Below, one piece after another: positions 1 through 64,000 of a DNA stretch of 64,000 nucleotides. The stretch comes from Candidatus Dormibacteria bacterium (GTDB taxonomy: Bacteria; Chloroflexota; Dormibacteria; Aeolococcales; Aeolococcaceae): the NCBI GenBank assembly GCA_050010655.1, contig JBEKKP010000003.1, forward strand, positions 6,498 to 70,497, read 5' to 3'. The notes below the pieces were generated by a model, which saw nothing but the letters and a program-made list of their open reading frames with translations, did no database searches and had not been told where the DNA came from. The translations under genes were made by a program, and so were the position numbers. Numbering within the stretch: the first letter of the stretch is position 1; each line of letters starts with the position of its first letter.

Positions 1-1
1 G

Positions 2-196
2 CCGTTGCCCGGCCAGTGGACCGAGGTGCTCAACACGGATGCGCTCCCGTACGGCGGCAGCGGCATCGGCAACATGGGCACGGTGGATGCGGAAGCCGAG
101 CCGATGCACGCTTTCGCGTATTCGGCGCGGCTGACCCTGCCACCGCTCGCCGTGCTCTGGCTCGCTCCTCCGGCCGCCGTCCCACCCATTGCTTAA
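2..196 (+). CDS. glgB: 1,4-alpha-glucan branching enzyme, C-terminal fragment (5' end lies outside the window)
   Basis: The tail ...SARLTLPPLAVLWL matches the conserved GlgB C-terminus (E. coli ...SLSLTLPPLATIWL). The reading frame is open from the window edge. Confidence 0.55.
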   Translation, partial: PLPGQWTEVLNTDALPYGGSGIGNMGTVDAEAEPMHAFAYSARLTLPPLAVLWLAPPAAVPPIA

Positions 197-335
197 CCCG
201 CGCCAGTTGGTGAGAATGGATGCAACCTGCGGGCCGAGAGTGGACGAACTGCGATAGATCACATGGGATCCATCGCGGGCACGTTGTCCTCGGACGACAC
301 CGCTCTTGAGCAGACACGAGGGGTATCCCACGACC

Positions 336-713
336 ATGAACAGCGACGAGGCCCGCACCCGGCTCCTGACTGAGCGGGCGCGCATCGAGGAGCTCCGGAC
401 CGCAGCGAACCGGCTCACCGCGGACGCCCAGGAAGCGACGGAGCGCGAGCTCTCCTCGGCAGAGCAGCACCCTGCGGAGCTTGCAAGCGAGACGATCGGC
501 CTCGAGATCGACCACAGCGTGCTGCAGCACGCCGATCTAGAGCTCGAGGAGCTCGAGGCGGCGGTCATTCGGGTTGACGTCGGCTCATACGGCAAGTGCG
601 AGGCCTGCGGGAACCCGATCAGCGAGGCCCGTCTGGAGGCGATCCCGACGGCGCGGTTCTGCATCGAGGACCAGGCGAAGCACGACAAGAACGGGCGGCG
701 CAACGGGCGCTGA
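336..713 (+). CDS. DksA/TraR-family C4-type zinc-finger protein
   Basis: C-terminal CEACGNPISEARLEAIPTARFCIED zinc-ribbon motif preceded by a coiled-coil region. An in-frame TTG at 306 is an alternative start. A GAGGGG sits upstream of the ATG at 336. Confidence 0.55.
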   Translation: MNSDEARTRLLTERARIEELRTAANRLTADAQEATERELSSAEQHPAELASETIGLEIDHSVLQHADLELEELEAAVIRVDVGSYGKCEACGNPISEARLEAIPTARFCIEDQAKHDKNGRRNGR

Positions 714-778
714 TTTCCGTTCAGTGCCCGAAGGGGACCGCGTCCGGCGGGAACGCGACCCAGAGGGCGCTCGCCGGG

Positions 779-2308
779 TCAGTGGCGGAAGTGCCGTTCT
801 CCTGCCAGGACCACGGCCATATCGAGGGCGTCGGCGGCCTGAGTGACCACGGGGTCGTTCTTGCTGCCGCCAGGATGGATGACCGATCGCACCCCGGCGT
901 TCCCAAGGGTCTCGAGGCCGTCCGGCATCGGGAAGAAGGCATCCGAGGCTGAGGCGGCGCCCCTTGCGCGATCCCCCGCGCGGGCGACGGCCAACTCAGA
1001 CGACTCGACCCGGGACATCTGACCAGCACCAACTCCCACCGCCATGCCGTCGCGGACGATGACCACGGCGTTGGACTTGACGTGCCGGACGACCCGCCAA
1101 GCGATCAGGAGGTCCCGCCACTCCGCGTCATCGGGCTGACGAACGCTCACCACATTCATCGCGGTGGGATCGGTGAGGACGCGGTCGCGGGTCTGGACGA
1201 GCAGTCCCCCATCGATGCTGCGCACGTCGAGCGGCTCGGACTGGGAAGGCCGATCGACGACGAGGACGCGAATCCGCTGCTTGGTGGCCAGGTGCGCGGC
1301 CGCCGCTTCGTCGATGCCGGGACAGACCACAGCTTCGAGGAACGTCTCGGTGAGCGCTTCGGCGGTGGCGAGATCGATGTGGCGGTTGATGCCGACGATC
1401 CCGCCGTACGCGGAGCGCGGGTCGCACTCGTATGCGCGGCGGTATGCGTCCACTGCGCTGTCGCCGACGGCGAAGCCGCAGGGGTTGGTGTGCTTGATGA
1501 CGCAGGCGGCCGGCTCTTCGAACTCGGCGACCAGTGCGCGAGCGGCATCGACGTCGAGCCAGTTGGTGAAGGAGAGCGCTGCGCCTTGCAGCTGGCGAGC
1601 GTGGGCCATGCCGCCGGGTGCCCCGGGAACCGAGTAGAGCGCGCCGCGCTGGTGCGGGTTCTCGCCGTAGCGGAGCTCGTGCAGCCGGCGCCCGCCAACG
1701 GTCAGCTCCTCGGGGAGGGTCGTTTCGGCCGAAGCACTTCGCAGCCACGCCGCGACCTGCGTGTCGTACGCGGCCACGTGGGCGAATGCCTCGGTGGCGA
1801 GGCGGTGGCGGGTCGCAATCGACACGGACCCGTGCTCACGCAATTCGCCGAGCACAGCTTCGTACTGCGATGGCGACACGACCACAGCGACCGAATCGCG
1901 ATTCTTCGCCGCGGCGCGGATGAGCGTGGGCCCGCCGATGTCGATGTTCTCGATGATCGTTTCCTCATCCGCCCCACTCGCCAGCGTGTCGGAGAAGGGG
2001 TACAGCGATGAGACCACGAGGTCGATCGGCTCGAAGCGGCTCTCGGCGAGCTGGCGCATGTGCTCGGGGTTGTCGCGCCGGGCGAGGATCCCCGCGTGAA
2101 TCGCGGGATGGAGCGTGCGAACGCGGCCGTCGAGCATCTCCGGGAAGCCGGTGATGTCGGCGACGGATTGCACCTCGACGCCGGCATCGATCAGCGCCCG
2201 GCTGGTGCTGCTCGTCGCCACGAGGTCGTACCCGTGTTCGACCAGGCCGCGCGCGAATTCGATCAGTCCAGTCTTGTCGCTCACGGACAGCAGTGCCCGC
2301 GTGGTCAT
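779..2308 (-). CDS. purH: bifunctional AICAR formyltransferase / IMP cyclohydrolase
   Basis: MTTRALLSVSDKTGLIEFARGLVEHGYDLVATSST...RVRTLHPAIHAGILARR is typical PurH (MGS-like N-domain plus AICARFT domain). The start at the internal Met overlaps the purN stop by 4 nt. The longer ORF upstream of that Met is rejected. Confidence 0.9.
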   Translation of the reverse strand: MTTRALLSVSDKTGLIEFARGLVEHGYDLVATSSTSRALIDAGVEVQSVADITGFPEMLDGRVRTLHPAIHAGILARRDNPEHMRQLAESRFEPIDLVVSSLYPFSDTLASGADEETIIENIDIGGPTLIRAAAKNRDSVAVVVSPSQYEAVLGELREHGSVSIATRHRLATEAFAHVAAYDTQVAAWLRSASAETTLPEELTVGGRRLHELRYGENPHQRGALYSVPGAPGGMAHARQLQGAALSFTNWLDVDAARALVAEFEEPAACVIKHTNPCGFAVGDSAVDAYRRAYECDPRSAYGGIVGINRHIDLATAEALTETFLEAVVCPGIDEAAAAHLATKQRIRVLVVDRPSQSEPLDVRSIDGGLLVQTRDRVLTDPTAMNVVSVRQPDDAEWRDLLIAWRVVRHVKSNAVVIVRDGMAVGVGAGQMSRVESSELAVARAGDRARGAASASDAFFPMPDGLETLGNAGVRSVIHPGGSKNDPVVTQAADALDMAVVLAGERHFRH

Positions 2309-2949
2309 ACCGGCGCCACCTCGGGTGCCGGTAGCACGCGGACTCGGTTGCCGACGCGCTGCAGCCGGTCGGTGCTCCAGAGCGCCACGGCCTGGGGGAG
2401 CAGTTCCCATTCGGCCTGGTGGATGCGCTGGCGGAGCGACGCCGCATCGTCGTCCATCTCGACGGGGACAGCCTTCTGAAGCACGATCGGTCCGCCGTCG
2501 GCCTCGCCACGCTCGAGCAACTGCACCGTGCACCCGGTCACACGAACGCCGCGCGCCAACGCTCGCTCGATTGCGTCCATGCCACCGGCAAAGGCCGGAA
2601 GCAGCGACGGATGCACATTGATGATTGCGTCGGGATACGCGTCGAGGAACTCGTCGCTCAGGATCCGATCGTAGCCGGCGCACACGACGAGACGGATACC
2701 GGCAGCCTGGAACCGCGCGCGGATCTCGCGGTCGCGGGCTTGCGGGTCACCGCCGAAATCCGCTTGCGGCAACGCCACAGCGGGCACACCCCAACCGAGG
2801 GCCACGTCAAGTGCGTGCGCGCTGCGCCGGTTCGAGACCACGAGCGCCACTCGAGCCGGAAATGCCGGGTCCCTGCACGCCTGCAGGAGCGCATCGAGGT
2901 TGGTCCCTGCTCCGGACACCAGCACGCCGACCTGGGTCCGTTCGCTCAC
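2305..2949 (-). CDS. purN: phosphoribosylglycinamide formyltransferase
   Basis: GVLVSGAGTNLDALL...VVCAGYDRIL...INVHPSLLPAFAG is the GART formyltransferase signature. It is translationally coupled to purM and purH. Confidence 0.85.
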   Translation of the reverse strand: MSERTQVGVLVSGAGTNLDALLQACRDPAFPARVALVVSNRRSAHALDVALGWGVPAVALPQADFGGDPQARDREIRARFQAAGIRLVVCAGYDRILSDEFLDAYPDAIINVHPSLLPAFAGGMDAIERALARGVRVTGCTVQLLERGEADGGPIVLQKAVPVEMDDDAASLRQRIHQAEWELLPQAVALWSTDRLQRVGNRVRVLPAPEVAPV

Positions 2950-3968
2950 TTCAGGATGACCCGCCGTGTGCCCGACTGGGGCACCACCTCACCGATGCGC
3001 CAGACCGGGATCCCCGCGGCTGAAGCGATTTCGGGAACGTCGGGCGGCACGATCACCACCATGCCCACGCCCATGTTGAAGGTGCGCCACATCTCCTCGA
3101 GATGCACGCCGCCTGCCTTCTGAATCGCGCCGAAGATCGCCGGAACGTCCCAGGTGGACCGCTCGATGGTTGCGGCAAGCCCCTCGGGAAGCACCCGCGG
3201 GACGTTGTCGATGACGCCACCGCCCGTGATGTGCGCCATCGCGCGGATGTCGGTCTGCGCGCGCACCTCGCGAATCGCGTGCAGGTAGCAGCGGTGCGGC
3301 TCGAGAAGGAGGTCGACGAGCGGCCGGTCGGTACCGGGAAGGACATCCGACCACTGCAGCTCGTGCTCGGCCACGATGTGGCGCACCAGCGAGTAGCCGT
3401 TGGTGTGCAGCCCGCTGCTCGGGAGTGCCAGCAGCACATCGCCCGCCTTCACCCGGCTGCCGTCGATGATCGCCGACGCCGTGACGGATCCGACGATGAA
3501 GCCGGCGATGTCGTAGTCGCCGAGTGCGTACACGCCCGGCATCTCGGCGGTCTCGCCGCCGATGAGCGCGCATCCGGCGGCGCGGCACGCCTCCGCGATC
3601 CCCTCGATGAGCTCGGCCAGCTGCTCCGGCACGAGCTTGCCGGTGGCGTAGTAGTCGAGAAAGAAGAGCGGGTCCGCGCCGCAGCAGAGGATGTCGTTGA
3701 CGCAGTGGTTGACCAGGTCCATGCCGATGCCGCGGTGACGTCCGGTGGCGATCGCGACCTTGACCTTGGTGCCGACGGAATCCGTGCTCGAGGCGAGCAC
3801 CCGCCCGTCGGGCGAGCCCGGCTCCAGCGCGAACAGCCCGCTGAAGGCTCCGATCCCGCCGAGGACCTGGCCGGTATGTGTGGATGCGATGGTGCGCCGG
3901 ATCAGGCTGACGGCACGGTTGCCCTCATCGATGTCGACACCGGCATCCGCGTAGCGAAGATCACCCAT
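2946..3968 (-). CDS. purM: phosphoribosylformylglycinamidine cyclo-ligase (AIR synthase)
   Basis: YADAGVDIDEGNRAV...GGIGAFSGLF...TDSVGTKVKVA...ALIGGETAEMPGVY is canonical PurM. Confidence 0.9.
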   Translation of the reverse strand: MGDLRYADAGVDIDEGNRAVSLIRRTIASTHTGQVLGGIGAFSGLFALEPGSPDGRVLASSTDSVGTKVKVAIATGRHRGIGMDLVNHCVNDILCCGADPLFFLDYYATGKLVPEQLAELIEGIAEACRAAGCALIGGETAEMPGVYALGDYDIAGFIVGSVTASAIIDGSRVKAGDVLLALPSSGLHTNGYSLVRHIVAEHELQWSDVLPGTDRPLVDLLLEPHRCYLHAIREVRAQTDIRAMAHITGGGVIDNVPRVLPEGLAATIERSTWDVPAIFGAIQKAGGVHLEEMWRTFNMGVGMVVIVPPDVPEIASAAGIPVWRIGEVVPQSGTRRVILK

Positions 3969-4091
3969 CTGGGAAGAGAGTGTATCGGCGGCTTCACACG
4001 GGACGCGGAATGGCGACGGGCATCGCAGGACGGCGTGGCGGTGTCACCATGTAGGCAACACGGTCCAAGTCCAGGAATCCTGCCCTAACTA

Positions 4092-5870
4092 GTGAATCCC
4101 ACCGACACGTCGGACCCGAATTATTTCCATCGGGTCGTCGATTGCCAGTGGGCCTGTCCGGCCCACACCAACGTCCCGGAGTACATCCGTCTGATCGCTC
4201 AGGGGCGGTACACGGACGCGTACATGTCCAACCGCGAATCCAACGTGTTCCCGGGGATTCTCGGGAGGACCTGCGATCGGCCGTGCGAGCCCGCGTGCCG
4301 GCGGACGAGGATCGACGGCGCGCCTGTCGCGATTTGCCGCCTCAAACGCGTCGCGTCCGATCTGCGCGGCGATATCGAGGATCGCCTCCCGGTGATTCCG
4401 ACGAACAAGAACGGGCGGCGGGTCGTCTGCGTCGGCGCCGGACCCGCGTCACTCACGGTCGCCAACGACCTCATGCCGCTCGGCTACGACGTGGTCATCC
4501 TCGAGCAGCACGAGACCGCGGGTGGCCTCATGCGGACCAACATCCCGGCGTTCCGCCTGCCTGCCGAGGTGCTCGACGAGGAGATCGCCACGATCGTCGA
4601 CATGGGCGTCGACCTCCGGCTCAACACGCCGGTCTCGAGCCTTCGGAGCCTGCTCGCGCAGGACTTCGATGCGGTGTTCATCGGCACCGGGGCGCCGCGA
4701 GGCAAGGATCTCGACATTCCCGGACGTCACGACAGCGACCGCATCCATATCGGCATCGACTGGCTCGAATCGGTCGCCTTCGGACACACCGAGAAGATCG
4801 GCGAGCGCGTGCTGATCATCGGCGTCGGCAACACGGCGATGGACTGCTGCCGCTCGTCGCTACGCCTCGGTGGCACCGCCATCAAGGTGATGGCGCGGCG
4901 TCCGCGCACCTTCTTCAAGGCTTCGTCATGGGAGCTCGAGGACGCGGAAGAGGAGGGTGTCGAAATCCTCGTCAACCACGCTCCGACCCGTTTCGTCATC
5001 GAGGACGGCAAGCTCGTCGGCATGGAGTTTCAGCGGCTCGAATGGGATGACCAGGCGCGCCGCTCGACGGTCATCGACAGCGTGGTGATCCCGTGCGACG
5101 ACGTCATCCTCGCCATCGGTCAGGAGAACGCCTTCCCCTGGATCGAGCGCGATCTCGGCCTCGAAGTCGGTGACTGGGACATGCCGGTGGTGGACCCCGT
5201 GACCTTCCAGTCCTCGCTCCCCGGTGTCTTCTTCGGCGGCGACTCGGCGATGGGCCCGAAGAACATCATCTGGGCGGTCGAGCACGGTCATCAGGCCGCT
5301 ATCTCGATTCACAACCATTGCGAAGGCATCGCGGTCACGTCCCGGCCGCCGCAAGGCGTCAACCTCGTGAGCCAGAAGATGGGGCTCACCGAGTGGAGCT
5401 ACAACAACGACTACAACCCGTCGAGCCGGCAGAAGATGCAACACGTCGAGCTGACGCACCGGTTCCAGAGCATCGGCACCGAGGTGGAGGTGGGGTTCTC
5501 CGCAGAGCAGACCGCGCGCGAGGTGCAGCGCTGTCTGAACTGCGACATTCAGACCGTCTTCGCTGCGCCGCTCTGCATCGAGTGCGATGCGTGCATCGAC
5601 ATCTGCCCGGTGCAGTGCCTGACCATCACCGAGAACGGTGACGAGGCCGACCTGCGCACGCGGTTGTCGGCTCCCGCGAAGAACCTCGACCAGGCGCTGT
5701 ATGTCTCCGCAGCACTGCCCCAGACGGGACGCGTGATGGTGAAAGACGAGGACCTCTGCGTGCATTGCGGCCTCTGCGCCGAGCGTTGCCCAACTGCCGC
5801 GTGGGACATGCAGAAATTCGAGCTCCTGCTCCCGCTTGCGCTCCTCACCCCGATTCCGGTGGCGACCTGA
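4092..5870 (+). CDS. glutamate-synthase beta-subunit-like NAD(P)H:FAD oxidoreductase fused to a C-terminal 2x[4Fe-4S] ferredoxin domain
   Basis: GTG start. N-terminal GltD-type Fe-S region (CPAHTNVPEYI...CDRPCEPAC), then a VCVGAGPASL dinucleotide fold and a second Rossmann motif GVGNTAMD. C-terminal CLNCD...CIECDACIDICP and CVHCGLCAERCP ferredoxin motifs. Stop lies 1 nt before korA. Confidence 0.75.
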   Translation: MNPTDTSDPNYFHRVVDCQWACPAHTNVPEYIRLIAQGRYTDAYMSNRESNVFPGILGRTCDRPCEPACRRTRIDGAPVAICRLKRVASDLRGDIEDRLPVIPTNKNGRRVVCVGAGPASLTVANDLMPLGYDVVILEQHETAGGLMRTNIPAFRLPAEVLDEEIATIVDMGVDLRLNTPVSSLRSLLAQDFDAVFIGTGAPRGKDLDIPGRHDSDRIHIGIDWLESVAFGHTEKIGERVLIIGVGNTAMDCCRSSLRLGGTAIKVMARRPRTFFKASSWELEDAEEEGVEILVNHAPTRFVIEDGKLVGMEFQRLEWDDQARRSTVIDSVVIPCDDVILAIGQENAFPWIERDLGLEVGDWDMPVVDPVTFQSSLPGVFFGGDSAMGPKNIIWAVEHGHQAAISIHNHCEGIAVTSRPPQGVNLVSQKMGLTEWSYNNDYNPSSRQKMQHVELTHRFQSIGTEVEVGFSAEQTAREVQRCLNCDIQTVFAAPLCIECDACIDICPVQCLTITENGDEADLRTRLSAPAKNLDQALYVSAALPQTGRVMVKDEDLCVHCGLCAERCPTAAWDMQKFELLLPLALLTPIPVAT

Positions 5871-5871
5871 C

Positions 5872-7689
5872 ATGGCGGCAGAGCATTTCGAGCAGACCCG
5901 CAGCAAGGTGAACGACTTCGCGCTGAAGCTCGCGAACGTCAACGGCACCGGCTCGTCGAGCGCGAACAACCTGCTGATGCGTTCGATCTTCCGGATGGGC
6001 GTGCCGGTGTCCGGCAAGAACCTCTTCCCTTCGAACATTCAGGGACTGCCCACCTGGTACGAGATCCGCGTGAACAAGGACGGCCACGTTTCCCGCGCCC
6101 GCGAGTACGACCTCATGGTGGCGATGAACGGGCAGACCTACGCGCGCGACATCGCCGAGGTGGCGGGCGGCGGATTCACGATGTACGACTCGTCATGGCC
6201 GCTCGACCGCGACCTGATCCGCGAGGACGTGACCTACCTCGGCGTGCCGCTCGCCGAGCTGTGCAACGACGAGTTTCGCGGTCCGCGCGAGCGCATTCTC
6301 ATGAAGAACATTGCGTGCGCGGGAGCGCTCGTCGCGATGCTCGGCATCGACATGGACGTGATCGCGCAACTGCTCACCGAGCAGTTCGCAGGCAAGGATC
6401 GACTCCGCGAGTCCAACCAGCGAGCGCTCCGTCTCGGCTACGACTTCGCGACGTCGCATTTCGACTATCCACTCCCGTGCCGGATCGAACCGATGAACGC
6501 GACTGCCGGTTCCATCCTCATCGACGGCAACACCGCGGCGGCACTTGGATGCGTGTACGCGGGCGCAACAGTTGCGGCCTGGTATCCGATCACACCGTCG
6601 ACGTCGCTGATGGACGCATTTGCCAAGTACTGCGCCAAATTCCGGCGCGATCCGGTGACCGGTCAGAACAACTACCTCGTGCTGCAGGCCGAGGATGAGC
6701 TTGCCGCAATCGGCATGGTGCTCGGCGCGTCGTGGGCCGGAGCACGTGCATTCACGTCGACATCGGGGCCAGGAATATCGCTCATGCAGGAACTGCTCGG
6801 CATGGGCTACTACGCGGAGATCCCAGCAGTGGTGTTCGACGTGCAGCGCGTCGGCCCGTCGACGGGGATGCCCACACGCGTGCAGCAGGCCGACATTCTG
6901 GCGTGCGCGTATGCGTCGCACGGCGATACCAAGCACATCCTGCTGTTCCCTTCGAGTCCGGCGGAGTGCTTCCAGATGGCACCTGTCGCCTTCGACCTCG
7001 CGGAGCGATTCCAGACACCGGTCTTCGTGCTGTCCGACCTCGACATCGGTATGAACGACTGGGTGAGCCCCGCACTCGAATGGGACGACTCGTATGTGCC
7101 CGATCGCGGCCGCGTCCTCGACGCAGGCGACCTGCGCGAGCTCGAGGTCTTCCACCGTTACGAGCCAGCCGATACGGAGTCGGTCGCGGCGCGCACCCTC
7201 CCCGGCGTGAGCGAGCTCGGCGCATATTTCACGCGCGGCTCGGGTCACACCATCGAAGGTGCGTATACCGAATATCCCGAGGAATACCAGGCCGTCCTCG
7301 ATCGCCTCGCGCGCAAGCACACGGCCGCTGCGGAGCACACCCCTGCGCCGCTCGTGGACCAGCGCGCACATTCCCCGCTCGCGATCGTGACCTTGGGCAG
7401 TTGCGAGCTCGCCGTCCTGGAGGCGATCGAGATCCTCGCAAAACAGGGGATCGCCGCCGATTACATGCGCATCCGTGGCTTTCCATTCGGCGCCGGCGTG
7501 CGCGCGTTCCTCGATGATCACGAGACGCTCGTTGTCGTCGAGCAGAACCGCGATGCCCAGTTGCGCACTCTGCTCACCCTCGAGACACCCGTTCCGAAGG
7601 AGAAGCTGCGGTCCGTTCTGGCGTACGGGGGCTACCCGCTCAGTGCAGACGATGTCGTCGACGGCGTCGTCAAAATCGTGGGGGCCTGA
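5872..7689 (+). CDS. korA: 2-oxoglutarate:ferredoxin oxidoreductase alpha subunit (gamma-alpha fusion)
   Basis: KorA/PorA-like sequence throughout (SGKNLFPSNIQGLPTWYEIR..., GCVYAGATVAAWYPITPSTS..., QAEDELAAIGMVLGAS). The ATG at 5872 lies 1 nt after the upstream stop. Confidence 0.85.
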   Translation: MAAEHFEQTRSKVNDFALKLANVNGTGSSSANNLLMRSIFRMGVPVSGKNLFPSNIQGLPTWYEIRVNKDGHVSRAREYDLMVAMNGQTYARDIAEVAGGGFTMYDSSWPLDRDLIREDVTYLGVPLAELCNDEFRGPRERILMKNIACAGALVAMLGIDMDVIAQLLTEQFAGKDRLRESNQRALRLGYDFATSHFDYPLPCRIEPMNATAGSILIDGNTAAALGCVYAGATVAAWYPITPSTSLMDAFAKYCAKFRRDPVTGQNNYLVLQAEDELAAIGMVLGASWAGARAFTSTSGPGISLMQELLGMGYYAEIPAVVFDVQRVGPSTGMPTRVQQADILACAYASHGDTKHILLFPSSPAECFQMAPVAFDLAERFQTPVFVLSDLDIGMNDWVSPALEWDDSYVPDRGRVLDAGDLRELEVFHRYEPADTESVAARTLPGVSELGAYFTRGSGHTIEGAYTEYPEEYQAVLDRLARKHTAAAEHTPAPLVDQRAHSPLAIVTLGSCELAVLEAIEILAKQGIAADYMRIRGFPFGAGVRAFLDDHETLVVVEQNRDAQLRTLLTLETPVPKEKLRSVLAYGGYPLSADDVVDGVVKIVGA

Positions 7690-7691
7690 CC

Positions 7692-8741
7692 ATGCCATCC
7701 ATCGTCAAACCCGTGGTGACGCATCCCGGACTCGAACGCAACGCGCTCGGTTTGACGATTCGTGACTACGAGGGCGGCATGTCGACGTTGTGCGCCGGCT
7801 GCGGCCATGACTCGGTCACCGCCGCAATCACGCACGCCCTCTGGGAGAGCGACACGCCACCGCACATGATCGCCAAGTTGAGCGGCATCGGCTGCTCCGC
7901 CAAGACCGCCGCGTACTTCGCTCGCGGCGCGCATGGGTTCAACGGCTGTCACGGCCGCATGCCACCGATCGCCACCGGAGCGAGCGCCGCCAACCGCGAC
8001 CTGCTGTGCATCGGCATCTCCGGTGACGGCGATTCGTTGTCGATCGGCCTCGGCCACCTCGCGCACCTGGTGAGGCGCAACGTGCGCATGGTCTATGTCA
8101 TCGAGAACAACGGCGTGTACGGGCTGACCAAGGGCCAGTTCTCCGCGTCGGCAGATATCGGTTCCACCACCAAGCGCGGCGAGGCCAATCATCTGCAGCC
8201 CATCGATCCGATCATGCTCGGGCTCTCGATTGGCGCGACATTCCTCGCACGTGGATTCTCGGGCGACAAGCGCCAGTTGGTGCCGATCTTCCGCGCGGCA
8301 ATGGCCCATCGCGGGCTCGCGATCATCGACGTCATCTCGCCGTGCGTCACGTTCAACGACCACGAGGGCTCGACCAAGAGCTATCTCTTCACGCGTCAGC
8401 ACGACGTGCAGATGACGGTCACCGATTTCGTGCCACCGGCTGAAGAGATCTCGGCAACGATCCCCGCCGAAGGCGTGGTCAGCATTCCGATGCACGACGG
8501 CGCGACGTTGCGCTTCCGCAGTGTCCCGGACGGCTACGACCCCACAGACCGGATGGCCGTCATGGAGCACCTGATGGCGTCGCGCGGCCGCGGAGAGATC
8601 GTGACCGGGCTCCTGTACATCGACGAGCAGTCATCCGATCTGCACGAGCTCGGCAACACCACCGCGACACCGCTGACGCAGGTGCCGTACGAGCAGCTCA
8701 CCCCGGGTTCGGCGGCGCTCGCAGGTATCGGCTTCCGCTGA
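7692..8741 (+). CDS. korB: 2-oxoglutarate:ferredoxin oxidoreductase beta subunit (TPP-binding)
   Basis: TPP-binding beta subunit motifs CAGCGHDSV...GIGCS...GDGDSLSIGLGHLAHLVRRNV...IENNGVYGLTKGQ. Start is 2 nt after the korA stop. Confidence 0.85.
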   Translation: MPSIVKPVVTHPGLERNALGLTIRDYEGGMSTLCAGCGHDSVTAAITHALWESDTPPHMIAKLSGIGCSAKTAAYFARGAHGFNGCHGRMPPIATGASAANRDLLCIGISGDGDSLSIGLGHLAHLVRRNVRMVYVIENNGVYGLTKGQFSASADIGSTTKRGEANHLQPIDPIMLGLSIGATFLARGFSGDKRQLVPIFRAAMAHRGLAIIDVISPCVTFNDHEGSTKSYLFTRQHDVQMTVTDFVPPAEEISATIPAEGVVSIPMHDGATLRFRSVPDGYDPTDRMAVMEHLMASRGRGEIVTGLLYIDEQSSDLHELGNTTATPLTQVPYEQLTPGSAALAGIGFR

Positions 8742-8766
8742 TCGGCGGCCGACGGCGATCGCTCCT

Positions 8767-9990
8767 TTACGCAGGGAGCGCGTTGCGTGCTTGCATCAAG
8801 AACGTCCGCTCGACGGCGTTGGAAGTGAGCTCGACGGCGAGGACGTACTCGGCACGCGCGTCATCGTTGCGGCCGACCCTGCTCAGCAGATCGGCCCTCA
8901 CGGCGTGGAACAAGTAGTACTCGCCGAAGTCGAGACGGTCCACTGCGTCCAGCGCCACTGAGGCGCCGCGCACCTCCGCGAGGGCGACCGCACGGTTGAG
9001 CGCAACGACGGGCGTCGGGTTCAGCGCGAGCAACTGGTCGTACAGCTGGAGGATCTGTCCCCACTCGGTGTCGGCTGCGCGCGCAGCATCGCTGTGGACC
9101 GCACTGATCGCGGCCTGGATCTGATACGGACCAGGCTGATTGCGCCGCAGGCACTCGCGGACGATCTGCTGGCCCTCTTCGATGAGCGAGCGATCCCACA
9201 TCGAACGATCCTGATCGTCGAGGAGCACGAGATCTCCGCTCGCCGATGTCCGGCTGCGCTGGCGCGAGTGGACGAGCAGCATGAGCGCGAGCAGGCCGAG
9301 CACCTCGGGCTCGTCCGGCATGAGCTCGGTGAGGATCCGGCCAAGGCGGATCGCCTCGACGCACAGGTCTGCGCGATCAAGGCGCTCGCCGGAGCTCGCC
9401 ACGTACCCCTCGTTGAAGATCAGATAGACCACCGTGAGCACCGCGCTGAGCCGGGCTGCAAGTTCCGTCGATGCCGGCACGCGATACGGGATTCCGGCGT
9501 CCCGAATCTTGTGCTTGGCTCGCACGATGCGCTGCGCCATGGTCGCCTCGGGGACGATGAATGCACGCGCGATTTCCGTGGTCGAGAGACCACCCAGCAA
9601 CCGCAGTGTCAGCGCGATCTGTACCTCCGTGGCGAGTGCGGGATGGCAGCAGGTGAAGATCAGCCGGAGGCGCTCGTCGCGCACTGGTCCGTCGTCGATC
9701 GGGTTGCGTTCCGCCTGCATCAGCGCGGCCTTGGCGTAGCGATCAGCTCGCGCGGCGTCACCGCGAAGACGATCAATTGCACGGCGCCTTGCCGTGGTGA
9801 TGATCCAGCCCGCCGGGCTGGGAGGCAGTCCCGTCTCCGGCCACCGCTGCACCGCAACGGTGAACGCTTCCTGGACTGCCTCCTCAGCGATGTCGATGTC
9901 CCCGAACGATCGGACGAGCACGGCCACGGCACGCCCGAACTCCTCGCGGAACACACGCTCGATCTCCGAATCACTCACCCGCGGCATGTC
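8767..9990 (-). CDS. ECF-type sigma-70 factor with a long C-terminal extension
   Basis: Sigma-70 region 2 and region 4 ([15 protein letters not shown]...; [36 protein letters not shown]) followed by an extension of about 230 aa. The start at the internal Met [13 protein letters not shown] lies immediately after the upstream YciI-like gene. Confidence 0.75.
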
Positions 9991-9995
9991 TGGAA

Positions 9996-10355
9996 TCAGG
10001 CGTCCGGCGGCGCATCCTGGAACGGCCGGACCTCGATCGGAGCGACACACGCGACAGTCGCCTTGCGCGCCCACGCGAGCGCGGCGTCGAGGTCCTCCGC
10101 CTGAATGATCCAGAAGCCGCCGATGCGCTCCTTGGCCTCTGCGTACGGGCCGTCGGTGGTGACCACAGCGCCGTCCCTGACGCTCACCACCGATGCCGTG
10201 CTGTCGTTGTGCAAGCCGCCGGCGAAGATCCAGGCGCCCGCCGCCATCAGCTCCGCGTTGATCACATCGACGTCGCGGATACTCTTGGCCATCACCTCGG
10301 GCGCCAACGCTGGGCCCTTGTCTGCGTGATAGACGCTGAGCATGTACTGCTTCAT
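9996..10355 (-). CDS. YciI-like (YCII-related) domain protein
   Basis: [14 protein letters not shown]...[21 protein letters not shown] has the Dabb/YciI fold signature. It pairs with the downstream ECF sigma factor as a typical operon. Confidence 0.7.
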
Positions 10356-10499
10356 CGGGGTTCCTCCTTGGCACGAGCCCTTTGGCGAGATCGTGCCGTC
10401 TGCTTCTGGTGGCCGGTCATCCGGCCCGTCACCTCCTATACGGAACTCATGACCGGAAATCGACACGCCAAGGATGAGCAAATCGTTCCTCGAGCCGGA

Positions 10500-11669
10500 T
10501 CAACCGGACTGGCGATCGGTCAGCCGCTTCTCGATGCCGTCGAGGACGAGGCTCACGCCCTGGTCGGCACGCCACGCCGAGTCGTCGTCCGCCGAACCCG
10601 AAGCCGGCACCGCGGAGCGTGTGACCGGTGCGGCCGTGTCCAGGGTCACGCGCACGCAGCCGCTGTACACCGCGAGGTCGTAACGGTCGTCGCTGCGCAT
10701 GGGCGTCGACGAATCCCACTGCATGTCGGACTTCACGGCGCGGATCGGCTTGTCGTCGAGCCGGACTTTCACCGAACCGGAAGAGACCATCGCGTGAGCA
10801 GCCGTATTCGCGGGACGGTGCAGGGTGACCCCGACGATGCCGCTATTGACGCGGATGGGCACCACACCCACCGGAGCCGGCAGCGTGCACGTCACATTGC
10901 CGGCGCCGCTGTCGAGCTCGATACCGCTGACGCGCAGTCCGGAAAGGTCGAGCACCGTGTTCCACGTGCCGCCGTGGATCTTGAAATACCACGTGTAATT
11001 GGGGCTCAACTCCACTGCGCCGTGATCGCCGCCTCGGCGGTTCTTCACCAGCACCAGGCTGCCCGGGCGGACCTCCACTGACGCGGCACCGCCCCCACCG
11101 GTTGAGGTTGCGATGTCGACGGTGTCCGACTGGGCGGCGCGGACGAGCACTTTCCATGAGCCCGAATCGATGGCAAGAGTCATCGCCTGGCCACCGGGCC
11201 CGCGGCTGGCTGCCGGCTGTTCCGTGAACGCCGACACTGCGGATTCGATTACGAGCGTGGCCGCCGCTCCTTCGGCATCCGCAAGACCCGCGGCTGAAAG
11301 AAGGCGGGCAAGGTCGCGGGTGAGGCGGCTGCGCTGCACGACGGCGGGGGACCCGAGCACCACGGTCGCGGCGCCCCGGTGCTGCTTCAGATATCGCGAG
11401 AGCTCAGCGCAGACCGCAACCACTTGCGGGCGCCACGCCGATCCCGGCGCAGGTACCGCCACACGGTCGAGGACGGACTCCGCCACCAATTCGAGGAGTT
11501 GATCCTTGTCGCGGAGATGCCAATACAAGGAAGCGGCCTTCACGCCGAGCCGGTCGGCAAGGGCGCGCATCGAGAGGCCTTCGACACCGACGGCATCGAG
11601 CATTGCCAGCGCTCCCTGGATAACCGTTTCGCGGTTGAGCCGGGATCCCTCCGTCTCCTGACGGGCCAC
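10500..11669 (-). CDS. TetR-family transcriptional regulator fused to a C-terminal beta-rich repeat (toastrack/DUF4097-like) domain
   Basis: N-terminal TetR HTH (LSMRALADRLGVKAASLYWHLRDKDQLL). The C-terminal ~200 aa carry repeated SGxVxVxL strands (SGIVGVTLH, SGSVKVRLD, SGCVRVTLD, GNVTCTLP). Confidence 0.65.
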   Translation of the reverse strand: MARQETEGSRLNRETVIQGALAMLDAVGVEGLSMRALADRLGVKAASLYWHLRDKDQLLELVAESVLDRVAVPAPGSAWRPQVVAVCAELSRYLKQHRGAATVVLGSPAVVQRSRLTRDLARLLSAAGLADAEGAAATLVIESAVSAFTEQPAASRGPGGQAMTLAIDSGSWKVLVRAAQSDTVDIATSTGGGGAASVEVRPGSLVLVKNRRGGDHGAVELSPNYTWYFKIHGGTWNTVLDLSGLRVSGIELDSGAGNVTCTLPAPVGVVPIRVNSGIVGVTLHRPANTAAHAMVSSGSVKVRLDDKPIRAVKSDMQWDSSTPMRSDDRYDLAVYSGCVRVTLDTAAPVTRSAVPASGSADDDSAWRADQGVSLVLDGIEKRLTDRQSG

Positions 11670-11720
11670 AGGCGTGTCCTCCCTTGCGGCGGCCAGCCGG
11701 CCGCGAATGGTTAGGGGCTT

Positions 11721-11759
11721 GACGTGCCTAACAACGTTAGTCTAGCATCTAGCACGTCA
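11721..11759. promoter_or_regulatory. candidate operator: inverted repeat GACGTGC-N25-GCACGTC with internal CTAAC-AAC-GTTAG palindrome
   Basis: Found by reading the divergent intergenic region between the TetR-fusion gene and the ABC exporter. Confidence 0.3.
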
Positions 11760-11794
11760 CCGTTAGACGCTATTTCACTCGGATGGTGTTAGAG

Positions 11795-12745
11795 ATGAAT
11801 CCTACGCTGGAGGCCGCCGACCTCGTCAAGACATTCGGCAAGACACGGGCTCTCGACGGCCTCAGCCTCACGATGCAGCCGGGCGAGGTCCTGGCCCTGC
11901 TCGGTCCGAACGGCGCGGGCAAGACGACGTTCGTCAATCTCGTCGCAACGCTGATCCGGCCCGACCAGGGAACGCTTCGGGTCCAGGGCGTCGACGTGGC
12001 GCGCAATCCGGGCGCGGTCCGGCGGAGCATCGCCCTCGCGGGGCAGTCTGCCGCCGTGGAGCCAACCATGACGGGCCGCGAGAACGTGGCGATGGTGGCG
12101 CGCCTCTTCGGCGCCTCCGCCGGCGATGCCCGCCGCGATGCCGCCGCCGTCATCGAGCAGATGGGCCTCACTGACGCGGCCGACCGGCTCGTCCGCACGT
12201 ACTCGGGCGGCATGCGCCGCCGCCTCGACCTCGGAGCGAGCCTCGTCGCCCGCCCTCGCCTGCTGCTCCTCGACGAGCCGACCACCGGACTGGATCCGCG
12301 CAGCCGCCTCGAGCTGTGGGATGTCATCCGCTCGCTCGTCGCCAACGGCACTGATGTCCTGCTCACCACCCAGTACCTCGACGAGGCCGATCATCTCGCG
12401 TCACAGATCGCCATCATCGATCACGGCCGGGTGATCGCATCGGGCACGCCCCGGGAGTTGAAGCGCCTGGCCGGACGCAACGTCGTCGAAGTCCACGTCA
12501 GGGACAGCTCCGCACTGGATCGTGTCGCCACAACGCTGATGGCGATCGGCGATGGGCCGGCAACCATCGACGTGCCGACTCGAAGCGTGCGCGTTGCGCT
12601 CAGCGCCGACACCGAACGCGTCTTCGCCGCACTGCGGCCGCTTGACGACACCGGCATCGCAATCGATGAGGTTTCCGTTCGCCAGCCCACGCTCGATGAA
12701 GCGTTTCTTGCCCTCACGGGCGCACCCAAGGAGGAGGTGGCATGA
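11795..12745 (+). CDS. ABC transporter ATP-binding protein (DrrA-like)
   Basis: Walker A GPNGAGKTT, signature YSGGMRRRL and Walker B LLLLDEPTTGLD. The ATG at 11795 is preferred over the in-frame ATG at 11783. Confidence 0.85.
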   Translation: MNPTLEAADLVKTFGKTRALDGLSLTMQPGEVLALLGPNGAGKTTFVNLVATLIRPDQGTLRVQGVDVARNPGAVRRSIALAGQSAAVEPTMTGRENVAMVARLFGASAGDARRDAAAVIEQMGLTDAADRLVRTYSGGMRRRLDLGASLVARPRLLLLDEPTTGLDPRSRLELWDVIRSLVANGTDVLLTTQYLDEADHLASQIAIIDHGRVIASGTPRELKRLAGRNVVEVHVRDSSALDRVATTLMAIGDGPATIDVPTRSVRVALSADTERVFAALRPLDDTGIAIDEVSVRQPTLDEAFLALTGAPKEEVA

Positions 12746-13551
12746 GCATCGCACTCGCACCGCAACGCGGCAACGCCGCCGGTATCTTCGTCTCGACCGG
12801 GCAGATTGCACGCCGCGTGCTGCTCAAGTTCATCCGGTCTCCGCAGCTCGTCGTGGTCGGGACCTTGCAGGGCGCCATGTTCCTGCTCATCTTCCGGTAC
12901 GTGTTCGGTGGAGCAATCGCGATCAAGGGCATCAACTACGTCGACTTCGTGGTGCCCGGATTCATCACCACCGGCGTGCTCTTCAACGCGATGTACGCGT
13001 CGGCGGGAATGGCCGAGGACATGAGTGCGGGGCTGATCGCACGGCTGCGATCACTGCCGATTCCGCGCAGCGCGGTACTCGTGGGCCGTGCAGTCGCCGA
13101 CACAGTGCTCCAGGCATGGGGACTCGTCGTCACGGTCGGGATCGGTTTTCTCGTGGGCTTTCGCATCCACGGCAGCATCGGTGGCGCGCTCGCGGCCGCG
13201 GCGATGGTGCTGCTCTTCGGCTTCGTCTTCGAATGGGTCTTCGTGCTCATGGGCATGCTCGCCGGCTCGGCACAAGCGGCCCAAGGGTTTGCGCTGATCG
13301 TGTTCCCGTTCACGTTCGTGTCATCGGCATACATCCCGGTGGCGACGATGCCGTCGTGGATGCAGGGATTCGCCGAGAATCAGCCGTTGACGGTCATGGT
13401 GAACGCCGTGCGCTGCCTCACTGAGGGCGCGCCTGCCGAAGCGTTGCTCGGTCACCCCACGTCGTATTTCGTGGTCCGCTCGTTGATCTGGTCGGTCGGA
13501 ATCGTCGCCGTCTTCGCACCCCTCGCCGTCGCGAGATACCGGCGCGGCTAG
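12742..13551 (+). CDS. ABC-2 type transporter permease (DrrB-like)
   Basis: Six predicted TM helices. Coupled to the ATPase by a 4-nt overlap. Confidence 0.8.
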   Translation: MSIALAPQRGNAAGIFVSTGQIARRVLLKFIRSPQLVVVGTLQGAMFLLIFRYVFGGAIAIKGINYVDFVVPGFITTGVLFNAMYASAGMAEDMSAGLIARLRSLPIPRSAVLVGRAVADTVLQAWGLVVTVGIGFLVGFRIHGSIGGALAAAAMVLLFGFVFEWVFVLMGMLAGSAQAAQGFALIVFPFTFVSSAYIPVATMPSWMQGFAENQPLTVMVNAVRCLTEGAPAEALLGHPTSYFVVRSLIWSVGIVAVFAPLAVARYRRG

Positions 13552-13635
13552 ATGGACGCGCCCTCGCGGCGCAGCGTTTCTTGCGGCCCGGGTCTGGTTG
13601 TGTGCACCGCATGCGACCGGCTCGGGCCGTTTGCT

Positions 13636-14613
13636 TTACCCGATGAGCAGGGCGGCGACCGTTGCGGGATCGAAGTTTCCGCCGCTGAGCACGATCACCG
13701 TTGGGTGTTCTGCACTGCCGGCAGGCACTGTGCCGGTGAGATACGCAGCCAGCGCCAGCGCGGCGGTGGGTTCGATGGCCAGCTTGAGACGCGTCCACGC
13801 CACACGCAGCGCGTCCTCGAGTTCGCGCTCCGAGACGGTGACGATGTCGCGGACAAGCCCGCCCGCCACCATCACCTCGAAATTACGATTGCCGATCGAT
13901 CTGGATTTCACTCCCTCGGCAAGCGTTGCCGGGTCGGAGTCGAGTGAGTGCAGCGCCCCGGTCCGAAGGCTCTCTGCAGCGTCGGCGGCGCTCTCGGGCT
14001 CCACACCGATGATCGCGGTATCCGGCGAGAGCACCGACAACGCCAGGGCGATGCCGGAGATCTGACCGCCACCGCCCACTGGCACAACAACGGCCCCGGG
14101 AGCCGGAGTGTCCTCGAGGATCTCGAGCCCGACGGTGCCCGCCCCGTGCACGACGTCCCAGTCGTCATATGGATGTATGAGTCGCAGGCCCTGCGAGGCC
14201 GCGATCTCCTCGGCAATCGCCTCGCGGTTGTCGTACGTGACGCCGTCGGTCACGACCGTCGCGCCGAACGATCGGATCCCTGCGACCTTCGCAGGGGTTA
14301 CGCCATACGGGACGACGATGGTTGCCGGGAGACCGACCGCGCGGGCCGCGCACGCGAGCGCCTGACCGTGGTTGCCGGAGCTGTGGGTGACGACGCCGCT
14401 GACGTCAGGTTCCCGCTCGATCAGGCACAGCACCGCGTTGAATGCGCCGCGCGCTTTGAACGACCCGGTGAGCTGCAGCGACTCCGGCTTGACCATCAAG
14501 CCCGGGGCGATGTCCGTTCGCAGGAGTGGCGTGCGCCGCACGTGGCTTCTGATCCGCGCAGCGGCGCGGCGAATTTCCGCGAGGTGCGTCTCGGACTGCG
14601 CGTCCTCTGTCAC
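13636..14613 (-). CDS. PLP-dependent threonine/serine dehydratase (catabolic type, no ACT domain)
   Basis: SLQLTGSFKARGA (PLP lysine), HSSGNHGQALA and GGGGQISG motifs. 325 aa. Confidence 0.8.
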   Translation of the reverse strand: MTEDAQSETHLAEIRRAAARIRSHVRRTPLLRTDIAPGLMVKPESLQLTGSFKARGAFNAVLCLIEREPDVSGVVTHSSGNHGQALACAARAVGLPATIVVPYGVTPAKVAGIRSFGATVVTDGVTYDNREAIAEEIAASQGLRLIHPYDDWDVVHGAGTVGLEILEDTPAPGAVVVPVGGGGQISGIALALSVLSPDTAIIGVEPESAADAAESLRTGALHSLDSDPATLAEGVKSRSIGNRNFEVMVAGGLVRDIVTVSERELEDALRVAWTRLKLAIEPTAALALAAYLTGTVPAGSAEHPTVIVLSGGNFDPATVAALLIG

Positions 14614-14619
14614 TGACGG

Positions 14620-16098
14620 TCAGGACGAGACGGCGACGGGAATCTCCAGCGCGAGCTTGTCCATCTCGAGCTGCGCCGGGACGTCCACCGGGTACGAGCC
14701 GGTGAAACACGCAAAACAGAAGCCGTTGCCATCGGGTTGCCCCATCGCGCGGCGCAGGCCCGCGAGGCTGAGATAGCGAAGCGAATCCGCTCCGAGCATC
14801 GCGCCGATCTCACGCTCGGTGTGGCCCGCGGCGATGAGCTCACGTCGCGACGCGATGTCGATGCCCATGAAACATGGCCATGCAATCGGCGGGGACGCGA
14901 TACGCATGTGCACCTCGCTCGCTCCCGCGCGGCGCAGTTCATCGATGATGCGACGCGATGTCGTGCCGCGCACGATCGAGTCGTCCACGAGCACCACGCG
15001 GCGGCCCTCGAGCACGTGGCGCATCGGATTGAACTTCAAGCGGATGCCCGCCTCGCGCAAACGCTGTGTCGGCTGGATGAACGTGCGCGTGATGTAGCGC
15101 GACTTGATCATCCCTTCCGCGAATGGCAATCCCGCCTGTTCGGCGTAGCCGATCGCCGCGGGCGTGCCGCTATCCGGCAGCGTGATGACGATGTCTCCGT
15201 CAGCCGGCGCCTCACGCGCGAGCTCGCGACCCATGTGGCGCCGCGACTCGTACAGGGACTTGCCCATCATCACGCTGTCGGGCCTCGCGAAGTAGATGAA
15301 CTCGAATGAACACATCGCGCGGTGCGCGGCGGTGCGCTGAATCTTGGTGCTGCGCATTCCGGATGCATCGACGGTCACGATTTCTCCGGGCTCGATCTCG
15401 CAGATGAACGTCGCACCGACGACATCGAGCGCGCAGGTTTCGCTGGCCATCACATAGCCGGTGCCGCCGGGTGCATCGATATCGCCGAAGCGGCCGAGGC
15501 ACAACGGGCGGATACCGAGCGGATCGCGCGCGGCGACGAGTGAGTCCTTGGTGAGGAACACGAGGCAGTACGCGCCCTCGACACGCGGCAGCGCCTCCGC
15601 GAGCGCCTGCTCCAGCGTGTCGGCCTCGGTCTGCGCGATCAGCGCACCGAGCACCTCGGTGTCACTCGTGGTCTCGAAATCGAAGCCCTTGGTGATGAGC
15701 TCATCGCGCAACTTGGTGGCGTTGACGAGGTTGCCGTTGTGTGCGATCACGACCGGGCCGATCGTAGGGTGCTCGACCGAGATGGGCTGCGCGTTGAGCA
15801 GCCGCGCGCTGCCGGTGGTGCTGTAGCGCGTGTGGCCTATTGCGATGTTGCCGCGGAGCCCGTCGATCGTCTCCTGGTCGAACACCTGGGACACGAGGCC
15901 CATTTCCTTGCAGATGCGAATTTCGCGACCGTCGCTGACCGCAATGCCCGCGGATTCCTGTCCGCGATGCTGCAACGAGTACAGGCCGAAATACGTCAGG
16001 TTGGCGACGTCCTCGCCCGGGTGGAACACCCCGAAGACGCCGCATTCCTCATGGAGATGGTCGTCGTCGATGGCGTTCAATCCGGCCTGATCACTCAC
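14620..16098 (-). CDS. purF: amidophosphoribosyltransferase
   Basis: N-terminal propeptide followed by CGVFGV (Ntn nucleophile), the PRTase motif [13 protein letters not shown] and C-terminal Fe-S cysteines. Confidence 0.9.
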
Positions 16099-18313
16099 GC
16101 TCGATCAACGCTCCTTCGTGTACCGCTCGCACGTCGGCGAGTGACACGTCGAGACATCCGGTCACGCAGACCCTCTCGCCCCCGACGGAGCCGAGACCGC
16201 GGAAGGGGACCGAGTGCCGCCCTGCCAGCTCGTGCAATCGCACAAGTGCCTCCCTGGCGAAGCTGATGACAAAACGAGATTGACTCTCACCGAAGAGTAT
16301 ACCGGCCGACCCGTTAATCAACCCTTCGCCGGTTTCGATCTCGTCGATCGCGATATTCGCGCCTATGTCGCCCAGCAGACATGACTCCGCAAGCGCGATC
16401 GCGATACCCCCCTCCGCGCAGTCATGCGCAGAGTGCAGGAGGCCCTCGGCGACCGCCTCGATGACGAAGGCCTGTACGCGACGCTCGAGCGCCAGGTCGA
16501 GGTGCGGCGGCGAGCCGGCGCTGACCCCGTGGGCGATTCGCTGGTACTCGCTGCCGTCGAGTTCGGACGCAACGGGGCCGACCAGCGCCACCACATCGCC
16601 CTCGTCCTGAAATCCCGCAGTGCAGCGCCGCGCCACGTCATCGATGACACCAACCATCCCGATGACGACCGTCGGATCGATCCCGGTGCCGCCGGTGTCG
16701 TTGTACAGGCTCACGTTGCCGCTCACCACTGGAATATCGAGTGCGATGCACGCCTCGCTGATGCCCTGGATCGCGTCGTGCAGGTCCCACCACACGTCGG
16801 CGTGCTCGGGATTGGCGAAATTCAGGCAATTCGTGATCGCCGCCGGCTGCGCACCGGTCGCGACGACATTTCGGGCCGCCTCGCAGACGGCGATCATCGC
16901 CCCCTGCCTCGCGTCCAGCGCGGTGTACCGCGAGTTGCCGTCGGTCGCAAGGGCGATGCCGAGGTGCGTGCCCTCGACGCGCACGAGCGCGGCATCGCCA
17001 CCGGGAAGGATCACCGTGGCGTCGCCGACCTGGTGGTCGTACCGGCGATACACGGAGGACCGGCTTCCCAGGTTCGGACTCCCCAGCAGCGCCAGCAGCG
17101 CCTCGCCCGCGGACCATTCCGGCGCCGTCCGCTCGGCTGCCGCCGGCGTCTTACGGTGGTCCGGACGGGGTCCCGGCGCCGTGCGCGGCGGTGCGCCGTC
17201 GACGAGCAGATCGAGCGGCAGATCGCATACCTGCTCGGCACCGTCACGAACCACAAAACGCTCGTCCGGGAGGATGACCGCGACGACGTCCGAATGCAGA
17301 TCCCAGCGTTCGAAGACCTCCTGCAGCGAGTGCACGTCCTCGGGCTTCGCAACGATCAACATGCGCTCCTGCGACTCACTCAGCATCACCTCATACGGCG
17401 TCATGCCCGTCTCACGACGCGAGGCGCGCGCGACGTCGACGTCGATGCCGCAATGACCTCGATGCGCAAGCTCCGCCGTGCTCCCGCAGAGACCCGCAGC
17501 GCCGAGGTCCTGCATCGCGATCACGCGTGGATCGCCGGCCAGCTCGAGACACGCCTCCATGAGGCACTTCTCGAGAAATGGATTGCCGACCTGCACGGCG
17601 GGACGTCGCGCGTTGCTGTCTGCGTCGAGAACCACCGACGCGAAACTGGCGCCGTGAATGCCATCACGACCGGTGTCGGCGCCGACGAGCAGGACAAGGT
17701 TGCCGGGACCGCTCGCGGTCGCGAGAGTCAGCTTGCCCTGCTCGACGATGCCCACGCACATCGCATTGACGAGACAGTTGGTCCGGTACGACTCGTCGAA
17801 ATACAGCTCCCCACCGACAGTTGGTACTCCGATGCAGTTGCCGTATCCACCGACACCGGCGACAACGCCGTCGAAGAGATGGCGTTGATGGGGCTCGTTG
17901 AGCGGACCGAAGCGCAGGGAGTCGAGCAGCGCGACCGGGCGTGCTCCCATCGTGAAGATGTCACGCAGAATCCCGCCGACACCGGTGGCAGCTCCCTGGT
18001 ACGGCTCGATCGCGCTCGGATGGTTGTGCGACTCGATCTTGAACACGCATGCGAGACCTTCGCCGATATCCACCGCACCGGCGTTCTCGCCCGGGCCTTG
18101 CAACACGCGCGGACCTTTAGTCGGCAGCGTGCCGAGCAGCGGCTTGCTCGTCTTGTAGCTGCAGTGCTCGCTCCACAGCGCGCCGACGATGCCGAGCTCG
18201 AGCCGGTTCGGCTCGCGTCCGAGAGCGTCGACAAGGTGCGCATACTCGCTGCGAGTGAGCGCCACCTCCGCGAGGTCCGCATCACTCGCCGCCGCGTATT
18301 GCATGGTGGTCAC
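16091..18313 (-). CDS. purL: phosphoribosylformylglycinamidine synthase subunit II
   Basis: 740 aa containing duplicated AIRS/AIRS_C modules ([17 protein letters not shown]...). Overlaps purQ by 4 nt and purF by 8 nt. Confidence 0.9.
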
Positions 18314-19029
18314 GACGCCGCAGCGACCGGCATCGCACCAGTGCGACTGACTGAGTTTGCGACGTTTTCAAACAGTCGCATCCCATCCGACGACCCGAGC
18401 ATCGGCTCACACGCACGCTCCGGGTGCGGCATCATCCCGAGCACATTGCGTCGCTCGCTGACGATCCCCGCAATATCGCGCATCGATCCATTCGGCGACT
18501 CATCACCAACAGGCGATCCGTCCCGTCGAACATAGCGAAACGCGACCCGCTGCTCACGTTCGAGCATGTCGAGCGTCGCTTCATCTGCAACAAACCGTCC
18601 CTCTCCATGCGACACCGGAACCTGGAGCACGTCACCCACCGCACATCCCGAGGTCACAGCGCTATCGGCGGTCTCAACGCGCAACCACGTTGGCACGCAA
18701 CGAAACTCCAGCGAACTGTTCCGCGTCAGCGCTCCCGGCAACAAATGCGCCTCACAGAGAATCTGAAACCCATTGCAGATTCCCCATACCAACCCACCGG
18801 CATTTGCAAACTCGGACACGGACTCCATCAAGGGCGCGAACCGCGCAACCGCTCCCGCTCGCAAGTAGTCGCCATACGCAAACCCACCCGGGAGGATCAC
18901 GCAATCCGCACCCTGCAGATCCCGATCCTTGTGCCACAGCATCACCGCCCCGTGCCCCGCGAGTTCGACCGCGTGCTTGCAATCTCTGTCCGACCACGTC
19001 CCTGGGAACACGGCTATTCCGAATCTCAT
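18310..19029 (-). CDS. purQ: phosphoribosylformylglycinamidine synthase subunit I (glutaminase)
   Basis: [11 protein letters not shown]...[17 protein letters not shown]...GICNGFQIL...HPE has the type-1 glutamine amidotransferase triad. Confidence 0.9.
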
Positions 19030-19049
19030 CAGGACCCCCTGCGCCGCAA

Positions 19050-19175
19050 GGTGGGGAGGGCATGGACTGCGCTGGGCACGGGGTCGGAACGCCTTTGCCG
19101 TTCCGCCCCTCGCTCTCGCCGGGGGGGGTAGCCCCGGCTCCGAGACGGCCCCGCTCCGTTCATGCCCTCCCCACC
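19050..19175. repeat. 126-bp structured element bounded by a perfect 15-bp inverted repeat (GGTGGGGAGGGCATG ... CATGCCCTCCCCACC), possibly a MITE/REP-like insertion or a cis-RNA
   Basis: Perfect 15-bp arms at 19050-19064 and 19161-19175, seen directly in the sequence. The interior holds two further GC-rich hairpins (GGAACG/CGTTCC and GCCGGGG/CCCCGGC). The right arm is the last codons of the purS ORF. Confidence 0.5.
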
Positions 19176-19177
19176 AC

Positions 19178-19447
19178 TCACAGCCCAGTACCCGATAGCG
19201 CTCTTATCGATCCGATGTGGGAGTCCTCGATCACGGTGTTGCGCAAGAGTTGCTCGCACATCGCTTCGACTTGCGCTCGCACCGACGCCTCGTCGTCACC
19301 CTCGACCTCGAGCTCCAAATATTTCCCGACGCGCACCGATCGCACCTCCGGAAATCCGAGCCGGTGAAGTCCGTCGCGTACCACGAGGCCCTGAGGGTCG
19401 TTGACCACGGGCTTCAACACGACGACGACTTCGACCGCGAAGGTCAT
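19178..19447 (-). CDS. purS: phosphoribosylformylglycinamidine synthase subunit PurS (with an apparent 11-aa C-terminal extension)
   Basis: MTFAVEVVVVLKPVVNDPQGLVVRDGLHRLGF...VGKYLELEVEGDDEASVRAQVEAMCEQLL is typical PurS. The ATG start overlaps the purC stop (ATGA). The tail GSIRALSGTGL is read from the inverted-repeat element. Confidence 0.8.
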   Translation of the reverse strand: MTFAVEVVVVLKPVVNDPQGLVVRDGLHRLGFPEVRSVRVGKYLELEVEGDDEASVRAQVEAMCEQLLRNTVIEDSHIGSIRALSGTGL

Positions 19448-20340
19448 TCGGCATTCACCCCTGCGATCTCGATTCCGCAGATGCGACGAGCGGCTTCTAT
19501 GTAGCGCTGGGTGGTACCGCGAACGACGTCTTCGGGAAGCTCCGGTCCGGGATATGTCTTGCCCCAGCCCAATGTCTCCGTGTAGTCGCGCACGAACTGC
19601 TTGTCGAAGGAGACTGCGGGTTCGCCTTCGCGCCATTGGGACATCTCCCAGAAGCGCGAGGAATCCGGAGTGAAGATTTCGTCGATGAGCGTCAGTTTCC
19701 CGTTGATGAAACCGAACTCGAACTTGGTGTCGGCGAGGTAGATGCCCTGAGCCTGGCAGCGTGCCGTTGCGAAGTCGAACAAGCGTAGCGACGCAGACTC
19801 CAACTCATCCGCGAGCGACTGGCCGAGGAGTGTGCGGAGCTCCTGACGCGAGATGTTGATGTCGTGGCCGTCGTCCTTCTTGATTGCCGGCGTGAAGCGC
19901 GGCGACGGGAGTCGCGAGGAGTCGCGCAGACCTTCCTGCAGCGGCTCGCCTGCGAGCGTTCCCTTCTCGCGATATTCCTTCCATCCGGATCCGCTGATGA
20001 ATCCGCGGACGACACACTCCACGTCGATCCGCTGCGCGCGAGCTACGTGCATCGAACGCGGTAGCCAGTCCTCGCGGACCGATTCCGGAATTGCCTCCTC
20101 GTCGTCGGCGAGCAGGTGATTCGGCATGATCGCCTGCGTCTGCGCGAACCACCAGCGCGACATCTGTGTGAGCACTGTGCCCTTCCCCGGAATCGGCGTC
20201 GGGAGCACGACATCGAACACGCTCAAGCGGTCGGTTGCGATCATCAAAAGGGTTCCGTCGGCCAGCTGAAACGTGTCCCGCACCTTGCCGCGCCGGAACA
20301 GGTTCAGGTCACCGATCTCCGCGCTGCTCATCACCTGCAT
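19444..20340 (-). CDS. purC: phosphoribosylaminoimidazole-succinocarboxamide synthase
   Basis: GKVRDTF...LLMIATDRLSVFDVVLP...YLADTKFEFG is the SAICAR synthetase signature. Confidence 0.9.
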   Translation of the reverse strand: MQVMSSAEIGDLNLFRRGKVRDTFQLADGTLLMIATDRLSVFDVVLPTPIPGKGTVLTQMSRWWFAQTQAIMPNHLLADDEEAIPESVREDWLPRSMHVARAQRIDVECVVRGFISGSGWKEYREKGTLAGEPLQEGLRDSSRLPSPRFTPAIKKDDGHDINISRQELRTLLGQSLADELESASLRLFDFATARCQAQGIYLADTKFEFGFINGKLTLIDEIFTPDSSRFWEMSQWREGEPAVSFDKQFVRDYTETLGWGKTYPGPELPEDVVRGTTQRYIEAARRICGIEIAGVNAE

Positions 20341-21719
20341 CAGCTCATCCTCCCACCGGCCAGGCCGGCCTCAATTGCAAGCACCGGCGCCGAAGCGTTG
20401 TGGGGTGCTCGTTCTGCTGTTGTCGTCGAAAGACCAAGACGTCGGTAGGTCACGTCGATATTCGCCAGATACGGTTCGACGTCGAAACACTGTGCGATCG
20501 TCGCTTCGGACAGAGCACTTGAGATGTCCGCGTCGACCGAGACGAGGTCGCGAAACGAACCCTCGTCGTCACGGGCACGAGCGGTGAGCGCCTGCACTGC
20601 CCGATATGCGCGCTCGCGGGGCCATTCGGCTTCGACAATCAGCGCGGTGAGCACTTGTTGCGAGAACACGATGCCGCCGTGCAACTCGATGTTCGCTGCC
20701 ATGTTCTCTGACTTGACGCGCAGCCCTTCGACGATCCGTGTGGAAAGCCGCACGATGTAATCGCTCAATGCGCAGGCGTCGGGCAGGATCACACGCTCCG
20801 CGGACGAGTGCGAGATGTCGCGCTCATGCCAGAGAGCGACGTCTTCCATTGCAGTCATCGCGTAGCCGCGGAGGACGCGGGCGAGCCCGCAGATGCGCTC
20901 GCAGAGAATCGGATTCCGCTTGTGGGGCATGGACGATGAGCCCTTCTGGCGCTGCCCGAACGGCTCCTCGGCTTCGTCGACTTCGGTGATCTGGAGCAGC
21001 CGGATCGTCGTCGCGAGACGCTCGAGAACGGCGCCGAGCAACGCAAGCGCGGTGAGGAACGACGCATGACGATCACGCGCGATTACCTGCGTTGCGACAG
21101 GAGCGGTCGCCAGTTTGAGGTGCGCGCACACGTGCTCCTCAACCTCCGGCGGAACACTCGCATGCGTGCCGATTGTCCCGGTGATCTTCCCGACAGCGAT
21201 CTCCACAGTCGCCGCCGCGAGCCGTTCGCGTGCGCGACGCACCTCATCGAGGTGATTCGCGAGCTTTATGCCGAGGGTCAGCGGTTCCGCGTGAACGCCG
21301 TGGGTGCGACCCATCATCACCGTGAGCCGGTGGCGCTCCGCCTGCTCGATCAACGCCCCGACCAGGGATTCGACATCGGCATCGATCACCGCTGCAGCGT
21401 CGCGGAGCTGCGTGGACAGGGCCGTGTCGACCACGTCAGACGAGGTCAGGCCGAGGTGGAAATACCGGCCGGCGTCACCGATTGTCTCCTGGATGGCGGA
21501 GACGAATGCCGCGATGTCGTGCCCTTGCTCAGCCTCGAGCTCAGCAATGCGCTCGGCATCGATCGTTGCTCTCTGGAGGACCGAAAGGGCCTCGACCGGA
21601 ATCCGGCCGACCTCCGCCCAACCCTCACACGCGAGCAACTCGACATCCAGCCAGCGTTGCAGCCGCGAGGTGTCACTGAAGATCTTCGCGATCTGCTGCG
21701 GGGCGTACCGGGGGATCAC
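20340..21719 (-). CDS. purB: adenylosuccinate lyase
   Basis: Fumarate-lyase family sequence (GLTSSDVVDTAL, GRTHGVHAEP, SSSMPHKRNP). The start codon is GTG at 21719. Confidence 0.9.
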   Translation of the reverse strand: MIPRYAPQQIAKIFSDTSRLQRWLDVELLACEGWAEVGRIPVEALSVLQRATIDAERIAELEAEQGHDIAAFVSAIQETIGDAGRYFHLGLTSSDVVDTALSTQLRDAAAVIDADVESLVGALIEQAERHRLTVMMGRTHGVHAEPLTLGIKLANHLDEVRRARERLAAATVEIAVGKITGTIGTHASVPPEVEEHVCAHLKLATAPVATQVIARDRHASFLTALALLGAVLERLATTIRLLQITEVDEAEEPFGQRQKGSSSMPHKRNPILCERICGLARVLRGYAMTAMEDVALWHERDISHSSAERVILPDACALSDYIVRLSTRIVEGLRVKSENMAANIELHGGIVFSQQVLTALIVEAEWPRERAYRAVQALTARARDDEGSFRDLVSVDADISSALSEATIAQCFDVEPYLANIDVTYRRLGLSTTTAERAPHNASAPVLAIEAGLAGGRMS

Positions 21720-21738
21720 GTACCCTCATTCTATCGAG

Positions 21739-22617
21739 GTGACCGGTGGATCCTCCCTCCCCCTGGTGATCGCCCACCGCGGCGCTTCACGCGAAGCCCC
21801 GGAAAACACCCCAGCCGCGTTCGAGGCCGCGATCGCCCTCGGCGCTGACGCGGTGGAGCTGGACGTGCGCCGGACGGCGGATGGCGAACTCGTCGTGCAT
21901 CACAACGCGTCGCGACGTGGGATCCCCATCTCGATGCTCACCTACCCGGCGCTGGTCCGGCTGAGCCGGCACGAGCCGCCGCTCTTCGACACCGTCCTCG
22001 ATCTCTGCGCGGACAGGATCGCGCTGGACGTCGAGATCAAGGAGCCCGGCTACGAGGCCGAGATCATCGAGGCAGCGTCGAGACGTTTTCCCGGCGACCG
22101 GCTTCTGTACACGTCCTTCGAGGAGTCGGTGATCACCACGATCAAGCGTCTTACCCCGGATGCGCGGTGCGGGCTGCTGCTCGGGCCGGGCCGCCTGCGC
22201 AGCCGCGCCCAGCGGTATGAGGCGCTGCCGTTCGATCTCGCCGAACGGTGCGGTGCCGATCTGCTCGCCGTCCATCAGTGGTTGGCACCGGTGCGCGGAC
22301 GGAGCCGGCGGATTCCCGGCACCGGCCTGATCGCGGAAGCACAGGCGCGGGGTTTTCCGCTGATGGTCTGGACGGTCGACGGCCCGCAGCGCTTGCGTTC
22401 ATACCTTGCAGACGGGCGAGTGGCGGGGATAATCACTGACCTGCCCGGCCTCGCGGTCGAGACGCGTCGTGAGCTGATCTCGGGAGTACCGCGGGAAGGG
22501 GCGAAGCCACGCCGGGGTCGGGCAATCAGGGAGCGGGACGATTACATGCCAGCCGACGTAACCGGACCAACTCGGCCCACGTTGACTGATCGAGTGCGCC
22601 CGGTGAACCCGAGATGA
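21739..22617 (+). CDS. glycerophosphodiester phosphodiesterase family protein
   Basis: LVIAHRGASREAPENTPAAFEAAIALGADAVELDVRRTADGELVVHHN is the GDPD catalytic motif. The GTG at 21739 is the first plausible start after the purB start. Everything 5' of it in the 437-aa ORF is antisense to purB and is rejected. Confidence 0.6.
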   Translation: MTGGSSLPLVIAHRGASREAPENTPAAFEAAIALGADAVELDVRRTADGELVVHHNASRRGIPISMLTYPALVRLSRHEPPLFDTVLDLCADRIALDVEIKEPGYEAEIIEAASRRFPGDRLLYTSFEESVITTIKRLTPDARCGLLLGPGRLRSRAQRYEALPFDLAERCGADLLAVHQWLAPVRGRSRRIPGTGLIAEAQARGFPLMVWTVDGPQRLRSYLADGRVAGIITDLPGLAVETRRELISGVPREGAKPRRGRAIRERDDYMPADVTGPTRPTLTDRVRPVNPR

Positions 22618-23177
22618 CGCTGCCTCGGGCGTATGAGGACCAGCTTGTCGAGCGTGCCAAACAGGACGCAGACGCCTTTGGGGAACTGTACGACCACTAC
22701 TTCGGGCAGATCTACCGGTTCGTCTTCAGCCGCTTGAGAGATCAGGAGGCCGCGGAGGACGTCACCTCAGAGGTCTTCTTCAAAGCACTCCGCGCAATCG
22801 GGCGATACAAACCGGCGGGCCATCCCTTCAGTGCCTGGCTCTATCAGATCAGCGTCAATGCCATCAATGATCATTACCGCAGCCGCAAACCGACCTCGAG
22901 CCTCGACAGCGCAATCGCTGTCGCTGATCCGGCTCGCCCTGTTGACGACCGAGTCGTTGACAGCGCCGAAGCCGCTCGGGTGTGGGCAGCCATCGACGAT
23001 CTCCCTCCGCAGCAGAGGGCGGCCATGACCTTGAAGCTCGGCGAGGATCTCAAGCTCGCCCAGATCGGCGAGATCCTGGGGAAGAGCGAGGGAGCGGTGA
23101 AGCTGCTCATCCATCGCGGGATGATCGGCGTCCGCCTCCGGCTTGGCGTCGTCGTGGCCGTCGAGGAGCAGTTCTGA
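22614..23177 (+). CDS. ECF RNA polymerase sigma factor
   Basis: Region 2 (YDHYFGQIYRFVFSRLRDQEAAEDVTSEVFFKAL) and region 4 (LGEDLKLAQIGEILGKSEGAVKLLIHRG). Confidence 0.85.
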   Translation: MTLPRAYEDQLVERAKQDADAFGELYDHYFGQIYRFVFSRLRDQEAAEDVTSEVFFKALRAIGRYKPAGHPFSAWLYQISVNAINDHYRSRKPTSSLDSAIAVADPARPVDDRVVDSAEAARVWAAIDDLPPQQRAAMTLKLGEDLKLAQIGEILGKSEGAVKLLIHRGMIGVRLRLGVVVAVEEQF

Positions 23178-25456
23178 TGGCCTGGATGGGCGGATGGTTC
23201 GATCCGGAGCTCGAAGACCTGTTCCACGGCGAACCCGAATTGCTCGAGACGGCGCAGAAAGTCCGCGCGGCGCGTCCACGTGTCGAGCCCGATCCTCGGT
23301 TCCAGAACCGGCTCCGCGCCCAGCTTGTCGCCGAGGCATCGCGTGGCGCCGGCGCACGAGGCGTTCGGCGCTGGTGGCGTCTCGGCCCGGCGCACTTCGC
23401 CTGGGGCGGCGCTTTCGTCGGAGCAGCGCTGATCACGGCAACCGTCCTCACCTTCGTCTCCAACCACCCAGCGGAGACGGTGACCGGGTTCTCGCAGCTG
23501 ACGGCACAGCACGAGGTGAGCCCCAACCAGGTGATCACCGTCGCCTTCAACCAGCCGATGAACGAGCAGGCGGTCGAGGCCGGGGTGCACATCCAGCCGG
23601 CGGTCAAGGTGTCGTACTCCTGGAAGAACAACAGCCTTGTGATCTCGCCCGCGTATCACCTCGCCGCAAACACGCCGTACGTGGTGAGCATCGCCCAAAC
23701 CGCGATCCGCTCCTTGTCGGGAGCTTCGGCAACGGCGCCGATCAACATCGTCTTCGGGACCGCCCCGACGCCGACGCCGGCCCCAGTGGTGCCCCCGTCG
23801 CTCAAGCCCGTCGTCCTCGGTGTCAACGGCGCCGCAGGATCGCTGCTGTTCGCCCCCGACGGCTCGGTGGTCAGCACCGCGGGGGTTTTGCCGGCGTCAG
23901 TGACAACGTCACCGTCACCCTCTCCGACCATTGCCACGGCGACCCCATCGGCGAGCGCGACGCCGACCCCAGAAGGCGTGATCACGCAGTCGCCCGAAGT
24001 CCCCGGTGCCCTGGTCGACTACCCGGCAGGCGGAGCTCCCGTGCAAATCGGAGCGCAGGCGGCGAGTGCCGCGGCGTTCTCGCCGAACAACCGGTATCTG
24101 GCGTTCGCGGTTGATGACGGCAACGGCGGCTCGAAGATCTTCGCCAGCCAGAGCAACGGGCAGCAGGCAAGCAGACTCGCCGACTCCGCGACGCCGGTGA
24201 CGGCACTGACCTGGGCCTCCAACGACACGATCGTGTACACCGACGGGACGGGCATCTTCTCTGTCGATCTTTCCCGCGCGCGCCACAACCTCTACACCCT
24301 CCCGGCCGCCTCGGGATCGATCGCCGGGCTGGTGCCGGGTGGCACGTACGCCTACGTCCTGCCGGCAGCCGGCACGAGCGGGTCGCTGCTCCACTGGAGC
24401 ACCGGAGCCACGCAGACACTCCAGGGTGCAGCCACCGACGTCACGTTCAGCGGCGATGGCCAGACCGTGGCGTGGATCGACGCCTCCTCCTCGCCGAGCC
24501 GTTTGCTCACCGAAGCAATCGGTGGCCAGGCGGCCCCGACGATGCTGACCCTTCCCGATCAGACCGCCACCCCAAGTGACGTGACGCTCGACCAGAATGG
24601 CAAAGAGGCCGCGTATCTGAGCACTAGCACGGCCGGGGTTGCGGAACTCGTCGTTGCGCAGCTGCCGAGTGGCACGCCACTCGCGATCGCGTCCCCCACG
24701 GATGCCTCGCAGCTGACCCTGTCCCCGGGTGGCGATCAGCTTGCATTCGTTTCGAATGGGCCGGCGGGAACGGGCATCGAGGAAGCCCCTGTGCCTGGCG
24801 CCAGTGCCGTGCACACCGGTTTGCAGATCCCTGCGGACGCGAATACGACCCTGCAGCAATTCGTCCAGGCGCAGGTCGGCCAGAACGGACAGCCGGATCT
24901 CAGTACGATCGCTGCCCTCAGCACCGCCGGCGCCGGCGCCGCGTCCAACACGCCGCAGAACCTCAGCCGCGCCTACATCATCAACACGTACCTGCAGCCG
25001 GACGGCAGCGTGGTCGCAAGCATCGAGTTGATCGTCGATCCGAACGCCGCGCACACGAACGCTCGGGTCGCGAGCGAGACGCTCCTTCTCACACAGCAGG
25101 CAGCGGGCGGATACGTCGTATCGTCGGCGAACACAACGCAACTCCGCGACGAATCCGCGGGACCGCATGTGGTGCAGGTCAACTCGACCACGACCGGGAA
25201 CATCACGACGTTGCAGGTCAGCTTTGACAGCGACCTCGATGCATCCACCGTTGCCGGCGCGGTCTCAGTGGTATCGGAGTCCGGCGCGACGGTTCCTTCG
25301 ACGACCGTCTACAACGCCGACACACGCACGGCCACGATCACGATCGCAAACGCACCGTCCGGGCAGCTCAATGTCGACATCGCCACCTCGCTCGCCGACT
25401 TCGATGGCGTGGCGCTCGCGCAGGCCTTCACGGCTCAGGTCGAAGCCGGCTCCTGA
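23177..25456 (+). CDS. anti-sigma factor: membrane-spanning with a large extracytoplasmic domain (Ig-like Big_5-type plus TolB-like beta-propeller repeats)
   Basis: Start overlaps the sigma stop (TGATG). Short cytoplasmic N-terminus, one TM helix (FAWGGAFVGAALITATVLTFV), Ala/Thr/Pro-rich linkers, and Ig-like segments at both ends. The middle holds PD40-like repeats (NNRYLAFAVDDGNGGSKIFA...). Confidence 0.7.
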   Translation: MAWMGGWFDPELEDLFHGEPELLETAQKVRAARPRVEPDPRFQNRLRAQLVAEASRGAGARGVRRWWRLGPAHFAWGGAFVGAALITATVLTFVSNHPAETVTGFSQLTAQHEVSPNQVITVAFNQPMNEQAVEAGVHIQPAVKVSYSWKNNSLVISPAYHLAANTPYVVSIAQTAIRSLSGASATAPINIVFGTAPTPTPAPVVPPSLKPVVLGVNGAAGSLLFAPDGSVVSTAGVLPASVTTSPSPSPTIATATPSASATPTPEGVITQSPEVPGALVDYPAGGAPVQIGAQAASAAAFSPNNRYLAFAVDDGNGGSKIFASQSNGQQASRLADSATPVTALTWASNDTIVYTDGTGIFSVDLSRARHNLYTLPAASGSIAGLVPGGTYAYVLPAAGTSGSLLHWSTGATQTLQGAATDVTFSGDGQTVAWIDASSSPSRLLTEAIGGQAAPTMLTLPDQTATPSDVTLDQNGKEAAYLSTSTAGVAELVVAQLPSGTPLAIASPTDASQLTLSPGGDQLAFVSNGPAGTGIEEAPVPGASAVHTGLQIPADANTTLQQFVQAQVGQNGQPDLSTIAALSTAGAGAASNTPQNLSRAYIINTYLQPDGSVVASIELIVDPNAAHTNARVASETLLLTQQAAGGYVVSSANTTQLRDESAGPHVVQVNSTTTGNITTLQVSFDSDLDASTVAGAVSVVSESGATVPSTTVYNADTRTATITIANAPSGQLNVDIATSLADFDGVALAQAFTAQVEAGS

Positions 25457-26210
25457 GTCGCGGCTCCGGAGTGCAGCCATACAGCGTGGCATGCACGGGA
25501 ATCCGCATGGTTCCATCCGCTGCCGTGCACGGGGCCAGAGCGCGCTGACACGCGGCTTGCACCGCACGTAACGCATCGTCATTCTGGTGCGCGAGCTCGA
25601 GGGCGACCGGCCGTTCGGTGACCATCGCCGCCCAGTACGTCGCGATGCCGTCGAATCGCACGACGTCATGCACCGGCACGGACTCCCAGCCGTTCTCGTG
25701 CTCGGAATCAGGACGAGCGAGACAGCGTGTCATGAACGGTGAGGTCATGCCGAGAACGTGATGCAACGCATCCACGAGCGCCAACTCGTGCAGCGGCCCG
25801 GTGGTATCCCAGGTGAGCACCGCGGCACGCCCCGTGTGACGCGTCGCGCGTCGCGCTACCTCGAACAACGATGCCCCTTCCCAAAATCCAAGCGTGCACA
25901 GCGTCGCGACCCGGTCGAACGACGCGTCGGGCAACGGGGACACGGCATCGCTCACAAGCCCCGTCGTTGCACCCGACCCCGAAAACGACGCATCGGCTAC
26001 GGCGCGACGGACCAAGTCCGTGTCGGTATCGACGAGCACGACCTGTCCCCGAGCGCCGACTGCCCTGCCAAGTGCCACACCGAGTGTCCCGCCGTCACAC
26101 ATGAGATCGCACACGGTCTCGTCCGGCAGCACACCAAGCGTGCTGACAACCTGCTCGGCCAGCGGTCGAAGCACCGCGCTCGCATACAGCCGCCCGAAAC
26201 GCGGCTCCAC
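25428..26210 (-). CDS. putative class I SAM-dependent methyltransferase (weak)
   Basis: Motif-I-like VCDLMCDGGTLGVALG...VVLVDTD. Start lies 5 nt after the upstream biotin carboxylase gene. Confidence 0.4.
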   Translation of the reverse strand: MEPRFGRLYASAVLRPLAEQVVSTLGVLPDETVCDLMCDGGTLGVALGRAVGARGQVVLVDTDTDLVRRAVADASFSGSGATTGLVSDAVSPLPDASFDRVATLCTLGFWEGASLFEVARRATRHTGRAAVLTWDTTGPLHELALVDALHHVLGMTSPFMTRCLARPDSEHENGWESVPVHDVVRFDGIATYWAAMVTERPVALELAHQNDDALRAVQAACQRALAPCTAADGTMRIPVHATLYGCTPEPRLRSRLRPEP

Positions 26211-26214
26211 GCCG

Positions 26215-27672
26215 CTACCCGGAGACGGCGATTGCGGCGGCGATTGCCGCGGCTCGCGCCGGATCGCGCACGATTCGCCGCAACGGTTCCTGACGTTTCG
26301 CCCATTCGTCAGCGGTCGCGACGAGTTCCGGATGTTGCTCGATGAACGCGGTGCTGTAGTTCCCGGCGCGAAAGTCCGGGTCGTCGATCACCGCGAGGTG
26401 GTACGCGATGTTGGTGTGGATGCCCGTGATCACGTACTCGAGCAGCGCGCGGCGCATGCGGTCGAGCGCCATATCGCGTGTCGGCGCGTAGGTGATCAGC
26501 TTGGCGATCATCGGGTCGTAGTTCGGCGAGACGAGCCCGGGATTCACGAGCGAGCTGTCCACGCGCACGCCGGGACCGGCCGGTTCGTGATATCCGGTGA
26601 CCTGGCCCGGCGATGGGAGGAAGCCGCGCGCGTAATTCTCCGCATTCACCCGGCATTCGACGGCGTGCCCTCGCGGGACGACATCCGCCTGGGTCAGCGT
26701 GAGGCGCTCGCCGGCTGCGATGCGCAACTGCTCGGCAACGAGGTCGATGCCGTACACGAGTTCCGTGATCGGGTGCTCGACCTGCAGGCGCGTGTTCATC
26801 TCGAGGAAATAGAACTCGCCGTCGCGATAGATGAACTCCACGGTTCCGGCATTGACGTATCCGACTGCTCGCGCTGCGGTCACCGCTGCCTCGCCCATCC
26901 GCGCGCGCGTCTTCGCGTCGATGACCGGGGACGGCGCTTCCTCGATGATTTTCTGATGGCGACGCTGAATCGAGCATTCGCGCTCGCCGAGGTGGATGAC
27001 GTTGCCATGCGTATCCGCGAGCACCTGTATCTCGATGTGGCGCGGCTCCTCGAGGTAGCGTTCGAGAAAGATGGTGTCGTTGCCGAACGCTCGCTGCGCC
27101 GTGCTCTTGGCGGTGTCGAACGAGCCGCGCAACTCCTCCTCGTCGCGGGCGACACGCATACCGATGCCACCACCACCGGCGCTCGCCTTGATCAGGACGG
27201 GGTAGCCGATAGCTGCGGCTGCGGTCACGGTTTCCTCGATGCCGCCGAGCGCATCTGTTCCCGGAACAACCGGGACTCCCGAGTTGCGCATGCGCTCGCG
27301 TGCGGGGACTTTCTCGCCCATCGCCGCCATGGCGTCCGGCGGTGGTCCGACGAAGACGATGCCGCTATCCGCGCACGCCCGCGCGAGCTGCTGGTTCTCA
27401 CTGAGAAACCCGTACCCGGGATGGATCGCCTGGGCGCCGGTGGATTTCGCGGCGTCGATGATGCGGTCGATCACCAGGTACGACTGCGCCGCGGGCGCCG
27501 GCCCGATCTCGACAGCCTCGTCGGCAAGCAGGACGAACGCGGCAGTGCGGTCGACGTCGCTGTGCACGGCGACCGTCTTGACGCCGAGGTCGCGGCACCC
27601 GCGAATGATTCGGAGCGCTATCTCGCCGCGATTGGCGACGAGGACTTTGTCGAACATGACCTGTTGTCGCAC
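26215..27672 (-). CDS. biotin carboxylase subunit (PycA/AccC-like) of a two-subunit biotin-dependent carboxylase
   Basis: MFDKVLVANRGEIALRIIR..., the ATP-grasp motif GYPVLIKASAGGGGIGMR and the EMNTRLQVEHP motif. No BCCP domain. Confidence 0.85.
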   Translation of the reverse strand: MRQQVMFDKVLVANRGEIALRIIRGCRDLGVKTVAVHSDVDRTAAFVLLADEAVEIGPAPAAQSYLVIDRIIDAAKSTGAQAIHPGYGFLSENQQLARACADSGIVFVGPPPDAMAAMGEKVPARERMRNSGVPVVPGTDALGGIEETVTAAAAIGYPVLIKASAGGGGIGMRVARDEEELRGSFDTAKSTAQRAFGNDTIFLERYLEEPRHIEIQVLADTHGNVIHLGERECSIQRRHQKIIEEAPSPVIDAKTRARMGEAAVTAARAVGYVNAGTVEFIYRDGEFYFLEMNTRLQVEHPITELVYGIDLVAEQLRIAAGERLTLTQADVVPRGHAVECRVNAENYARGFLPSPGQVTGYHEPAGPGVRVDSSLVNPGLVSPNYDPMIAKLITYAPTRDMALDRMRRALLEYVITGIHTNIAYHLAVIDDPDFRAGNYSTAFIEQHPELVATADEWAKRQEPLRRIVRDPARAAAIAAAIAVSG

Positions 27673-27677
27673 GGCGC

Positions 27678-29471
27678 TCAGGCGCCGATCTGGATGAGCG
27701 GTGCTCGAGGGCTGACCACAACGCCCTCCTTGACATACACCTCGGTGACCGTTCCCGCGCGCGTGGCGGTGATGTCGTTCTGCATCTTCATCGCCTCGAG
27801 CACGCAGACAACCTCGCCGAGCGCGACGTGGTCGCCGACTTTCACATTGACCTTGAGCAGCAATCCCTGCATCGGCGAGACAACGGTCCCTTCACGCACG
27901 GTGGGCGCAGCGGGGGCTGCCGGCGCAGCGACGGCCGCGACGCCCGAGTCGACGCCACCGATGACGCGCACCGCGTAACTCTGTCCGTCGACTTCGACTG
28001 TGAGCTCGCGCACCGGCAGTGCAGGTGCGGCTTCTCCCTGCGCATCGGCTGCGGGGATATCGGACTCCGCGAACGGCTCGGAGGACGCAATCGCTGGTGC
28101 TGCTTCCGGCTCGTCGCCGAGTCGCTCCGCCACGGCGTCACCGCGAACGAGATTGAGATACGCATTGGGGAACAGCGCGTAGGTGACCATCGCGGCCGCA
28201 TCCGGTGTGGGATATCCCTCGCGGATGAGCTCGCGCCGAGTCGTCGCCATCGCCGGTTCGAGGAGATCGGCCGGGCGGCACGTGATCGGTTCCTCGCGAC
28301 CGTTGACGAGGCGCCGTACCTCGCGGTCGACCGGTTCCGGGGGATCGCCGTAGAGGCCGAGACAGTAGTCCTTGATCTCCTGGCTGATGGTCGCGTAGCG
28401 ATCACCCTCCACCACGTTGTAGACCGCCTGCGTGGCCATGATCTCCGTCAGCGGCGTGATCAGCGGCGGGTAACCGAGCTCCGCGCGTACCTGGACGACA
28501 TCGGCCTCCACCTCGGCAAGCCGGTCGAGGGCGTTGCGCTCACGCAGCTCCGCCATTGCGTGCCCCATCGCCGACGGCGGCAGGAGTCCGCGCAACGCCG
28601 ACGTGTCGAGGCGCGCGGCGAGCGGGTCGATGACATCCGTGTAGTGCACGAGTTCCTGCTCGAGCACGAGCGCGGCCGCAGCCACGCGCTCGAGGTCGAG
28701 ACCGGGGTCCACATCCGTCCCCGCGAACCCCGCGATCAAGGCCTCGGCGCCCGGCATTGACGCCCCGCCCGCGAGTGGCGAGAGCGCGCAATCGGCCCGA
28801 TATGCGCCGGCACCAGCAGCTGCGTGGCACGCGAGCGCGGCCATGCCGGTCTGTGCGGAGATCGAGACCGCGACCGGAACCCCTGCCGCTTCGCGGATGA
28901 CCTGGACCGCCCGAGCTGCGGCGGCGGCGCCCAGGACGCCGAGCGGATCGTGGAGGCAGATCGTGGGATACCCCGCGTCGACAAGCCTTCGGGCAACATC
29001 GCCGAGCCCGTCGAGACCGCGGCCGGGAACCTCGTTGTAGACGATGACCCCTTCAGCCTGCTTCCCGGTCGCCTCGATCGCTGTGGCGCAGCGCTCGAGG
29101 TTGCGAACGTCGTTCAGCGGGTCGTAGCAACGAAAGATGTCCACCCCCGCCGCAGCCGATGTCTCGATGAAAGCGTCAACGAGGTCGTCGGGCACCTGCC
29201 GGTGGCCGACGAGCGATTGCCCGCCGATGACCGCGAGGAACGGCGTGATCGGAGCCGCCGCCCGAATGGCCCGGAGCCGTTCGAAAGGATCCTCGGCAAG
29301 GAATCGCAGCGACGCCTCGAAAGTCGACCCGCCGAAGACGTCGAGCGCGGCAAAACCGCAGTGGTCGAGGGTCTCGGCGACCGGCAGAGCGTGGCGGAGG
29401 CGCAGCCTGCTGACCATGAGCGACTGCTGCCCATGGCGGAGAGACGTCTCCACCAATTCCAATCGGGGCAC
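27678..29471 (-). CDS. carboxyltransferase (HMGL-like TIM barrel) plus C-terminal biotinyl domain subunit (PycB / oxaloacetate decarboxylase alpha-like)
   Basis: N-terminal pyruvate-carboxyltransferase-type domain (LRHGQQSL...). The C-terminus has the biotin attachment motif VLEAMKMQNDI. Confidence 0.8.
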   Translation of the reverse strand: MPRLELVETSLRHGQQSLMVSRLRLRHALPVAETLDHCGFAALDVFGGSTFEASLRFLAEDPFERLRAIRAAAPITPFLAVIGGQSLVGHRQVPDDLVDAFIETSAAAGVDIFRCYDPLNDVRNLERCATAIEATGKQAEGVIVYNEVPGRGLDGLGDVARRLVDAGYPTICLHDPLGVLGAAAAARAVQVIREAAGVPVAVSISAQTGMAALACHAAAGAGAYRADCALSPLAGGASMPGAEALIAGFAGTDVDPGLDLERVAAAALVLEQELVHYTDVIDPLAARLDTSALRGLLPPSAMGHAMAELRERNALDRLAEVEADVVQVRAELGYPPLITPLTEIMATQAVYNVVEGDRYATISQEIKDYCLGLYGDPPEPVDREVRRLVNGREEPITCRPADLLEPAMATTRRELIREGYPTPDAAAMVTYALFPNAYLNLVRGDAVAERLGDEPEAAPAIASSEPFAESDIPAADAQGEAAPALPVRELTVEVDGQSYAVRVIGGVDSGVAAVAAPAAPAAPTVREGTVVSPMQGLLLKVNVKVGDHVALGEVVCVLEAMKMQNDITATRAGTVTEVYVKEGVVVSPRAPLIQIGA

Positions 29472-29570
29472 AGCGGGCCATTCTAGTCAGCGGGGAAGTG
29501 GCGCGGCTTGTGGCGCTCAACGCGACCTGTCGGACTCGTCAAAATCAGGCATTCGAGTTGAGGAGGCCGG

Positions 29571-30185
29571 ATGCGCAGCGATATTCGTGAAGGTGGGTCG
29601 TTTCCGGACTACGAGCTCGCCGATCAGGCGGGCACGCGTCGAACCCTTTCGGAGCTCCAAGGCGGAAACGCGATGGTGCTCCACCTCTCCCGCGGAGGGT
29701 TCGACCCGAAAGAGCACCAGTTTCTCGGCCAGTTCGTCGAGGCCTATCCGCAGTTTCGCAACGCCTACACGCGGCTCGTGGTCATCTCGACCGACAACCA
29801 GTTGAACATCAACGAGTTCCGGGACGCGCTCGGTGCCACCTGGCCGTTCCTGTCGGACCCGGATCGCACGATTCAGAAGGATCTCGACATCAAGGAGTTC
29901 ACCGACGAGCCCCACGATCCGATGATCCCGCACACGTTCGTCCTCGAACCCGGGCTCAAGATCTTCAAGGTCTACAACGGGTACTGGTACTGGGGCCGCC
30001 CGACGATCACGGAGCTCCACATTGATCTGCGCGCGCTCTTCCAGAAGATTCGACCGGACTTCGACCTCGCGGCACCCGGGTTGAAAGCGGCATGGGACCG
30101 AGGCGATCGCGATGAGTTCCTCGTCGACACGCTCGAGGCGCCCATCCGATACACCGAAGGCAAGAGCATCGGCATCAAGCGCTGA
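29571..30185 (+). CDS. redoxin/AhpC-TSA-fold protein lacking all cysteines
   Basis: Thioredoxin-fold layout, but the canonical WCxxC position reads LSRGGFDPKEH. The whole protein has zero Cys. Confidence 0.55.
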   Translation: MRSDIREGGSFPDYELADQAGTRRTLSELQGGNAMVLHLSRGGFDPKEHQFLGQFVEAYPQFRNAYTRLVVISTDNQLNINEFRDALGATWPFLSDPDRTIQKDLDIKEFTDEPHDPMIPHTFVLEPGLKIFKVYNGYWYWGRPTITELHIDLRALFQKIRPDFDLAAPGLKAAWDRGDRDEFLVDTLEAPIRYTEGKSIGIKR

Positions 30186-30199
30186 CCGCCTGACGTTTC

Positions 30200-30218
30200 A
30201 GCGCCCGTCCGGGGCGCT
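30200..30218. terminator. 7-bp GC-rich hairpin (AGCGCCC-GTCCG-GGGCGCT) between convergent genes
   Basis: Sits 14 nt after the redoxin stop and 1 nt after the purE TAG. No U-tract follows. Confidence 0.3.
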
Positions 30219-30219
30219 C

Positions 30220-30717
30220 CTACTCGAAGCGGAAGCCTTCGGGAAGCTGGACCTTGGAGCGCATCTTCGCCCGCTCTTCTTTGATGCGAGCGGCCACCTC
30301 ATCGTCGAACAGCCCGATGATCTCTGCGGCGAGATGGCCGGCGTTGCGTGCTCCCATCGGGCCGACCGCGACGGTGGCGACGGGAATGCCCGGCGGCATC
30401 TGGACGATGGAGAGGAGTGAGTCGAATCCGGCAAGCGGCGTCGCCGCGAGGGGTACGCCGATCACCGGAATGGTGGTGAGCGATGCGAGCACGCCGGGAA
30501 GGTGCGCCGCGGCGCCGGCGCCGGCAACAAGGACGCGAAGCCCGCGCTCATAGGCGGACTGTCCGTAGGCACGAACCACATCGCCGGCTCGGTGCGCGGA
30601 CATGACACCGATCTCCCAGCCGATGCCGTAGCCGTCGAGCACCTCACCGCACGTGTTCATCACGGGGAGATCGGACTCGCTTCCGACGACGATGCCGACG
30701 CGGACCGGCGCCGTCAT
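30220..30717 (-). CDS. purE: N5-carboxyaminoimidazole ribonucleotide mutase
   Basis: [14 protein letters not shown]...MSAHR...[15 protein letters not shown] is canonical PurE. Confidence 0.9.
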
Positions 30718-32009
30718 GTGTGTGCCCCAGCAGCGACGGGACGTCCAATGTCGGTGCGGGCCTGCATTCCTTCGAAGTGCACGCGCGCAAGATTGCCATA
30801 TGCGCGGGTCCGAGCAGCGGAGACGTCGCCGCCGAGCGCGGTGACGCAGAGCACGCGGCCTCCGGACGTCCGGAGCGTGCCGTCAGCGCCGCGCACGGTC
30901 CCCGCGTGAAAACACAGGACATCGCTGTCGAGGGCGTCGATACCGGTGATCGCGTCGCCGCGACGCACGTCCCCGGGATAGCCCGCCGCAGCGGCAACGA
31001 CGCCGACGGCGGCACCAGGCACGGCGCGCGCGATGCCCGCGCCAACCTCGCCGTGCGCGCACGCAGTCATCACATCGAGCAGCGATTCGTCGAGCAGCGG
31101 CAGGACGACCTGTGTCTCGGGATCCCCGAAACGGGCGTTGAACTCGAGCACGCGCACGCCCTCCGGCGTGAGCATCAGGCCAGCGTACAGACACCCGACA
31201 AAGGGATTTCCCTGCTCCCGCAACGCATCGATGCAGGGCTCGAGCACGATGCGCGAAATCTCGGCGATGAACTCGTGCGACGCGGCATCGGGTGGTGGCG
31301 CAATCGCCCCCATGCCACCGGTGTTGGCGCCGCGGTCGCCATCGAAGATGCGTTTGTGATCGCGCGACGCCACCAGGCTGCGCACGTTGCGCCCGTCGCT
31401 CAGCCCGAAGACACTCACCTCAACGCCGGAGAGCACTTCCTCGACGACGACCTGACGCCCGGCATCGCCAAAGCGCAAATCCGCGAGGCACTCGTCGAGT
31501 GCGTGTTCCGCCTCATCGATGTCGGCGCACACCACAACCCCCTTGCCAAGCGCGAGCCCGTCAGCCTTGACGACACACATGCCACCCAGTTCGGCGACGA
31601 ACGCGCTGAGCTGTTTGCGATCCTCCGCACCGCCGGCGATCCAGCGCGCGGTCGGGATTCCCGCCGCATCCATGACCTGCTTCGCGTACGTCTTCGACGA
31701 CTCGATGCGAGCCGCCGCGGCGCTTGGTCCGAAGACGAGCACGCCGCTCGCCGCACACGCGTCGGCGACCCCGGCGGCTGCTGCCGCGTCGGGCCCGATG
31801 ACGACCAGGTCGACCGCGCGCTCGACCGCGAGTCTCGCCACCGCGGTCGCGTCCGTGACATCAACCGCGACGTTCTCCGCGATCTCACTCGTGCCGCCAT
31901 TTCCGGGAGCGACGATGATCGCCACGTCCGGCGCATCGCGGCGGCACGCCCATGCCAGCGCGTGCTCCCGGCCCCCGGATCCGACGATGAGGACCCGCCC
32001 TATTCCCAT
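30714..32009 (-). CDS. purD: phosphoribosylamine--glycine ligase
   Basis: [15 protein letters not shown]...ATP-grasp...[11 protein letters not shown] is typical PurD. Confidence 0.9.
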
Positions 32010-33589
32010 TCGATTGTCGACGGCGGTTTGCTCGAGATGTCGTAGACGACGCGATTCACGCCCGGCACCTCGTTGACGATGCGCCGGCTCATCAATCCAA
32101 GCACGTCGTAGGGGACCTTGGCCCAGTCCGCCGTCATGCCGTCCTCGCTCTCCACGATGCGAATCGCCACGACGTTGCCGTACGTCCGGTAGTCGCCCAT
32201 CACTCCGACAGACGAGATCGGCGTCAGGATCGCAAAGGACTGCCAGACCTTGCGGTAGAGACCGCTGCGCTTGATCTCATCGATCACAACCCAGTCAGCG
32301 GCGCGCAGCGTCTCGAGGCGCTCGCGAGTGACTTCACCGATGATGCGGATCGCGAGACCAGGTCCCGGGAAGGGCTGGCGGAACACCATGTCCTCGGGAA
32401 GTCCGAGCGCGAGACCGACATTGCGGACCTCGTCCTTGAAGAGATACCGCAGAGGCTCGACGAGCTCGAAACGGAGGTTCTCCGGCAACCCGCCGACGTT
32501 GTGATGCGTCTTGATCTTGGTGGCGTTGTGGGTGTCGTGCGACGTCGACTCGATGACGTCCGGGTAGAGCGTCCCCTGGGCGAGAAAGTCGATGTTGCCG
32601 AGACGTTTTGCCTGCTCCTCGAAGACGCGGATGAAGGTCGCGCCGATGCGCCGGCGTTTCTCCTCGGGGTCGATCACCCCGGCGAGCGCATCGAGAAACT
32701 GGTCCGTCGCATCGACATGCACGAGCCGGATATGCCGCTGGGTGATCATCACGTCGACCACCCGCTCGCCCTCGCCGCGGCGGAGCAACCCGTTGTCGAC
32801 AAAGACGCACGTCAGCTGATCACCAACCGCCCGGTGCACGAGCGTGGCTGCCACAGCCGAATCCACGCCACCGCTCAGTGCGCAGATCACCCTGCCGTCG
32901 CCAATCTGCCGGCGCAGCGCGGCGATGGTTGTCTCGATGAACGAGTCGGCCTGCCAGGTGCCCGCGCAGCCGCAGACGTCGATCAGGAAATTGCGCAGAA
33001 CGTCACGGCCGAGTGGCGTGTGCGCGACCTCGAGATGGAACTGGATGCCGTACCGACGACCCGGTCCGACGAACGCTGCGCACGACGAGTTGAGCGAGTG
33101 CGCTATTGCCCGAAATCCGGTGGGGAGCTCGGTGATGACGTCGCCGTGCGACATCCAGACGGCGAGCTCCGAAGGCAGTTTCGCGAAGAGCCCGGCGTTG
33201 TCGTCAACCGTCACCGACGCGCTTCCGTACTCGCGACGTTCTGCTGGAGCAACGGCTCCGCCGAGGTCGACCGCGAGCAACTGCATGCCGTAGCAGATGC
33301 CGAGAATGGGGATGTCGAGGTCGTAGAGCGCAGGATCCGGATGCGGCGCGCCGGGCTCGAACACCGACGCCGGCCCGCCGCTGAAAATGATGCCGCGTGG
33401 CGCGCGCCGGCGGATCTCGTCGGCGCTGATGGAGCCGGGAACGAGCTCGCAGTACACATGCGCCTCGCGCACGCGACGCGCGATCAACTGGCTGTACTGG
33501 CTGCCGAAATCGAGGACCAGGATCGTGTCCTGCGCGATCTGCGCAGGCGCTAGTGTCGGAGCCCCTGCATCAGTCGCAACAGTCATCAC
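32000..33589 (-). CDS. guaA: GMP synthase (glutamine-hydrolysing)
   Basis: GATase domain ([20 protein letters not shown]), the ATP-PPase motif SGGVDSAV and the C-terminal ...STIEWE. Confidence 0.9.
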
Positions 33590-33606
33590 TTTCCTCCCAC
33601 CGCTCC

Positions 33607-34767
33607 TCAGACCCCCATGCCGACACGCTGCTCGCGCTGCTGCACCTTGCCTTCCGTCTTGATCGAGGGTGCGATCACCATCTCGGTCTCCTGGAATTCG
33701 GCGATGGTGCGTGCGCCGCAGACTCCCATCGCGGCTTTCAGCGCGCCGACCAGATTCATGCTGCCGTCATCGACGTGGGCGGGGCCGAAAAGAATCTCGC
33801 GGAGCGTGCCCTTGACGCCGGTCCGAATGCGCGTGCCGCGGGGCAGATTGGGGTCCGGGGTCGCCATCCCCCAGTGGTTGCCGCGCCCCGCCGCTTCGGC
33901 TGCTGACGCGAAGATCGAGCCGATCATCACCGCGTCCGCGCCGCTGGCGAAGGCCTTCGCGATATCGCCACCTAGGCGCATGCCGCCGTCCGTGATGATT
34001 GCAACGCGCTCGCCGCTGCGCCGGAAGTGGTCGTCACGAGCAGCCGCGCAATCGCTCGTCGCGGTGACTTGCGGCACACCGACACCGAGCACCGCGCGCG
34101 TGGTGCATGCGGCTCCGGGGCCGACGCCGACCAGCAGTCCTTTGATACCGGTGTCCATCAACTCGAGCGCCGTCGCGTAGTCGACGCAGTTGCCGGCGAC
34201 GATGGGGATGTCCACCGAGTGGGTCAACTCCGAGAACGAGAGGTGCTTGTACGACTTGCTGACGTGGCGGGCGGTGAGCACCGTGCCCTGGACGACCAGC
34301 ATGTGCGCGCCGGCTTCCTGGACGATCGGCGCGCGGCGCTCGGCGTGCGCGGGGACGGTGGACACTGCGCATGCGACGCCGCCGGCAGTGATCTCCTCGA
34401 TCCGCTGCCCGATCAGCCCATCCTGCACCGGTGCCGTGTAGATCTTCTGCAGCAGGGTGTTGATCTTGTCCGGTGGCGACTCGGCGATTTCCGCGAGCAC
34501 TTCGAGTGGGTACTCGTAGCGGGTCTGCACGCCGTCGAGGTTGAGCACCGCGAGGCCGCCGAGCTTGCCCATCTCCCTCGCGAAGTGCGTGTCGACCACG
34601 CCATCCATCGCTGCGGCGAGGAATGGGATCTCGAGCGTCGTTCCGTTGACGGCGAATGTGACGTCGATTTCAGCGGGGTTGACGGTCACGCGGCCCGGGA
34701 CCAGGGCCACCTCATCGAACCCGTACGCGCGCCGGGCCCGTTTGCCTCTGCCCAACTCGAACTCCAT
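33607..34767 (-). CDS. IMP dehydrogenase-family protein without CBS domains (GuaB3-like)
   Basis: IMPDH TIM-barrel motifs (AAMDGV..., [27 protein letters not shown]) with no CBS insert. 386 aa. Confidence 0.75.
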
Positions 34768-34887
34768 CTGGAGATTCTACAGGAGGGAGGTGGGAGTCCG
34801 GCCTTGGGATCCCACCATCTTGTGTCCCGGAGGAGCCCCATCCACCACATCTGGTGGTGACCCGTGCCGGCCGTGGCCCCGGGACGC

Positions 34888-36144
34888 CTACGGGTAGATG
34901 CCCCGGACGCGCGTGGCCTCGGCCACCTTGGTCACGGCGATCCGAAAGGCCGCGTCGCGCAGCGTCACCGAGTGGGTCTGCGCCTCCCCGCGCACCTGCT
35001 GATAGCTGCGGGTCATGACCTCCCGGAGCCGCGAGTTCACCTCGCCGGAACCCCAGAAGTAGGCCTGGATGTCCTGCACCCATTCGAAGTACGACACGAC
35101 AACACCGCCGGCATTGGCAAGGATGTCCGGGAGGATGAGCACGCCCCGCGCGTTGAGCTCCGAGTCGGCTTCGGTGGTGAGCGGCGCATTGGCGCCCTCG
35201 GCAATCACCTTCGCTTTGACACGGTTTGCGTTGCGCGCGCTGATCTGTGCCTCGAGCGCGGCGGGCACGAGCACGTCGACGTCGAGTGCGAGCAGCTCGT
35301 CGCGGTCGATCTGTTCCGCGCCACCGTAGTCCGAGAAATGACCGCCCTCCTCTTTGAGGTGACGCAGCGCAGTCAAGTCCAGCCCGTCGGCGCGATACAG
35401 GCCGCACGTGCTGTCCGAGACACCGACGACAGTCATTCCCTCAGCTGTCAGTAACTCGGCTGACACACCGCCGACTTTGCCGAATCCCTGGATCGCGACA
35501 CGCGCGCCCGACGGATCCATTCCGGCGTCGCGCATCGCGAGCACCGTGACCATGGTGAGACCGCGACCCGGTCCGGTGAAGCGCCCCTCCGAGCCACCGA
35601 TCGCCTGCGGTTTTCCGGTCACCGACGCGGGGACCGAGAAGCCCGCATGCATCGACAGCGTGTCCATGATCCACGCCATCACCTGCGGGCCGGTGCCGAG
35701 GTCCGGCGCGGGAATGTCACGGTCCGGGCCGACGATGAGTGAGATCTCCGTCGTGAATCGTCTCGTGAGATGTTCGAGCTCGTTGAGCGACAGCGCGTGC
35801 GGGTCGCAGATCACGCCACCTTTGGCTCCACCAAACGGGACATCGGCGACCGCAGTCTTCCAGGTCATGTACATCGCCAGCGCCCGCGCGTCGTCCAGCG
35901 TCATTCCCGGGTGGTAGCGCAACCCGCCCTTCGCGGGGCCACGCGCAATGTTGTGCTGCACGCGAAAGCCCGTGAAGACCCGGAACGATCCGTCGTCCAT
36001 CTCCACCGGGAAATGCACGGTGAGCTCGCGTTTCACTTCGCGTAACACCGTACGAACGGAGTCATCAAGCCCGAGGGCGTCGGCGGTGGCGTCGAACTGC
36101 CGCTGAGCAATGCTCAGGGCGGAGCGCTCATTAGACCCGGACAT
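34888..36144 (-). CDS. Glu/Leu/Phe/Val-family glutamate dehydrogenase
   Basis: GPAKGGLRYHP...VPFGGAKGG...IQGFGKVGG motifs. Confidence 0.85.
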   Translation of the reverse strand: MSGSNERSALSIAQRQFDATADALGLDDSVRTVLREVKRELTVHFPVEMDDGSFRVFTGFRVQHNIARGPAKGGLRYHPGMTLDDARALAMYMTWKTAVADVPFGGAKGGVICDPHALSLNELEHLTRRFTTEISLIVGPDRDIPAPDLGTGPQVMAWIMDTLSMHAGFSVPASVTGKPQAIGGSEGRFTGPGRGLTMVTVLAMRDAGMDPSGARVAIQGFGKVGGVSAELLTAEGMTVVGVSDSTCGLYRADGLDLTALRHLKEEGGHFSDYGGAEQIDRDELLALDVDVLVPAALEAQISARNANRVKAKVIAEGANAPLTTEADSELNARGVLILPDILANAGGVVVSYFEWVQDIQAYFWGSGEVNSRLREVMTRSYQQVRGEAQTHSVTLRDAAFRIAVTKVAEATRVRGIYP

Positions 36145-36353
36145 GCGCAGGCCGCACTATACGCAACTGCGCGGCGGTTTAGGTTGCTCGCGACACCCCG
36201 GATTAGGCATTCCGACACGCCGTGTAGTTGCCTGCCCTGGCAGCAACCCACTGCACAATCATTGACAATCCCGATCACAACCAGCATGCTATGCCCGAAC
36301 GATCGGAGGTTTTGGACACCTCCTGTCACAAACAACAAGGAGGCCCATAGGTT

Positions 36354-37121
36354 ATGGCCAGGACCAGACGTAGGCGAGGCGGCGTCGAGAAGGCCGTCAA
36401 ACGCACCGTGAGGCGCGTAGGGACGACAGCTCGCCGTCGCGCACCCGCCGCTGGTGGGGATCTCGTCAAAGCGGTGCAGAACCTCGTGAAGGCGTTGCCC
36501 GTCGGCGAGTTGGAAAAGAGACTTGCGGGCCTCGAAAAGACTGTTGCAAGGCTCGAAGCGAGTCTGCGTGGCGCAGCGAAGCGTGCGGGCACCGCAGTCC
36601 GCGGTACCAAGACCACCGCTGCCAAACGCACAACGGCAAAACGCGGCACGGCAAAACGGGCGACCGCCAAGCGGGCAACGGCGAAGCGGGCAACCGCAAA
36701 GCGCGCCGGCGCCAAGAAGACGACCGCACGCAAGACCACCGCACGCAAGCCCGCGGCTCGCAAGACCAGCGCACGGAAGACCACGGCTCGCAAGACCACC
36801 GCGCGGAAGCCGGCGGCACGCAAGACCACTGCGCGCAAGACCACGGCCCGTAAGCCGGCGGCGCGCAAGGCCACCGCTCGCAAGACCACTGCGCGCAAGA
36901 CGACGGCCCGTAAGCCGGCGGCTGCTCGCAAGACCACCGCGCGCAAGACCACGGCTCGTAAGCCGGCGGCTGCTCGCAAGACCACCGCGCGCAAGACCAC
37001 GGCTCGTAAGCCGGCGGCTGCTCGCAAGACCACCGCGCGCAAGCCGGTGACCCGTCGTCGCGTCAGCAAGCCCGTCGCTGCGGCGCCCGCAGCGGCTCCG
37101 GCAGCAACGACACCGAGCTGA
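36354..37121 (+). CDS. lysine/arginine/alanine-rich histone H1-like nucleoid protein with tandem KTTARKTTARKPAAR repeats
   Basis: AAGGAGG Shine-Dalgarno 10 nt upstream of the ATG. N-terminal coiled-coil region of about 70 aa, then a ~170-aa basic repeat tail. Confidence 0.7.
   Translation: MARTRRRRGGVEKAVKRTVRRVGTTARRRAPAAGGDLVKAVQNLVKALPVGELEKRLAGLEKTVARLEASLRGAAKRAGTAVRGTKTTAAKRTTAKRGTAKRATAKRATAKRATAKRAGAKKTTARKTTARKPAARKTSARKTTARKTTARKPAARKTTARKTTARKPAARKATARKTTARKTTARKPAAARKTTARKTTARKPAAARKTTARKTTARKPAAARKTTARKPVTRRRVSKPVAAAPAAAPAATTPS
36640..37052 (+). repeat. in-frame coding tandem repeats (45/48-bp units; last 2.4 copies are perfect 48-mers)
   Basis: Unit gctgctcgcaagaccaccgcgcgcaagaccacggctcgtaagccggcg starts at 36921, 36969 and 37017 (truncated). 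More diverged copies lie upstream. Confidence 0.7.
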
Positions 37122-37158
37122 GGCCCGAGGCACTCAGCACCAAACCGTTCGATTTCGA

Positions 37159-37191
37159 GAAGGCCCTCGGCACGTGCCGGGGGCCTTCTTC
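37159..37191. terminator. near-perfect 33-bp palindromic hairpin GAAGGCCCTCGGCAC/GTGCCGGGGGCCTTC, bidirectional terminator candidate
   Basis: Lies between the convergent histone-like gene and ltaE. Its core is the perfect palindrome CCGGCACGTGCCGG, and TTCTTC follows. Confidence 0.45.
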
Positions 37192-37220
37192 ATGTCATGG
37201 CGTCGATCGAGATGGCGTCA

Positions 37221-38255
37221 TCAGGCGCTGAGCACTCGTGCGATCACCTCCGCGGCGCGACGCGCTCCTGCGGCGTCCACTCCGAGGTGCGTGACGCAGC
37301 GGAGCGTGTGCGGACCCATCGATCCAATCAGCACGTGCTCCTCGCGGATCCGCGCCGCCAGCAGTGCGGCAGGCTCGGTCGTATCGAACATGACGATGTT
37401 GGTCGGAACCGCGGGCCGCTGCAGCCGCGCTGCGGCGCAACCGCCCACCGCATCCGCGATGAGACTCGCATTGGCGTGGTCGTCCGCCAGCCGGGCGACG
37501 TTGTGCTCGAGGGCATACAACCCCGCCGCTGCGATGACACCGGCTTGACGCATGCCGCCACCCAGACGCTTGCGCCAGCGGCGCACGCTCATGATCGTGG
37601 CGGCATCACCGGAGACGACAGAGCCCACCGGCGCACCGAGCCCCTTGCTCACGCAGACGGTGACGGTGTCGCATTCGTCCACCAGGTCCGCCGGCGGGAC
37701 ACCGAGTGCTGTGGCGGCGTTGAAGAGCCGCGCGCCGTCGCAGTGCACTCGGAGGCCGCGTGCATGGGCTGCCCGTGTGGCGGCGTGCAGGCGTGTCGTA
37801 TCGATGGCGGCTCCACCCCGCCGGTTGTGCGTGTTCTCGATGCAGAGGAGCGTGGACACGGGCTGATGGATGTCGTCTGACCGGACGGCCGCCGCGATCG
37901 ATGCCGCGTCGGGAACACCGTCAACGCTGTCGAGAACTCTCAGCTGGATGCCGGCGACGATTGCGGTGCCGCCGACTTCGTAGACGACCACGTGCGCCTG
38001 CGCGTCCGCGATGACTTCGTCGCCAGGTCTGGTTTGAGCGGCGACGCACGTCAGATTGCCCATGGTGCCGCTCGGGACATACACGGCAGATTCCTTGCCG
38101 AGCAGCCGTGCCATCTCCTCCTCGAGGCGGCGCACCGTCGGATCCTCGCCCCAGACGTCGTCACCCACCTCGGCGCGTGCCATTGCGGCACGCATACCCG
38201 AATCGGGGACCGTCAGCGTGTCACTCCGGAGATCGACGAGACCTGGCGCCGGCAT
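37221..38255 (-). CDS. ltaE: low-specificity L-threonine aldolase
   Basis: DLRSDTLTVP..., VPSGTMGN and the PLP lysine region VCVSKGLGAPVGS. Confidence 0.8.
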   Translation of the reverse strand: MPAPGLVDLRSDTLTVPDSGMRAAMARAEVGDDVWGEDPTVRRLEEEMARLLGKESAVYVPSGTMGNLTCVAAQTRPGDEVIADAQAHVVVYEVGGTAIVAGIQLRVLDSVDGVPDAASIAAAVRSDDIHQPVSTLLCIENTHNRRGGAAIDTTRLHAATRAAHARGLRVHCDGARLFNAATALGVPPADLVDECDTVTVCVSKGLGAPVGSVVSGDAATIMSVRRWRKRLGGGMRQAGVIAAAGLYALEHNVARLADDHANASLIADAVGGCAAARLQRPAVPTNIVMFDTTEPAALLAARIREEHVLIGSMGPHTLRCVTHLGVDAAGARRAAEVIARVLSA

Positions 38256-40305
38256 TGCTCTCGCTCTGGTTCACCTGTGCATCGTGCGGCATCGCCGTCG
38301 CGTCTCGCGGTGGCGGCGCGCCCGGCGACGAGGCGGCCATGCAGATGCGATCGCGCCCCGTGCGTTTCGCCTCGTACAGCGCGCCATCGGCGAGTGCGAA
38401 CAGCTCTGACGCACTGCCGGTGTCCTCGGGGTAAGCCGCCACACCGACACTCACGGTGATACGCACGGCTGCACGATCGGGCAACTCCACATCCGTGGCG
38501 GCGACGGCGAGGCGGATCTTCTCGGCGACGTGGAATGCCTCGTTCCCGGACGTGTTCGGCATCAGCACGACAAACTCCTCGCCGCCGTAACGCGCGGCGA
38601 GATCGGCGCGCCGCACGCTCCCCAGGACTGTCTCGGCAAACGTGATGAGCGCGAGATCACCGGCGTGGTGACCGTGCGTGTCGTTGAGCGCCTTGAAGTG
38701 ATCGATGTCGAGCATCAAAATCGCGAGCGGTGTGCCGAGCCGCTCCGCGAGCGCGACCTGCTGTCCGAGTGAGTCGATGAGAAACCGGTGGTTGTAGAGG
38801 CCGGTGAGGTCGTCGACACTCGCCTGGCGCTGCACCACCGCCAGGAATCGGTAGCGCTCGAGCGCGAGCGAGATCTGATCCGCGGTCGAAGCGACGAGGT
38901 CCGCGTCACCGGCACTGAACACGCAGTGCTGACCCGCGACAGCGAGGACGCCGTGAACGTGCTTCCCGAGCCCGAGCGGTGCGACGCAGAACTCGCGCAT
39001 CTCGAGACGTGACTCGGGCGCCGCGGCTGTTGCACCGAGAATGATCGCTCCGAGTCCGGCGTGACGGAACCCTTCGCCGAGTGGCCCGCGCGCCTCAAGG
39101 AAACCGTCGACCGCGACGTGGCGCCCGCCATCTGCGACGGCGAACGGATCGCTCATCTCCGAGCCGTTGACGACGATCATCGCCATCTCGACGTCCATTG
39201 ACCGGTGCAACTCGGCGCAGACATTGGCGAGCGCTGCCTCGAGCGGCTGGGCGAGACTGAGCTCCATCGCAACCGTCGCGCGGGTCGCGGTGATTCGCAT
39301 CGTCGAGCGCACCTGCCATCGCATCGCTTCGAAACTGGCGCCGAGCCTGCCAACCTCGTCATCGGAATCGGTGTCGACCGGTCGATCGAAGTCCCCGCTG
39401 CCCAGCGCAGCAACTGCGCTGTCGAGACGTTGAAGCGGCCGGCGCAGGTCTGTCTGCACCACGACGACGATGACCAGCATCGCGGCGAGGATCACCGTCA
39501 ACAGGAACAGGATCGACTGCCACGCAAGCGGCGGACCCGAGAATGGCGCCATGACCGCGAGCGTCAGTCCCGCTCCAATCGATGTGGACGCAACCGCGAA
39601 CTGATGCGAGGAAAGCGACACGATCTGCGAATTCGACTCTTCGATCGTCGCCCTGAGCGTGGGGGTGAGCGACGTGGCGTGTCCGCCGACTGCGATGGGT
39701 TGCTCGCCGCTCGCGAGGATGACACCGACCGGGTCCGCGGCCGTCGCGATGTTCTGGTCGATAGCCGTGACGAACGCGTTGGACAGCGGACGAGCCACGA
39801 ACGCAGTGGCCGTCGTTCCCGCAACCGGTGCGCCCGCGACGAGCCACGCGTGTCCGTTCGCTGACGCTGTGGTGGCGGAATCGGCGGTCGCTGCACCGAG
39901 AACGACCTGCGGCAGGGGGACTTCAATCAGCGTCGCACCCTGCACCGTGATCACGGTTCCATCAGTCTCGACCAGGCCGAGGATGTCGTCGGTGCCGATC
40001 ACCGATCCGTCTTCCGTCAGTGCAGCCTGGACGTCCGGTGACGAGGCGAGACCGTGGTTCGCTGCGAGTTGGCGACCAACGCCCGCGATGAACGTTGCGA
40101 GCGACGCACGCTGGCCGCTGATGAGATTCGCCGCGATTGACACGCGCTCCGCGGCGCTGTTCTCCGCCTGAGTCCGCGCGCTGGTCTCCGCGAGCATCAA
40201 TGGGACCACCGCGATGGTCGCGCCGGCGACGAAGATCACGGCGGCGAACTTCAGCGAGAACGACGCTCCTCGCCAGATGCCCCTCAGCCGTCTCACCCCT
40301 CGCAT
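38221..40305 (-). CDS. membrane sensor diguanylate cyclase (periplasmic sensor-TM-HAMP-GAF-GGDEF)
   Basis: Two TM segments flank an extracytoplasmic domain of about 250 aa. A HAMP domain, a GAF-like region, and a GGDEF domain with RYGGEEF follow. Overlaps the ltaE start by 35 nt. Confidence 0.8.
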   Translation of the reverse strand: MRGVRRLRGIWRGASFSLKFAAVIFVAGATIAVVPLMLAETSARTQAENSAAERVSIAANLISGQRASLATFIAGVGRQLAANHGLASSPDVQAALTEDGSVIGTDDILGLVETDGTVITVQGATLIEVPLPQVVLGAATADSATTASANGHAWLVAGAPVAGTTATAFVARPLSNAFVTAIDQNIATAADPVGVILASGEQPIAVGGHATSLTPTLRATIEESNSQIVSLSSHQFAVASTSIGAGLTLAVMAPFSGPPLAWQSILFLLTVILAAMLVIVVVVQTDLRRPLQRLDSAVAALGSGDFDRPVDTDSDDEVGRLGASFEAMRWQVRSTMRITATRATVAMELSLAQPLEAALANVCAELHRSMDVEMAMIVVNGSEMSDPFAVADGGRHVAVDGFLEARGPLGEGFRHAGLGAIILGATAAAPESRLEMREFCVAPLGLGKHVHGVLAVAGQHCVFSAGDADLVASTADQISLALERYRFLAVVQRQASVDDLTGLYNHRFLIDSLGQQVALAERLGTPLAILMLDIDHFKALNDTHGHHAGDLALITFAETVLGSVRRADLAARYGGEEFVVLMPNTSGNEAFHVAEKIRLAVAATDVELPDRAAVRITVSVGVAAYPEDTGSASELFALADGALYEAKRTGRDRICMAASSPGAPPPRDATAMPHDAQVNQSESNAGARSRRSPE

Positions 40306-40311
40306 CCCAGA

Positions 40312-40920
40312 TCAGTCCGAGCGGCGGATCAGCGCAAGGGACACCACCGCGATGGTGGTTGCGACGAGCACGGCAGAGACCGCCACCGCGTCGATCGGTC
40401 CGCTGCTCGCAGCGGCCACGGGCAACGCGCCGACTGGAGGAACCGTCAGAGCCGGCGGCGCAATGACGGGTGGATCCGGCTCCACAGAGGCGCCGATACT
40501 CGCCGACGGGGATGATGCGGATGTGTGCGCGGGTGGTGTGGCGGCAGGATGCGGAGCCGTGACTGTGGCGGGCCGCGACGTGGGCCGCGGTGCCGGTGGG
40601 GACGTTCGTTTCGGGGGCGGTGCCGGCGGCGGAGTGACGCTCGGGGGTGCGTTGTTGCAGCAGTGCTCTTCGCCGCGGTGATTGTGTGACCACCAAGAGC
40701 GGCAGTGGTCGCCCGGGAAGCCCGGACTTCCGGTATGTGCGCTGTCGCCGGCGTGCAATGAGGTGTCCGCGTCAGCGACGGCGACGTCCATCCAGCCGAA
40801 CAGCATCAGGAGGATCGACGCGCTCGCGAGCATCGTCAAAAGTGCGCGTCTGATCGGCAAGTCACCTCCGGGGCGATCGTACGGCCGGGTTCGGTGGGAC
40901 TTGTGACCGAAATGTGACAC
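40312..40920 (-). CDS. hypothetical secreted Pro-rich protein with a His/Cys cluster and a C-terminal hydrophobic anchor
   Basis: Signal-peptide-like MLASASILLMLFGWMDVAVADA (the true start may be the internal Met at about 40836). His/Cys-rich motif HAGDSAHTGSPGFPGDHCRSWWSHNHRGEEHCCNN, a PPxP-rich linker, and a terminal TM followed by RRSD. Confidence 0.45.
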   Translation of the reverse strand: MSHFGHKSHRTRPYDRPGGDLPIRRALLTMLASASILLMLFGWMDVAVADADTSLHAGDSAHTGSPGFPGDHCRSWWSHNHRGEEHCCNNAPPSVTPPPAPPPKRTSPPAPRPTSRPATVTAPHPAATPPAHTSASSPSASIGASVEPDPPVIAPPALTVPPVGALPVAAASSGPIDAVAVSAVLVATTIAVVSLALIRRSD

Positions 40921-40927
40921 TTTTCAG

Positions 40928-41467
40928 GTGCCCATCGTCGTCATCAATTTCACCGACGGCGAGGTCGTTCTCGCCGAGGCGCCGGAGATCACGTTTGATC
41001 TCGCGATCCTCGATGCCGAGCTGCGTTCGATCAATCAGAACAGCGAGCGAGCGTTGTTCCCGGTCAGTGCGATCCGGCAGATCCTTGTCGGCGATCCGGA
41101 ACCGGCTCCGCCCGAGGCGGACGTTGCGACGTGGGATCGGGCCGCATTCCATTTCATCGACGGCATGGTGCTGCGCGCTTCGATCCGTTCTGATGCACAT
41201 CTCGGTCGATACGGCGGTGTGTGGCACATCGTCGAGCCTGGATCCACGGAGCTCCGCACGGTCGCCATTCCGTATGCGGCGCTGAAGGGCGTGTACCAGA
41301 TCCGTCAGTGGGACAGCCGCTCCGCGAGCGAGCGCGACGAGCACGCGGAGCTCGACCAGCTCGCCCGCGTGCTTGCGGAGCGCGAGCACACGATTGCCGG
41401 GGGCGGTACCGTCCCGACGCGACGGCCGCTGCTGTCGCGGATGCGACGCCCACCGGGTTCAGCCTGA
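40928..41467 (+). CDS. hypothetical protein with an internal two-module duplication
   Basis: GTG start. Two halves align (NFTDGEVVLAEA...FPVSAIRQILV vs HFIDGMVLRASI...VAIPYAALKGVYQI). No family was recognised. Confidence 0.4.
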   Translation: MPIVVINFTDGEVVLAEAPEITFDLAILDAELRSINQNSERALFPVSAIRQILVGDPEPAPPEADVATWDRAAFHFIDGMVLRASIRSDAHLGRYGGVWHIVEPGSTELRTVAIPYAALKGVYQIRQWDSRSASERDEHAELDQLARVLAEREHTIAGGGTVPTRRPLLSRMRRPPGSA

Positions 41468-41534
41468 TCTCGGACCTGTCGCACATCTGTCGACAGCCCT
41501 GAAGCGTCTCCGACCCCGTGGTAGGGTCGGCGCC

Positions 41535-42575
41535 GTGACCACCACGCTGGTGCGTGGCGAGTCCGAGGTCAGCGAGGCACCCCCTTCGCTCACCAGCCGG
41601 CTCCTCACCCCCAAAACAATTGCGTCCCTCGGCATCGCCGTCGTCATCGTCGGCGTGGCGATCTGGCGCGCGCCGATTGACTGGGGGGCGGCATGGGACA
41701 ACATCCGCCACGCCAATCCCTTCCTCTATGTTGCGGCGCTCGCGGTTTACTACTCCTCGTTCGTCCTGCGCTCGATCCGCTGGCACGTGCTCCTCAAGAA
41801 CGCGGGGGAGGATCGCCCGTCCCGATCGCTCATCGGCATCGTGATCACCTCGTTCTTCGTGAACTGCGTGGTGCCCGCAAAGATGGGCGACATCTACCGC
41901 GGATATCTCGCCAAACAGAAGTTGGGCGTTCCGGTCAGCAAGGCACTCGGCACGATCATCGCCGAGCGACTCATCGACCTCATCGTGCTGATGTCACTGC
42001 TGCTCGCCGCCGGTGCCGTCGTGTTTCGCACCAAAGCGCCGGGGATTCTCATCCCGTATGTCGTGATCGGCGTGGCCGTGTGTCTCGCTGGTGTCGGCGT
42101 CATTCTCGTGATGCGAGCCGGCCGCGGCCAGCGTGTGCTCCGCCACCTGCCCGAAGCCGTGTTCCATCGCTACGAGAGCCTCCGCCTCGGCACCGTCGAT
42201 TCGTTTGCCCGCCTCCCCACCCTGCTCGTCCTGACAGTGCTGGTCTGGGCGGCTGAAGGAGCGCGCCTCGGGCTCGTGGTCTTCTCGCTGCACCTCGCCG
42301 GCGTGCATCTCGGCCCTTCGCAGTTCCTGCTCATCGCGCTCGTCGCAGCGCTCCTGACCACGGTCCCGTTCCTTCCCGGCGGTCTCGGTCTCGTCGAGGC
42401 CGGGATGATCGGGGTGCTCATCACCGTGGGCGGCGTCACGAACTCCGCCGCCGTGTCGATCACGCTCCTCGATCGAAGCATCAGTTACGGCAGCCTCGTG
42501 GTGATTGGCTTCATCATCTTCGTCGTGACCCACGTCCACGTTCCCAAGCCGCAGCGCGTTGCGGTGCAGGGGTGA
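41535..42575 (+). CDS. UPF0104/lysylphosphatidylglycerol-synthase-TM-region (flippase-like) family membrane protein
   Basis: About 8 TM helices with the family motif VVPAKMGDIYRGYLAKQK. The GTG start at 41535 is chosen to avoid overlap with the upstream gene, since the long ORF begins at 41373. Confidence 0.65.
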   Translation: MTTTLVRGESEVSEAPPSLTSRLLTPKTIASLGIAVVIVGVAIWRAPIDWGAAWDNIRHANPFLYVAALAVYYSSFVLRSIRWHVLLKNAGEDRPSRSLIGIVITSFFVNCVVPAKMGDIYRGYLAKQKLGVPVSKALGTIIAERLIDLIVLMSLLLAAGAVVFRTKAPGILIPYVVIGVAVCLAGVGVILVMRAGRGQRVLRHLPEAVFHRYESLRLGTVDSFARLPTLLVLTVLVWAAEGARLGLVVFSLHLAGVHLGPSQFLLIALVAALLTTVPFLPGGLGLVEAGMIGVLITVGGVTNSAAVSITLLDRSISYGSLVVIGFIIFVVTHVHVPKPQRVAVQG

Positions 42576-43489
42576 GAGCACTCGTCACCGGCGGCGCCGG
42601 ATTCATCGGCTCGCACATCACGGACGCGTTGGTCGACGCGGGCCACACAGTCACTGTCGTCGATGATCTCTCGCGCGGCAGACGCGAGCAGGTCAATCCA
42701 GCGGCGACATTCGTGGAACTCGACATCACGTCGCCGGACCTCGCGCGTGCGTTCGCCGAGGCGAAGCCCGACGTCGTCTTTCACCACGCGGCGCAGATCG
42801 ATGTCCGCGAGTCGGTGCGCGACCCCATCCACGACGCTGACGTCAACGTCGTCGGCACCGTCAGCGTGCTCCGCGCTGCCATTGACGTGGGAGCGCGCCG
42901 CGTCGTGTTCGCCTCGAGTGGCGGTGCGATCTACGGCGATACCGACACCCTGCCGACACCCGAGGATCACGCCACCCGCCCCGAGTCCCCCTACGGCACG
43001 GCGAAGCTGTGCGCCGAGGCATATGGCGGCACCTTCAGCCGCCAGGCCGGTCTCGAGTTTGTCGGTCTCCGCTACGCGAACGTCTACGGCCCTCGCCAGG
43101 ATCCCCATGGTGAGGCCGGTGTCGTCGCCATCTTCGCCACACGCCTCGTGCACGGGACAGCGATCGTCATCAACGGTGACGGCGGGCAGACACGCGATTA
43201 CGTGCACGTCCACGACGTGGTGCGCGCCAACCTCGCGGCCGTCGACGGACCTGCGGGCGTCTACAACATCGGGACCGGCGTCGAGACCGACGTCAACACG
43301 CTGTACCGCATGCTCGCTGAAGCAGCCGGTGTCGACGCTGCGGCTGAGCACGGCCCCGCGAAACCCGGCGAGCAGCGCCGTTCCTGCCTCGACACAACTG
43401 CGGCGCGCGAGCACCTTGGATGGAATGCGACCGTGAGCTTCGCGGACGGCGTGCGGTCGACGGTCGAGTATTTCAGGACGGCGGGATAG
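42572..43489 (+). CDS. NAD-dependent epimerase/dehydratase (GalE-like)
   Basis: VTGGAGFIGSH..., YxxxK (YGTAKLCAE). GTG start overlaps the upstream stop. Confidence 0.85.
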   Translation: MRALVTGGAGFIGSHITDALVDAGHTVTVVDDLSRGRREQVNPAATFVELDITSPDLARAFAEAKPDVVFHHAAQIDVRESVRDPIHDADVNVVGTVSVLRAAIDVGARRVVFASSGGAIYGDTDTLPTPEDHATRPESPYGTAKLCAEAYGGTFSRQAGLEFVGLRYANVYGPRQDPHGEAGVVAIFATRLVHGTAIVINGDGGQTRDYVHVHDVVRANLAAVDGPAGVYNIGTGVETDVNTLYRMLAEAAGVDAAAEHGPAKPGEQRRSCLDTTAAREHLGWNATVSFADGVRSTVEYFRTAG

Positions 43490-43922
43490 CGCCGAGCTCC
43501 GAGCGCGCGGTCTCGAGGTTCATGGAGCCATGGCTTCGCAGCTTGATCGCGGCGTCCCGCAGGGCGTCATCGCGGGCGTACGCAGGTGATTCCGCAAGCC
43601 GTGCCGACCACGCCAGCTCGTCGACGGCAAGCTCCAACGCCGACCTCGCGTGGTCCAGCGCCACATCCACGGGGATCGCGGCAATGCGCTCGAGCGCCTG
43701 AGCGCAGCCGTCGAGCGTGCGTCTGATGGCATGTGGCGAGGTGGCGTCGTCGCCGGCGGACGGGCCTGCATCGAGTGCCGTGGCCGCGCCGGTCGCCGTG
43801 TCGAGCACTGCGACGAGCACCGCGCGTGGATCCTCTGCGTCAGTGGCACCCGCGCCCATCATCCGGTAGGCGCCGATCAGGAACAGCACCGCGACCACTG
43901 CGGCGATGATGTAGACCGTCAC
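43473..43922 (-). CDS. hypothetical membrane-anchored protein (N-terminal TM)
   Basis: N-terminal hydrophobic segment followed by an Ala/Asp-rich soluble region. No recognised family. Confidence 0.35.
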   Translation of the reverse strand: MTVYIIAAVVAVLFLIGAYRMMGAGATDAEDPRAVLVAVLDTATGAATALDAGPSAGDDATSPHAIRRTLDGCAQALERIAAIPVDVALDHARSALELAVDELAWSARLAESPAYARDDALRDAAIKLRSHGSMNLETARSELGAIPPS

Positions 43923-43938
43923 TGCCGGTCGACGCCGC

Positions 43939-44133
43939 TTACTTGTAGCGGAAGGTGATGCGCCCGCGCGAAAGGTCGTATGGGCTCAACTCGACCCGAA
44001 CGCGATCCCCGATGAGGATGCGGATGTAGAACTTGCGCATCTTCCCCGAGGTGTATGCCAGGACATCCTGACCCGTCTGCAAGCGCACCTTGAACATCGC
44101 GTTGGGCAACGGCTCAACAACCGTCGCGTCCAT
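43939..44133 (-). CDS. infA: translation initiation factor IF-1
   Basis: [64 protein letters not shown] is the S1-like IF-1 signature. Only the last 64 codons of the 177-aa ORF are real. AAGGAAG lies upstream of the ATG. Confidence 0.85.
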
Positions 44134-44317
44134 CTCGATGGTTTCTTCCTTGACCTCGACCTGGGGCGTACCGTCGGCAACGTCCCGTCGACGGACGGGG
44201 CCGCGGCGGCGGGTACTACCTGGGCGGGGTGGGCGTCGTGCCAAACAGGGTCTCCTCGAAGCTGAACGGGCGGTTGGCGAGCGTATCACGGAGCCGTTCC
44301 CTGGTAACGTCGTGTTG

Positions 44318-47300
44318 ATGCGGGCGCGAGATCGATCTCCTTTCCTTGACGCGCTGCGCGAACGCGTGCTGGTTTTCGACGGCGCCATGGGCACGAGCCT
44401 GCAGTCGGAGAACCTGACGGGCGACGATTTCGGCGGCGCGCGGCTGGAAGGATGGATGGACGGCCTCGCCATTCACGCCCCGCAGGTCGTGGAGCGCGTG
44501 CACCGCAGCTTCCTCGACGCGGGCTGCGACGTCATCGAGACATGCACCTTTCAGGCCACGCGCCCGCGCCTCGAGGAATGGGGCCAGGCGGACGTCACCA
44601 CCGATCTGAACGTCTCGGCCGCCCGGCTCGCGCGAAGAATCGCTGACGAGTACGCGCAGGACGGCAGGCCGCGATTCGTGGCCGGCAGCATGGGCCCCAC
44701 CGGATTTCTGCCCGCCTCCAGCGACCCGGCAATGAGCCGTCTCGGGTTTGCCGACCTGGTCCCCGTCTATCAGGAGCAGGCCGCGTCGCTCATCGAGGGC
44801 GGCGTCGACGTGCTCATCATCGAGACACAGCAGGACATCCTCGAGACAAAGGCAGCCGTGTTCGCCGCCCGCGCAGCTGCCGCCAGTGCCGGTCGTCCCG
44901 TGGCGATCATGACCACAGTGTCCCTGGACGTCACCGGCCGGATGCTGCTCGGCACGGACGCCGCGGCGGTGCTCGCCATCCTCGAATCGCTGCATGTCGA
45001 CATCGTTGGATTCAACTGCTCCACCGGCCCGGAGCACATGCGCGAGCCCATCCGATACATCACCTCGCACACATCGCTGCCGGTGGCCTGCATCCCCAAT
45101 GCGGGTCTCCCGATCAACGTCGACGGTCGCGCGCACTACCCGCTGCAAGCGGTGCCGATGGCCGCCGAGCTCGCGAGCTTTGTGACCGAGTACGGGGTCA
45201 GTGTCGTCGGCGGCTGTTGCGGGTCGACACCGGAGCACATCCGCGAGCTTGTGGACCGAATCGGGAAGGCATCACGAGCGCAGCCGACCCCGGATCTCGA
45301 GCCGCGCCTTGCAAGCAGCATGCACGCGATCGATCTCCGTCAACAGCCGGCTCCGTTGTTGATTGGAGAACGGGTCAACGCGCAGGGATCGCGCGCGATC
45401 AAGCGTCTCCTCCTCGCCGACGACTATGACGGCATCCTCGGCGTCGCCCGTACGCAGGTCGAAGGTGGCGCACATGCGCTGGACGTCTGCGTCGCCGTCA
45501 CCGAGCGCAGCGACGAAGCGGAGCAGATGCAGAGCGTCGTCAAGACGCTGCAGATGAGCGTCGATGCGCCACTCGTCATCGACAGCACCGACGCCGACGT
45601 GATCAAGGCCGCGCTCGAGGTGTATCCGGGCCGCGGCATCGTCAACAGCGTCAACCTCGAGAACGGACGGATCCGCTGCGACGCGGTGCTGCCGTCAGTG
45701 CGTGATCACGGGGCGTGCGTCATCGCGCTGACCATCGACGAGCAGGGCATGGCGCGTACTGCAGACCGCAAGCTCGAGGTGGCCCGGCGGATCCACGATC
45801 TCGCGCGCGACGACTATGACCTCACCCCGGATCAGCTCATCTTTGATGCGCTCACGTTCACGCTGGCGACGGGCGAGGCCGAGTGGATCGATTCCGCGCA
45901 CGAGACCATCGAGGGCATCCGCGCCATCAAGCGCGAGCTGCCGGGCGTGCTCACCGTGCTCGGCGTTTCCAACGTCTCCTTCGGTCTTGCGCCGCACACG
46001 CGCCCGGTGCTCAACAGCGTGTTCCTCCACCACTGCGTGCTCGCGGGGCTCGATGCGGCGATCATCAATCCGACGCACGTCGTGCCGTACGGGGAGATCG
46101 ACCCGCAGGCTCGCCGTCTCGCCGAGGAGCTCGTCTTCAACAGCGCGCCCGATGCGTTGACGCGGTTCATCGCGCACTTCGACGACGGCGCGTCGTCCGG
46201 CAGCGCGGGGCTCCCCGAGACGGCCGATCCGTATGAGGGCATGACGACGGTCGAGCGCATTCACGCGCAGATCCTGCACCGGCGCAAGGACGGCATCGAG
46301 GAGCAGATCGACCTCGCGTTGCAGGATCTCGATGCGGTGACGGTGCTGAACACAGTGCTGCTCCCCGCCATGAAGGATGTCGGCGATCGATTCGGCTCCG
46401 GCGAGCTCATCCTGCCGTTCGTGTTGCAGAGCGCCGAGGTCATGAAGCGCGCGGTCGCGCATCTCGAGCAGTACCTCGAGAAGCGTGAGGGATACACGAA
46501 GGGCAAGGTCGTGCTCGCAACCGTGTACGGAGATGTGCACGACATTGGCAAAAACCTCGTCAACACGATTCTCAGCAATAACGGGTACACGGTCTTCGAC
46601 CTTGGCAAACAGGTGCCACTCAACACGATCATCGACAAGGCGCTCGAGGTCGGCGCCGACGCAATCGGGCTCTCCGCGCTGCTGGTGAGCACCAGCAAGC
46701 AGATGCCTGCATGCGTGAAAGAGCTCGACGAGCGCGGACTCAGCTATCCGCTGATCATCGGCGGGGCCGCGATCAATCGCGGATTCGGGCGACGCATCCT
46801 GTATCTCGACCAGGACCGTGCATACGAGCCCGGCGTCTTTTACTGCAAGGACGCGTTCGAGGGACTCGACACGGTGGATCAGCTCCTCGACCCGGAACGG
46901 CACGACGCACTGTTGACCCGTGTTCTCGAGGAGGCTCGCGTGCATCGCGTGCGTGAGCACGAGAAGCTCGAGCGGCGCAACCAGGCAGCCGCCGGCGCAG
47001 CTGCAGTGCCGGCGCGCAGCTCGGTGCGGCGCAACGCGCCGATTCCAGCAGTCCCGTTCTGGGGGGCTCGCGTGCTGCGCGACATACCTATCTGGGACGT
47101 CTATCCCTTCATCGATCGCAACTCTCTCTACAAGATGAGCTGGCAGTTCCGCGGCGTGCGCGACGCTGCCAAGTGGGAAGAGCTGCTGCGCACCGAGCTC
47201 GAGCCCCGCCTCGAGCGCTCGATGACCGATGCAGTGCGCGACGGATGGCTGCAGCTCGAAGCCGTCTATGGATACTGGCCGGCGCTCGCGGACGGCGACA

Positions 47301-47854
47301 CCATCGTCGTGTACGACCCCGGCGACATCGATGCCGAGCTGGGACGCTTCACCTTCCCACGTCAGTCGGAGCAACACCGCCTCTGCCTCGCGGACTACAT
47401 CCGCCCCGCCGAGGACGCGGCCGACGGTGAGCGAGACGTCATCGCGCTCCAGGTGGTGACCACAGGACCAGGCGCGTCGGAGCTCTCCAACCGGCTCCAG
47501 GTCGACGGCGACTACGACGACATGCTCCGGATCCACGGATTCGCGACGCAGATGGCGGAGGCCACGGCCGAATACGTGCATCACCGGATCCGCCGCGAGC
47601 TCCGCCTCGGTGAGGAGCAGGGGCGGCGGTACTCATGGGGATATCCGTCCTGCCCCGACCTCGAGGATCACGAGATCCTGATGAAGATCGTCCCCGCGTC
47701 CGAGATCGGCGTGACTCTCACCGAGGGGTACCAGTTCGTTCCCGAGCAATCGACCGGCGCGATCGTGATGCATCATCCGGAAGCGCGATACTTCGCGGTC
47801 TACGGAGGCGTACCGATCGAGGAAGACACCCCGGGGGCGCCGGAAGCCGCCTGA
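44318..47854 (+). CDS. metH: cobalamin-dependent methionine synthase
   Basis: Hcy-binding, pterin-binding, B12-binding (DVHDIGKN) and AdoMet-activation domains. The start at [26 protein letters not shown] aligns to the E. coli MetH N-terminus. The 5' part of the 1254-aa ORF, antisense to infA, is rejected. Confidence 0.9.
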
Positions 47855-47883
47855 CCGGACCTGCGATCAACAACCGGGAAGGG

Positions 47884-48330
47884 CTACTTCTCCTGATCCT
47901 TCGCGGCTGCGATCGCGGCGAGCTCGGCCCGTGCGGCAACGGCGATGTCGGCCCCAGTGTTGGCGTGGCCGTTGATGCCCCAGCCACCGTCGGGCGATTC
48001 GTAGATCAGCACCCACGTGCGGTCGACCAGCGTCGGGTCGCCGGCTGCTGCGGCGACGATGTCAGTCAGTTCCCTGACGACACCGATCTGCTTGTCGCGA
48101 TTCAGGACGTTGATGGGCGTGAGCACCTGGACGCGAACGTAGTTGCTGTCGCCTGACACGTTCGACAGCGAGTCCTCGGGGAGCTCATGAATGAAGGCGG
48201 CCGTGTTGTTCTTGAAGAGCGAGATCGGCGGGACCTGTTCCCACTTCATCACCGCGGCCGCGAGATTCTGGGCGAGCTCGTGCTTCGCCTTGAAGGTTCC
48301 GGTGGTGGCGTAGACGTCGATCATCGGCAT
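47884..48330 (-). CDS. tautomerase-family protein (4-OT/cis-CaaD-like, Pro-1 catalytic)
   Basis: The start gives MPMIDVYATTG..., the Met-Pro N-terminus characteristic of the tautomerase superfamily. About 148 aa. Confidence 0.65.
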   Translation of the reverse strand: MPMIDVYATTGTFKAKHELAQNLAAAVMKWEQVPPISLFKNNTAAFIHELPEDSLSNVSGDSNYVRVQVLTPINVLNRDKQIGVVRELTDIVAAAAGDPTLVDRTWVLIYESPDGGWGINGHANTGADIAVAARAELAAIAAAKDQEK

Positions 48331-48359
48331 GGCAGTGATCCTCGAAGCGTTATGGTGAT

Positions 48360-48406
48360 CGTCATAGTGACGGAGTGGAGCATGCACTATGACGACCGTC
48401 ATAGTC
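48360..48406. promoter_or_regulatory. overlapping palindromes sharing the core CGTCATAGT (candidate TetR operator array)
   Basis: 13-bp CGTCA-TAG-TGACG at 48360-48372. 20-bp ACTATGACG-AC-CGTCATAGT at 48386-48405. GTCATAGTG and CACTATGAC also form a 9-bp inverted repeat 15 nt apart. Confidence 0.45.
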
Positions 48407-48430
48407 AAGGGATAACCCCGGGTCATCGCC

Positions 48431-48994
48431 ATGGCGAATGACAGCCGGGAGCGGATGGTCCGGAGCGCCGCTTCGCTCATCAGCTCGCGCGGCGTGAGCG
48501 CGACCTCGCTGTCGGACGTCCTGGCCGACAGCGGTGCGCCCCGCGGCTCGATCTACCACCACTTTCCCGGCGGCAAGGACCAGCTCGCGACCGAGGCCGT
48601 CCGCTCGACGTCCGATCGTGTGGTCGCCTTTCTGCGCGCCGGCACCGAGACAACCCCGGCCGCCGTGCTCGCGCGGTTCATTCAACTGTGGCGGCAGGTG
48701 ATCGTGACGTCTGACGCGGCATCCGGGTGTGTGGTCGCCGGCGTTGCGCTCGACACCGGTGCCCGGGACGCGTTGATGGGCGTCGCCCGTGAGTCCTTCC
48801 GTGCGTGGGAGACGGCGCTCGCCGACCAGCTCGAGCGGACCGGGTTGCCGCGCCCTCGCGCGAATGGCATCGCAATCGCCACCCTCGCCGGGATGGAAGG
48901 TGCACTCATCCTCTCCCGGGCCGAGGGCACCGTCCAGCCACTCGATGACGTCGCCGAAGAGCTGATGCGCCTGCTACCCCCGGCGAGCGACTGA
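48431..48994 (+). CDS. TetR/AcrR-family transcriptional regulator
   Basis: HTH VSATSLSDVLADSGAPRGSIYHHFPGGKDQL. Divergent from the tautomerase gene. Confidence 0.85.
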   Translation: MANDSRERMVRSAASLISSRGVSATSLSDVLADSGAPRGSIYHHFPGGKDQLATEAVRSTSDRVVAFLRAGTETTPAAVLARFIQLWRQVIVTSDAASGCVVAGVALDTGARDALMGVARESFRAWETALADQLERTGLPRPRANGIAIATLAGMEGALILSRAEGTVQPLDDVAEELMRLLPPASD

Positions 48995-48999
48995 CCCGA

Positions 49000-49431
49000 T
49001 CAGGAAGTCCAGTTGTCGTATTGCTCGCCGAGGCGTGCCATCGCCTCCGCGTCTGCGAGGGCCGGCGCATCGAGTTCCGCAAGGGCAGCGAGGTAGTGGT
49101 CGAACCCCCCCGGCGTGAAGATCGTGATCAGACGGCCGCCGGCAGCGCACGCCACCTCGTGCCAGACGCCTGGGGGAATGTTGATCACCGTCCCGGGTGT
49201 GGCCTCTGACGTCTCGTCGTCGAAGGTGAACGTGACCGTCCCCTCGAGGACGTAGAAGATCTCCATGGTCTTGCGGTGGTGATGGCGCGGGAGATGGAAT
49301 CCCGGTTTGAGCCTGTCCTCGGCGAGCGTGAGCCTCCCGTCGGTGGCCTCCACCGGGGTCTTGATGGTCATGTGGTCGTTGGACCAGTCGTAGTCCAGCC
49401 CTGCTGTCGCGGCAACGATGGTCTGATGCAT
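49000..49431 (-). CDS. cupin-domain protein
   Basis: Cupin motifs HHHRKTMEIFYVLEGT...PPGVWHE. The internal Met MHQTIVAAT is taken as the start. Confidence 0.65.
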   Translation of the reverse strand: MHQTIVAATAGLDYDWSNDHMTIKTPVEATDGRLTLAEDRLKPGFHLPRHHHRKTMEIFYVLEGTVTFTFDDETSEATPGTVINIPPGVWHEVACAAGGRLITIFTPGGFDHYLAALAELDAPALADAEAMARLGEQYDNWTS

Positions 49432-49593
49432 CCGCAAGACGCTACTCGACGCGCCGCGGCAAGCGGTCGTCCGGCAGCCCGCGATGCGGCCCTGCGGTGT
49501 CGCGTCTCCCGGAGTGGCTGCGATCGGTTTGCGATCGGCCCGGCGCCAACTGCTCCTCGATGGGCTCGCGGAGCCCCACCCAAGGAGATCTCG

Positions 49594-50223
49594 GTGAACG
49601 TGCAAATCCCGATCCGCCTCGCCGCTATCGCCCCGGTCGCACTCGCTGGAATCCTGCTCACAGGCTGCGGTGCAACCAGCGCCGGCACGCCGGAGACAAG
49701 CGCCGGAAACGCCGGGCCTGGAGGTGCCAACGCGACGGCGACCACCGGTCCAACTGCGAATGCCACACAGCCCGCCTCAGGGAGTGGGACTGACACTCCG
49801 ACAGCGAGCCCCACGCAGCCGGCCTCCGGGTCTTCGACCGCCAGTGACGCCAAGTGCACCGACCTCACGGCAGCCGCAGCGAGCGCGGCGCTCGGCAAAT
49901 CGGTCACGGTCAAGCTCGACACCGGCGGCACGCAATTGGCCGGCCTGACGGTGTGCGACGTCGTCGACGCGGATGACGTCTACCCGGTCCAGTTCTCGGT
50001 CAACACGATGGGAAGTCAGGCGCTGTACGCGTCTGATGAGCAGTCATTTGGAGGAGTCGACCTGAGTGGCGTCGGAGACGAGGCATTCACGAGTGCCGTC
50101 GGCGTCGAGACCCTGAGTGGCGGTGTTGACATCCAGGTCATCGGCCCGGCCGGGCCCGTGCTCAGCAAGGACTACACGATCCCAACCGCGATCGCCAAAG
50201 CAATGGTTGCCGCCCTCAACTAA
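49594..50223 (+). CDS. lipoprotein (Ala/Thr/Gly-rich, two Cys in the mature part)
   Basis: AAGGAG SD 6 nt before a GTG start. Signal peptide with lipobox LLTGC. Confidence 0.6.
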   Translation: MNVQIPIRLAAIAPVALAGILLTGCGATSAGTPETSAGNAGPGGANATATTGPTANATQPASGSGTDTPTASPTQPASGSSTASDAKCTDLTAAAASAALGKSVTVKLDTGGTQLAGLTVCDVVDADDVYPVQFSVNTMGSQALYASDEQSFGGVDLSGVGDEAFTSAVGVETLSGGVDIQVIGPAGPVLSKDYTIPTAIAKAMVAALN

Positions 50224-50270
50224 GCCCAGCGATGCCCGAGGAGGGCGGGTCCGTCGCCTCGAGACCTGCC

Positions 50271-50564
50271 CTACTCGGCGTACCGCCGGATGCGGTTGTC
50301 CTCCTCGCCGTGCTCGCTCTGATAGAGCGAGCAGGTCTCGGGCTCGGAGATGCAGGGCGGCATGGGGTGACGACCGGTGAACTTGTGGGTCTGCCGGTCG
50401 ACGTGGCAGTCGGCCTTGTACCTGGTCAGCATGCCGAACGGGCCGGCACTCTCCTTGAGGATCTGCTCGAGGTACGGGCAGCGACGTCCGCGAGGACGAG
50501 ATGGCGCCGACTCGCGCTGCGGCTCTGGCCTGCCACGAGGTGGCGGCGGTGGTTCTGCTCGCAT
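50271..50564 (-). CDS. small hypothetical protein with N-terminal polyproline and four Cys (possible Zn ribbon)
   Basis: MRAEPPPPPRGRPEP...CPYLEQIL...CHVD...PPCISEPETCS. Family not recognised. Confidence 0.4.
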   Translation of the reverse strand: MRAEPPPPPRGRPEPQRESAPSRPRGRRCPYLEQILKESAGPFGMLTRYKADCHVDRQTHKFTGRHPMPPCISEPETCSLYQSEHGEEDNRIRRYAE

Positions 50565-50586
50565 CGCCCCCCGAGTGTAGAACTCC

Positions 50587-50952
50587 TTACGGGGCGAGCA
50601 TCGACTGGATGCGCGAAGCGAGTTCCTTGATCTTGAAGGGCTTCGCGAGCGTCTGCACGTTGCCGTACGCCTCCAGCTTGGGTGCCGTCGATGCATTCAC
50701 GAGCGCGCTGACCACGAGCACCTTGGGATCGCTGCCGTGATCGGAGCGGATCCGCTCGAGCACCTGCGTGCCTGAGAGGTCGCCCGGCAGCATCAGGTCG
50801 AGCAGCACCAGATCTGGCTGGAACTCCACGAACGCTGCGAGGCCCTCGTCGCCGCTCTTCGCCACCTTCACCTCGTAGCCCTCCATCGTGCAGAGCAGAG
50901 ATTCGATGTCGGCGAGCGCGTAATAGTCCTCGATGATCAGGACCTTCTTCAT
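50587..50952 (-). CDS. single-domain response regulator (CheY-like receiver)
   Basis: MKKVLIIEDYY...DLVLLDLMLP...KPF gives the Asp pocket plus conserved Lys. 121 aa. The rest of the 368-aa ORF is rejected. Confidence 0.8.
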   Translation of the reverse strand: MKKVLIIEDYYALADIESLLCTMEGYEVKVAKSGDEGLAAFVEFQPDLVLLDLMLPGDLSGTQVLERIRSDHGSDPKVLVVSALVNASTAPKLEAYGNVQTLAKPFKIKELASRIQSMLAP

Positions 50953-51089
50953 GGCGGTACTCGTCGCTGGGGTCATTTGGGGATCCGGCCGAATATAGCA
51001 CGGGCATTTCCGCGGCCCTGGCGGGTGTGTCCAAGCCGTCACTGAGCGACGCACCGCCGACACAGCAGCGCCACGCGCCGAGGCTCCGA

Positions 51090-52256
51090 TCAGATCGAGC
51101 GGTCGATCAGCGTGCCTGTTCCGAGGCCCCCGCCACAGCACATCGCCTGCAGGCCGTATCGGGCGTCGCGCCGCTCGAGCTCGTGGAGGAGGGTGGTCAT
51201 GAGCCGTGCCCCGCTCGCGCCGAGCGGGTGGCCCAGCGCGATGGCGCCGCCGTTGACATTGACGCGGTCCATGTCCGGGTGGTGCTCCTGCTCCCACGCC
51301 AGGACGACGGGCGCGAAGGCCTCGTTGATCTCGAACAGGTCGATGTCGTCGATCCCGAGGCCCGATCGCTCGAGCAGCCTGGTCGTTGCGGGAATCGGTC
51401 CGGTGAGCATCGTGACCGGGTCCACGCCGACCACGGTCTGACCGGCGATGCGTGCGCGGGGCGTGATGCCGAGCTCGGTCGCGCGCTCCAGCGACATCAG
51501 CAGCACGGCGGCCGCGCCGTCGGTGATCTGCGAGCTGTTGCCTGCGTGCATGATGCCGTCGGGCTTGAAGGCCGGCTGCAGCGACGCCAGCGACTCGGCG
51601 GTGGTGTCCGGGCGGATGCCCTGGTCCTGGCTGATCACGCGGCCGTCGCCGTTGGCGCCGACCACGACAGGCGCGATCTCGCGGTCGAACCACCCGTTCG
51701 CCTGCGCCTCACCGGCGCGGCGTTGGGAGCGGGCCGCGAACTCGTCTGCCTGCTCACGGGTGATGTGCCACATCTCCGCGATCATCTCCGCGGACAGTCC
51801 CTGGGGCACCAGGTTGTAGACCTCGAGCAACTCTGGCGGGAACGGCATCCCGGGACCCTGGAACACCGTCGTTCCCATCGGCACGCGGCTCATGCTCTCC
51901 ACGCCCGCGGCGATCGTGATGTCGCAGACGCCGGACTGGATCAGGTTCGCGGCGAAGTGGATTGCCTGTTGCGACGAGCCGCACTGGCGATCGACCGTCG
52001 TTGCCGGCACCTCGACGGGAAACCCGGCGGCGAGCACTGCCTGCCGCGCGATGTTCACGGCCTGCTCGCCGGTCTGGCTCACGCATCCGAAGATGACGTC
52101 GCCAACCAGCGCGGGGTCGATGGCTGCGCGGCTGGTCACCTCGCGGAGCACGTGGGCCGCCAGGAGAACGGGATGCACGTCGCGGAGATCGCCGTTGCGC
52201 TGGTTGCCGCGCCCCATCGGCGTCCGGACGGCTTCGACGATGACGACGTCAGTCAT
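51090..52256 (-). CDS. acetyl-CoA C-acyltransferase (thiolase)
   Basis: VIVEAVRTPMGR...active-site Cys region...C-terminal CGGGLG. Confidence 0.9.
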   Translation of the reverse strand: MTDVVIVEAVRTPMGRGNQRNGDLRDVHPVLLAAHVLREVTSRAAIDPALVGDVIFGCVSQTGEQAVNIARQAVLAAGFPVEVPATTVDRQCGSSQQAIHFAANLIQSGVCDITIAAGVESMSRVPMGTTVFQGPGMPFPPELLEVYNLVPQGLSAEMIAEMWHITREQADEFAARSQRRAGEAQANGWFDREIAPVVVGANGDGRVISQDQGIRPDTTAESLASLQPAFKPDGIMHAGNSSQITDGAAAVLLMSLERATELGITPRARIAGQTVVGVDPVTMLTGPIPATTRLLERSGLGIDDIDLFEINEAFAPVVLAWEQEHHPDMDRVNVNGGAIALGHPLGASGARLMTTLLHELERRDARYGLQAMCCGGGLGTGTLIDRSI

Positions 52257-52262
52257 AGCTCA

Positions 52263-52325
52263 CCTGATTGAACACCCTGAATCGACTCACCCTGAATTGC
52301 GCCCTGAAGTCGCGCGCCTGAATTT
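52263..52325. promoter_or_regulatory. array of five direct CCTGA(A/T)T heptamer repeats (minus strand ATTCAGG) spaced 12-15 bp apart, running into the thiolase RBS
   Basis: Copies at 52263, 52276, 52291, 52303 and 52317. Several are extended to CCCTGAAT. Confidence 0.4.
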
Positions 52326-52373
52326 GCCCGTAATTTGTTCGACCGGGCGCCCACCTTAGCAGCGGGAGGTCTT

Positions 52374-53966
52374 TCAGCCGCCGAATCGGTAGACGGTCTC
52401 GACGACCGGTCGCGGCGCGGAAGGGTCGAGCAGGTTCGCCGGTGCGCGCTCGGAGGCCACCAGCGTCCAGCCGCTCGGCGGCAGCGGGTCGTACGGGCTG
52501 ATCACGAGCGTGTCGCCCACCGCCGGTTGGCTCGCGTAGACGGCTTCCACAGGCACGACCTCCATGCCGAGTGCTTCCAGACCGGGGGTGGCGTCGTCGG
52601 TCTCGACCTGGCGCGGCGGTGGTGGCAGGTAGTGGAAGAACGCTTCGATGTACGGCGGGTCGAGCGACTCCGAAAGGTAGACCCGATGCGACCCCGCGAG
52701 GTCGTGCGCCGTGACGATGGCAGCGATCTCGCCGGTATCGAAGTCGCCGGCCGAGCGGTTGGGATATGCCCCGTAGAGGTCCACCGTGAAGTACGCGGCT
52801 TGCGCCACCACGCCCGCACCCAGCACGGCGACCACGATGCGGCCGGCCCCGATCCGTCCCCGGAGCGCCGTCCGCAGGCCGTCCGCGCCAAGGATCGCGA
52901 GGATCACCAGGAACGGGAACATTCCCGACGAGCGCAGCGCATGTGGCGTCCCGTTGTTGGTGAGTGCTGCCGCGATCGGGCTCAAGACGATGCCTGCCAC
53001 AAGGAAGCGCGTCAAGGGCTCGCGGCGCCGCTGCCAGCACACGACGATCCCCGCGATCAGCAGCGGGGCCATGGCCCAGAGCAGCATGCCGCCGATCTCG
53101 GTGTTCTGGCGCGGATTCCCGTCTCCCGAGAAGAACAGGAAATTCGGGCTGAAGTATGTGACGTAGTTGACGAGAAACCGGTCGATCACCACGTTGAGCG
53201 GAGCGCCGTCAGCCCAGATGCTGATCTCGGAAAACCGCCCGGTCAGCGCGCCGGGATTGGCAAGCATGTAGATGCCGAGCACCGCATACCCCGCGGCGAT
53301 GGGGACGAGCGTTCGCCACCAGCCGTTGTTCTTCGCAAGCCACCACGCAATCACGAGGGGAATCGCGAGCAGCAGCATCTCGAGACGCGCGGTCGTGTAG
53401 CCGTAAATCGCGAACGCGAGGAACACGCCGGCGATGCCGAACTGTCGCGCAGTCGGCTGCCGTCCGACGAGGCACCAGAGCGCACCCGAGAGCAGTGCGA
53501 CCATCGAGATCGTTTCGAAGCCGACCCTGCTCTCGATCACCAGCCATGGAGTGAACGCCGTGAGTGCGAGCGTGCCGAACGTGATCAACCGCGAGCCGGT
53601 CATCCGCCATGCAGCCGCGGTGAGAAACGCAACCACCGCGAGGCCGAAGATCGCGGCGGGAAACCGTTCCACCGCAACGGTCAGTGGCAGGAACCGGACC
53701 AGCGCGGCGACTGCATAGACGTAGATTGGATTCTTGTATTCGCCAAACGCTTCGAAGAAGAGCGGGAAGTGAATCCCGTGCTCGTCGACGCCGAAGTGCG
53801 CGATGGTCCAGGCGTTGTAACCGATCGATGCCTCATCGACGTAGAGACCAGGCGGTGAGCCGGAGAGGTCGACGACGTTGCGAACGATGACGACGACCGC
53901 GAGGATCGCGACCGCCGCGATCCAGATGCGGCGGTGCAACCGGTCAGGGCTCGGCTCAGCGCTCAC
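52374..53966 (-). CDS. glycosyltransferase family 39 (ArnT/PMT-like) polytopic membrane protein
   Basis: About 11 TM helices, an N-terminal loop DE motif (YVDEASIGYNAW) and PMT_2-like hydrophobic architecture. GTG start overlaps the upstream stop (GTGA). Confidence 0.7.
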   Translation of the reverse strand: MSAEPSPDRLHRRIWIAAVAILAVVVIVRNVVDLSGSPPGLYVDEASIGYNAWTIAHFGVDEHGIHFPLFFEAFGEYKNPIYVYAVAALVRFLPLTVAVERFPAAIFGLAVVAFLTAAAWRMTGSRLITFGTLALTAFTPWLVIESRVGFETISMVALLSGALWCLVGRQPTARQFGIAGVFLAFAIYGYTTARLEMLLLAIPLVIAWWLAKNNGWWRTLVPIAAGYAVLGIYMLANPGALTGRFSEISIWADGAPLNVVIDRFLVNYVTYFSPNFLFFSGDGNPRQNTEIGGMLLWAMAPLLIAGIVVCWQRRREPLTRFLVAGIVLSPIAAALTNNGTPHALRSSGMFPFLVILAILGADGLRTALRGRIGAGRIVVAVLGAGVVAQAAYFTVDLYGAYPNRSAGDFDTGEIAAIVTAHDLAGSHRVYLSESLDPPYIEAFFHYLPPPPRQVETDDATPGLEALGMEVVPVEAVYASQPAVGDTLVISPYDPLPPSGWTLVASERAPANLLDPSAPRPVVETVYRFGG

Positions 53967-54685
53967 GCACGCGCGGCAGCGACGAAGTCGGCAAACAGCC
54001 GCCGCGCCCACTCACGCTCGAGATACAGCTCCTCGGGATGACATTGCAGACCGACGACGAACCGGCGCCCGGGATGTTCCACCGCCTCGACGAGTCCGTC
54101 GTGTGCGCGAGCGCTCACCACAAGATCGCGGCCGATGTCGCGCAACGCCTGGTGATGCATGCTGTTGACGTCGACAAGCGTTGCGCCGGCGATCGCGTGC
54201 AAGCGTGAATCGGATGCGACGTCGATGTTGTGCGTGAGCTCCTGACGTGACCCGTCCTGCGAATGGTTGTGCTCGGTCGCACCCTGCGTGCCGACGTCCT
54301 GCCAGAGCGTTCCGCCAAGCGCAACATTGAGCACCTGCGCGCCGCGGCAGATTGCGAGGATCGGCTTGTCGGCCTCGAGCGCCCAGCGTGCGAGCAGCAG
54401 CTCAGAGCGGTCGAGCTCGTGATCCACCTCGACTGCGCAATCGTCGCGTGTCGCCTCGCCGTAGAGCTCCGGCTCGACGTCGGGCCCACCGGGGAGGCAC
54501 AGGCCGTCGCAGAGATCGAAGAGCTCGCGCAGCCCCAGCTCCGACAACGATGCGCTGATGCCGAGGGGCGTCCCGCCCGCTCCCTCGAGCGCGTCGAAAT
54601 ACGCGCGGTTGCGAGCGAGGTCGGCGGGAAGTCCCTTCTCGTGCAGCACCCGCAGCGTGATGCCGATCAGCGGAGCGTGTGACAT
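53963..54685 (-). CDS. gamma-glutamyl-gamma-aminobutyrate hydrolase family (peptidase C26, class I glutamine amidotransferase-like)
   Basis: ILAICRGAQVLNVALGG...HHQ has the Cys-His triad layout of PuuD-like hydrolases. Confidence 0.8.
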   Translation of the reverse strand: MSHAPLIGITLRVLHEKGLPADLARNRAYFDALEGAGGTPLGISASLSELGLRELFDLCDGLCLPGGPDVEPELYGEATRDDCAVEVDHELDRSELLLARWALEADKPILAICRGAQVLNVALGGTLWQDVGTQGATEHNHSQDGSRQELTHNIDVASDSRLHAIAGATLVDVNSMHHQALRDIGRDLVVSARAHDGLVEAVEHPGRRFVVGLQCHPEELYLEREWARRLFADFVAAARA

Positions 54686-54701
54686 GGGGAAACCTTCGCG
54701 A

Positions 54702-56024
54702 CTACGACGTGAAACTGAAGCGGCCGATGTGCAACCAGGGTGACAGTACCCCGGATTCGCCTTCTCCCAGCTCGAGACGACGCTCGCGGCTCACCTGGAG
54801 CACATTGGCGAGCGCTTCGACAATGCTTTGCGTGAAGCGCAGATCCTTGACGGGGTGCGTGATGCTCCCGTTCTCGATGAGGAACGTGCCTTCGCGGGTC
54901 ATGCCGGTGATCACCGTGCGCAGCGGATGGACGTCGCGCACGTACCACAAGCGAGTGATGTACAAGCCGCGTGAGACGGATCCCACCATCTCCGTCCAGG
55001 GAGTGTCGCCGGCGTCCATCGCAACGTGGCGCGGCAGTGGGCCCCACGTGTTCGGCTGCGGCAGGGAATGTCCCGTCGACGCGACGCCGTCCTGCAACGC
55101 CGTCGGCGTGTCGTAGACGACCGCGGCGCAGACCCCGCGATCGATGAGTGTCACCGGTTTCGTCGACACTCCCTCGTCGTCGAAGGGGAAGGGAAAGATG
55201 TCATGCGTGCGCGCGTCGTCGCGTATCGTGATCTTCTCGCTCATGAGCTTCTCGCCGAGGCGCATGAAGCTTCGGTGCTCCTGCAACGCCAGGGCGCTGA
55301 AGCCAACCCAGGCAAGGTGCTCCAGCAGGTCGGTCACCGCATACGGCGAGAGAATCACCTCGTAGTCACCCGGTCCGACCTCCGTCGCGTTCTGATTGCG
55401 CTCGCAGGTGTCGACGACCTCGGCGGCGAGACCCGGGACGTCGAGAGCGGCGATGTCTGCCGAGTGCCGCGACGCGTAGCCACCGCCGTTGTCGCCGCGC
55501 GCGACCGACACCAGGCTCGCCTGCGTCGATGTCGCCGATCTGCGCAGCCCCGAGCTGGTGATGATCGCGGTCGTCGTGGTGCTGGTACTCAACGCGCCAT
55601 ACGCGTTGACACCGTGCGCGCCCGCCGCCTCCGTGATGGTTGCCACCAGCTCGGCCCGTTCCTGCGGAGTCGCGGAGTCGGTTGACGCCGAAAAGGCGAC
55701 CGGGCCGTCACCGTTCTGGTCGCCGGCAGGCAACGGCGACACGTCGCTTGCGCTGGTCACACGCCGGCTCTGCTCGGCAGCGTCGAACGCAAGCGCGATC
55801 GCTGCATCGCCGTGCCCGCGCACCTCACCGACCCCGATGCGCCCGCCGTCGATGAGCCGCACTCGGATGTGCCGGTATCGCTCGGCAACGCTCTGGTGGA
55901 TCTCGTTGCTCGCGAAACGGGTGAGCTCGCTGCGCGAATCCGCAATGACCACCTCTGCCTCACCGTGCTTGAGCGAGGCAAGTGCGCTGTCGCCAAGTGC
56001 GAGCAGTTCGTCCCCGGTGCTCAT
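54702..56024 (-). CDS. PmbA/TldE-family metalloprotease subunit (peptidase U62)
   Basis: U62 fold, with the C-terminal ...LVEALANVLQVS...FSFTS end characteristic of the family. Start at the internal Met MSTGDELL, which overlaps the upstream tldD stop (ATGA). Confidence 0.75.
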   Translation of the reverse strand: MSTGDELLALGDSALASLKHGEAEVVIADSRSELTRFASNEIHQSVAERYRHIRVRLIDGGRIGVGEVRGHGDAAIALAFDAAEQSRRVTSASDVSPLPAGDQNGDGPVAFSASTDSATPQERAELVATITEAAGAHGVNAYGALSTSTTTTAIITSSGLRRSATSTQASLVSVARGDNGGGYASRHSADIAALDVPGLAAEVVDTCERNQNATEVGPGDYEVILSPYAVTDLLEHLAWVGFSALALQEHRSFMRLGEKLMSEKITIRDDARTHDIFPFPFDDEGVSTKPVTLIDRGVCAAVVYDTPTALQDGVASTGHSLPQPNTWGPLPRHVAMDAGDTPWTEMVGSVSRGLYITRLWYVRDVHPLRTVITGMTREGTFLIENGSITHPVKDLRFTQSIVEALANVLQVSRERRLELGEGESGVLSPWLHIGRFSFTS

Positions 56025-57541
56025 CGCGCCGGCTCCACGCGAACGTTGCGAAAACGGCACGGAGCGGCGCCGTGACCGACGTGCATCGATTGCGAAGGCT
56101 GGCCCTTCCCACAGTTCACGACGCCGAACATCTGCCACTCTGCCGGACCGGCGACTGCGTCGCACGATCCCCAGAACTCTGGCGTCTGCCCGCTGTAGAT
56201 GGGGTTGCGCACCAATCTGGTGCGCTCGCCGTTGACGATCTCCCACCCGTTCTGCGTGCCGAACTGAAAGTTGAGGCGCCGGTCATCGATGCTCCACGAC
56301 CGGTTGGTCTCGAGGTACACGCCGTGCTCGGTGGTGGCGATCATCTCCTCGAGGCTGGATGTTCCCGGTTCGAGGTTGATGTTGGTCATGCGGATGATCG
56401 GCAGCCGGCCCCAGCCATCCGCGCGCATGGCGCCGTTGCTCAACTGGCCGATGGCCGCGGCGGTCTCACGGGATGTGAGGTATCCGGTGAAGATGCCCCG
56501 GTCGACCAGCACCGATCGTTGCGCCGGCACGCCCTCGTCGTCCCAACCGAACGTTCCCAGGCCGGGCGCCCGTGTGGAATCGGCGGTCATGGTCACCTGG
56601 TCGCTGCCGTAGCGAAAGGTGCCGAGCATGCCGGGCATCAGGAACGACGTCCCGGCATATGCCGCCTCGTGCCCGAGCACACGGTCGAGTTCCGTCGGAT
56701 GGCCGCACGATTCGTGCACCTGGAGTGCGGCCTGCGTCGCATCGAGGATCACCGTCATGGTTCCTGCCGGGCACTCCGCGGCGCTCAGCAGCGCGACTGC
56801 CTCCTCGGCGATTCGCCCGGCGTTGCCGGGGAGATCGAACGCCTCGATGGCCTCCCACCCGGCGCAGATCTGATGGCGTCCGAAGCTGTTCGGAAAGCTG
56901 CGGGTCTGGACGTCATCGTCACTGGTGGCAGTGGCGTCGAGCCCGCCACCGGATTCGATGATCGTCTGATCCAGCGATGCGCCTTCGCTGCTCGCGAAAT
57001 GGCGCACCTCACGAACAAATTCGAGCGAGCACTCGCGAACCCGGATCTGGGGCAGGCGCGACATGGCAAGGTCGGTCCGCAGGAGCAGGTCGACCTTGTC
57101 GTCGAGGGAAACCGCAAAGGGATCGCGCACGACGGGCGTCCGGAATTCGCCGACCAGGGCCGGGGCCGGGGCCAATCGCACGGGTACGTGGTTGACGCGC
57201 GATGACGCCTTGGCGATACGGACCGCCTGCCGAGCTGCTTCCTCGATGCTCGATCCGCTGAGATCGTCGACCCCGGCGAACCCCCAGGAACCACCCGCGA
57301 TGACGCGAATGCCGATGCCCTCGTCCTCGAAGAGCTCCACCGACGCCACCGCCCCGTTCTTGACGGTGAGCCGCTGCACGGTGCGATTGATGACCCTGCA
57401 GTCGGCATACGACGCACCTGCTGCAGACGCCGCGTCAAGAGCTCGCTCGCTGAGATCACGCACGAGGGCGGAGTATACGGGCCGCAGTACCGCCGAACGT
57501 TTCGGAGTTAGCCCTCGCAATCTCCCGCGGTGCACGACCAC
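56021..57541 (-). CDS. tldD: TldD-family metalloprotease (peptidase U62), start uncertain
   Basis: HESCGHPTELDRV metal-binding motif and a GSWGFAGVDDLS region. The start could be GTG at 57541, an internal TTG, or ATG at 57670, which would overlap the SBP gene by 56 nt. Confidence 0.75.
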   Translation of the reverse strand: MVVHRGRLRGLTPKRSAVLRPVYSALVRDLSERALDAASAAGASYADCRVINRTVQRLTVKNGAVASVELFEDEGIGIRVIAGGSWGFAGVDDLSGSSIEEAARQAVRIAKASSRVNHVPVRLAPAPALVGEFRTPVVRDPFAVSLDDKVDLLLRTDLAMSRLPQIRVRECSLEFVREVRHFASSEGASLDQTIIESGGGLDATATSDDDVQTRSFPNSFGRHQICAGWEAIEAFDLPGNAGRIAEEAVALLSAAECPAGTMTVILDATQAALQVHESCGHPTELDRVLGHEAAYAGTSFLMPGMLGTFRYGSDQVTMTADSTRAPGLGTFGWDDEGVPAQRSVLVDRGIFTGYLTSRETAAAIGQLSNGAMRADGWGRLPIIRMTNINLEPGTSSLEEMIATTEHGVYLETNRSWSIDDRRLNFQFGTQNGWEIVNGERTRLVRNPIYSGQTPEFWGSCDAVAGPAEWQMFGVVNCGKGQPSQSMHVGHGAAPCRFRNVRVEPAR

Positions 57542-57614
57542 GCGGCTATGTCGAAATCGGGAACGAGATCGTTCTGCACGACGCCGCGGAGACTCGATGA
57601 GTACGTGTTGACGA

Positions 57615-59342
57615 TCACCTGTCGATAGAGCGGTATCGCCGGCAGCAGCGCGTGCCGCCGCAATCGCCATGCCATGTCGATGAGTACGTGTCGGGCTCAC
57701 CGGGAATACCGAGCGCAATTGTGTACAGAGCCGTGTCGAATGCATGTGTCGCAAGCGGGCCGCCGTCGGCAAACGAACCGAAGAACGTCGCGGCGGGGAC
57801 GTTCGGCTCGAACGCCGCCGGGACGTTGATGCCGATGTTGGCCAGATCGGTGCGGATCATCGCTTCCACCGCCACCCGCACCGGGTCATCGCTGGTGGTG
57901 CCGATGTTGATGACGATGCACGTGCCGTCTTTCTCCGCCCGGAAGTCCTCTCCGTCAGGCGCAGCACCGCACTTCGAGATCCGCGTATCACCGGCCGAGT
58001 CGAGCATGGCGTTGGCCGTTGCCGGGTTATATGCGGTGGTGGCGACGCCGTCACTTGAGAGATAGGTCGCTCCCAGGCTCATCCACGAATCCGCGGGAAT
58101 TGTGGTGTCGCCCGGCGCGACCGCTTTGATGATCGCCGCGCGGTCGATGCCAAGCAGTATCGCCTGACGAACGGTCGCGTCCGAGGTGTCCTCGTTCTCA
58201 TCGGCGGCCGGGTTGTCGCAGAGCCCACCGTCGGTGGCGCAGAGGTTGAACATGAGCACCTCCGCGCCGGATCCATTCACCGGATTGACAGTAAACGGCG
58301 CGGTATGCGCGTGAACGGCCGCATTCAGTGCCGGAAGCGCAGCCAACCCGAGGTTCAGGCCCACCTCCACGGCACCCGACTGCACGTCCTTCTCCTCGGC
58401 AGCGAGATCCGGCTCGATCCGGAACACGATCTCGTCGAGGTGCGGAGCGGCGGCCTGGTTCCAGTAGTGCGGATTGCGCACCAGGACCATTTGATTGCCC
58501 GGCGAGTAGCTCGCCATCACGAATGGCCCGGTTCCATCGAGCACCTGACTCAGCGACGAGGTGCCGTTGAAAGCGGCCGACGTACCCGAGCCCGTGGCCA
58601 GATCGAAGGTGTCATCCATGGTGTCGAGATTGCTGCCGGTCGACATGACCTTGTCGAGCACATCAGCAGGCAGGATCCCGTCGACGCCGCTCCCGAGCGC
58701 GAGATACGGCCCGTACTGCGACTTGAAGGACACGACCGCCGTGTACTGGTCCAGCTCGGTGCACTTGATCACCTGGTCCCACCCGGCTGTCGATGCGAGC
58801 GGCGTGGGGTTGGGCTTGCCGAGCGCGCCATACGCCAGCCAGTGGAATGCAAACGTGGCGCACACGTCGTGCGAGCTGAACGTGCCGCCGTCATCCCACG
58901 TCACGTCGTGACGCAGGTGCCACGTGACGCACATAGCGGCCGCGGTGTCCGCACAGTGGCTCGTCGCCACGTCGCCATTGGCCAGGGTCGGCACCTCTGT
59001 CGCAAGGTCGGGGCTCCAGTAGTCAGCCTCCGAACTCGAACTCGCCGTGTCGGCCGTGGAGCGATACCAGAGGAGACCCTCTTCCACCGGCGCCGCAATC
59101 ACGTCCGCGGTGGAAAGGTCGCCGCTGATGCCGTCGTCGAGCAATGTCGACGGCGCCTGCCAGACGCCGACGGTCAGTTTCGCCCCGGCGGCAGCGGTGC
59201 CTCCGGGGGCACCCGTGGGCGACGTCTTGGCCGGTGTGGACGTGCAGCCGGCCAGCAGGATGGCGAGGAGTGCCACGAGCGGCGTCGCTCCGTGCCACCG
59301 CCTGCCACTGCGGGGGATGAGTCGAGAACCCGCGAAAGACAC
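57615..59342 (-). CDS. ABC transporter substrate-binding lipoprotein, family 5 (peptide/nickel type)
   Basis: Lipobox LLAGC after a basic n-region. SBP_bac_5-like length and motifs. GTG start proposed. Confidence 0.75.
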   Translation of the reverse strand: MSFAGSRLIPRSGRRWHGATPLVALLAILLAGCTSTPAKTSPTGAPGGTAAAGAKLTVGVWQAPSTLLDDGISGDLSTADVIAAPVEEGLLWYRSTADTASSSSEADYWSPDLATEVPTLANGDVATSHCADTAAAMCVTWHLRHDVTWDDGGTFSSHDVCATFAFHWLAYGALGKPNPTPLASTAGWDQVIKCTELDQYTAVVSFKSQYGPYLALGSGVDGILPADVLDKVMSTGSNLDTMDDTFDLATGSGTSAAFNGTSSLSQVLDGTGPFVMASYSPGNQMVLVRNPHYWNQAAAPHLDEIVFRIEPDLAAEEKDVQSGAVEVGLNLGLAALPALNAAVHAHTAPFTVNPVNGSGAEVLMFNLCATDGGLCDNPAADENEDTSDATVRQAILLGIDRAAIIKAVAPGDTTIPADSWMSLGATYLSSDGVATTAYNPATANAMLDSAGDTRISKCGAAPDGEDFRAEKDGTCIVINIGTTSDDPVRVAVEAMIRTDLANIGINVPAAFEPNVPAATFFGSFADGGPLATHAFDTALYTIALGIPGEPDTYSSTWHGDCGGTRCCRRYRSIDR

Positions 59343-59436
59343 GAGCGTGCATTGTGCCCCGCCCGTATAGTGGAACCGAGGTGGTCGATCGGCTGATGGG
59401 GATATTCGCGGCAACGGCGGGATCAGGAGACATGCC

Positions 59437-61374
59437 ATGAGGATCGGCCGCGGGAGACGTCCGCGCAGGCGCGACCCGAGGCGGCGCTTCCGTAATCACC
59501 TGCTCCTGGGCATGGTGACCGTCGCGTTGCTGCCGTTGCTCGCATTTGCGGTCCTTGCGGTGTTCGAGCTCGACACCGTTGCAAAAAGCACGGCCAACGC
59601 GACGGAAACGGCGATTCTGGGGCACCAGCAGAGCCTCGCCACCGCTGCGCTGGCCAGGCGCGCCGGCGTACTCGACGACACCATGAACTCGATCGACGGT
59701 GCGGTTCAGGAGGGGCTCGGCGGGGCGCTCACCAAGGCGATCCAGGCGACGCCGGCCAAGACGCCACTCCCCGCGACCCCGATGACGCCATTGAGCGCGG
59801 CATTCCAGTTCGTGTCCACCAGCACCAGCGCATTGAGCAGCACATTGATCGTCCCGACCGGCGTCACAACCGACGGACGCTTTGCGGCGGCAAGCGCCGA
59901 CCCCTCGATCGTCGCCCAGGTACAGGCGATTTTCAGGGCCAACAAGGCGATCCAGTCGGTGTGGTTTCAGGACGCCGCGACCGGGGCCATCCGGGCGTAC
60001 CCGGCGTTCGTCCCGAGCCCCCTCTACGATCCCGCCGCTCGCGCCAGGATTCTGAACGGGTCGGAGGGTGGTATCGCGGCCGCCAGCGCACCGAACGTGT
60101 GGATTCAGCAGGGCGCGCCCGGGCGGAGTGAAGACGGACCGTTCTGGACGGATCCGTATCCACTCCTCGAGAGCGGCACGACGACCGGCGTGAGTGCCTG
60201 GTATCAGAACCCATCGTCGATTCAGGTAGGCGTTGACGTCTCCATCCCTGCGCTCATCGCGCCGTCCCTGATCACCGGGGCTCCCGCCAACCTGAACCCG
60301 GTCGTCCTCAGCGCGACCGGAGCTGTGCTGTACAGCTCACCGGGCTCTTCGTCCGACTTCCCCTCCGGCTCGTCGACTTCGCCGACCCCACCCGCAAAGC
60401 CTTCCTTTGATTCCTCGCTTCGCCGCATAGAAATCACTGGGGCAACACCGGCAACGCCCCTCAGTGCGACCTTGGACAAGGTGAGCACGGACCTGTTCAC
60501 GTCACCCGTCTACAGCTCGCACTGGATCGTCCTGAACCCCGTTCCGGTCAACACCCTCGAGCCCAATCTGAGCCAGCTCACCCTTGGGGTCACGGACAGC
60601 GTCCATCGCCTCTTCCCGGTGATGGTCCTCCCAGTTCTGATCCTGCTCGTCGGACTCGCGTTCATCGCCACGACATTGCTCTCGCGCCGCATGTATCTCC
60701 CCGTGCAGGCGCTCACCGACCACGCAGTGCTCGAGGAGCGCACGCGCCTCGCCCGGGAGATCCACGACACGCTCGCGCAGCAGCTCACCGGCATCGTGCT
60801 CGAGCTCGAAGCCGCCGACACCCTCTTGAACCGGGGATCGGAAGGCCGTGCCAGGTCGTCCGTGGAGCGCGCTCGAGAGCTCGCGCGCGGCGCCCTTCAG
60901 GAGGCCCGCAGCTCGGTGTGGAACCTTCGTCCTGCACCGCTCTCAGCCACCGGTCTTGTTGCGGCGATCGGCCACGAGGTTGAAGCGTGGGAGGAGCGCA
61001 CGGGCATCCCTGCTCGTTTCCGGGCCCGCGCAGTGCCGCCGCACCCGCCGCTTTCGCCGACGGCCGAGGTCGCGCTCCTGCGCATCGGTCAGGAAGCGCT
61101 CTCGAACGCTGCACGGCACGGCAAGCCGGAACACGTCGACGTCGAGCTCCGGGCCCACGCGCAGGAACTCGTCCTCTCCGTCCGTGACGACGGGATCGGG
61201 TTCGACCCAGCGGCGAGTGCGCCCCGCGAGGACTGTTTCGGCCTCGACGGCATGGCCGAGCGCGCGCGCAACGCGGGCGGATCGCTGACCGTGGTGAGCG
61301 CTCCGGGCCAGGGCACCACGGTCACGACCCGCCTGCCATTCACGGAACGAGTCGTCGAGGCTGTGAGCGCGTGA
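59437..61374 (+). CDS. sensor histidine kinase (HisKA_3/NarX-type) with a large extracytoplasmic sensor domain
   Basis: Two TM segments flank a sensor domain of about 340 aa. H-box LAREIHDTLAQQL and an HATPase_c domain follow. Confidence 0.85.
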   Translation: MRIGRGRRPRRRDPRRRFRNHLLLGMVTVALLPLLAFAVLAVFELDTVAKSTANATETAILGHQQSLATAALARRAGVLDDTMNSIDGAVQEGLGGALTKAIQATPAKTPLPATPMTPLSAAFQFVSTSTSALSSTLIVPTGVTTDGRFAAASADPSIVAQVQAIFRANKAIQSVWFQDAATGAIRAYPAFVPSPLYDPAARARILNGSEGGIAAASAPNVWIQQGAPGRSEDGPFWTDPYPLLESGTTTGVSAWYQNPSSIQVGVDVSIPALIAPSLITGAPANLNPVVLSATGAVLYSSPGSSSDFPSGSSTSPTPPAKPSFDSSLRRIEITGATPATPLSATLDKVSTDLFTSPVYSSHWIVLNPVPVNTLEPNLSQLTLGVTDSVHRLFPVMVLPVLILLVGLAFIATTLLSRRMYLPVQALTDHAVLEERTRLAREIHDTLAQQLTGIVLELEAADTLLNRGSEGRARSSVERARELARGALQEARSSVWNLRPAPLSATGLVAAIGHEVEAWEERTGIPARFRARAVPPHPPLSPTAEVALLRIGQEALSNAARHGKPEHVDVELRAHAQELVLSVRDDGIGFDPAASAPREDCFGLDGMAERARNAGGSLTVVSAPGQGTTVTTRLPFTERVVEAVSA

Positions 61375-61973
61375 TCAGCGTCCTCGTCGCCGACGACCAT
61401 CCCGTGGTCCGCGACGGTCTTTGCACGATGCTCGAGCTCGAGCCGGACATCAAAGTAGTCGGGAGAGCCTCGGACGGCGTCGAGGCGGTTGAGCAAGCCC
61501 GGCGGACGCACCCCGACGTGATCCTTCTCGACGTCCAGATGCCCGTCATGGACGGCATCGAGGCGCTCCGCAAAATTCGCGCGCGCGACCCCGAAGCCCG
61601 CGTCATCGTCCTCACCACCTATCGCAACGAGGACTACATCTTTCCTTCGCTCAAGGCCGGCGCTCTCGGCTACCTGCTGAAGGACGCCACGCGCGAGGAG
61701 CTTGCCGGTGCCATCCGGGCTGTGGCCGCGGGCGAGTCGCTCCTGGACCCGCAGCTGGTCAGCGCCGCGGCCGAGAACATGCCCTCGATCACCCGCCGCG
61801 AGCGTGACGTGCTGCGGCTCATGGCGGACGGCAAGAACAACGCGGAGATCGCGGTCCTCCTCTTTCTGAGCGAGAACACCGTGAAGACGCACGTGAGCAA
61901 CATCCTCGAGAAGCTCGGATGCAAGGACCGCGCGGCAGCTGTGTTGCTTGCCTGGAGACGCCACATCATCTAG
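61371..61973 (+). CDS. response regulator, NarL/LuxR family
   Basis: Receiver domain (VLVADDHPVVRDG...ILLDVQMP) plus LuxR HTH (LSENTVKTHVSNILEKLG). GTG start overlaps the kinase stop (GTGA). Confidence 0.9.
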   Translation: MISVLVADDHPVVRDGLCTMLELEPDIKVVGRASDGVEAVEQARRTHPDVILLDVQMPVMDGIEALRKIRARDPEARVIVLTTYRNEDYIFPSLKAGALGYLLKDATREELAGAIRAVAAGESLLDPQLVSAAAENMPSITRRERDVLRLMADGKNNAEIAVLLFLSENTVKTHVSNILEKLGCKDRAAAVLLAWRRHII

Positions 61974-61995
61974 GCCCCCATAGACTGTCCCAGCA

Positions 61996-63279
61996 ATGGA
62001 ATCGGTGGGCGTTGGATTACTTGGTCTCGGCACGGTTGGTGTTGCCGTCGCGCGACGGCTCATCGAACAGTGGGAGTTGCTCGGCGAGCGCGCCGGCGCG
62101 ACGCCGGTGCTGCGTGTCGTGGCGGTGCGCGACGTCGCACGCTCGCGCGACATCGATCTGAAGAACGTACGCCTCGTCGACGATCCCATGGCGGTGGTGA
62201 ACGACCCGGCGGTGGCGATCGTGGTCGAGGTGATGGGTGGCCTCGATCCGGCGACGGCGCTGATCGAATCGGCTCTGCGCGCCGGCAAGACGGTGGTGAC
62301 GGCAAACAAAGCCGTCATCGCGGCATCGGGCCCGCGACTCACGGCGCTCGCGTCGGAGCACCACGCGAGACTGTACTTCGAGGGAAGTGTGGGCGCCGGG
62401 TTGCCGATCATCGCGTTGCTCCGAACGAGCCTGCTCGGGGACCGCATCGGCGCACTCGACTGCGTCATCAACGGCACCACCAACGTGATCCTCACCCAGA
62501 TGCGGGGCGCGGGTGTGAGCTTCGCGGGTGCCCTCGCCGACGCCCAGCGCCGTGGTTTTGCCGAGGCCGATCCATCGCTCGACGTTGACGGGTGGGACGC
62601 GGTGCAAAAGCTCGTGATCCTCGTGTGGCTTGCGTTTGGCGTGTCTGTGACGCCCGATGCCGTCGACCGTGTGGGCATTGGCGATGTGTCCGGCACCGAT
62701 GTCGCGGCCCTTGCGCAACTGGGCTATCGCGTTCGTCTGCTTGCGCACGCCGAGCACGGACCCGGCGACACGTTCCACCTTCGCGTGCGTCCGACTGCAG
62801 TGGGTCCCGGACACCTCCTCCACGATGTCGATGATGCAGACAATGCTGTCATCATCTCGAGCGACCTCGCGGGAACCGTGATGCTTCGCGGCCTCGGCGC
62901 CGGCGGCGATTCAACCGCGAGCGCGGTGGTGAGCGACGTTGTAACAGCAGTACGGGACAAGGGGGACCGGCCGGTGCAGAACGTCGCCGCCCGCGTCGAC
63001 CCGGCGGTGATGAGCCCCGAGGACGTCGAGGTCGCCGGGTATGTGCGCGTTCGCCTCTCGAGCGAGACCGAGGCGCGAGCCCTCGTGCTCCAGGCACTGG
63101 AGGACCGCGGGCTCGCCGTCGATGCCGCCGTCGACCTTCCCGGCTCGGAGCTCATCGTGCTCACCGGGCTCGCGCCGCGGGCGGTTCACGATCGAGCGAT
63201 GGAGACCCTTGACACACTCACATCGGTGGACGATATTCTCGGCGCCCTCGATCGGGTCGAGGCTCCGGCGGCGACGTGA
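61996..63279 (+). CDS. hom: homoserine dehydrogenase (with C-terminal ACT domain)
   Basis: [11 protein letters not shown]..., TANKAVIA and [10 protein letters not shown] motifs. Confidence 0.9.
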
Positions 63280-64000
63280 CCCTGCGTACTCAGGGCGTGA
63301 TCGCCCGCTTTGGGGAACGCCTCGCGCTCTCGCCACAGGCTCCGAGCATCAGCCTCGGGGAAGGCGGCACGCCGTGCGTGGAGTCGCTGACCATCGGCCC
63401 GTCACTGGGACTGGCTTCGCTGCACTTCAAGCTCGAAGGGCTGAACCCGACCGGCTCGTTCAAGGACCGGGGCATGGTCGTCGCCGTTGCTGCAGCGCTC
63501 CACGCAGGGAGCCGGGCGATCATCTGCGCGTCGACGGGGAATACCAGCGCCTCGGCTGCGGCGTACGGCGCGAGATTCGGCCTGCGCACGGTCGTCGTGG
63601 TGCCGCATGGCCATATCGCGTCGGGCAAGCTTGTCCAGGCCCGCGTGCACGGCGCGACCGTCGTGAGCGTCCAGGGCGGATTCGACGTTGCGCTGCGGAT
63701 CGTGCGCGAGCTCTGCGAGAGCCACCCGGTGACGCTCGTCAACAGCGTGAACCCATACCGGATCGAAGGCCAGAAGACTGCGGCCTTCGAGATCGTCGAG
63801 GAGCTCGGCGACGCCCCGGACGTCCTGGCGCTTCCTGTCGGCAACGCCGGCAACATCACGGCGTACTGGCGTGGTTTCCGTGAGGAGCACCGCGACGGGA
63901 GAGCGAGCCGCCTGCCTCGCATGATCGGCGGACAGGCATCGGGGGCCGCCCCTCTCGTACTGGGACACCCGGTCGGCGACCCGCAGACGGTCGCGACCGC
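63276..64000 (+). CDS. thrC: threonine synthase (3' end outside the window)
   Basis: GTG overlaps the hom stop. [10 protein letters not shown] and [17 protein letters not shown] (PLP lysine) motifs. The frame is open to the window end. Confidence 0.85.

Follow-up and report, generated by a model that had tools for sequence, protein, structure and literature searches.

Judged by sequence homology, the three adjoining genes flavoprotein–korA–korB of a Candidatus Dormibacteria bacterium probably make up one operon, whose product would be a 2-oxoglutarate:NADP+ oxidoreductase with three subunits, like the KGOR of Aromatoleum evansii. The cassette lies in the 64,000-nucleotide stretch of DNA analysed here (the window) and is not a new system but an ordinary member of this known enzyme type. 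A three-subunit 2-oxoglutarate:NADP+ oxidoreductase (KGOR) was reportedly purified from Azoarcus/Aromatoleum evansii by Ebenau-Jehle, Boll and Fuchs in 2003 (J Bacteriol 185:6119). Its subunits are reported to have masses of 63, 62 and 37 kDa and its electrons to be able to pass to either ferredoxin or NADP+; the enzyme was reportedly obtained as a 1:1:1 complex and is said to be highly specific for 2-oxoglutarate. The masses predicted for the window proteins (65.2, 65.9 and 37.0 kDa) fit these reported values. For the window enzyme, we infer that the three subunits associate stably, that the electrons follow the order given below, and that 2-oxoglutarate is the substrate and NADP+ the acceptor.

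The genome of A. evansii (CP141259.1) carries the cassette, with products of 592, 618 and 351 aa, a 1-nt gap at the first junction and then a 4-nt overlap. The window flavoprotein shares 57% identity with A. evansii P0204 over 589 aa, that is, over its full length, and the three window proteins are 56.5, 53.4 and 52.3% identical, along their whole length, to CAI10532, CAI10533 (KorA) and CAI10534, respectively, of A. aromaticum EbN1. The depositors of a plasmid copy in EbN1 annotated it as '2-ketoglutarate: NADP oxidoreductase gamma/alpha/beta subunit', and the same name is used in Azoarcus sp. CIB. The flavoprotein is the 'gamma subunit' of the EbN1 annotation and corresponds to the 'KGOR-alpha' of Ebenau-Jehle 2003, which a published tree places within the GltD/NfnB family (PMC10134865).

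The gene for the NADP(H)-binding Fe–S flavoprotein occupies positions 4092–5870 on the plus strand (GTG start at 4092, TGA stop at 5868–5870; 592 aa). It is followed after one base (c, 5871) by korA, encoding the alpha subunit (5872–7689, plus strand; ATG at 5872, TGA at 7687–7689; 605 aa), and this after two bases (cc) by korB, encoding the TPP-binding beta subunit (7692–8741, plus strand; ATG at 7692; 349 aa). These ORF boundaries and both junctions agree exactly with those given in the first-pass annotation. The flavoprotein product is identical to NCBI protein MGD0193349.1, which comes from a Candidatus Dormibacteria MAG. Its N-terminus cannot extend further, since a TAA stands in frame upstream of the GTG at 4086–4088; an AGGAA Shine–Dalgarno-like motif is found about 14 nt 5′ of the GTG. 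The intergenic region read between this gene and the divergent purM (2946–3968, minus strand) spans 3969–4091 and is the presumed site of the cassette's promoter and 5′ UTR. A scan for sigma-70-like promoters found none on the plus strand and one consensus match on the minus strand, within the flavoprotein gene, and no Rfam family was matched. The cassette is located among purine-biosynthesis genes. The carboxylase and glutamate dehydrogenase that had been described as nearby are both present in the window, as a two-subunit pyruvate carboxylase (26215–29471) and a glutamate dehydrogenase (34888–36144). Both, however, lie on the minus strand, 17.5 and 26 kb from korB, respectively, with more than ten genes, mostly of purine biosynthesis, in between; this distance and the opposite strand place them outside the cassette operon.

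The flavoprotein is a fusion, as had been proposed, in which Pfam matches Fer4_20 (aa 17–91, E 5e-15), Pyr_redox_2 (aa 110–399, E 7e-24) and a Fer4_7 dicluster domain (aa 495–570, E 2e-10; Fer4 also matched). The highest-scoring NCBIfam match, PRK12771 'NAD(P)-binding protein', reaches 387 bits, under its cutoff of 516. The first part of the GltD/NfnB-type Fe–S domain (4140–4364, plus strand) contains Cys 18, 22, 61, 65, 69 and 82, and its match to Fer4_20 begins only at profile position 31 of 113. It is followed by the FAD- and NAD(P)H-binding Rossmann modules (4419–5288, plus strand), in which both dinucleotide-binding motifs are visible (GAGPAS, 114–119, and GVGNTA, 244–249, the latter within GVGNTAMDCC, 244–253). 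A relocated GltD/NfnB Fe–S segment then appears at aa 459–487 (5466–5552, plus strand), ending in R-C481-L-N-C484. HMMER aligns this segment with residues 21–48 of NfnI-L (…RCLQC) and residues 17–409 of the flavoprotein with 51–469 of NfnI-L; these alignments show a circular permutation of the Fe–S domain as compared with GltD/NfnB, which 9bov_A, 9n5u_A and 8oh5_C (StnC) share.

The C-terminal 2×[4Fe–4S] ferredoxin domain (5574–5801, plus strand) carries the motifs C495-x2-C498-x2-C501-x3-C505-P and C556-x2-C559-x2-C562-x3-C566-P; the spacer between them, about 50 aa, is unusually long and is conserved (0.70–0.89). The similarity of this domain to OFOR delta subunits is not above that to NuoI or RnfB. 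All 16 predicted cluster cysteines of the flavoprotein (six in aa 17–91, C481 and C484, and eight C-terminal) are invariant, as judged over sets of 81 and 72 homologues. A hint of NADP(H) as the nucleotide comes from the loop A-R269-R-P-R272 that follows the second Rossmann β-strand: the Rossmann region aligns with the NADPH-binding NfnI large subunit (5jca_L), whose counterpart of this loop, YRRTR, resembles the Arg-rich loop 269–272, and R269 of this putative NADPH loop is invariant among the homologues. An AF2 model gives pLDDT values of 80–93 in the Rossmann core and below 50 across all Fe–S regions, where it is unreliable.

KorA comprises POR (aa 25–191) and POR_N (aa 226–390) Pfam domains, which corresponds to domain III fused to domains I–II, and carries the YPITP substrate/TPP motif (AWYPITPST). 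It scores 535 bits against NCBIfam TIGR03710, over the cutoff of 482.75, and its best solved relative is the Magnetococcus OGOR (6n2n_A, E 1e-58). KorB contains TPP_enzyme_C (aa 65–214) and a GDGD…NN thiamine-diphosphate motif, and scores 203 bits against TIGR02177 PorB_KorB, under the cutoff of 261.9; its solved matches are led by StOFOR1 (E 3e-42), with Magnetococcus 6n2n (E 7e-42) a close second. Cys 34, 37, 68 and 218 are the predicted ligands of one [4Fe–4S] cluster, and all four are shared with the EbN1 KorB. KorB Lys71 lies opposite K49b of the StOFOR1 beta subunit (5b48_B) in the alignment, a residue required for 2-oxoglutarate activity in that enzyme (PMC5020499). StOFOR1 D468a, a further residue on which that enzyme depends for 2-oxoglutarate, falls opposite Ser457 of KorA; this position is uninformative on the substrate because the 2-oxoglutarate-specific Magnetococcus enzyme has Leu there. 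The Pfam scan found no Fer4 domain, and hence no domain V, in KorA or KorB, so KorAB has the layout of a two-subunit OFOR: a POR + POR_N alpha subunit and a single-cluster TPP beta subunit. In the solved two-subunit OFORs, the place of the absent domain V is a pocket beside the single cluster, where ferredoxin docks (PMC5020499).

The tight coupling of the fusion gene to korAB that the first-pass annotation had read from the 1-nt spacing is kept in relatives. Adjacency of flavoprotein gene, korA and korB was seen at 77 of 80 loci at first pass; at one of the others the start of korA is visible at the contig end (L004) and at another the contig ends 58 nt past the flavoprotein gene (L068), which brings the count to 78 of the 79 assessable related loci, from other species. 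The sole locus without korAB beside the flavoprotein gene is L028. Loci with the trio span Dormibacterota, Acidimicrobiia, Acidobacteriota, Gemmatimonadota, Gammaproteobacteria, Myxococcota and Binatia, and the arrangement is far beyond chance. All-against-all clustering of the ORFs at these loci revealed no further neighbour common to more than eight of them, which marks the module as self-contained. Mean identity to the window is 73% for its own clade, drawn from several phyla, and 57% for the Rhodocyclales clade. Across Dormibacterota, Actinomycetota, Acidobacteriota, Gemmatimonadota and Gammaproteobacteria, identity in the window's clade is 70–80%. In all, the cassette occurs in at least 591 species-level genomes, mainly in lineages of aerobic heterotrophs, many of them from soil.

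In the proposed mechanism, KorA and KorB would bind thiamine diphosphate and CoA and convert 2-oxoglutarate to succinyl-CoA and CO2, with the two electrons leaving singly through the one [4Fe–4S] cluster of KorB. The C-terminal 2×[4Fe–4S] domain of the flavoprotein would stand in for the domain V that KorAB lacks, and the electrons would then pass over the two clusters of the permuted GltD/NfnB-type domain to FAD and on to NADP+, giving the net reaction 2-oxoglutarate + CoA + NADP+ → succinyl-CoA + CO2 + NADPH. As KorAB has no ferredoxin domain and the flavoprotein has one built in, the electrons would need no free ferredoxin pool; of the coupling of NAD(P)H to such a pool suggested by the first-pass annotation, the link between KorAB and NADP(H) stands and the pool itself appears dispensable. 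Physiologically, the enzyme probably acts in the TCA cycle of an aerobic soil bacterium, as a step that yields NADPH.

Both directions of catalysis had been entertained in the first-pass annotation. The oxidative, NADP+-reducing direction is well supported by homology to KGOR. That the cassette is instead an NADPH-driven 2-oxoglutarate synthase, in which the flavoprotein feeds KorAB for the reductive carboxylation of succinyl-CoA, is very improbable. In its favour, OFORs can in principle run either way, the window encodes both a two-subunit pyruvate carboxylase and a glutamate dehydrogenase, and the flavoprotein has homology to the bifurcating NfnB/StnC module. Carboxylation of succinyl-CoA requires +9.5 kJ/mol with a −440 mV ferredoxin (PMC13147460), from which we calculate about +21 kJ/mol with NADPH at −380 mV and about +33 kJ/mol at −320 mV; the reductive TCA cycle depends on ferredoxins of −440 to −485 mV in the organisms that use it (PMC10052474). 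With NADP as the partner the net reaction is practically irreversible. Moreover, no conserved NfnA-like or HydB-like high-potential bifurcation partner stands beside the cassette in the 80 loci, the carboxylase and the dehydrogenase are 17–26 kb off on the opposite strand, and the cassette is found mainly in lineages of aerobic heterotrophs. A fixed three-subunit enzyme might also be lacking: KorAB might reduce free ferredoxin or flavodoxin, with the flavoprotein acting as a separate ferredoxin:NADP+ oxidoreductase, or the complex might chiefly supply reduced ferredoxin, with NADP+ as an overflow. The L028 flavoprotein gene without korAB would fit such an arrangement, as would the flow of electrons to ferredoxin or NADP+ that the 2003 abstract is said to give for KGOR. 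Ferredoxin reduction by stand-alone GltD/NfnB-like proteins has a precedent in AadN of Rhodopseudomonas palustris (PMC9973337). We nevertheless consider this arrangement unlikely in view of the adjacency at 78 of 79 loci, of gaps or overlaps of 1–4 nt that suggest coupled translation and equal stoichiometry, and of the built-in dicluster domain, which makes a soluble carrier superfluous. The 1:1:1 complex reported for A. evansii also speaks for a fixed three-subunit enzyme.

The same architecture might also serve another substrate, with pyruvate, branched-chain 2-oxoacids or a broad range of 2-oxoacids oxidised by an NADP-linked enzyme. The model that KorA matches, TIGR03710, stands only at the level of a subfamily and includes the broad-specificity Sulfolobus enzymes, D468a is not conserved, and distant flavoprotein homologues are paired with nifJ (PFOR) on two plasmids. 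We regard a different substrate as distinctly unlikely: the Magnetococcus 2-oxoglutarate enzyme is the best solved match of KorA and nearly so of KorB, Lys71 corresponds to the residue that StOFOR1 requires for 2-oxoglutarate turnover, and the A. evansii ortholog is reported to be highly specific for 2-oxoglutarate. Automatic database names such as 'NADPH-dependent glutamate synthase beta subunit-like' and 'formate dehydrogenase beta subunit' (JGI, many homologues) would assign the flavoprotein to a glutamate synthase, as its small subunit, or to an NADP-dependent formate dehydrogenase, as its beta subunit, with korAB a mere neighbour. There is next to no chance of this, given the near-universal synteny with korAB. 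The GltD models score far under their cutoffs (TIGR01317, 159 bits against 447.7; TIGR01318, 211 bits against 483), and the CxxC segment has moved to aa 459–487, unlike the canonical N-terminal order. The scan of ORFs in the window turned up neither gltB nor a gene for the catalytic subunit of a formate dehydrogenase, and neither is conserved near the 80 loci. Both checks that the first-pass annotation had set for itself, on kinship with bona fide glutamate synthase small subunits and on synteny with korAB, spoke for its reading. An NfnAB transhydrogenase was likewise rejected; no gene for NfnA (FAD/[2Fe–2S]) adjoins, and the only conserved neighbours are korA and korB.

The KGOR-type enzyme has been known since 2003, yet it is rarely cited and almost invisible in current annotation, where homologues of the flavoprotein carry labels such as 'FAD-dependent oxidoreductase', 'formate dehydrogenase beta subunit', 'glutamate synthase beta subunit-like', 'PreT' and 'NADPH-Fe(3+) oxidoreductase'. 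For the window itself the gain is modest: three genes of an uncultured Dormibacteria bacterium now have a correct functional name. Recognition of the cassette would allow a better reading of korAB in the genomes that carry it, many of them of aerobic soil lineages, where korAB probably marks NADPH-yielding oxidation of 2-oxoglutarate and not CO2 fixation. It is possible, though less likely than not, that the window's clade provides the main oxygen-compatible, NADPH-producing oxidation of 2-oxoglutarate in the TCA cycle of many aerobic soil bacteria, perhaps taking over the part of the lipoamide-dependent 2-oxoglutarate dehydrogenase complex. In that case, most of the korA/korB signal in soil metagenomes would reflect an oxidative source of NADPH rather than reductive-TCA fixation or an 'anaerobic-type' metabolism.

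The closest known system is the KGOR of A. evansii and EbN1, which agrees with the window cassette in gene order, domain content, subunit sizes and Fe–S ligands; A. evansii and the window also share the 1-nt gap between the flavoprotein gene and korA. The A. evansii enzyme belongs to the Rhodocyclales clade, whereas the window cassette falls into a separate, sister clade that is common in aerobic soil phyla and known from sequence alone. The two differ in the loop after the second Rossmann strand, the expected site of the NADPH 2′-phosphate, which reads ARR/KPR in the window's clade and VRSGF in A. evansii, and in their hosts, a Dormibacteria soil bacterium here and an anaerobic degrader of aromatic compounds for the A. 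evansii type.

The two-subunit, ferredoxin-dependent KorAB/OGOR enzymes (Magnetococcus marinus 6n2n, Hydrogenobacter thermophilus, Thauera aromatica, Mycobacterium tuberculosis Rv2454c/55c and the Sulfolobus tokodaii StOFORs) share with the window cassette the fusion of domains III, I and II in KorA and the domain VI with a single [4Fe–4S] cluster in KorB (PMC5020499), as well as the YPITP and GDG…NN motifs and the lack of an internal ferredoxin domain. These two-subunit enzymes pass electrons to free ferredoxin, and that of M. tuberculosis reduces neither NAD+ nor NADP+ (PMC2773412), whereas the window operon encodes a dedicated flavoprotein with four predicted cluster sites, FAD and a predicted NADPH site. 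This flavoprotein has the FAD/NADPH fold and two-cluster Fe–S domain of the NfnB/NfnI large subunit, GltD, the N-terminal module of DPD, StnC (8oh5_C), 9bov_A and 9n5u_A (E 1e-52 to 1e-77), but differs from these kin in its attached C-terminal dicluster ferredoxin domain and in its partner, a TPP enzyme instead of an NfnA, GltB, HydABC-like or molybdopterin subunit. Nothing suggests electron bifurcation by the cassette. A like logic, a 2-oxoacid:ferredoxin-type enzyme wired to NADP+ by an attached flavoprotein, is known from the pyruvate:NADP+ oxidoreductases of Euglena and Cryptosporidium, in which the flavoprotein is a P450-reductase-type FMN/FAD domain on a single-chain PFOR and is unrelated to the GltD-like subunit described here.

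The cassette consists of three closely spaced forward-strand genes in a window of approximately 66% G+C. The flavoprotein gene runs from a GTG codon at 4092 to a TGA codon at 5870 (592 amino acids), korA follows one base later from ATG at 5872 to TGA at 7689 (605 amino acids) and korB begins two bases after korA, extending from ATG at 7692 to 8741 (349 amino acids); these positions and tight junctions agree exactly with those of the first-pass annotation. A longer first reading frame is ruled out by an in-frame stop at 4086–4088, and the flavoprotein is an exact match to MGD0193349.1 from a Candidatus Dormibacteria MAG. The earlier reading of this protein as a flavin–ferredoxin fusion is borne out by a Pfam search, which yields Fer4_20 (amino acids 17–91), Pyr_redox_2 (110–399) and an Fer4_7 dicluster domain (495–570). 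KorA comprises POR and POR_N domains and scores 535 bits against the NCBIfam model TIGR03710 (2-oxoacid:acceptor oxidoreductase subunit alpha), above its cutoff of 482.75, and KorB matches TPP_enzyme_C; a ferredoxin domain is detected by Pfam in neither. The predicted masses of the three proteins are 65.2, 65.9 and 37.0 kDa. Scans for promoters, terminators, inverted repeats and Rfam families near the operon returned nothing beyond chance.

A tblastn search of plasmids located the same trio, its stop and start codons overlapping, on plasmid 2 of Aromatoleum aromaticum EbN1, where the products (CAI10532-4) were named '2-ketoglutarate: NADP oxidoreductase, gamma, alpha, beta subunit' by the depositors. 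Homologues bearing this name also occur in Azoarcus sp. CIB and on the EbN1 chromosome. The A. evansii locus (CP141259.1, 3354244–3372022) encodes a 592-residue Fer4_20/Pyr_redox_2/Fer4_7 protein, a 618-residue POR/POR_N protein after a 1-nt gap and a 351-residue TPP protein whose gene overlaps the preceding one by 4 nt. Over their full lengths, the window proteins are 56.5–57% (flavoprotein), 53% (KorA) and 52% (KorB) identical to those of Aromatoleum. Because the genes present, their order and coupling, the cofactor sites and the homology over full length all agree, the window cassette is, by sequence, a member of the A. evansii-type family of three-subunit 2-oxoglutarate:NADP+ oxidoreductases (KGOR). 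The purified A. evansii enzyme, described in 2003, is reportedly a 1:1:1 assembly of 63, 62 and 37 kDa subunits that contains FAD, TPP and Fe–S clusters, and is said to be specific for 2-oxoglutarate and to reduce NADP+ and not NAD+. A stable complex, 2-oxoglutarate specificity and NADP+ reduction define the KGOR family, and for the window cassette these properties are predicted by homology.

The enzyme type is therefore already known. Its nomenclature is inconsistent: the flavoprotein is 'gamma' in EbN1 and 'alpha' in PMC10134865, which places the 'KGOR-alpha' of the 2003 A. evansii paper in the GltD/NfnB family; that paper is cited by title in PMC10134865 and PMC8163825. 'KorC', as a name for the flavoprotein, is a label coined in this analysis and is unrelated to KEGG korC; a literature search for the enzyme under korC/korABC names matched only papers on plasmids and cancer. 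Among the homologue annotations examined, the KGOR name is confined to the EbN1 and CIB records. Elsewhere, the flavoprotein family is called FAD-dependent oxidoreductase, formate dehydrogenase (NADP+) beta subunit, glutamate synthase beta subunit-like, NAD-dependent dihydropyrimidine dehydrogenase PreT or NADPH-Fe(3+) oxidoreductase subunit beta. Novelty is thus limited to four points: the membership of the cassette in a second clade, set apart by sequence and found widely in soil lineages; an explicit description of the permuted Fe–S domain and four predicted cluster sites; the breadth of the cassette's distribution; and the poor state of annotation of the flavoprotein family.

A PDB sequence search returned no KGOR structure; the nearest solved relatives of the flavoprotein are NfnB-like modules, namely those of 9bov_A, 9n5u_A, the NfnI large subunit (NfnI-L; 5jca_L) and StnC (8oh5_C), with GltD and DPD next. 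The HMMER alignment to NfnI-L is split, residues 17–409 aligning with NfnI-L 51–469, and residues 459–487 (…EVQRC481LNC484) with NfnI-L 21–48 (…EAERCLQC). The GltD-type Fe–S domain is thus circularly permuted as judged from this alignment, its first CxxC having moved behind the flavin module, an order shared with 9bov_A, 9n5u_A and StnC; the permutation also accounts for the Fer4_20 match beginning only at profile position 31. By ligand count, the flavoprotein would hold four clusters, two of them coordinated by Cys18, Cys22, Cys61, Cys65, Cys69 and Cys82 with Cys481 and Cys484, and two further ones by Cys495/498/501/505 and Cys556/559/562/566. All 16 predicted ligands are invariant in the 81 locus sequences and in a 72-sequence alignment that covers the two clades, as are Arg269, the Cys252–Cys253 pair in the NADPH module and Cys509. 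The last is an extra cysteine in a conserved spacer of approximately 50 residues (amino acids 506–555; window 5607–5756) between the two CxxCxxCxxxCP motifs, which may be a docking surface for KorAB. An AlphaFold2 model from the 72-sequence alignment has a mean pLDDT of 68.7, with 80–93 in the flavin core and values below 50 in every Fe–S region, so that cluster geometry and electron path are read from sequence and homology. The C-terminal ferredoxin domain matches the OFOR delta-subunit models PorD/KorD/VorD with E values of 1e-6 to 5e-5, and NuoI and RnfB match as well or better.

In solved two-subunit 2-oxoacid:ferredoxin oxidoreductases (OFORs), the absence of domain V leaves a pocket beside the single cluster, where ferredoxin docks (PMC5020499). 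KorB carries cysteines at 34, 37, 68 and 218, also found in EbN1 KorB and sufficient in number for one cluster, and the simplest inference, by analogy, is that the C-terminal dicluster domain of the flavoprotein would fill the domain V pocket of KorAB. A YPITP motif is present in KorA and a GDG…NN TPP motif in KorB. KorB Lys71 aligns with K49b of StOFOR1, the Sulfolobus tokodaii OFOR, mutation of which abolishes 2-oxoglutarate activity and spares pyruvate activity (PMC5020499). The StOFOR1 D468a position, occupied here by Ser, was rejected as a substrate marker, since the Magnetococcus enzyme, itself specific for 2-oxoglutarate, has Leu there. The sequence A-R269-R-P-R, in the loop that follows the second Rossmann strand, resembles YRRTR of the NADPH-binding NfnI-L, making NADP(H) the best prediction for the cofactor of the window clade. 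The same loop is V-R-S-G-F in the Aromatoleum clade; across clades, the first Arg alone is invariant.

The first-pass annotation left open whether the enzyme might run reductively as a 2-oxoglutarate synthase, which now appears unlikely on energetic grounds. With a ferredoxin at −440 mV, carboxylation by the 2-oxoglutarate enzyme costs +9.5 kJ/mol, falling to +1.8 kJ/mol at −480 mV; the physiological NADP+/NADPH potential is −380 mV (PMC13147460). Adding 2F × 0.06 V or 2F × 0.12 V to +9.5 kJ/mol gives approximately +21 kJ/mol with physiological NADPH or +33 kJ/mol at E0′ = −320 mV. Organisms using the reductive TCA cycle require ferredoxins of −440 to −485 mV (PMC10052474). Since carboxylation with NADPH is uphill and no extra subunit permitting electron bifurcation is conserved beside the cassette in 80 loci, the enzyme should run oxidatively, yielding NADPH. 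A search for literature on the TCA-cycle content of Dormibacterota found nothing usable.

Scanning one genome per GTDB species for flavoprotein relatives gave at least 591 loci, the best 80 of which were examined. In 77 of these, the flavoprotein gene is directly followed by korA, with korB next wherever the contig continues. Two of the three exceptions are only apparent, one locus (L004) reaching codon 51 of korA before its contig ends and another (L068) stopping 58 nt past the flavoprotein gene. The adjacency to korAB is thus conserved in 78 of 79 assessable loci. The sole assessable locus truly lacking korAB, Bryobacteraceae contig DATBIA010000025.1 (232–2022; 74% flavoprotein identity), has unrelated ORFs downstream and could represent either a lone copy or an assembly error. 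Hosts of the best 80 loci include Dormibacterota, Acidimicrobiia and other Actinomycetota, Bryobacteraceae/Terriglobia, Gemmatimonadota, Gammaproteobacteria (including Steroidobacteraceae and Woeseia), Myxococcota and Binatia. When all ORFs of 110 amino acids or more were clustered against one another, only the three cassette genes were shared among the loci, the other large clusters being overlapping shadow ORFs. No other conserved neighbour (regulator, ferredoxin, NfnA-like or TCA gene) was found, none occurring in more than eight of the 80 loci, so the cassette constitutes a module complete in itself.

Across these 80 loci, the flavoprotein (69–93% identity to the window) is better conserved than KorA and KorB (56–96%, mostly approximately 60–70%). 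The nearest loci among the matches listed are Dormibacterota MAGs (91–93% flavoprotein identity). The window flavoprotein is 77–79% identical to homologues from Acidimicrobiia and Bryobacteraceae versus 70% to that of another Dormibacterota MAG (L061), which suggests, from sequence similarity, that the cassette has moved horizontally among soil phyla. An alignment of 99 homologues separates two clades: that of the window (86 sequences; mean identity 73%; loop ARR/KPRxFFKAS) and that of the Rhodocyclales A. evansii, EbN1 and Azoarcus CIB (57% identity; loop VRSGFEEMKAS). The two clades could differ in cofactor preference. In a Wenzhouxiangella MAG (L055, 8001–10377), the flavoprotein match spans 2377 nt rather than the usual ~1770 nt, with the main alignment starting at 8641, suggesting an insertion or a duplicated 5′ fragment. 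One 90%-identity protein cluster (cluster 4) mixes 592-residue flavoprotein and 605-residue KorA sequences; the mixing is probably an artefact of the clustering, and we speculate that it stems from gene calls fusing the two ORFs, which lie 1 nt apart.

Within the window, the operon is bounded by the divergent purM (2946–3968, reverse strand) on its 5′ side and by a convergent ECF-sigma gene (8767–10374, reverse strand) on the korB side. The latter encodes an ECF-type sigma factor with a C-terminal DUF6596 and overlaps or abuts a YCII-domain gene (8767–10481 together, reverse strand), a pair kept only in the closest Dormibacterota relatives, L002 and L003. The window is largely taken up by a purine and guanine biosynthesis region (purH, purM, purF, purL, purC, purB, purE, purD, guaA and an IMPDH-like gene), dispersed over 779–3968, 14620–21719 and 30220–34767 and broken up by unrelated blocks, one of which carries the cassette; between purM and purF lie the cassette, the ECF sigma/YCII pair, a TetR regulator, an ABC exporter and a PLP enzyme. 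Among the 80 loci, the purM/purH context is common only to the closest Dormibacterota relatives. The glutamate dehydrogenase (34888–36144) and two-subunit biotin-dependent carboxylase (a pyruvate carboxylase; 26215–29471) reported earlier as neighbours are genuine genes, but they are not close, lying 26 and 17.5 kb from the cassette, respectively, on the reverse strand; a functional link was rejected on grounds of distance and strand.

Two other identities were weighed for the flavoprotein. By the first-pass annotation, grouping with the small subunit of a true glutamate synthase would have counted against its reading. The flavoprotein resembles GltD, but scores below the family cutoffs and has a permuted Fe–S domain, and no gltB partner was found among the ORFs scanned in the 64 kb window or near related loci; this identity was rejected. 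An Nfn identity was likewise rejected, as no NfnA partner is conserved beside the gene. On two plasmids, of Phenylobacterium zucineum (NC_011143.1, 145914–152203) and Methylovirgula sp. HY1 (NZ_CP073765.1, 14525–20851), distant flavoprotein homologues (30–32% identity, 546–556 amino acids, annotated 'NAD(P)-binding protein') lie directly upstream of nifJ, which encodes a single-chain pyruvate:ferredoxin oxidoreductase and is followed by a gene for a 'dihydroorotate dehydrogenase-like protein'; these may represent a parallel NAD(P)-coupled pyruvate:ferredoxin oxidoreductase system. Compared with two-subunit OFORs, the KorAB part of the window cassette is of the same type, but a flavoprotein that would be its dedicated acceptor is added; M. 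tuberculosis KorAB reduces neither NAD+ nor NADP+ (PMC2773412). Compared with A. evansii KGOR, the gene order, domains and subunit sizes are alike, and the window cassette falls in a separate clade.

Follow-up and report, generated by a model that had tools for sequence, protein, structure and literature searches.

Gene organization of the locus

The window analysed here is a 64-kb stretch of DNA in which the gene for a TetR-type regulator stands divergent from a two-gene operon for an ABC-2 exporter. The features of the locus are listed below.

10500–11669, minus strand: regulator gene encoding a 389-aa protein with predicted TetR-toastrack architecture (list of open reading frames; translated from the GTG at 11669 to the stop codon at 10500–10502)
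11490–11642, minus strand: DNA-binding domain, residues 10–60, TetR_N helix-turn-helix (Pfam PF00440)
11220–11489, minus strand: helical regulatory core α4–α8, residues 61–150, first half of a TetR_C_1-type domain
10629–11186, minus strand: predicted inserted toastrack (DUF4097-type single-stranded β-helix), residues 162–347 (AF2 model)
10563–10628, minus strand: variable disordered linker, residues 348–369, at the position of TetR α9 (pLDDT, entropy)
10506–10562, minus strand: C-terminal helix, residues 370–388, predicted equivalent of the TetR α10 dimerisation helix (AF2; TetR(A) alignment)
11719–11748, plus strand: sigma-70-like promoter of the ABC operon, TTGACG (–35), 18-nt spacer, TAGCAT (–10) (promoter scan)
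11728–11740, no strand: candidate operator palindrome CTAAC-AAC-GTTAG (uniqueness in the window, conservation in orthologs)
11762–11766, plus strand: auxiliary GTTAG half-site in the 5′ UTR, 26 bp past the GTTAG of the operator
11783–12745, plus strand: DrrA-like ABC ATPase gene (TIGR01188, PF00005; DrrA1-3_C weak)
12742–13551, plus strand: ABC-2 type permease gene, with a 4-nt overlap at the ATPase stop codon (PF01061, E 9e-24)

The ATPase scored 328 bits against the TIGR01188 drrA model, above the cut-off of 312.45, and together with the PF01061 permease it constitutes the DrrAB-type ABC-2 exporter that a sequence-only reading of this DNA had named. As in the DrrAB daunorubicin-type exporters (TIGR01188/PF01061), two genes form an operon with overlapping stop and start codons and the ATPase belongs to the drrA subfamily, but the permease reached 63.9 bits against the drrB model, below its cut-off of 223. 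To our knowledge, which draws on a literature search that was not exhaustive, no described DrrAB system is placed under a toastrack-bearing regulator. The alignment of orthologs suggests that translation of the ATPase probably starts at the ATG at 11795, preceded by the Shine-Dalgarno sequence GGATGG at 11781–11786. With this start the intergenic region is 125 bp long, as the sequence-only reading had it, but with the ATG at 11783 it is 113 bp. On the other strand, the GTG start of the regulator gene is preceded by GGAGG, the reverse complement of CCTCC at 11678–11682.

A YciI and ECF-sigma (DUF6596) pair lies downstream of the regulator gene. The pair is missing at more distant orthologous loci, and we discarded it as a component of the system; its position had been noted correctly before, but a functional link was not supported. 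Genes for a histidine kinase, a response regulator, PspA or PspC were found neither in the window neighbourhood nor at the orthologous loci.

Domain architecture of the regulator

The TetR_N profile PF00440 matched residues 17–60 of the 389-aa protein (E 4.5e-10; 39.6 bits, cut-off 24), which identifies the N-terminus as a TFR helix-turn-helix. The recognition helix includes VKAASLYWHLRDK, is near-invariant across the family and is compatible with the same palindrome being found duplicated before the genes of a second clade, as described below. The TetR_C_1 profile PF02909 matched residues 73–149 through positions 2–80 only of its 146, at 21.4 bits (cut-off 21); α4–α8 and α10 are present, α9 is lost and the β domain interrupts the helical domain.

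Residues 162–347 were all-β in the AF2 model and had the toastrack fold, so that structure prediction bore out a toastrack-like domain, which the sequence-only reading had recognized next to the TetR helix-turn-helix. That reading had taken the last ~200 residues as the β region and as a C-terminal fusion. The β domain does occupy residues 162–347, but a linker (348–369) and a helix (370–388) come after it, and the fusion topology has to be replaced by an insertion. Because the linker and an α10-like helix follow the β region, the toastrack is, as judged from the model and the alignments, an insertion in the α8–α9 loop of the TetR C-domain, from which the chain returns as α10. The linker had pLDDT below 50 at residues 354–367 in the AF2 model, entropy in the family alignment was maximal there, and the distant members L084, L085 and L087 retain an α9-like segment at this position. 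The C-terminal helix carries the motif GVSLVLDGIEKRL, in which L374, D377 and G378 are invariant. After the insert the regulator aligns to residues 167–201 of TetR(A), as does L087, where a match to the toastrack structure 4QRK sits between two TetR segments (E 9.5e-5), and in another member, P0157, the TetR_C_1 match is split into two separate stretches.

In TetR, α9 forms the lid over the inducer pocket of the partner subunit. The modelled toastrack of ~185 residues is placed so that it stands in for this lid, that is, for the α8–α9 loop and α9, a replacement judged from the insertion point in the chain; how the toastrack is oriented against the TetR core is uncertain (full-length pTM 0.56). 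Hydropathy revealed no TM-like segment in the regulator (maximum KD19 1.43), and the toastrack lies within a DNA-binding protein; on both counts the regulator is predicted to be cytoplasmic and its toastrack intracellular.

Toastrack domains (DUF4097, DUF2154 and DUF2807; LiaF, LiaG, VraT, YvlB and 4QRK) are defined in PMC11237479, where 4QRK serves as the reference structure, and the β domain of the regulator conforms to that definition. The PF13349 (DUF4097) profile scored 12.2 bits on the domain in the window, below the gathering threshold of 22.9, and gave weak matches in 6 of 15 family members (best E 6.4e-4); by fold and profile scores, the domain is classed as a divergent toastrack subfamily. 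It shares with toastrack proteins the repeated S/D-S-G-x-V rungs, the predicted intracellular location and the repeated occurrence alongside regulators of transcription and ABC transporters. In contrast to them, the regulator lacks a membrane anchor as well as PspC and LiaI-LiaF-TM modules, neither PspA nor a two-component system is encoded nearby, and the domain sits inside a one-component regulator instead of C-terminal to TM segments. A Lia/Vra-type module (LiaF, LiaG, VraT) would bring TM segments and LiaRS/VraSR-type genes or PspA, none of which was present, and the NCBIfam LiaG model gave E 0.034 and 13 bits, with its cut-off at 285.

Conservation and distribution of the family

The sequence-only reading had proposed a search for the same architecture in other genomes, and it was found: more than 120 full-length homologs (56–100% identity) share the uninterrupted architecture of ~388 aa. 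Loci were examined in 80 species-level genomes, each with one TetR-toastrack copy, at 29–98% identity. Clade 1, the clade of the window, comprised 34 loci and clade 2 (37–45% identity) 46. As far as these sequences indicate, the family is confined essentially to MAGs of Dormibacterota, an uncultured phylum across which the design is conserved. Invariant columns made up 41% of the DNA-binding domain within the clade and 35% across clades. The toastrack, with 22% against 6% for the helical core, ranked second in conservation among the parts of the protein.

We considered whether the β region might be no functional domain but an annotation or assembly artefact (a two-gene read-through) or a decaying insertion. 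Some orthologs in long-read MAGs are indeed cut to 305 aa (L027, L028 and P0095), but these truncations are isolated frameshifts in genes that are otherwise 89–98% identical. The comparative data contradict such an origin, because the architecture runs uninterrupted through more than 120 protein clusters and the 80 genomes, with the insert as well conserved as stated above and the TetR α10 helix following it in frame, and we give an artefact hardly any credence. Separately, matches of ~205–250 aa resembling stand-alone toastracks were recovered; at least one, P0178, comes from a frameshift-ridden long-read contig and lies by ABC fragments, and we did not count these matches as an architecture of their own.

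The same toastrack subfamily was also found fused to MarR regulators (e.g. P0184, P0166 and P0201), with profile E values of 1e-17 to 1e-23. These MarR-toastracks were aligned as a set of 20 sequences (A4), and their loci, fetched with a 6-sequence subset, come from unassigned metagenome contigs. Both kinds of regulator share the motifs LPxPxGxVP, RP and DRY(D/E), and the MarR-toastracks are likewise one-component regulators that mostly diverge from DrrA-like ABC-2 exporters. They differ in their DNA-binding domain, a winged helix of the MarR type, and in the toastrack, which is simply fused to the C-terminus and not inserted.

Genomic context of the regulators

The divergent ABC pair was kept in all 34 clade-1 loci, with permeases 70–98% identical, while the opposite flank changes. 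The pairing of regulator and exporter, already suggested from the window alone, is supported by this synteny of orthologous loci. In 42 of 46 clade-2 loci the regulator gene faces a SAM-methyltransferase gene, an MFS pump gene or both, and no ABC genes were found within 3.5 kb of the regulators at any of the 46. Among the MarR-toastracks, 20 of ~29 assessable loci (~70%) adjoin DrrA-like ABC exporters, one faces a P450, and ~8 have no adjacent ABC genes.

These contexts bear on whether the regulator might sense the transporter itself. The toastrack would then dock to the DrrAB-like exporter from the cytoplasmic side, for instance on the DrrA C-terminal domain, transport activity would set whether the repressor is held or released at the membrane complex, and the regulator would bind no small molecule. 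PMC11237479 proposes that toastracks are intracellular, membrane-proximal docking surfaces and describes operons in which the gene for a toastrack protein is accompanied by genes for a permease and an ABC ATPase and by a regulator gene of the GntR or RHH type. Docking would also fit the sharing of one toastrack subfamily by two unrelated DNA-binding families that mostly lie by DrrA-like exporters (34/34 for TetR, 20/~29 for MarR), and a toastrack more conserved than the helical pocket region. Against it stand the clade-2 loci with a methyltransferase and/or MFS pump in place of an ABC pair, the MarR-toastracks facing a P450 or standing apart from ABC genes, and the fact that TetR and MarR regulators next to exporters are common anyway. 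We consider such docking unlikely.

The intergenic region and the predicted operator

The palindrome CTAACAACGTTAG at 11728–11740, to which the sequence-only reading had drawn attention, is unique in the window, with 0.01 occurrences expected by chance. It recurs with at most one mismatch in 34 of 34 clade-1 orthologous intergenic regions, the flanks of which have diverged. In clade 2 the palindrome is present twice, 35–37 bp apart, upstream of 44 of 46 genes, and relatives often show the extended form CCTAAC-N3-GTTAGG. The promoter scan returned one site, against 0.0 expected, and the palindrome falls within its 18-nt spacer; in the anchored alignment both the –35 TTGAC and the –10 TAnnnT were conserved. 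Conservation and position in the promoter support only the inner palindrome CTAAC-N3-GTTAG as the predicted conserved operator.

The sequence-only reading had nested this palindrome in a symmetric operator with the outer arms GACGTGC and GCACGTC 25 nt apart. The arms of the outer inverted repeat, TGACGTGC (11720–11727) and GCACGTCA (11752–11759), are 24 nt apart, and its centre at 11739.5 is 5.5 bp off that of the inner palindrome (11734). The outer repeat is intact in close relatives only and its left arm overlaps the –35, and we rejected it as an operator. One apparent compensatory change was seen in L083, and a minor role of the repeat is possible.

The auxiliary GTTAG was found at +26 or +27 bp in 30 of the 34 clade-1 loci, including distant ones with diverged flanks. 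GTTAG recurs three to four times in the intergenic region, each time spaced by exactly 26 bp, where 0 would be expected by chance. Spaced sites of this kind, a palindrome plus a GTTAG 26 bp away in clade 1 and two palindromes at a fixed 35–37 bp in clade 2, would suit an architectural role, in which the toastrack provides dimer–dimer contacts for a higher-order repression complex and the inducer binds in the helical pocket. The sheets of the β-helix offer flat interaction surfaces (PMC11237479) for such contacts. However, 26 and ~36.5 bp correspond to about 2.5 and 3.5 helical turns, which would place neighbouring dimers on opposite faces of the DNA, unfavourably for direct contact, and of the GTTAG copies the third and fourth either fall between Shine-Dalgarno sequence and start or are present in close relatives only. 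In addition, the classical Tn10 tet system, which the two operators of clade 2 resemble, has two operators and no extra domain. We find an architectural role distinctly improbable.

A sigma-70-like promoter for the regulator gene was found neither by the scan nor by eye in the alignment. Rfam returned only a chance-level speF fragment (E 0.48) for 9000–14000, and folding gave no leader structure in the ABC 5′ UTR (11752–11800; z = –0.29). This z-score led us to abandon a sequestration of the Shine-Dalgarno sequence by the CACC...GGTG segments.

Relation to known repressors and proposed mechanism

Like TetR(A–D), ActR, PamR2 and ChdA, which are efflux-pump repressors with a PF02909 domain, the regulator has a helix-turn-helix with the LYWH recognition-helix motif, a divergent exporter gene and a palindromic operator of ~15 bp over the exporter promoter. 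It differs from them in the 185-residue toastrack and 22-residue linker that take the place of the α8–α9 loop and α9. In addition, its partner is an ABC-2 exporter and not a TetA-type MFS pump, and the operator sequence differs. The regulator scored 84.3 bits against the TetR equivalog NF010319, for which the cut-off is 265, and the positions which we take to contact tetracycline and Mg in TetR(D) (His64, Asn82, Phe86 and His100) are absent by our reading of the alignment. As far as such comparisons tell, it is a relative of the tetracycline repressor class and not a tetracycline repressor.

We think it probable that the regulator represses in the classical way, by blocking its operator, and that its signal enters via the toastrack. 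By analogy with the TetR-family pump repressors, we infer DNA binding, repression and induction: a cytoplasmic dimer of the TetR(A–D)/ActR class would bind the 13-bp palindrome CTAAC-N3-GTTAG and, since this lies between the –35 and –10 of the DrrAB-like exporter promoter, would block RNA polymerase. The regulator might also limit its own expression, because the same 113–125-bp region precedes its own gene; this is only a guess, since a promoter of the regulator gene was found neither by scan nor in the alignment. The DNA-binding head, the α4–α8 core and the α8/α10 dimerisation helices match their counterparts in an ordinary TetR. The toastrack would act as the signal-input module, with a small molecule or a partner protein binding at or next to the former mouth of the pocket, and the signal would pass via the α8/α10 bundle to the spacing of the helix-turn-helix heads, so that the operator is released and the exporter turned on. 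Alternatively, the inducer may still be bound by the helical pocket and the toastrack may have another task. Neither the sequence nor the neighbourhoods point to a ligand or partner, and the neighbourhoods differ between clades, with ABC genes, MFS pump/methyltransferase genes or, for one MarR fusion, a P450.

Discussion

Literature on toastrack/DUF4097, on Dormibacterota together with TetR and on domain insertion in TetR, in a search that covered subscription journals thinly, yielded no description of a TetR-toastrack, and the toastrack survey PMC11237479 mentions neither TetR nor MarR. The TetR-toastrack design does not appear to have been described previously.

TetR repressors are the classic example of one-component sensors and are used throughout synthetic biology, and the signal that they receive is nearly always a small molecule bound inside the helical pocket. 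The present family would be a natural one in which a whole β-helix replaces the lid of the pocket and leaves the dimer interface in place, and it would show a new route by which input can reach the TetR scaffold, at the α8–α9 loop. Toastrack domains, for their part, are central to the Lia/Vra systems of cell-envelope antibiotic stress. A soluble toastrack regulator with a sharp operator and a clear output promoter would make the role of the toastrack experimentally accessible. More tentatively, and with considerable doubt, the toastrack could be a self-contained sensory module, used in at least two unrelated scaffolds (TetR lid insertion and MarR appendage), that reports the state of the ABC-2 exporter or the inner membrane surface and does not bind a drug as the classical pocket does. 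In that case, soluble TetR-toastracks with their 13-bp operator would provide the first simple read-out of what toastracks, such as those of LiaF, VraT, YvlB and human FAM185A, target. For Dormibacterota, a phylum represented here only by MAGs, the family offers a first well-supported assignment of a regulator to a predicted operator and its target, an exporter or a detoxification operon.

Regulator architecture

The ORF list confirmed that the regulator lies on a real minus-strand ORF, which is preceded by a Shine-Dalgarno (SD) sequence, GGAGG (CCTCC on the plus strand, 11678-11682).

10500-11669, minus strand: TetR-toastrack regulator ORF, 389 aa, GTG start

Pfam assigned residues 17-60 to TetR_N (E 4.5e-10) and residues 73-149 to TetR_C_1, of which only profile positions 2-80 of 146 were covered. 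The closest NCBIfam model was the tetracycline repressor, at 84 bits versus a cut-off of 265, and the protein is not itself one of these repressors. LiaG also matched, faintly (E 0.034), over residues 250-305.

The sequence-only reading had described a C-terminal beta-repeat fusion. In phmmer searches against PDB sequences, residues 10-159 align to TetR(A) residues 3-156; a weak alignment, of residues 346-382 to TetR(A) 167-201, includes the alpha10 motif QG-x-x-L-x-x-DG-x-x-KR. An AlphaFold2 model built with 42 homologs as input (mean pLDDT 81) predicted a helical part ending at residue 149, an all-beta domain spanning 162-347, disorder at 348-369 and a terminal helix at 370-388. The beta domain itself was thus recovered, but it is not terminal: the alpha10-like helix comes after it, indicating an insertion instead of a fusion. 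The clearest evidence for insertion is the order of matches in L087, the locus of a distant member (29% identity). Plain sequence searches matched its residues 21-168 to TetR(A) 9-159, residues 236-359 to the toastrack structure 4QRK (E 9.5e-5) and residues 399-431 to TetR(A) 165-201, corresponding to alpha9-alpha10. This order, the model and the alpha10 alignment therefore place the beta domain within a TetR_C_1-type domain, in the alpha8-alpha9 loop. In TetR structures, the two subunits of the dimer meet through alpha8 and alpha10, and alpha9 serves as the lid on the partner subunit's inducer pocket. An alpha9-like segment is retained in L084, L085 and L087, and has decayed to a variable linker in both main clades.

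The inserted domain is a sequence-divergent toastrack fold. The toastrack/DUF4097 likeness noticed from the sequence was borne out, with L087 matching 4QRK. Its sequence divergence shows in PF13349, which matched 6 of 15 family members weakly (best E 6.4e-4). PF13349 scored 12.2 bits on the window protein versus a cut-off of 22.9, and a profile search of PDB sequences with the inserted domain gave no match. The paper defining the toastrack superfamily unified DUF4097, DUF2154 and DUF2807, gave 4QRK as a reference structure, and predicted toastracks to be intracellular docking surfaces (PMC11237479). No TM-like stretch was found in the window protein, which shares the toastrack fold with Lia/Vra modules but is without membrane anchor, two-component system or PspA.

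Family distribution and target genes

Profile matches agreed with the gene order first read from the sequence, with an ABC ATPase and ABC-2 permease divergent from the regulator and YciI and ECF sigma genes downstream. The opposite-strand neighbour is a DrrA-type ATPase (TIGR01188, 328 bits versus a cut-off of 312), accompanied by the permease. Only close relatives of the window organism show synteny for the ECF sigma and YciI genes, so the pair is not part of the regulator-exporter unit. The YciI-domain gene and then the ECF-type sigma factor with a C-terminal DUF6596 occupy 8767-10481 on the minus strand; for both, the longest ORF starts too far upstream, the public calls in the syntenic locus L002 being 118 and 406 aa. 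Housekeeping genes flank at 5836-8741 and 13636-16098, encoding a PALP-family enzyme, a purF-like amidophosphoribosyltransferase and a 2-oxoacid:ferredoxin oxidoreductase of two subunits, with POR and TPP_enzyme_C domains in L002. Taken with two 96-98% identical loci, L008 and L027, they assign the window to a Candidatus Dormibacterota chromosome.

A search for the same architecture in other genomes was productive: about 388 aa long, it is common to more than 120 protein clusters (56-100% identity), and a scan with one genome per species returned 187 relatives, of which 80 were kept. Almost all of these are Candidatus Dormibacterota MAGs, 'Chloroflexi CF_xx' soil MAGs included, and no MAG name is repeated among the 80 loci. 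Public annotation calls the family proteins plain AcrR/TetR regulators. In two long-read MAGs, orthologs sharing 89-98% identity with the window protein stop at 305 aa (L027 and L028, 3501-4418; P0095), a pattern that suggests frameshift errors or recent pseudogenisation rather than another architecture.

All 34 clade 1 loci (at least 51% identity) carry the divergent ABC ATPase and permease, 68-98% identical, and the flank away from the ABC genes is variable. Clade 2 (37-45% identity) was assessed at 46 loci, none with ABC genes within 3.5 kb; its divergent neighbour is a SAM-methyltransferase in 26 and an MFS transporter in 26, with either or both in 42/46. In L039-L081 the regulator and methyltransferase/MFS genes have LigD on one side and SSB on the other. 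In three outliers (29-39% identity) the regulator faces a different ABC ATPase. Docking of the toastrack on the exporter is an unlikely alternative to the reading favoured below, weakened by clade 2 regulators being without a neighbouring ABC transporter.

Probable operator and exporter promoter

The regulator-exporter intergenic region contains the following elements:

11719-11748, plus (ABC) strand: sigma-70-like promoter, TTGACG (11719)-18 nt-TAGCAT (11748); promoter scan, 0.0 expected
11728-11740, inside the promoter spacer: palindrome CTAACAACGTTAG, unique in the window, 0.01 expected
11720-27 and 11752-59: outer arms TGACGTGC and GCACGTCA, 24 nt between

Scanning 11600-11850 revealed no second sigma-70-like promoter. 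The 34 clade 1 intergenic regions were aligned with the palindrome as anchor. The -35 TTGAC, both 5-nt palindrome arms (spacer free), the -10 TAnnnT, the SD GGA(T/G)G and the start ATG are conserved, and the remaining sequence drifts. In clade 2, two full palindrome copies 35-37 bp apart occur in 44/46 upstream regions; these double operators (L039-L081) precede the regulator gene by ~20-150 nt. A palindrome shared by both clades fits the recognition helix VKAASLYWHxRD, which is near-invariant across clades. Comparative evidence thus strongly supports CTAAC-N3-GTTAG as the family's putative cognate operator, as had been suspected of the inner CTAAC-AAC-GTTAG. The outer GACGTGC/GCACGTC arms, also read as a symmetric operator with N25 between them, probably do not serve as one: outside close relatives they are not intact, the midpoint between them is displaced 5.5 bp from the palindrome centre, and the -35 box overlaps them.

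Four plus-strand copies of GTTAG follow one another in exact 26-bp steps, at 11710, 11736, 11762 and 11788 (0 expected by chance). Of 34 orthologs, 30 retain the 11762 copy at +26 or +27, distant ones included; the 11788 copy falls between SD and start codon, and the 11710 copy is confined to close relatives. A spacing of 26 bp is about 2.5 helical turns. Bridging of spaced operator sites is another alternative reading and quite improbable, weakened by 26 and ~36.5 bp both being half-integral numbers of helical turns.

The longest ABC ATPase ORF begins at ATG 11783, and a conserved SD, GGATGG, lies at 11781-11786. Both this SD and the ortholog alignment indicate ATG 11795 as the true start, giving 316 aa; public calls for the orthologs are likewise split between 316 and 320 aa. 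A perfect tandem duplication, TCTAGCA-TCTAGCA (11741-11754), overlaps the -10 in the closest relatives only.

Toastrack conservation and MarR fusions

Within clade 1, 22% of toastrack columns are invariant and entropy is 0.82 bits, versus 6% and 1.21 bits for the helical core alpha4-alpha8; across clades, too, the toastrack is the more conserved of the two. This higher constraint suggests a conserved interaction surface on the toastrack.

The toastrack profile matched 1974 cluster representatives at E <=1e-3, including more distant insert-bearing TetR proteins, one with TetR_C_1 in two stretches, and a family of ~360-aa MarR fusions with the same toastrack subfamily (L088 and L093-L124 on metagenome contigs; P0163, P0166, P0171, P0184, P0201). 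A DrrA-like ATPase (41-69% identical to the window ATPase) and ABC-2 permease adjoin MarR-toastrack genes in 20 of ~29 metagenome loci with sufficient flank. Of these pairs, 19 are divergent and the one in L112 is co-directional; for P0201, the facing gene encodes a cytochrome P450. The module has therefore been recruited by two regulator scaffolds, usually but not always with ABC-2 exporters. P0178, a 216-aa toastrack that seems to stand alone next to DrrA and ABC-2 gene fragments (L089 2562-5651, long-read contig), probably represents the end of a regulator fusion split by a frameshift, and some ~200-aa 'stand-alone' matches may be similar artefacts.

Proposed mechanism and significance

By its HTH and core the protein belongs to the TetR family and would work like TetR/ActR-type pump repressors. 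Following the TetR paradigm, a dimer would bind the palindrome in the -35/-10 spacer and block exporter transcription until a signal releases it. In the reading we favour, that signal, a small molecule or a protein, would be received by the toastrack at the former pocket-lid site and relayed through alpha8 and alpha10 to the HTH heads. The proposed new element is this signal entry point in the TetR scaffold. The literature searched, whose coverage is incomplete, yielded no account of a toastrack in a TetR or MarR regulator, and such regulators are provisionally considered newly described. The TetR-toastrack proteins offer an accessible way to study what toastrack domains do, and they show where the TetR scaffold naturally accepts an inserted domain.

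Follow-up and report, generated by a model that had tools for sequence, protein, structure and literature searches.

The spacer between purS and purQ in the window, by which we mean the whole 64,000-nt stretch of DNA analysed here, is best explained as an inserted, non-autonomous palindromic repeat of the MITE/ERIC-like type that probably acts as a translation-coupling relay, a reading to which we assign a probability of about 0.6. The element belongs to a dispersed family whose copies lie in both orientations, conserve their palindrome and carry an in-frame relay ORF. From the sequences we infer that the element is translated, that coupling is the benefit selected and how the family moves. 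It appears to be built to be translationally transparent at junctions that are normally coupled by stop/start overlap. The first-pass annotation of this DNA had recognised the inverted-repeat structure and overlooked that the spacer is, over its whole length, a small ORF that overlaps the purS stop at one end and the purQ start at the other.

All genes of the pur region lie on the minus strand, in the order purB (20340-21719), purC (19444-20340), purS (19178-19447), purQ (18310-19029), purL (16091-18313) and purF (14620-16098). purS encodes 89 aa and ends with TGA at 19180-19178; its assignment rests on the ORF and its translation, a Pfam PurS match on the identical protein of metagenome contigs and homologues of 89 aa. 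purQ (239 aa, ATG at 19029-19027) was assigned from its ORF and a Pfam GATase_5 match on a near-identical protein, and is preceded by AGGGGG (19035-19040, minus strand), read off the sequence 5 nt upstream of the ATG as the likely purQ Shine-Dalgarno (SD) motif. The gap between the two genes measures 148 nt (19030-19177), in agreement with the earlier estimate. It is spanned by a relay ORF of 50 codons plus stop (19029-19181, minus strand; translation VSGGEGMNGAGPSRSRGYPPRRERGAERQRRSDPVPSAVHALPTLRRRGS), which starts with GTG at 19181-19179, overlapping the purS stop as GTGA, and ends with TGA at 19031-19029, overlapping the purQ ATG as TGATG. With this ORF included, stop/start overlaps form an unbroken chain from purB to purF: purB-TGATG-purC-ATGA-purS-GTGA-relay-TGATG-purQ-GTGA-purL-(8-nt overlap)-purF. 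None of the six other co-directional gaps of at least 100 nt in the window has such an ORF. Comparison with relatives that lack the element, which had been proposed as a check, was informative: in more distant Dormibacterota, including Ca. Dormibacter spiritus, the element is absent and purS and purQ overlap by 4 nt. In other phyla the two genes mostly overlap or are separated by a short spacer. One Dormibacteraeota MAG (L016, CAWKKS010000002.1; PurQ 76% identical) has purS and purQ about 4.6 kb apart, with other ORFs between them, and contains no element copy.

The element occupies 126 bp, or 42 codons, of the spacer (19050-19175, minus strand; orientation A relative to transcription), as delimited by a 22-copy alignment and matched by the family profile in nhmmer with E = 7e-36. 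Its arms are GGTGGGGAGGGCATG at 19050-19064 and the exact reverse complement CATGCCCTCCCCACC at 19161-19175, the perfect 15-bp inverted repeat that the first-pass annotation had described. The pairing extends to 28 nt at 86% complementarity and is the strongest inverted repeat of the 64-kb window. On the mRNA strand the upstream terminal repeat reads GGTGGGGAGGGCATGAAC (19158-19175, minus strand) and the downstream one GTCCATGCCCTCCCCACC (19050-19067, minus strand), with one mismatch between them; in close relatives the terminal stem is perfect over 18 bp. Each terminal repeat takes the form GGGGAGGGC-ATGA-AC, in which SD-like purines precede a start codon overlapped by a stop; in the upstream repeat these are GGGGAGGG, the in-frame ATG at 19163-19161 and the TGA that overlaps it (ATGA). 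Two GC-rich hairpins had been claimed between the arms, and both are present: inner hairpin 1 (GCCGGGG CTACCCC CCCCGGC; 19118-19138, minus strand) corresponds to helix 4 of the consensus structure, and inner hairpin 2 (GGGGCGGAACGGC AAA GGCGTTCCGACCCC; 19080-19109, minus strand), recovered by an inverted-repeat search, corresponds to helix 5. On both strands of the consensus, frame 0 (that of the repeat ATG) and frame +2 are open and frame +1 is closed by the TGA of the repeat. The combination of SD-ATGA repeats, a length of 42 codons and an ATG frame open on both strands would therefore create a small relay ORF together with the flanks.

The transcribed strand folds with -92.9 kcal/mol (z = -4.14; 0 of 200 shuffles as stable), and the consensus fold has an outer stem of 18 bp, then a second helix, and a three-way junction from which two hairpins branch. 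In the 22-copy alignment 98.5% of the cells at paired positions are paired and 19 of the 48 pairs show compensatory changes, values reached by none of 500 shuffles, slid controls being 43-51% paired. At columns 42:56 of inner hairpin 1, 12 copies have a CG pair and the other 10 a GC pair. The check by folding and covariation suggested earlier thus had a positive outcome. Transition-type mismatches read in the mRNA sense comprise 14 A.C and 5 G.U, an excess opposite to that predicted by RNA-level selection, and selection on the mRNA fold is not supported. As both orientations are in use, the two transcripts are complementary. Together with the A.C excess, this makes it more likely that the palindrome is kept at the DNA level, through mobility or arm homogenisation, than as a specific RNA. 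An Rfam 15 search over the 64 kb gave 0 matches at gathering thresholds and, at E up to 10, chance-level miRNA and snoRNA matches only (E >= 1.6). No intrinsic terminator, terminator-like U tract or sigma-70 promoter was found in the purS-purQ spacer.

A MITE/REP-like insertion had been proposed from the window alone and is now supported by the presence of the 126-bp element, in either orientation, at no fewer than six further loci. The insertion reading is also backed by near-identical copies at unrelated loci, remnants of older copies, a deletion footprint and absence from distant Dormibacterota. The suggested search for extra copies was successful in relatives, at other loci, and found none elsewhere in the 64-kb window, in which arm-like 15-mers (up to three mismatches) occur at chance level only. 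When metagenomes were scanned with an internal 18-mer, 12 true copies were recovered, three at purS-purQ and nine elsewhere. The flanks outside pur are sucC and sucD, an ABC ATPase and an ABC-2 permease, a giant Ig-like Big_3_5 protein and transaldolase, an unknown gene and a DUF503-like gene upstream of which the copy lies, and an unknown gene and a convergent methyltransferase. The exact PurS of the window was found on JGI soil metagenome contigs carrying the same element, and the named relatives are Candidatus Dormibacterota MAGs. A relative with 88% identical PurS (L012) has an orthologous element with compensatory changes in every stem. At purS-purQ in L014 and L015 the orientation is opposite to that in the window, and both orientations are seen at pur and at sucC-sucD. 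L015 (DATKQX010000134.1) is titled 'Candidatus Saccharimonadales bacterium' and contains a Dormibacterota-like pur operon with a divergent element copy (PurQ 82% and PurS 75% identical to those of the window); its taxonomic label is probably wrong.

The 22 distinct copies aligned have a mean identity of 91%, loops included, and show no grouping by locus: a single nucleotide separates the pur copy of L001 from the suc copy of L216, and the ABC copy is nearest to a suc copy. Exactly one copy is present in each of 24 element-bearing stretches (about 251 kb in total), so the family, which is dispersed in a Candidatus Dormibacterota clade, is apparently low-copy. A peptide search for more copies returned only 10 called ORFs, nearly all at sucC-sucD, because the relay ORF is rarely called by gene callers. 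In several metagenomes it was called independently, with 4-nt overlaps on both sides. As in MITEs, the element is small (126 bp) and bounded by terminal inverted repeats (a perfect terminal stem of 15-18 bp with compensatory changes), its copies are dispersed among pur, suc, ABC, transaldolase, DUF503-like and methyltransferase loci, and filled sites can be compared with the 4-nt overlap in distant Dormibacterota and with the 54/55-nt spacer of the lineage carrying protein P0107. No direct repeat that could represent a target-site duplication was found around any copy. The flanks instead often hold old repeat ends, and many contain significant remnants of older element ends (for example the sucC 3' end plus stop, and the pur right flank of L125). 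No similar DNA was found in plasmids, phages or viral contigs, nor did an autonomous partner of the element come to light.

Spacers in several lineages record further changes of the element. In the P0107 lineage (L233-L242, for example L233:971-1024) only GGGGGTGGGG joined to CCCTCCCC, the outer halves of the terminal repeats, is left, which reads as a deletion footprint. Its 54- and 55-nt variants differ by one C in a C-run, and the 55-nt form alone has a relay ORF (19 aa) overlapping both genes; most contigs of the lineage have the 54-nt spacer and are without an in-frame overlapping start. At L013:7803-7908 (NCBI MAG GCA_049287785.1) a clean 42-nt (14-codon) deletion has removed inner hairpin 2 and left the relay ORF intact. 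An apparent strain polymorphism of spacer length in the P0090 lineage was traced to differences in gene calling, all copies having a 160-nt spacer. At sucC-sucD, the last sucC codons and stop in L165, L168, L217, L220 and L221 match the element's left end (such as GGAGGGGAGCGCATGAACTGCGGTGGG), and an older copy thus seems to have contributed part of the SucC C-terminus in this clade. The element also accounts for practical artefacts, namely contig breaks or mis-joins at the repeat. Four contigs with the purS of the window (L004, L005, L009 and L010) end inside the element, and L003:5217-6113 leaves the element to enter the 3' end of sucC, which lies on the opposite strand; an assembly break or mis-join at the repeat is the most likely cause, a real rearrangement between two copies a less likely one.

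A spanning ORF crosses the whole spacer in 25 of 25 usable junctions (106-390 nt) from relatives and from other loci, each with an equivalent of the relay ORF of the window. These comprise 20 distinct tabulated junctions (121-390 nt) and five added ones (L224, L225, L230, L243 and L013). L011, in which the relay frame is broken, was set aside as a probable sequencing error because its contig has other frameshifts (purL and purF are split). The relay stop overlaps the downstream start in 24 of 25 junctions (19 of the 20 tabulated) and lies 6 nt upstream of it in the exception. At purQ the overlapping sequence is TGATG or TAATG, whereas at sucD, permease and transaldolase it is ATGA or GTGA. At its other end, the relay ORF begins with a start codon overlapping the upstream stop (xTGA) in all five added junctions and in 15 of the tabulated 20; the remaining five tabulated junctions have such an overlapping start in the wrong frame, which leaves the repeat ATG, 10-39 nt downstream, as the only usable one. 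The element and the relay stop are separated by 4 to 247 nt. The upstream gene of L192 and of L219 terminates at the TGA within the repeat's ATGA and has its last codons read from the repeat. Three long junctions, L125:1720-1976, L222:2327-2716 and L219:10005-10281 (256, 390 and 277 nt), contain a full copy plus extra DNA, with a degenerate older right arm in L125 and a short internal duplication in L219 (ALPSLGAFS twice in the relay peptide); the relay frame is open throughout all three.

Gaps of about 20 nt leave hardly any termination-reinitiation coupling in experiments with E. coli and Haloferax, and gene overlaps are enriched between subunits of heteromeric complexes (PMC10666635). PurS/PurQ, SucC/SucD and ABC ATPase/permease are subunit pairs of such complexes. 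A 126-bp hairpin would disrupt coupling unless the spacer were translated and overlapped both neighbours. In the model we propose, a ribosome ending at the purS UGA would re-initiate at the overlapping GUG or at the ATG of the repeat, melt the hairpin of about -90 kcal/mol by translating it, stop at the UGA that overlaps the purQ AUG and re-initiate there, and the coupling of purB-purC-purS-purQ-purL-purF would be maintained in spite of the 148-nt insertion. The inverted repeat itself carries the start module, which would permit function in both orientations. As the two orientations encode different peptides, the act of translation rather than the peptide would matter. The element may then be regarded as a mobile palindrome that is tolerated in, and perhaps adapted to, coupled junctions as a relay mini-cistron. 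This proposed mechanism is well supported by comparative sequence evidence. At somewhat less than even odds, it can be generalised to a class of mobile palindromes in which the terminal repeats serve as coupling modules (SD-ATGA) and the body as a 42-codon frame open on both strands, giving a relay in either orientation, and which may preferentially target stop/start-overlapping junctions or their own older copies. Details of the initiation region temper the model: the SD-like GGAGG ends just 2 nt before the repeat ATG, both are buried in the 18-bp stem, and purQ has its own SD outside the stem, so that purQ may not need coupling.

The same data can be read without any role for translation, the element being a purely selfish palindromic repeat whose frame is open as a side effect of high G+C, the 126-nt length and a mode of insertion or replacement that invariably hits ATGA-type junctions in one fixed geometry. 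Stop codons are scarce in GC-rich DNA, which makes any single relay ORF only weakly significant, and shuffled spacers keep the frame open in 12-64% of trials, depending on the junction. A second open frame in the element, older repeat ends at the same sites that suggest copies replacing one another, and the 54-nt footprint variant without an in-frame overlapping start would also be in keeping with a selfish repeat. We nevertheless consider this unlikely. The frame is kept in all 25 junctions, which share ancestry and are hence non-independent, although spacers at orthologous junctions vary from 106 to 390 nt. The insertions at the pur site (+12, +108 and +228 nt) are all multiples of three, and not a single stop occurs in the relay frame of 1,295 nt of unique, non-element flank, compared with 4 and 10 (14 in all) in the two alternative frames. 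A structured RNA on the operon mRNA, acting as a stabiliser against 3'-exonucleases or as an RNase III/RNase E site that sets the purS : purQL ratio, as in REP, ERIC and Correia elements, would account for the very stable fold, the strong covariation and the position in transcribed intercistronic spacers, and has precedents in ERIC and Correia (PMC2229807). We regard it as improbable, given that the same junction is found in both orientations, which yields complementary RNAs with different loops, that the A.C to G.U ratio in the mRNA sense runs contrary to RNA-level selection and that the spacer is devoid of a terminator-like U tract. It would also leave the conservation of the frame unexplained, though it could coexist with the relay ORF. 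The pur-specific form of this idea put forward in the first-pass annotation is unsupported, the element being present at non-purine loci and in either orientation.

Two regulatory readings account for less of the evidence. An inverton, a DNA switch flipped by a recombinase to vary expression of the downstream gene, would be consistent with a segment bounded by inverted repeats that is found in both orientations at orthologous sites. Yet among 10 places with the exact PurS of the window every contig that reaches the element has orientation A, and 10 of 10 of the P0090 lineage have B, so orientation is lineage-fixed. A metagenome scan for a flipped window allele returned 0 contigs, the element contains no promoter-like site, and an equivalent ORF from both orientations means that a flip would alter little; an inverton is thus very improbable. 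Still closer to zero is a purine-responsive riboswitch or attenuator. The location in a purine biosynthesis operon and the conserved three-way junction would suit it, but no Rfam family matches, either at gathering thresholds or credibly at E up to 10, the element works in either orientation, and its presence at sucC-sucD, ABC transporter genes and other non-purine loci refutes the idea in practice.

REPs are 20-40 bp long, number in the hundreds and owe their mobility to RAYT transposases. Like REP/BIME and REPIN sequences, the element is an extragenic palindrome in operon spacers with a conserved hairpin and either orientation; unlike REPs, its unit is 126 bp and its copy number apparently low. 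Mycobacterial interspersed repetitive units (MIRUs) are 46-101-bp direct, often tandem units that are non-palindromic and read in one orientation. The element, by contrast, is a single 126-bp hairpin bounded by terminal inverted repeats, has an equivalent ORF whichever strand is read, belongs to another phylum (Dormibacterota, not Mycobacterium) and has no sequence similarity to MIRUs. The review PMC12548453, which cites Supply et al. 1997, presents MIRUs as elements that insert at start codons, their repeat ORF being coupled at -4 spacing. As summarised there, they are short intercistronic operon repeats with a small ORF whose ends overlap the neighbours (by 4 nt), interpreted as allowing insertion with little effect on expression by virtue of coupling, and it is in these respects that the element resembles them (PMC12548453); the ends of its ORF likewise overlap the flanking stop and start codons. 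By analogy the element would work like a MIRU without being a member of that family, and the MIRU is its nearest functional precedent.

In structure the element recalls ERIC, YPAL and Rickettsia palindromic elements (RPEs), which have open frames and are co-transcribed with or fused to genes (PMC2229807, PMC10969869). ERIC/IRU sequences are 127-bp imperfect palindromes with terminal inverted repeats and a contiguous ORF, co-transcribed inside operons in both orientations (PMC2229807), and the element shares their size class, palindrome with terminal inverted repeats, contiguous ORF, operon location and use of both orientations. ERIC differs in its TA target duplications and in contiguous terminal pairing of about 7 bp. 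The effect described for ERIC is orientation-dependent destabilisation of mRNA, and a relay ORF overlapping stop and start codons is undescribed for it. Membership of ERIC was rejected, the host being Dormibacterota rather than enterobacterial or Vibrio, with no sequence similarity and no Rfam, plasmid or phage match. RPEs are palindromes of about 100-150 bp whose length and open frame allow translation after insertion (PMC10969869). L192 and L219, in which the last codons and stop of the upstream gene come from the repeat, are similar in this respect, but RPEs are in-frame fusions within coding sequences whereas the element is an intergenic mini-cistron bounded by overlapping stop and start codons. 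Assignment to MIRU, ERIC, YPAL or RPE was rejected overall on the basis of no sequence similarity, a different host, no TA or other target duplication and no tandem direct repeat. The element departs from these precedents by combining a palindrome with a start/stop module carried within its inverted repeat and with a relay ORF that is equivalent whichever way round the element lies.

Almost any spacer defeats coupling by termination-reinitiation, yet small repeats sit within essential operons. The family described here provides a clean natural test of how a genome or an element copes with this conflict, the spacer having been made a mini-cistron that overlaps both neighbours. If the relay reading is correct, it would extend the single MIRU precedent to a palindromic element of an unrelated, uncultured phylum and offer a portable design for coupling cassettes. 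It would also serve as a warning to annotators that 'intergenic hairpins' within operons of high-GC genomes can be translated.

Earlier statements about the PurS C-terminus require revision. The right arm had been said to supply the last codons of purS; however, the purS TGA is at 19180-19178 and the arm begins 3 nt further downstream. Nor does PurS carry about 11 extra residues read out of the element: the stop lies outside the arm, the length of 89 aa is conserved and the tails of solved PurS proteins are about as long. Nearly all of the best 120 homologues have 89 aa and the common tail ...VIEDSRIxSxRxLxxxxx, and the number of residues after VIED/VIEE is 11 in B. subtilis PurS (84 aa), 13 in 8j3n (89 aa) and 14 in the PurS of the window. 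One protein of 146 aa (P0078, from a single ENA contig) has a PurS ORF that does continue into a B-oriented element copy (…GWGGHELRRARGRNAFAVPPLTLAGGGSPG…), and reads as a stop-loss or frameshift fusion. Elsewhere in the window, a 117-nt spacer (52257-52373, minus strand) upstream of a thiolase gene (51090-52256) contains five copies of TTCAGG(G) spaced about 10-13 nt apart, which look like reiterated binding sites for a regulator.

Follow-up and report, generated by a model that had tools for sequence, protein, structure and literature searches.

The locus described here raises the question of whether five neighbouring genes, encoding a family-5 solute-binding lipoprotein (SBP), TldD, PmbA (TldE), a C26 amidohydrolase and a GT-C-fold membrane glycosyltransferase (GT), serve one pathway or are separate units. 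The window, i.e., the whole stretch of DNA that was analysed, comprises 64,000 nucleotides of contig JBEKKP010000003.1 from Candidatus Dormibacteria bacterium; it also carries purM, purF, purL, purB, guaA, biotin carboxylase, metH and hom. A preliminary description suggested that the five genes could act as one module, for peptide maturation or for glycopeptides, while noting that the combination is not a described pathway; likewise, none of the papers searched describes it. The reading favoured here, and considered fairly probable, is that genes of known families form an ordinary, conserved neighbourhood, with no single pathway linking the units.

Gene content and junctions

The minus strand between 52374 and 59342 holds five co-oriented ORFs, which are real genes. 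The features of the locus and its flanks are:

50271..50432, minus strand: s53, a 53-aa ORF containing Cys and His, last of the same-strand run (from conservation)
50587..50976, minus strand: stand-alone receiver, CheY-like (Pfam Response_reg, 4e-20)
51090..52256, minus strand: thiolase (Pfam Thiolase_N, Thiolase_C), 117 nt downstream of the glycosyltransferase gene
52374..53966, minus strand: predicted GT-C-fold membrane glycosyltransferase, 530 aa, divergent PMT_2/PMT-like; start overlaps the C26 stop
53963..54685, minus strand: Peptidase C26 / class-I amidotransferase-like hydrolase, 240 aa, cytoplasmic (Pfam Peptidase_C26)
54702..56024, minus strand: pmbA/tldE-like, non-catalytic partner, 440 aa (Pfam); start overlaps the tldD stop
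56021..57463, minus strand: tldD-like, catalytic subunit of an M103 metalloprotease, 480 aa, GTG at 57463 (Pfam, 5nj5 alignment)
57508..57650, minus strand: stranded 3' end of the SBP gene, out of frame (alignment to L001-L006)
57615..59342, minus strand: family-5 (peptide/nickel type) SBP lipoprotein gene, 5' end to a frameshift-induced stop (Pfam SBP_bac_5)
59437..61973, plus strand: two-component system, with a HisKA_3 kinase (59437-61374) and a LuxR-type regulator (61371-61973) (Pfam on the near-identical L001)

The tight packing reported earlier was borne out by the ORFs and their junctions, and both overlaps can be read in the sequence, as ATGA at 56024-56021 for tldD/pmbA (4 nt) and as GTGA at 53966-53963 for C26/GT. 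A spacer of 16 nt with GAAGG in it separates pmbA from the C26 gene. Spacing in the window's clade is operon-like (42-52 nt from SBP to TldD, 16-24 nt from PmbA to C26, overlaps elsewhere), and no terminator-like site was seen between the cluster's genes, which may be co-transcribed and have some shared role. The cluster does contain the five genes originally listed, but the run does not end with them; it continues on the same strand through the thiolase, the receiver and s53.

These additional genes have a conservation of their own. The thiolase is next after the GT in nearly all orthologous loci, and the receiver is 98-100% identical in amino acids across genomes whose GT is only 70-79% identical (tblastn). 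No Pfam match was obtained for s53, which recurs at this position in about 43 loci with 60-100% identity, shows substitutions of 318/189/672 by codon position and is conserved over its whole length. It travels with the receiver gene, also at loci without TldD/PmbA. On the other side, the two-component system is divergent from the SBP gene and is kept beside it in relatives.

Protein families and the interrupted SBP gene

The SBP has the lipobox LLAGC, followed after the Cys by a linker rich in Ser, Thr and Pro. Its SBP_bac_5 match (6.1e-44, 151 bits) covers only profile positions 6-323 of 368; the best relative in the PDB is 2d5w, a peptide-binding protein from Thermus (only 9e-11), and similarity to the NikA and Opp models is weak. 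The gene carries a frameshifting deletion of 166 bp with its junction at 57650/57651, found in none of 29 other Dormibacterota loci. Five JGI metagenome contigs (99.7-99.9% identical) keep the extra 166 bases and encode an SBP of 644 aa that ends with TAA at 57508-57510. The stop at 57615 is thus due to the frameshift, and an intact second lobe and C-terminus are absent from the window copy. A 55-aa ORF at 57508-57675 has the same sequence as the C-terminal end of the intact protein of 644 aa. What looked like a gap at 57542-57614 is thus the 3' end of the SBP gene, left stranded by the deletion. This was one of two places suggested for an unannotated precursor ORF; the other, 54686-54701, is the 16-nt spacer. 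Neither gap holds an ORF, and no precursor peptide was found near the protease.

Both TldD and PmbA contain the 1st, 2nd and 3rd PmbA_TldD domains above the Pfam gathering score. In TldD, HESCGH aligns to HEAVGH and NCGKG (distal Cys) to VCGK of E. coli TldD (5nj5, 3.8e-34). The HExxxH motif is absent from the PmbA translation (54702-56024), the PDB relatives of which are 1vl4, 6j6a, 1vpb and 5nj5_B. A tldD start at 57541 was rejected; the most likely start is GTG 57463, the one called in L007, which agrees with the domain alignment. The NCBIfam equivalog cut-offs for TldD/PmbA were missed (152.7 vs 635, 118 vs 513 and 37.9 vs 438 bits), the best-scoring model being the archaeal-type TldD; judged by these scores, the pair belong to the family but are equivalogs of neither the E. 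coli nor the archaeal enzymes. The two proteins are predicted to form a cytoplasmic heterodimeric zinc protease, with the metal site on TldD and PmbA as inactive partner. TldD/E occur in about 60% of bacterial genomes, where they usually have a housekeeping role and their genes lie outside biosynthetic clusters (PMC10885120). The pair here would serve to trim, in a general way, oligopeptides that are unfolded or imported.

The Peptidase_C26 match of the hydrolase is strong (3.5e-55, 187.6 bits vs a cut-off of 20.5). Its Cys-His-Glu residues are kept, AICRG and CHPE aligning to Lin1909; in the PDB, Lin1909 (3fij) and PuuD (6vtv) come closest, with the ICRG and HPE motifs aligned. The translation lacks a signal peptide, and the PuuD equivalog score, which stands for gamma-Glu-GABA specificity, was missed (105 vs 266 bits). 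A cytoplasmic Cys-His-Glu amidohydrolase of gamma-glutamyl-amide type, translationally coupled to the GT, is predicted.

Whereas the SBP, TldD/PmbA and C26 assignments of the preliminary description are supported by Pfam, that of the GT as ArnT/PMT-like holds at the level of the fold, and its GT39 label has no Pfam or NCBIfam match of the protein itself behind it. Neither PMT (PF02366) nor PMT_2 (PF13231) matched it even at E up to 10, NCBIfam gave no match, a profile search of the PDB found no sequence, and precomputed Pfam domains were lacking in all 120 close homologues. On PMT_2, the orthologue from L095 (45% identity, E 1e-113) reaches 37.1 vs a cut-off of 26.1; 53 of 73 profile-linked representatives match PMT_2 and 13 match PMT, and one paralogue reaches 22.5 vs 22.7 on PMT. 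The GT-C fold is present, with the acidic, catalytic DE motif in the first extracytoplasmic loop; invariant D44-E45 of the window protein lie within YVDEASIGYNAW. Structural ranking places ALG12 (GT22) and ArnT (GT83) above Pmt4 (GT39), while by sequence PMT_2 is matched more often than PMT. Structure prediction and homologues together indicate that the membrane protein is a GT-C enzyme, ArnT/PMT-like at fold level. Its subfamily has the signature PxGLYxDExSIGYNA...KNPxYIY and is large (10,450 cluster representatives, many missed by Pfam). The enzyme would move sugar from a polyprenyl-phosphate donor at the membrane's outer face, probably for envelope or lipoprotein glycosylation.

Gene order across Dormibacterota

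Many relatives share the order of the five genes. It is kept together with the flanks in 28 of 80 species-level loci, as hom-LuxR-kinase followed, divergently, by SBP-TldD-PmbA-C26-GT-thiolase-receiver. Genes beyond these five (hom, LuxR, kinase, thiolase, receiver and metH) are equally well kept in place. In deeper lineages the units break apart. TldD-PmbA-GT-thiolase occurs without C26 or SBP in L010, L052, L055 and L056; L094 and L069 have SelB-...-C26-GT-thiolase-receiver, with no TldD/PmbA within 9-10 kb. Full importer genes appear in L079 (SBP-OppB-(C)-OppD-OppF-GT-thiolase-receiver) and in L095, where SBP-OppC-D-F-MsrP-MsrQ-TldD-PmbA is followed by two opposite-strand genes and then by C26-GT-thiolase-receiver-s53. 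TldD/PmbA hold the same chromosomal position with or without SBP and C26 (L010, L052, L055, L056, L060, L061, L071, L075); this is largely the outcome that the preliminary description itself named as refuting its proposal, and it speaks against the five-gene module.

The stable pairings are TldD-PmbA and C26-GT only. TldD and PmbA overlap by 4 nt in most orthologous loci in which both starts can be placed (-1 to +7 nt in some deep loci), and in almost all loci that have both genes C26 and GT overlap by 4 or 8 nt; the exceptions are L011 and L021 (-11), L062 (+47) and L018 (+162), the last being a long-read MAG in which TldD is also split. Against a view of separate units, the SBP adjoins the GT again in the otherwise rearranged L073 and L079. 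All comparison loci belong to one phylum, so that descent and selection are not fully separable as the source of this conservation.

The proposal that all five genes serve one pathway, either importing and processing a gamma-glutamylated or glycosylated peptide or combining RiPP maturation by a TldD/E leader protease with O-glycosylation, is largely refuted by these synteny data and is regarded as highly improbable. It could draw on the tight packing, on the order kept in 28 loci, on the use of TldD/E-type proteases by some peptide natural-product pathways (PMC10885120), and on s53 as a conserved small ORF on the same strand 7 kb downstream. However, the set splits in deeper lineages; modifying enzymes (cyclodehydratase, radical-SAM, PEARL, MNIO or any other) are absent within 10 kb; of the two suspected small-ORF gaps, one is a gene remnant and the other a spacer; s53, conserved over its full length, follows the receiver even where TldD/PmbA are absent; and the SBP gene is broken in this genome.

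A narrower proposal takes C26 and the GT as a two-enzyme module, with TldD/PmbA and the SBP as bystanders. The amidohydrolase would deprotect either an acceptor or a lipid-linked sugar donor by taking off a gamma-glutamyl or another N-acyl group. The deprotected molecule would then cross the membrane for use by the GT-C enzyme, a logic like that of the ArnD deformylase and ArnT. C26 lies directly upstream of the GT in about 40 of about 51 orthologous loci, and their 4-8 nt overlap persists across 45-97% GT identity, also in loci without TldD/PmbA (listed: L065, L067, L069, L087, L094, L095); the lack of a signal peptide in C26 and the outer-loop DE motif of the GT agree with such a division of work. 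Yet about 10 orthologous loci have the GT without C26 (L010, L052, L055, L056, L060, L061, L063, L071, L075, L079), no donor-synthesising GT2-type gene is adjacent, and close GT paralogues do without C26. Those that are 68-76% identical sit at another locus, next to GT87 genes and one more GT-C paralogue, with none of SBP, TldD/PmbA or C26 beside them. The overlap, moreover, is a sign of co-expression and not of shared chemistry. The module is considered unlikely. Its extension to an undescribed Dormibacterota envelope-glycosylation module, perhaps including the thiolase, receiver and 53-aa protein, in which a gamma-glutamyl-type amidase would ready donor or acceptor by analogy with ArnD/ArnT, is distinctly unlikely.

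It is very unlikely that the SBP serves mainly as ligand sensor for the divergent kinase and LuxR regulator, which would control the downstream genes, rather than as a transport component. The divergence of kinase and SBP is indeed kept in 28 of 28 full loci, L007 and L054, and in a weaker form in L079, and permease genes are not adjacent in the window's clade. But the orthologous SBP heads a complete Opp-type operon in L079 and L095, kinase and regulator persist without it in L052, L055 and L056, and the window SBP is truncated while the remaining locus is intact.

The favoured reading of an ordinary neighbourhood thus describes a stable core-genome stretch in which several ordinary units would stand head to tail. 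The SBP gene would be the remnant of an Opp/Dpp-type peptide importer, whose permease and ATPase genes are still here in deeper lineages; TldD/PmbA and the C26/GT pair would follow, and the thiolase, receiver and 53-aa protein would come after the GT as a further unit. Peptide uptake and breakdown may loosely link the SBP, TldD/PmbA and perhaps C26 in nutrition. The value of the result is mainly negative: TldD/PmbA beside a peptidase and a glycosyltransferase should not be taken for a novel system of peptide maturation, since what keeps them adjacent is inherited synteny of the core genome, which splits into separate units in deeper lineages. Small positives, all three at present at the level of annotation, are the large GT-C subfamily with its clear signature, the phylum-wide coupling of C26 hydrolase and GT-C, and a conserved 53-aa protein specific to Dormibacterota, an uncultured and globally abundant soil phylum; the last two count as minor curiosities.

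Comparison with known systems

With E. coli TldD/TldE (MEROPS M103, 5nj5) the pair shares the three-domain architecture, the HExxxH motif and distal Cys ligand in TldD only, and adjacent, overlapping genes. It differs in its scores (118-153 bits vs cut-offs of 513-635) and in having no microcin or other peptide-product genes nearby. The SBP resembles Opp/Dpp importers as a family-5 binding lipoprotein, and its orthologous loci L079 and L095 have OppB/C permeases and OppD/F ATPases (oligo_HPY) directly downstream, whereas the window's cluster and clade have no permease or ATPase genes beside it and the window copy is truncated. Unlike ArnT (GT83) and PMT (GT39), the GT matches no Pfam model and no PDB sequence and is accompanied by no arn-type donor genes; ALG12 (GT22) is structurally as near to it as ArnT. 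The hydrolase is like the PuuD/SpuA/Lin1909-type C26 enzymes (6vtv, 7d4r, 3fij) in its full-length Peptidase_C26 domain, ICRG Cys, His-Pro-Glu and size of about 240 aa. It differs from them in its score below the PuuD equivalog level, in a neighbourhood free of puu/spu polyamine genes, and in the translational coupling of its gene to a GT-C enzyme.

Organization of the gene run

Five co-oriented ORFs occupy the minus strand at 52374-59342 (genome G+C content roughly 66%), as the preliminary description had it. The run is not confined to these five, as it continues on the same strand through a thiolase, a receiver and a 53-aa ORF.

Features of the minus-strand run
57615-59342, minus strand, family-5 solute-binding lipoprotein (SBP) gene; Pfam SBP_bac_5, 6e-44
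56021-57541, minus strand, tldD-like ORF; all three Pfam PmbA_TldD domains
54702-56024, minus strand, pmbA-like gene; all three Pfam PmbA_TldD domains
53963-54685, minus strand, C26 amidohydrolase gene; Pfam Peptidase_C26, 3.5e-55
52374-53966, minus strand, membrane glycosyltransferase (GT) gene, 530 aa; outside Pfam and NCBIfam
51090-52256, minus strand, thiolase; continues the run past the five genes
50587-50976, minus strand, stand-alone receiver (CheY-like); continues the run past the five genes
50271-50432, minus strand, 53-aa ORF (s53); continues the run past the five genes

Both overlaps reported earlier are present, tldD/pmbA through ATGA at 56024-56021 and C26/GT through GTGA at 53966-53963. 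Two stretches had been proposed for a small-ORF search; 54686-54701 is the 16-nt spacer between pmbA and C26, with GAAGG inside, and 57542-57614 is a remnant of SBP coding sequence, not intergenic DNA. A promoter and terminator scan gave nothing exceeding shuffled expectation, and neither tRNA genes nor Rfam elements were found in the window. The operon-like spacing, with no terminator-like sites between the genes, makes co-transcription possible in the clade of the window.

Elsewhere the window carries housekeeping genes, among them metH, hom, thrC and the following.

Housekeeping genes elsewhere in the window
2946-3968, purM
4092-8741, 2-oxoacid:ferredoxin oxidoreductase set
14620-16098, purF
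16091-18313, purL
20340-21719, purB
26215-27672, biotin carboxylase
32000-33589, guaA

The dense purine-biosynthesis run (2946-34767), the oxidoreductase set and the biotin carboxylase confirm a core-genome setting. Named homologues all belong to Candidatus Dormibacterota, an uncultured lineage that is the sister of Chloroflexota (PMC10608941). An 824-aa ORF at 22982-25456 (plus strand), with a bacterial Ig-like domain (Big_5) as its sole domain match, is possibly a surface protein.

Exact look-up of the C26 protein retrieved JGI metagenome contigs 99.7-99.9% identical to the window. All five of these contigs that span the site carry 166 extra bases in the SBP gene, at 57650/57651; their intact SBP has 644 aa, and its stop matches the window TAA at 57508-57510. 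Because these 166 bases are missing, the window gene is broken by a frameshift after ...WHGDCGGT. Its Pfam match ends at profile position 323 of 368, and a 55-aa ORF at 57508-57675 is the stranded C-terminus. The start of tldD must then fall downstream of 57508; GTG 57463 would give 480 aa, the same as the call in L007, a locus of a deeper lineage, and leaves the N-terminal domain intact. The deletion is absent from all 29 species-level relatives compared. In seven loci (L018, L031, L032, L045, L049, L051 and L063, about 6500-7950) the tblastn alignment of TldD is split into two neighbouring segments whose frames differ; all are long-read 'MFD' MAGs, and single-base assembly errors are the most likely cause. 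The window deletion is therefore possibly an assembly fault as well, and a biological reading of it needs caution.

Conservation of gene order in Dormibacterota

Synteny was scanned with one genome per species and the membrane protein as anchor. Ten window proteins were placed by tblastn on 80 loci with 10-kb flanks, and the conclusions are based on tblastn together with the collections' own gene calls. The full order hom-LuxR-kinase / SBP-TldD-PmbA-C26-GT-thiolase-receiver was found in 28 of the 80 loci, 27 of them within the clade whose GT is at least 71% identical (the exception is L054). The five-gene synteny thus holds in these loci and dissolves in deeper ones. Genes outside the five are kept in place equally strictly in the 28 full-order loci. 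In the kinase (HisKA_3, 59437-61374, plus strand), a region of roughly 340 residues flanked by two hydrophobic segments lacks a domain assignment; at the same position, deeper lineages have another architecture, HAMP-GAF-HisKA_3 (852 aa in L007).

In another 28 loci the gene is a paralogue of the GT, at 68-76% or about 40% identity; none of the partner genes is present, and GT87 genes as well as one further GT-C paralogue share the locus. Gene content is mosaic among the deeper orthologous loci, where GT identity does not exceed 57%.

Gene orders in deeper loci
L010, L052, L055, L056, L071, L075: TldD-PmbA-GT-thiolase, without SBP and C26
L079: SBP-OppB-(C)-OppD-OppF-GT-thiolase-receiver
L095: SBP-OppC-D-F-MsrP-MsrQ-TldD-PmbA, two opposite-strand genes, C26-GT-thiolase-receiver-s53
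L069, L094: SelB-...-C26-GT-thiolase-receiver, TldD/PmbA absent within 9-10 kb

The genes between Opp and tldD in L095 (4821-6231), seen in this one deep lineage, encode a molybdopterin oxidoreductase resembling MsrP and a cytochrome b resembling MsrQ.

TldD and PmbA largely occur at the same locus whatever their neighbours, a pattern named beforehand as one that would speak against the cluster. Most orthologous loci in which both starts can be placed have a TldD-PmbA gap of -4 nt; in some deep ones it is -1 to +7 nt. Almost all loci with both C26 and GT, those lacking TldD/PmbA included, have a gap of -4 or -8 nt between these two genes; exceptions are L011 and L021 (-11), L062 (+47) and L018 (+162, a long-read MAG in which TldD is also split).

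The genes that accompany GT most constantly are those for the thiolase, the receiver and s53. The receiver always follows the thiolase after about 113 nt and is 98-100% identical where the neighbouring GT is only 70-79% identical; even in the deepest loci it retains 79-93%. About 155 nt beyond the receiver gene, s53 (MLTRYKADCHVDRQTHKFTGRHPMPPCISEPETCSLYQSEHGEEDNRIRRYAE) keeps its position in about 43 loci of Dormibacterota, with 60-100% identity. Its substitutions by codon position (318/189/672) follow the pattern of coding sequence, and the motifs KADCHVD, TGR and PPC are invariant. No Pfam match was obtained, database searches gave only seven clusters, the named ones all from Dormibacteria, and the AF2 model (pLDDT 55.7) is uninformative. 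As a precursor peptide s53 was rejected, given its full-length conservation, its tie to the receiver and not to TldD/PmbA, and the small number of database clusters.

The encoded proteins

Even with E values up to 10 allowed, neither Pfam nor NCBIfam gives a match for the membrane protein, and its profile has none among PDB sequences; tblastn against plasmids gave a single weak, irrelevant match. D44-E45 is invariant in YVDEASIGYNAW (32-sequence alignment). The AlphaFold2 model is confident (pLDDT 86.8, pTM 0.88), with ArnT as the top Foldseek match (1.9e-7). The L095 orthologue (45% identity, E 1e-113) scores above the Pfam PMT_2 gathering threshold (37.1 vs 26.1), and a profile search retrieved 10,450 cluster representatives, of which 73 were sampled (PMT_2 in 53, PMT in 13). 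This makes 'ArnT/PMT-like' the correct label; assignment to GT39 in particular is not established. Close GT-C paralogues (68-76% identity) lie in a separate conserved locus (L091/L092/L093, equal to L040, around 8400-14700; L078, 9968-11521) ordered EAL/GGDEF - EamA - S9 peptidase - ADH - second GT-C paralogue (about 40% identity, Pfam PMT borderline) - GT-C - small ORF - one or two GT87. An envelope locus rich in GT-C genes is therefore present in Dormibacterota.

TldD aligns with E. coli TldD (5nj5, 3.8e-34), with HESCGH over HEAVGH and the distal Cys kept. HExxxH is absent from the translation of the PmbA-like partner, whose best matches are PmbA-type structures; both proteins fall far below the NCBIfam equivalog cut-offs. 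A search for C26 matches beyond the phylum, with the divergent protein of L069 as query, returned only Dormibacterota among the named sequences of the best 120.

Interpretation of the neighbourhood

The five genes had been read as a cluster for peptide uptake, maturation and glycosylation. The families and the tight packing were correctly recognized, but a single pathway is not upheld: neither a precursor ORF nor a modifying enzyme was found near the cluster, and the set breaks up. The best reading, held with moderate confidence, is that ordinary units share a stable neighbourhood of the core genome. TldD/PmbA form one self-contained pair and C26-GT another, and historically the SBP is part of an Opp-type importer. 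The units may plausibly have a loose link in nutrition, through import of peptides, trimming of oligopeptides and perhaps gamma-glutamyl cleavage; in this genome the broken SBP gene weakens that link further. Alternatively, the conserved C26-GT overlap could mean that the two enzymes truly work together, perhaps in deprotecting a lipid-linked donor by analogy with ArnD/ArnT, but C26 is absent from about ten orthologous loci and no donor-synthesis gene adjoins the pair.

The neighbourhood reading may be set beside known systems. TldD/E is present in about 60% of bacterial genomes, where it usually serves as a general peptidase and its genes lie outside biosynthetic clusters (PMC10885120). The C26 protein shares its Cys and His-Pro-Glu motifs with Lin1909 and PuuD, but its score falls short of the cut-off for PuuD equivalogs (105 vs 266). 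No description of this gene combination was found in the literature; the genes belong to known families, in an arrangement specific to the lineage.
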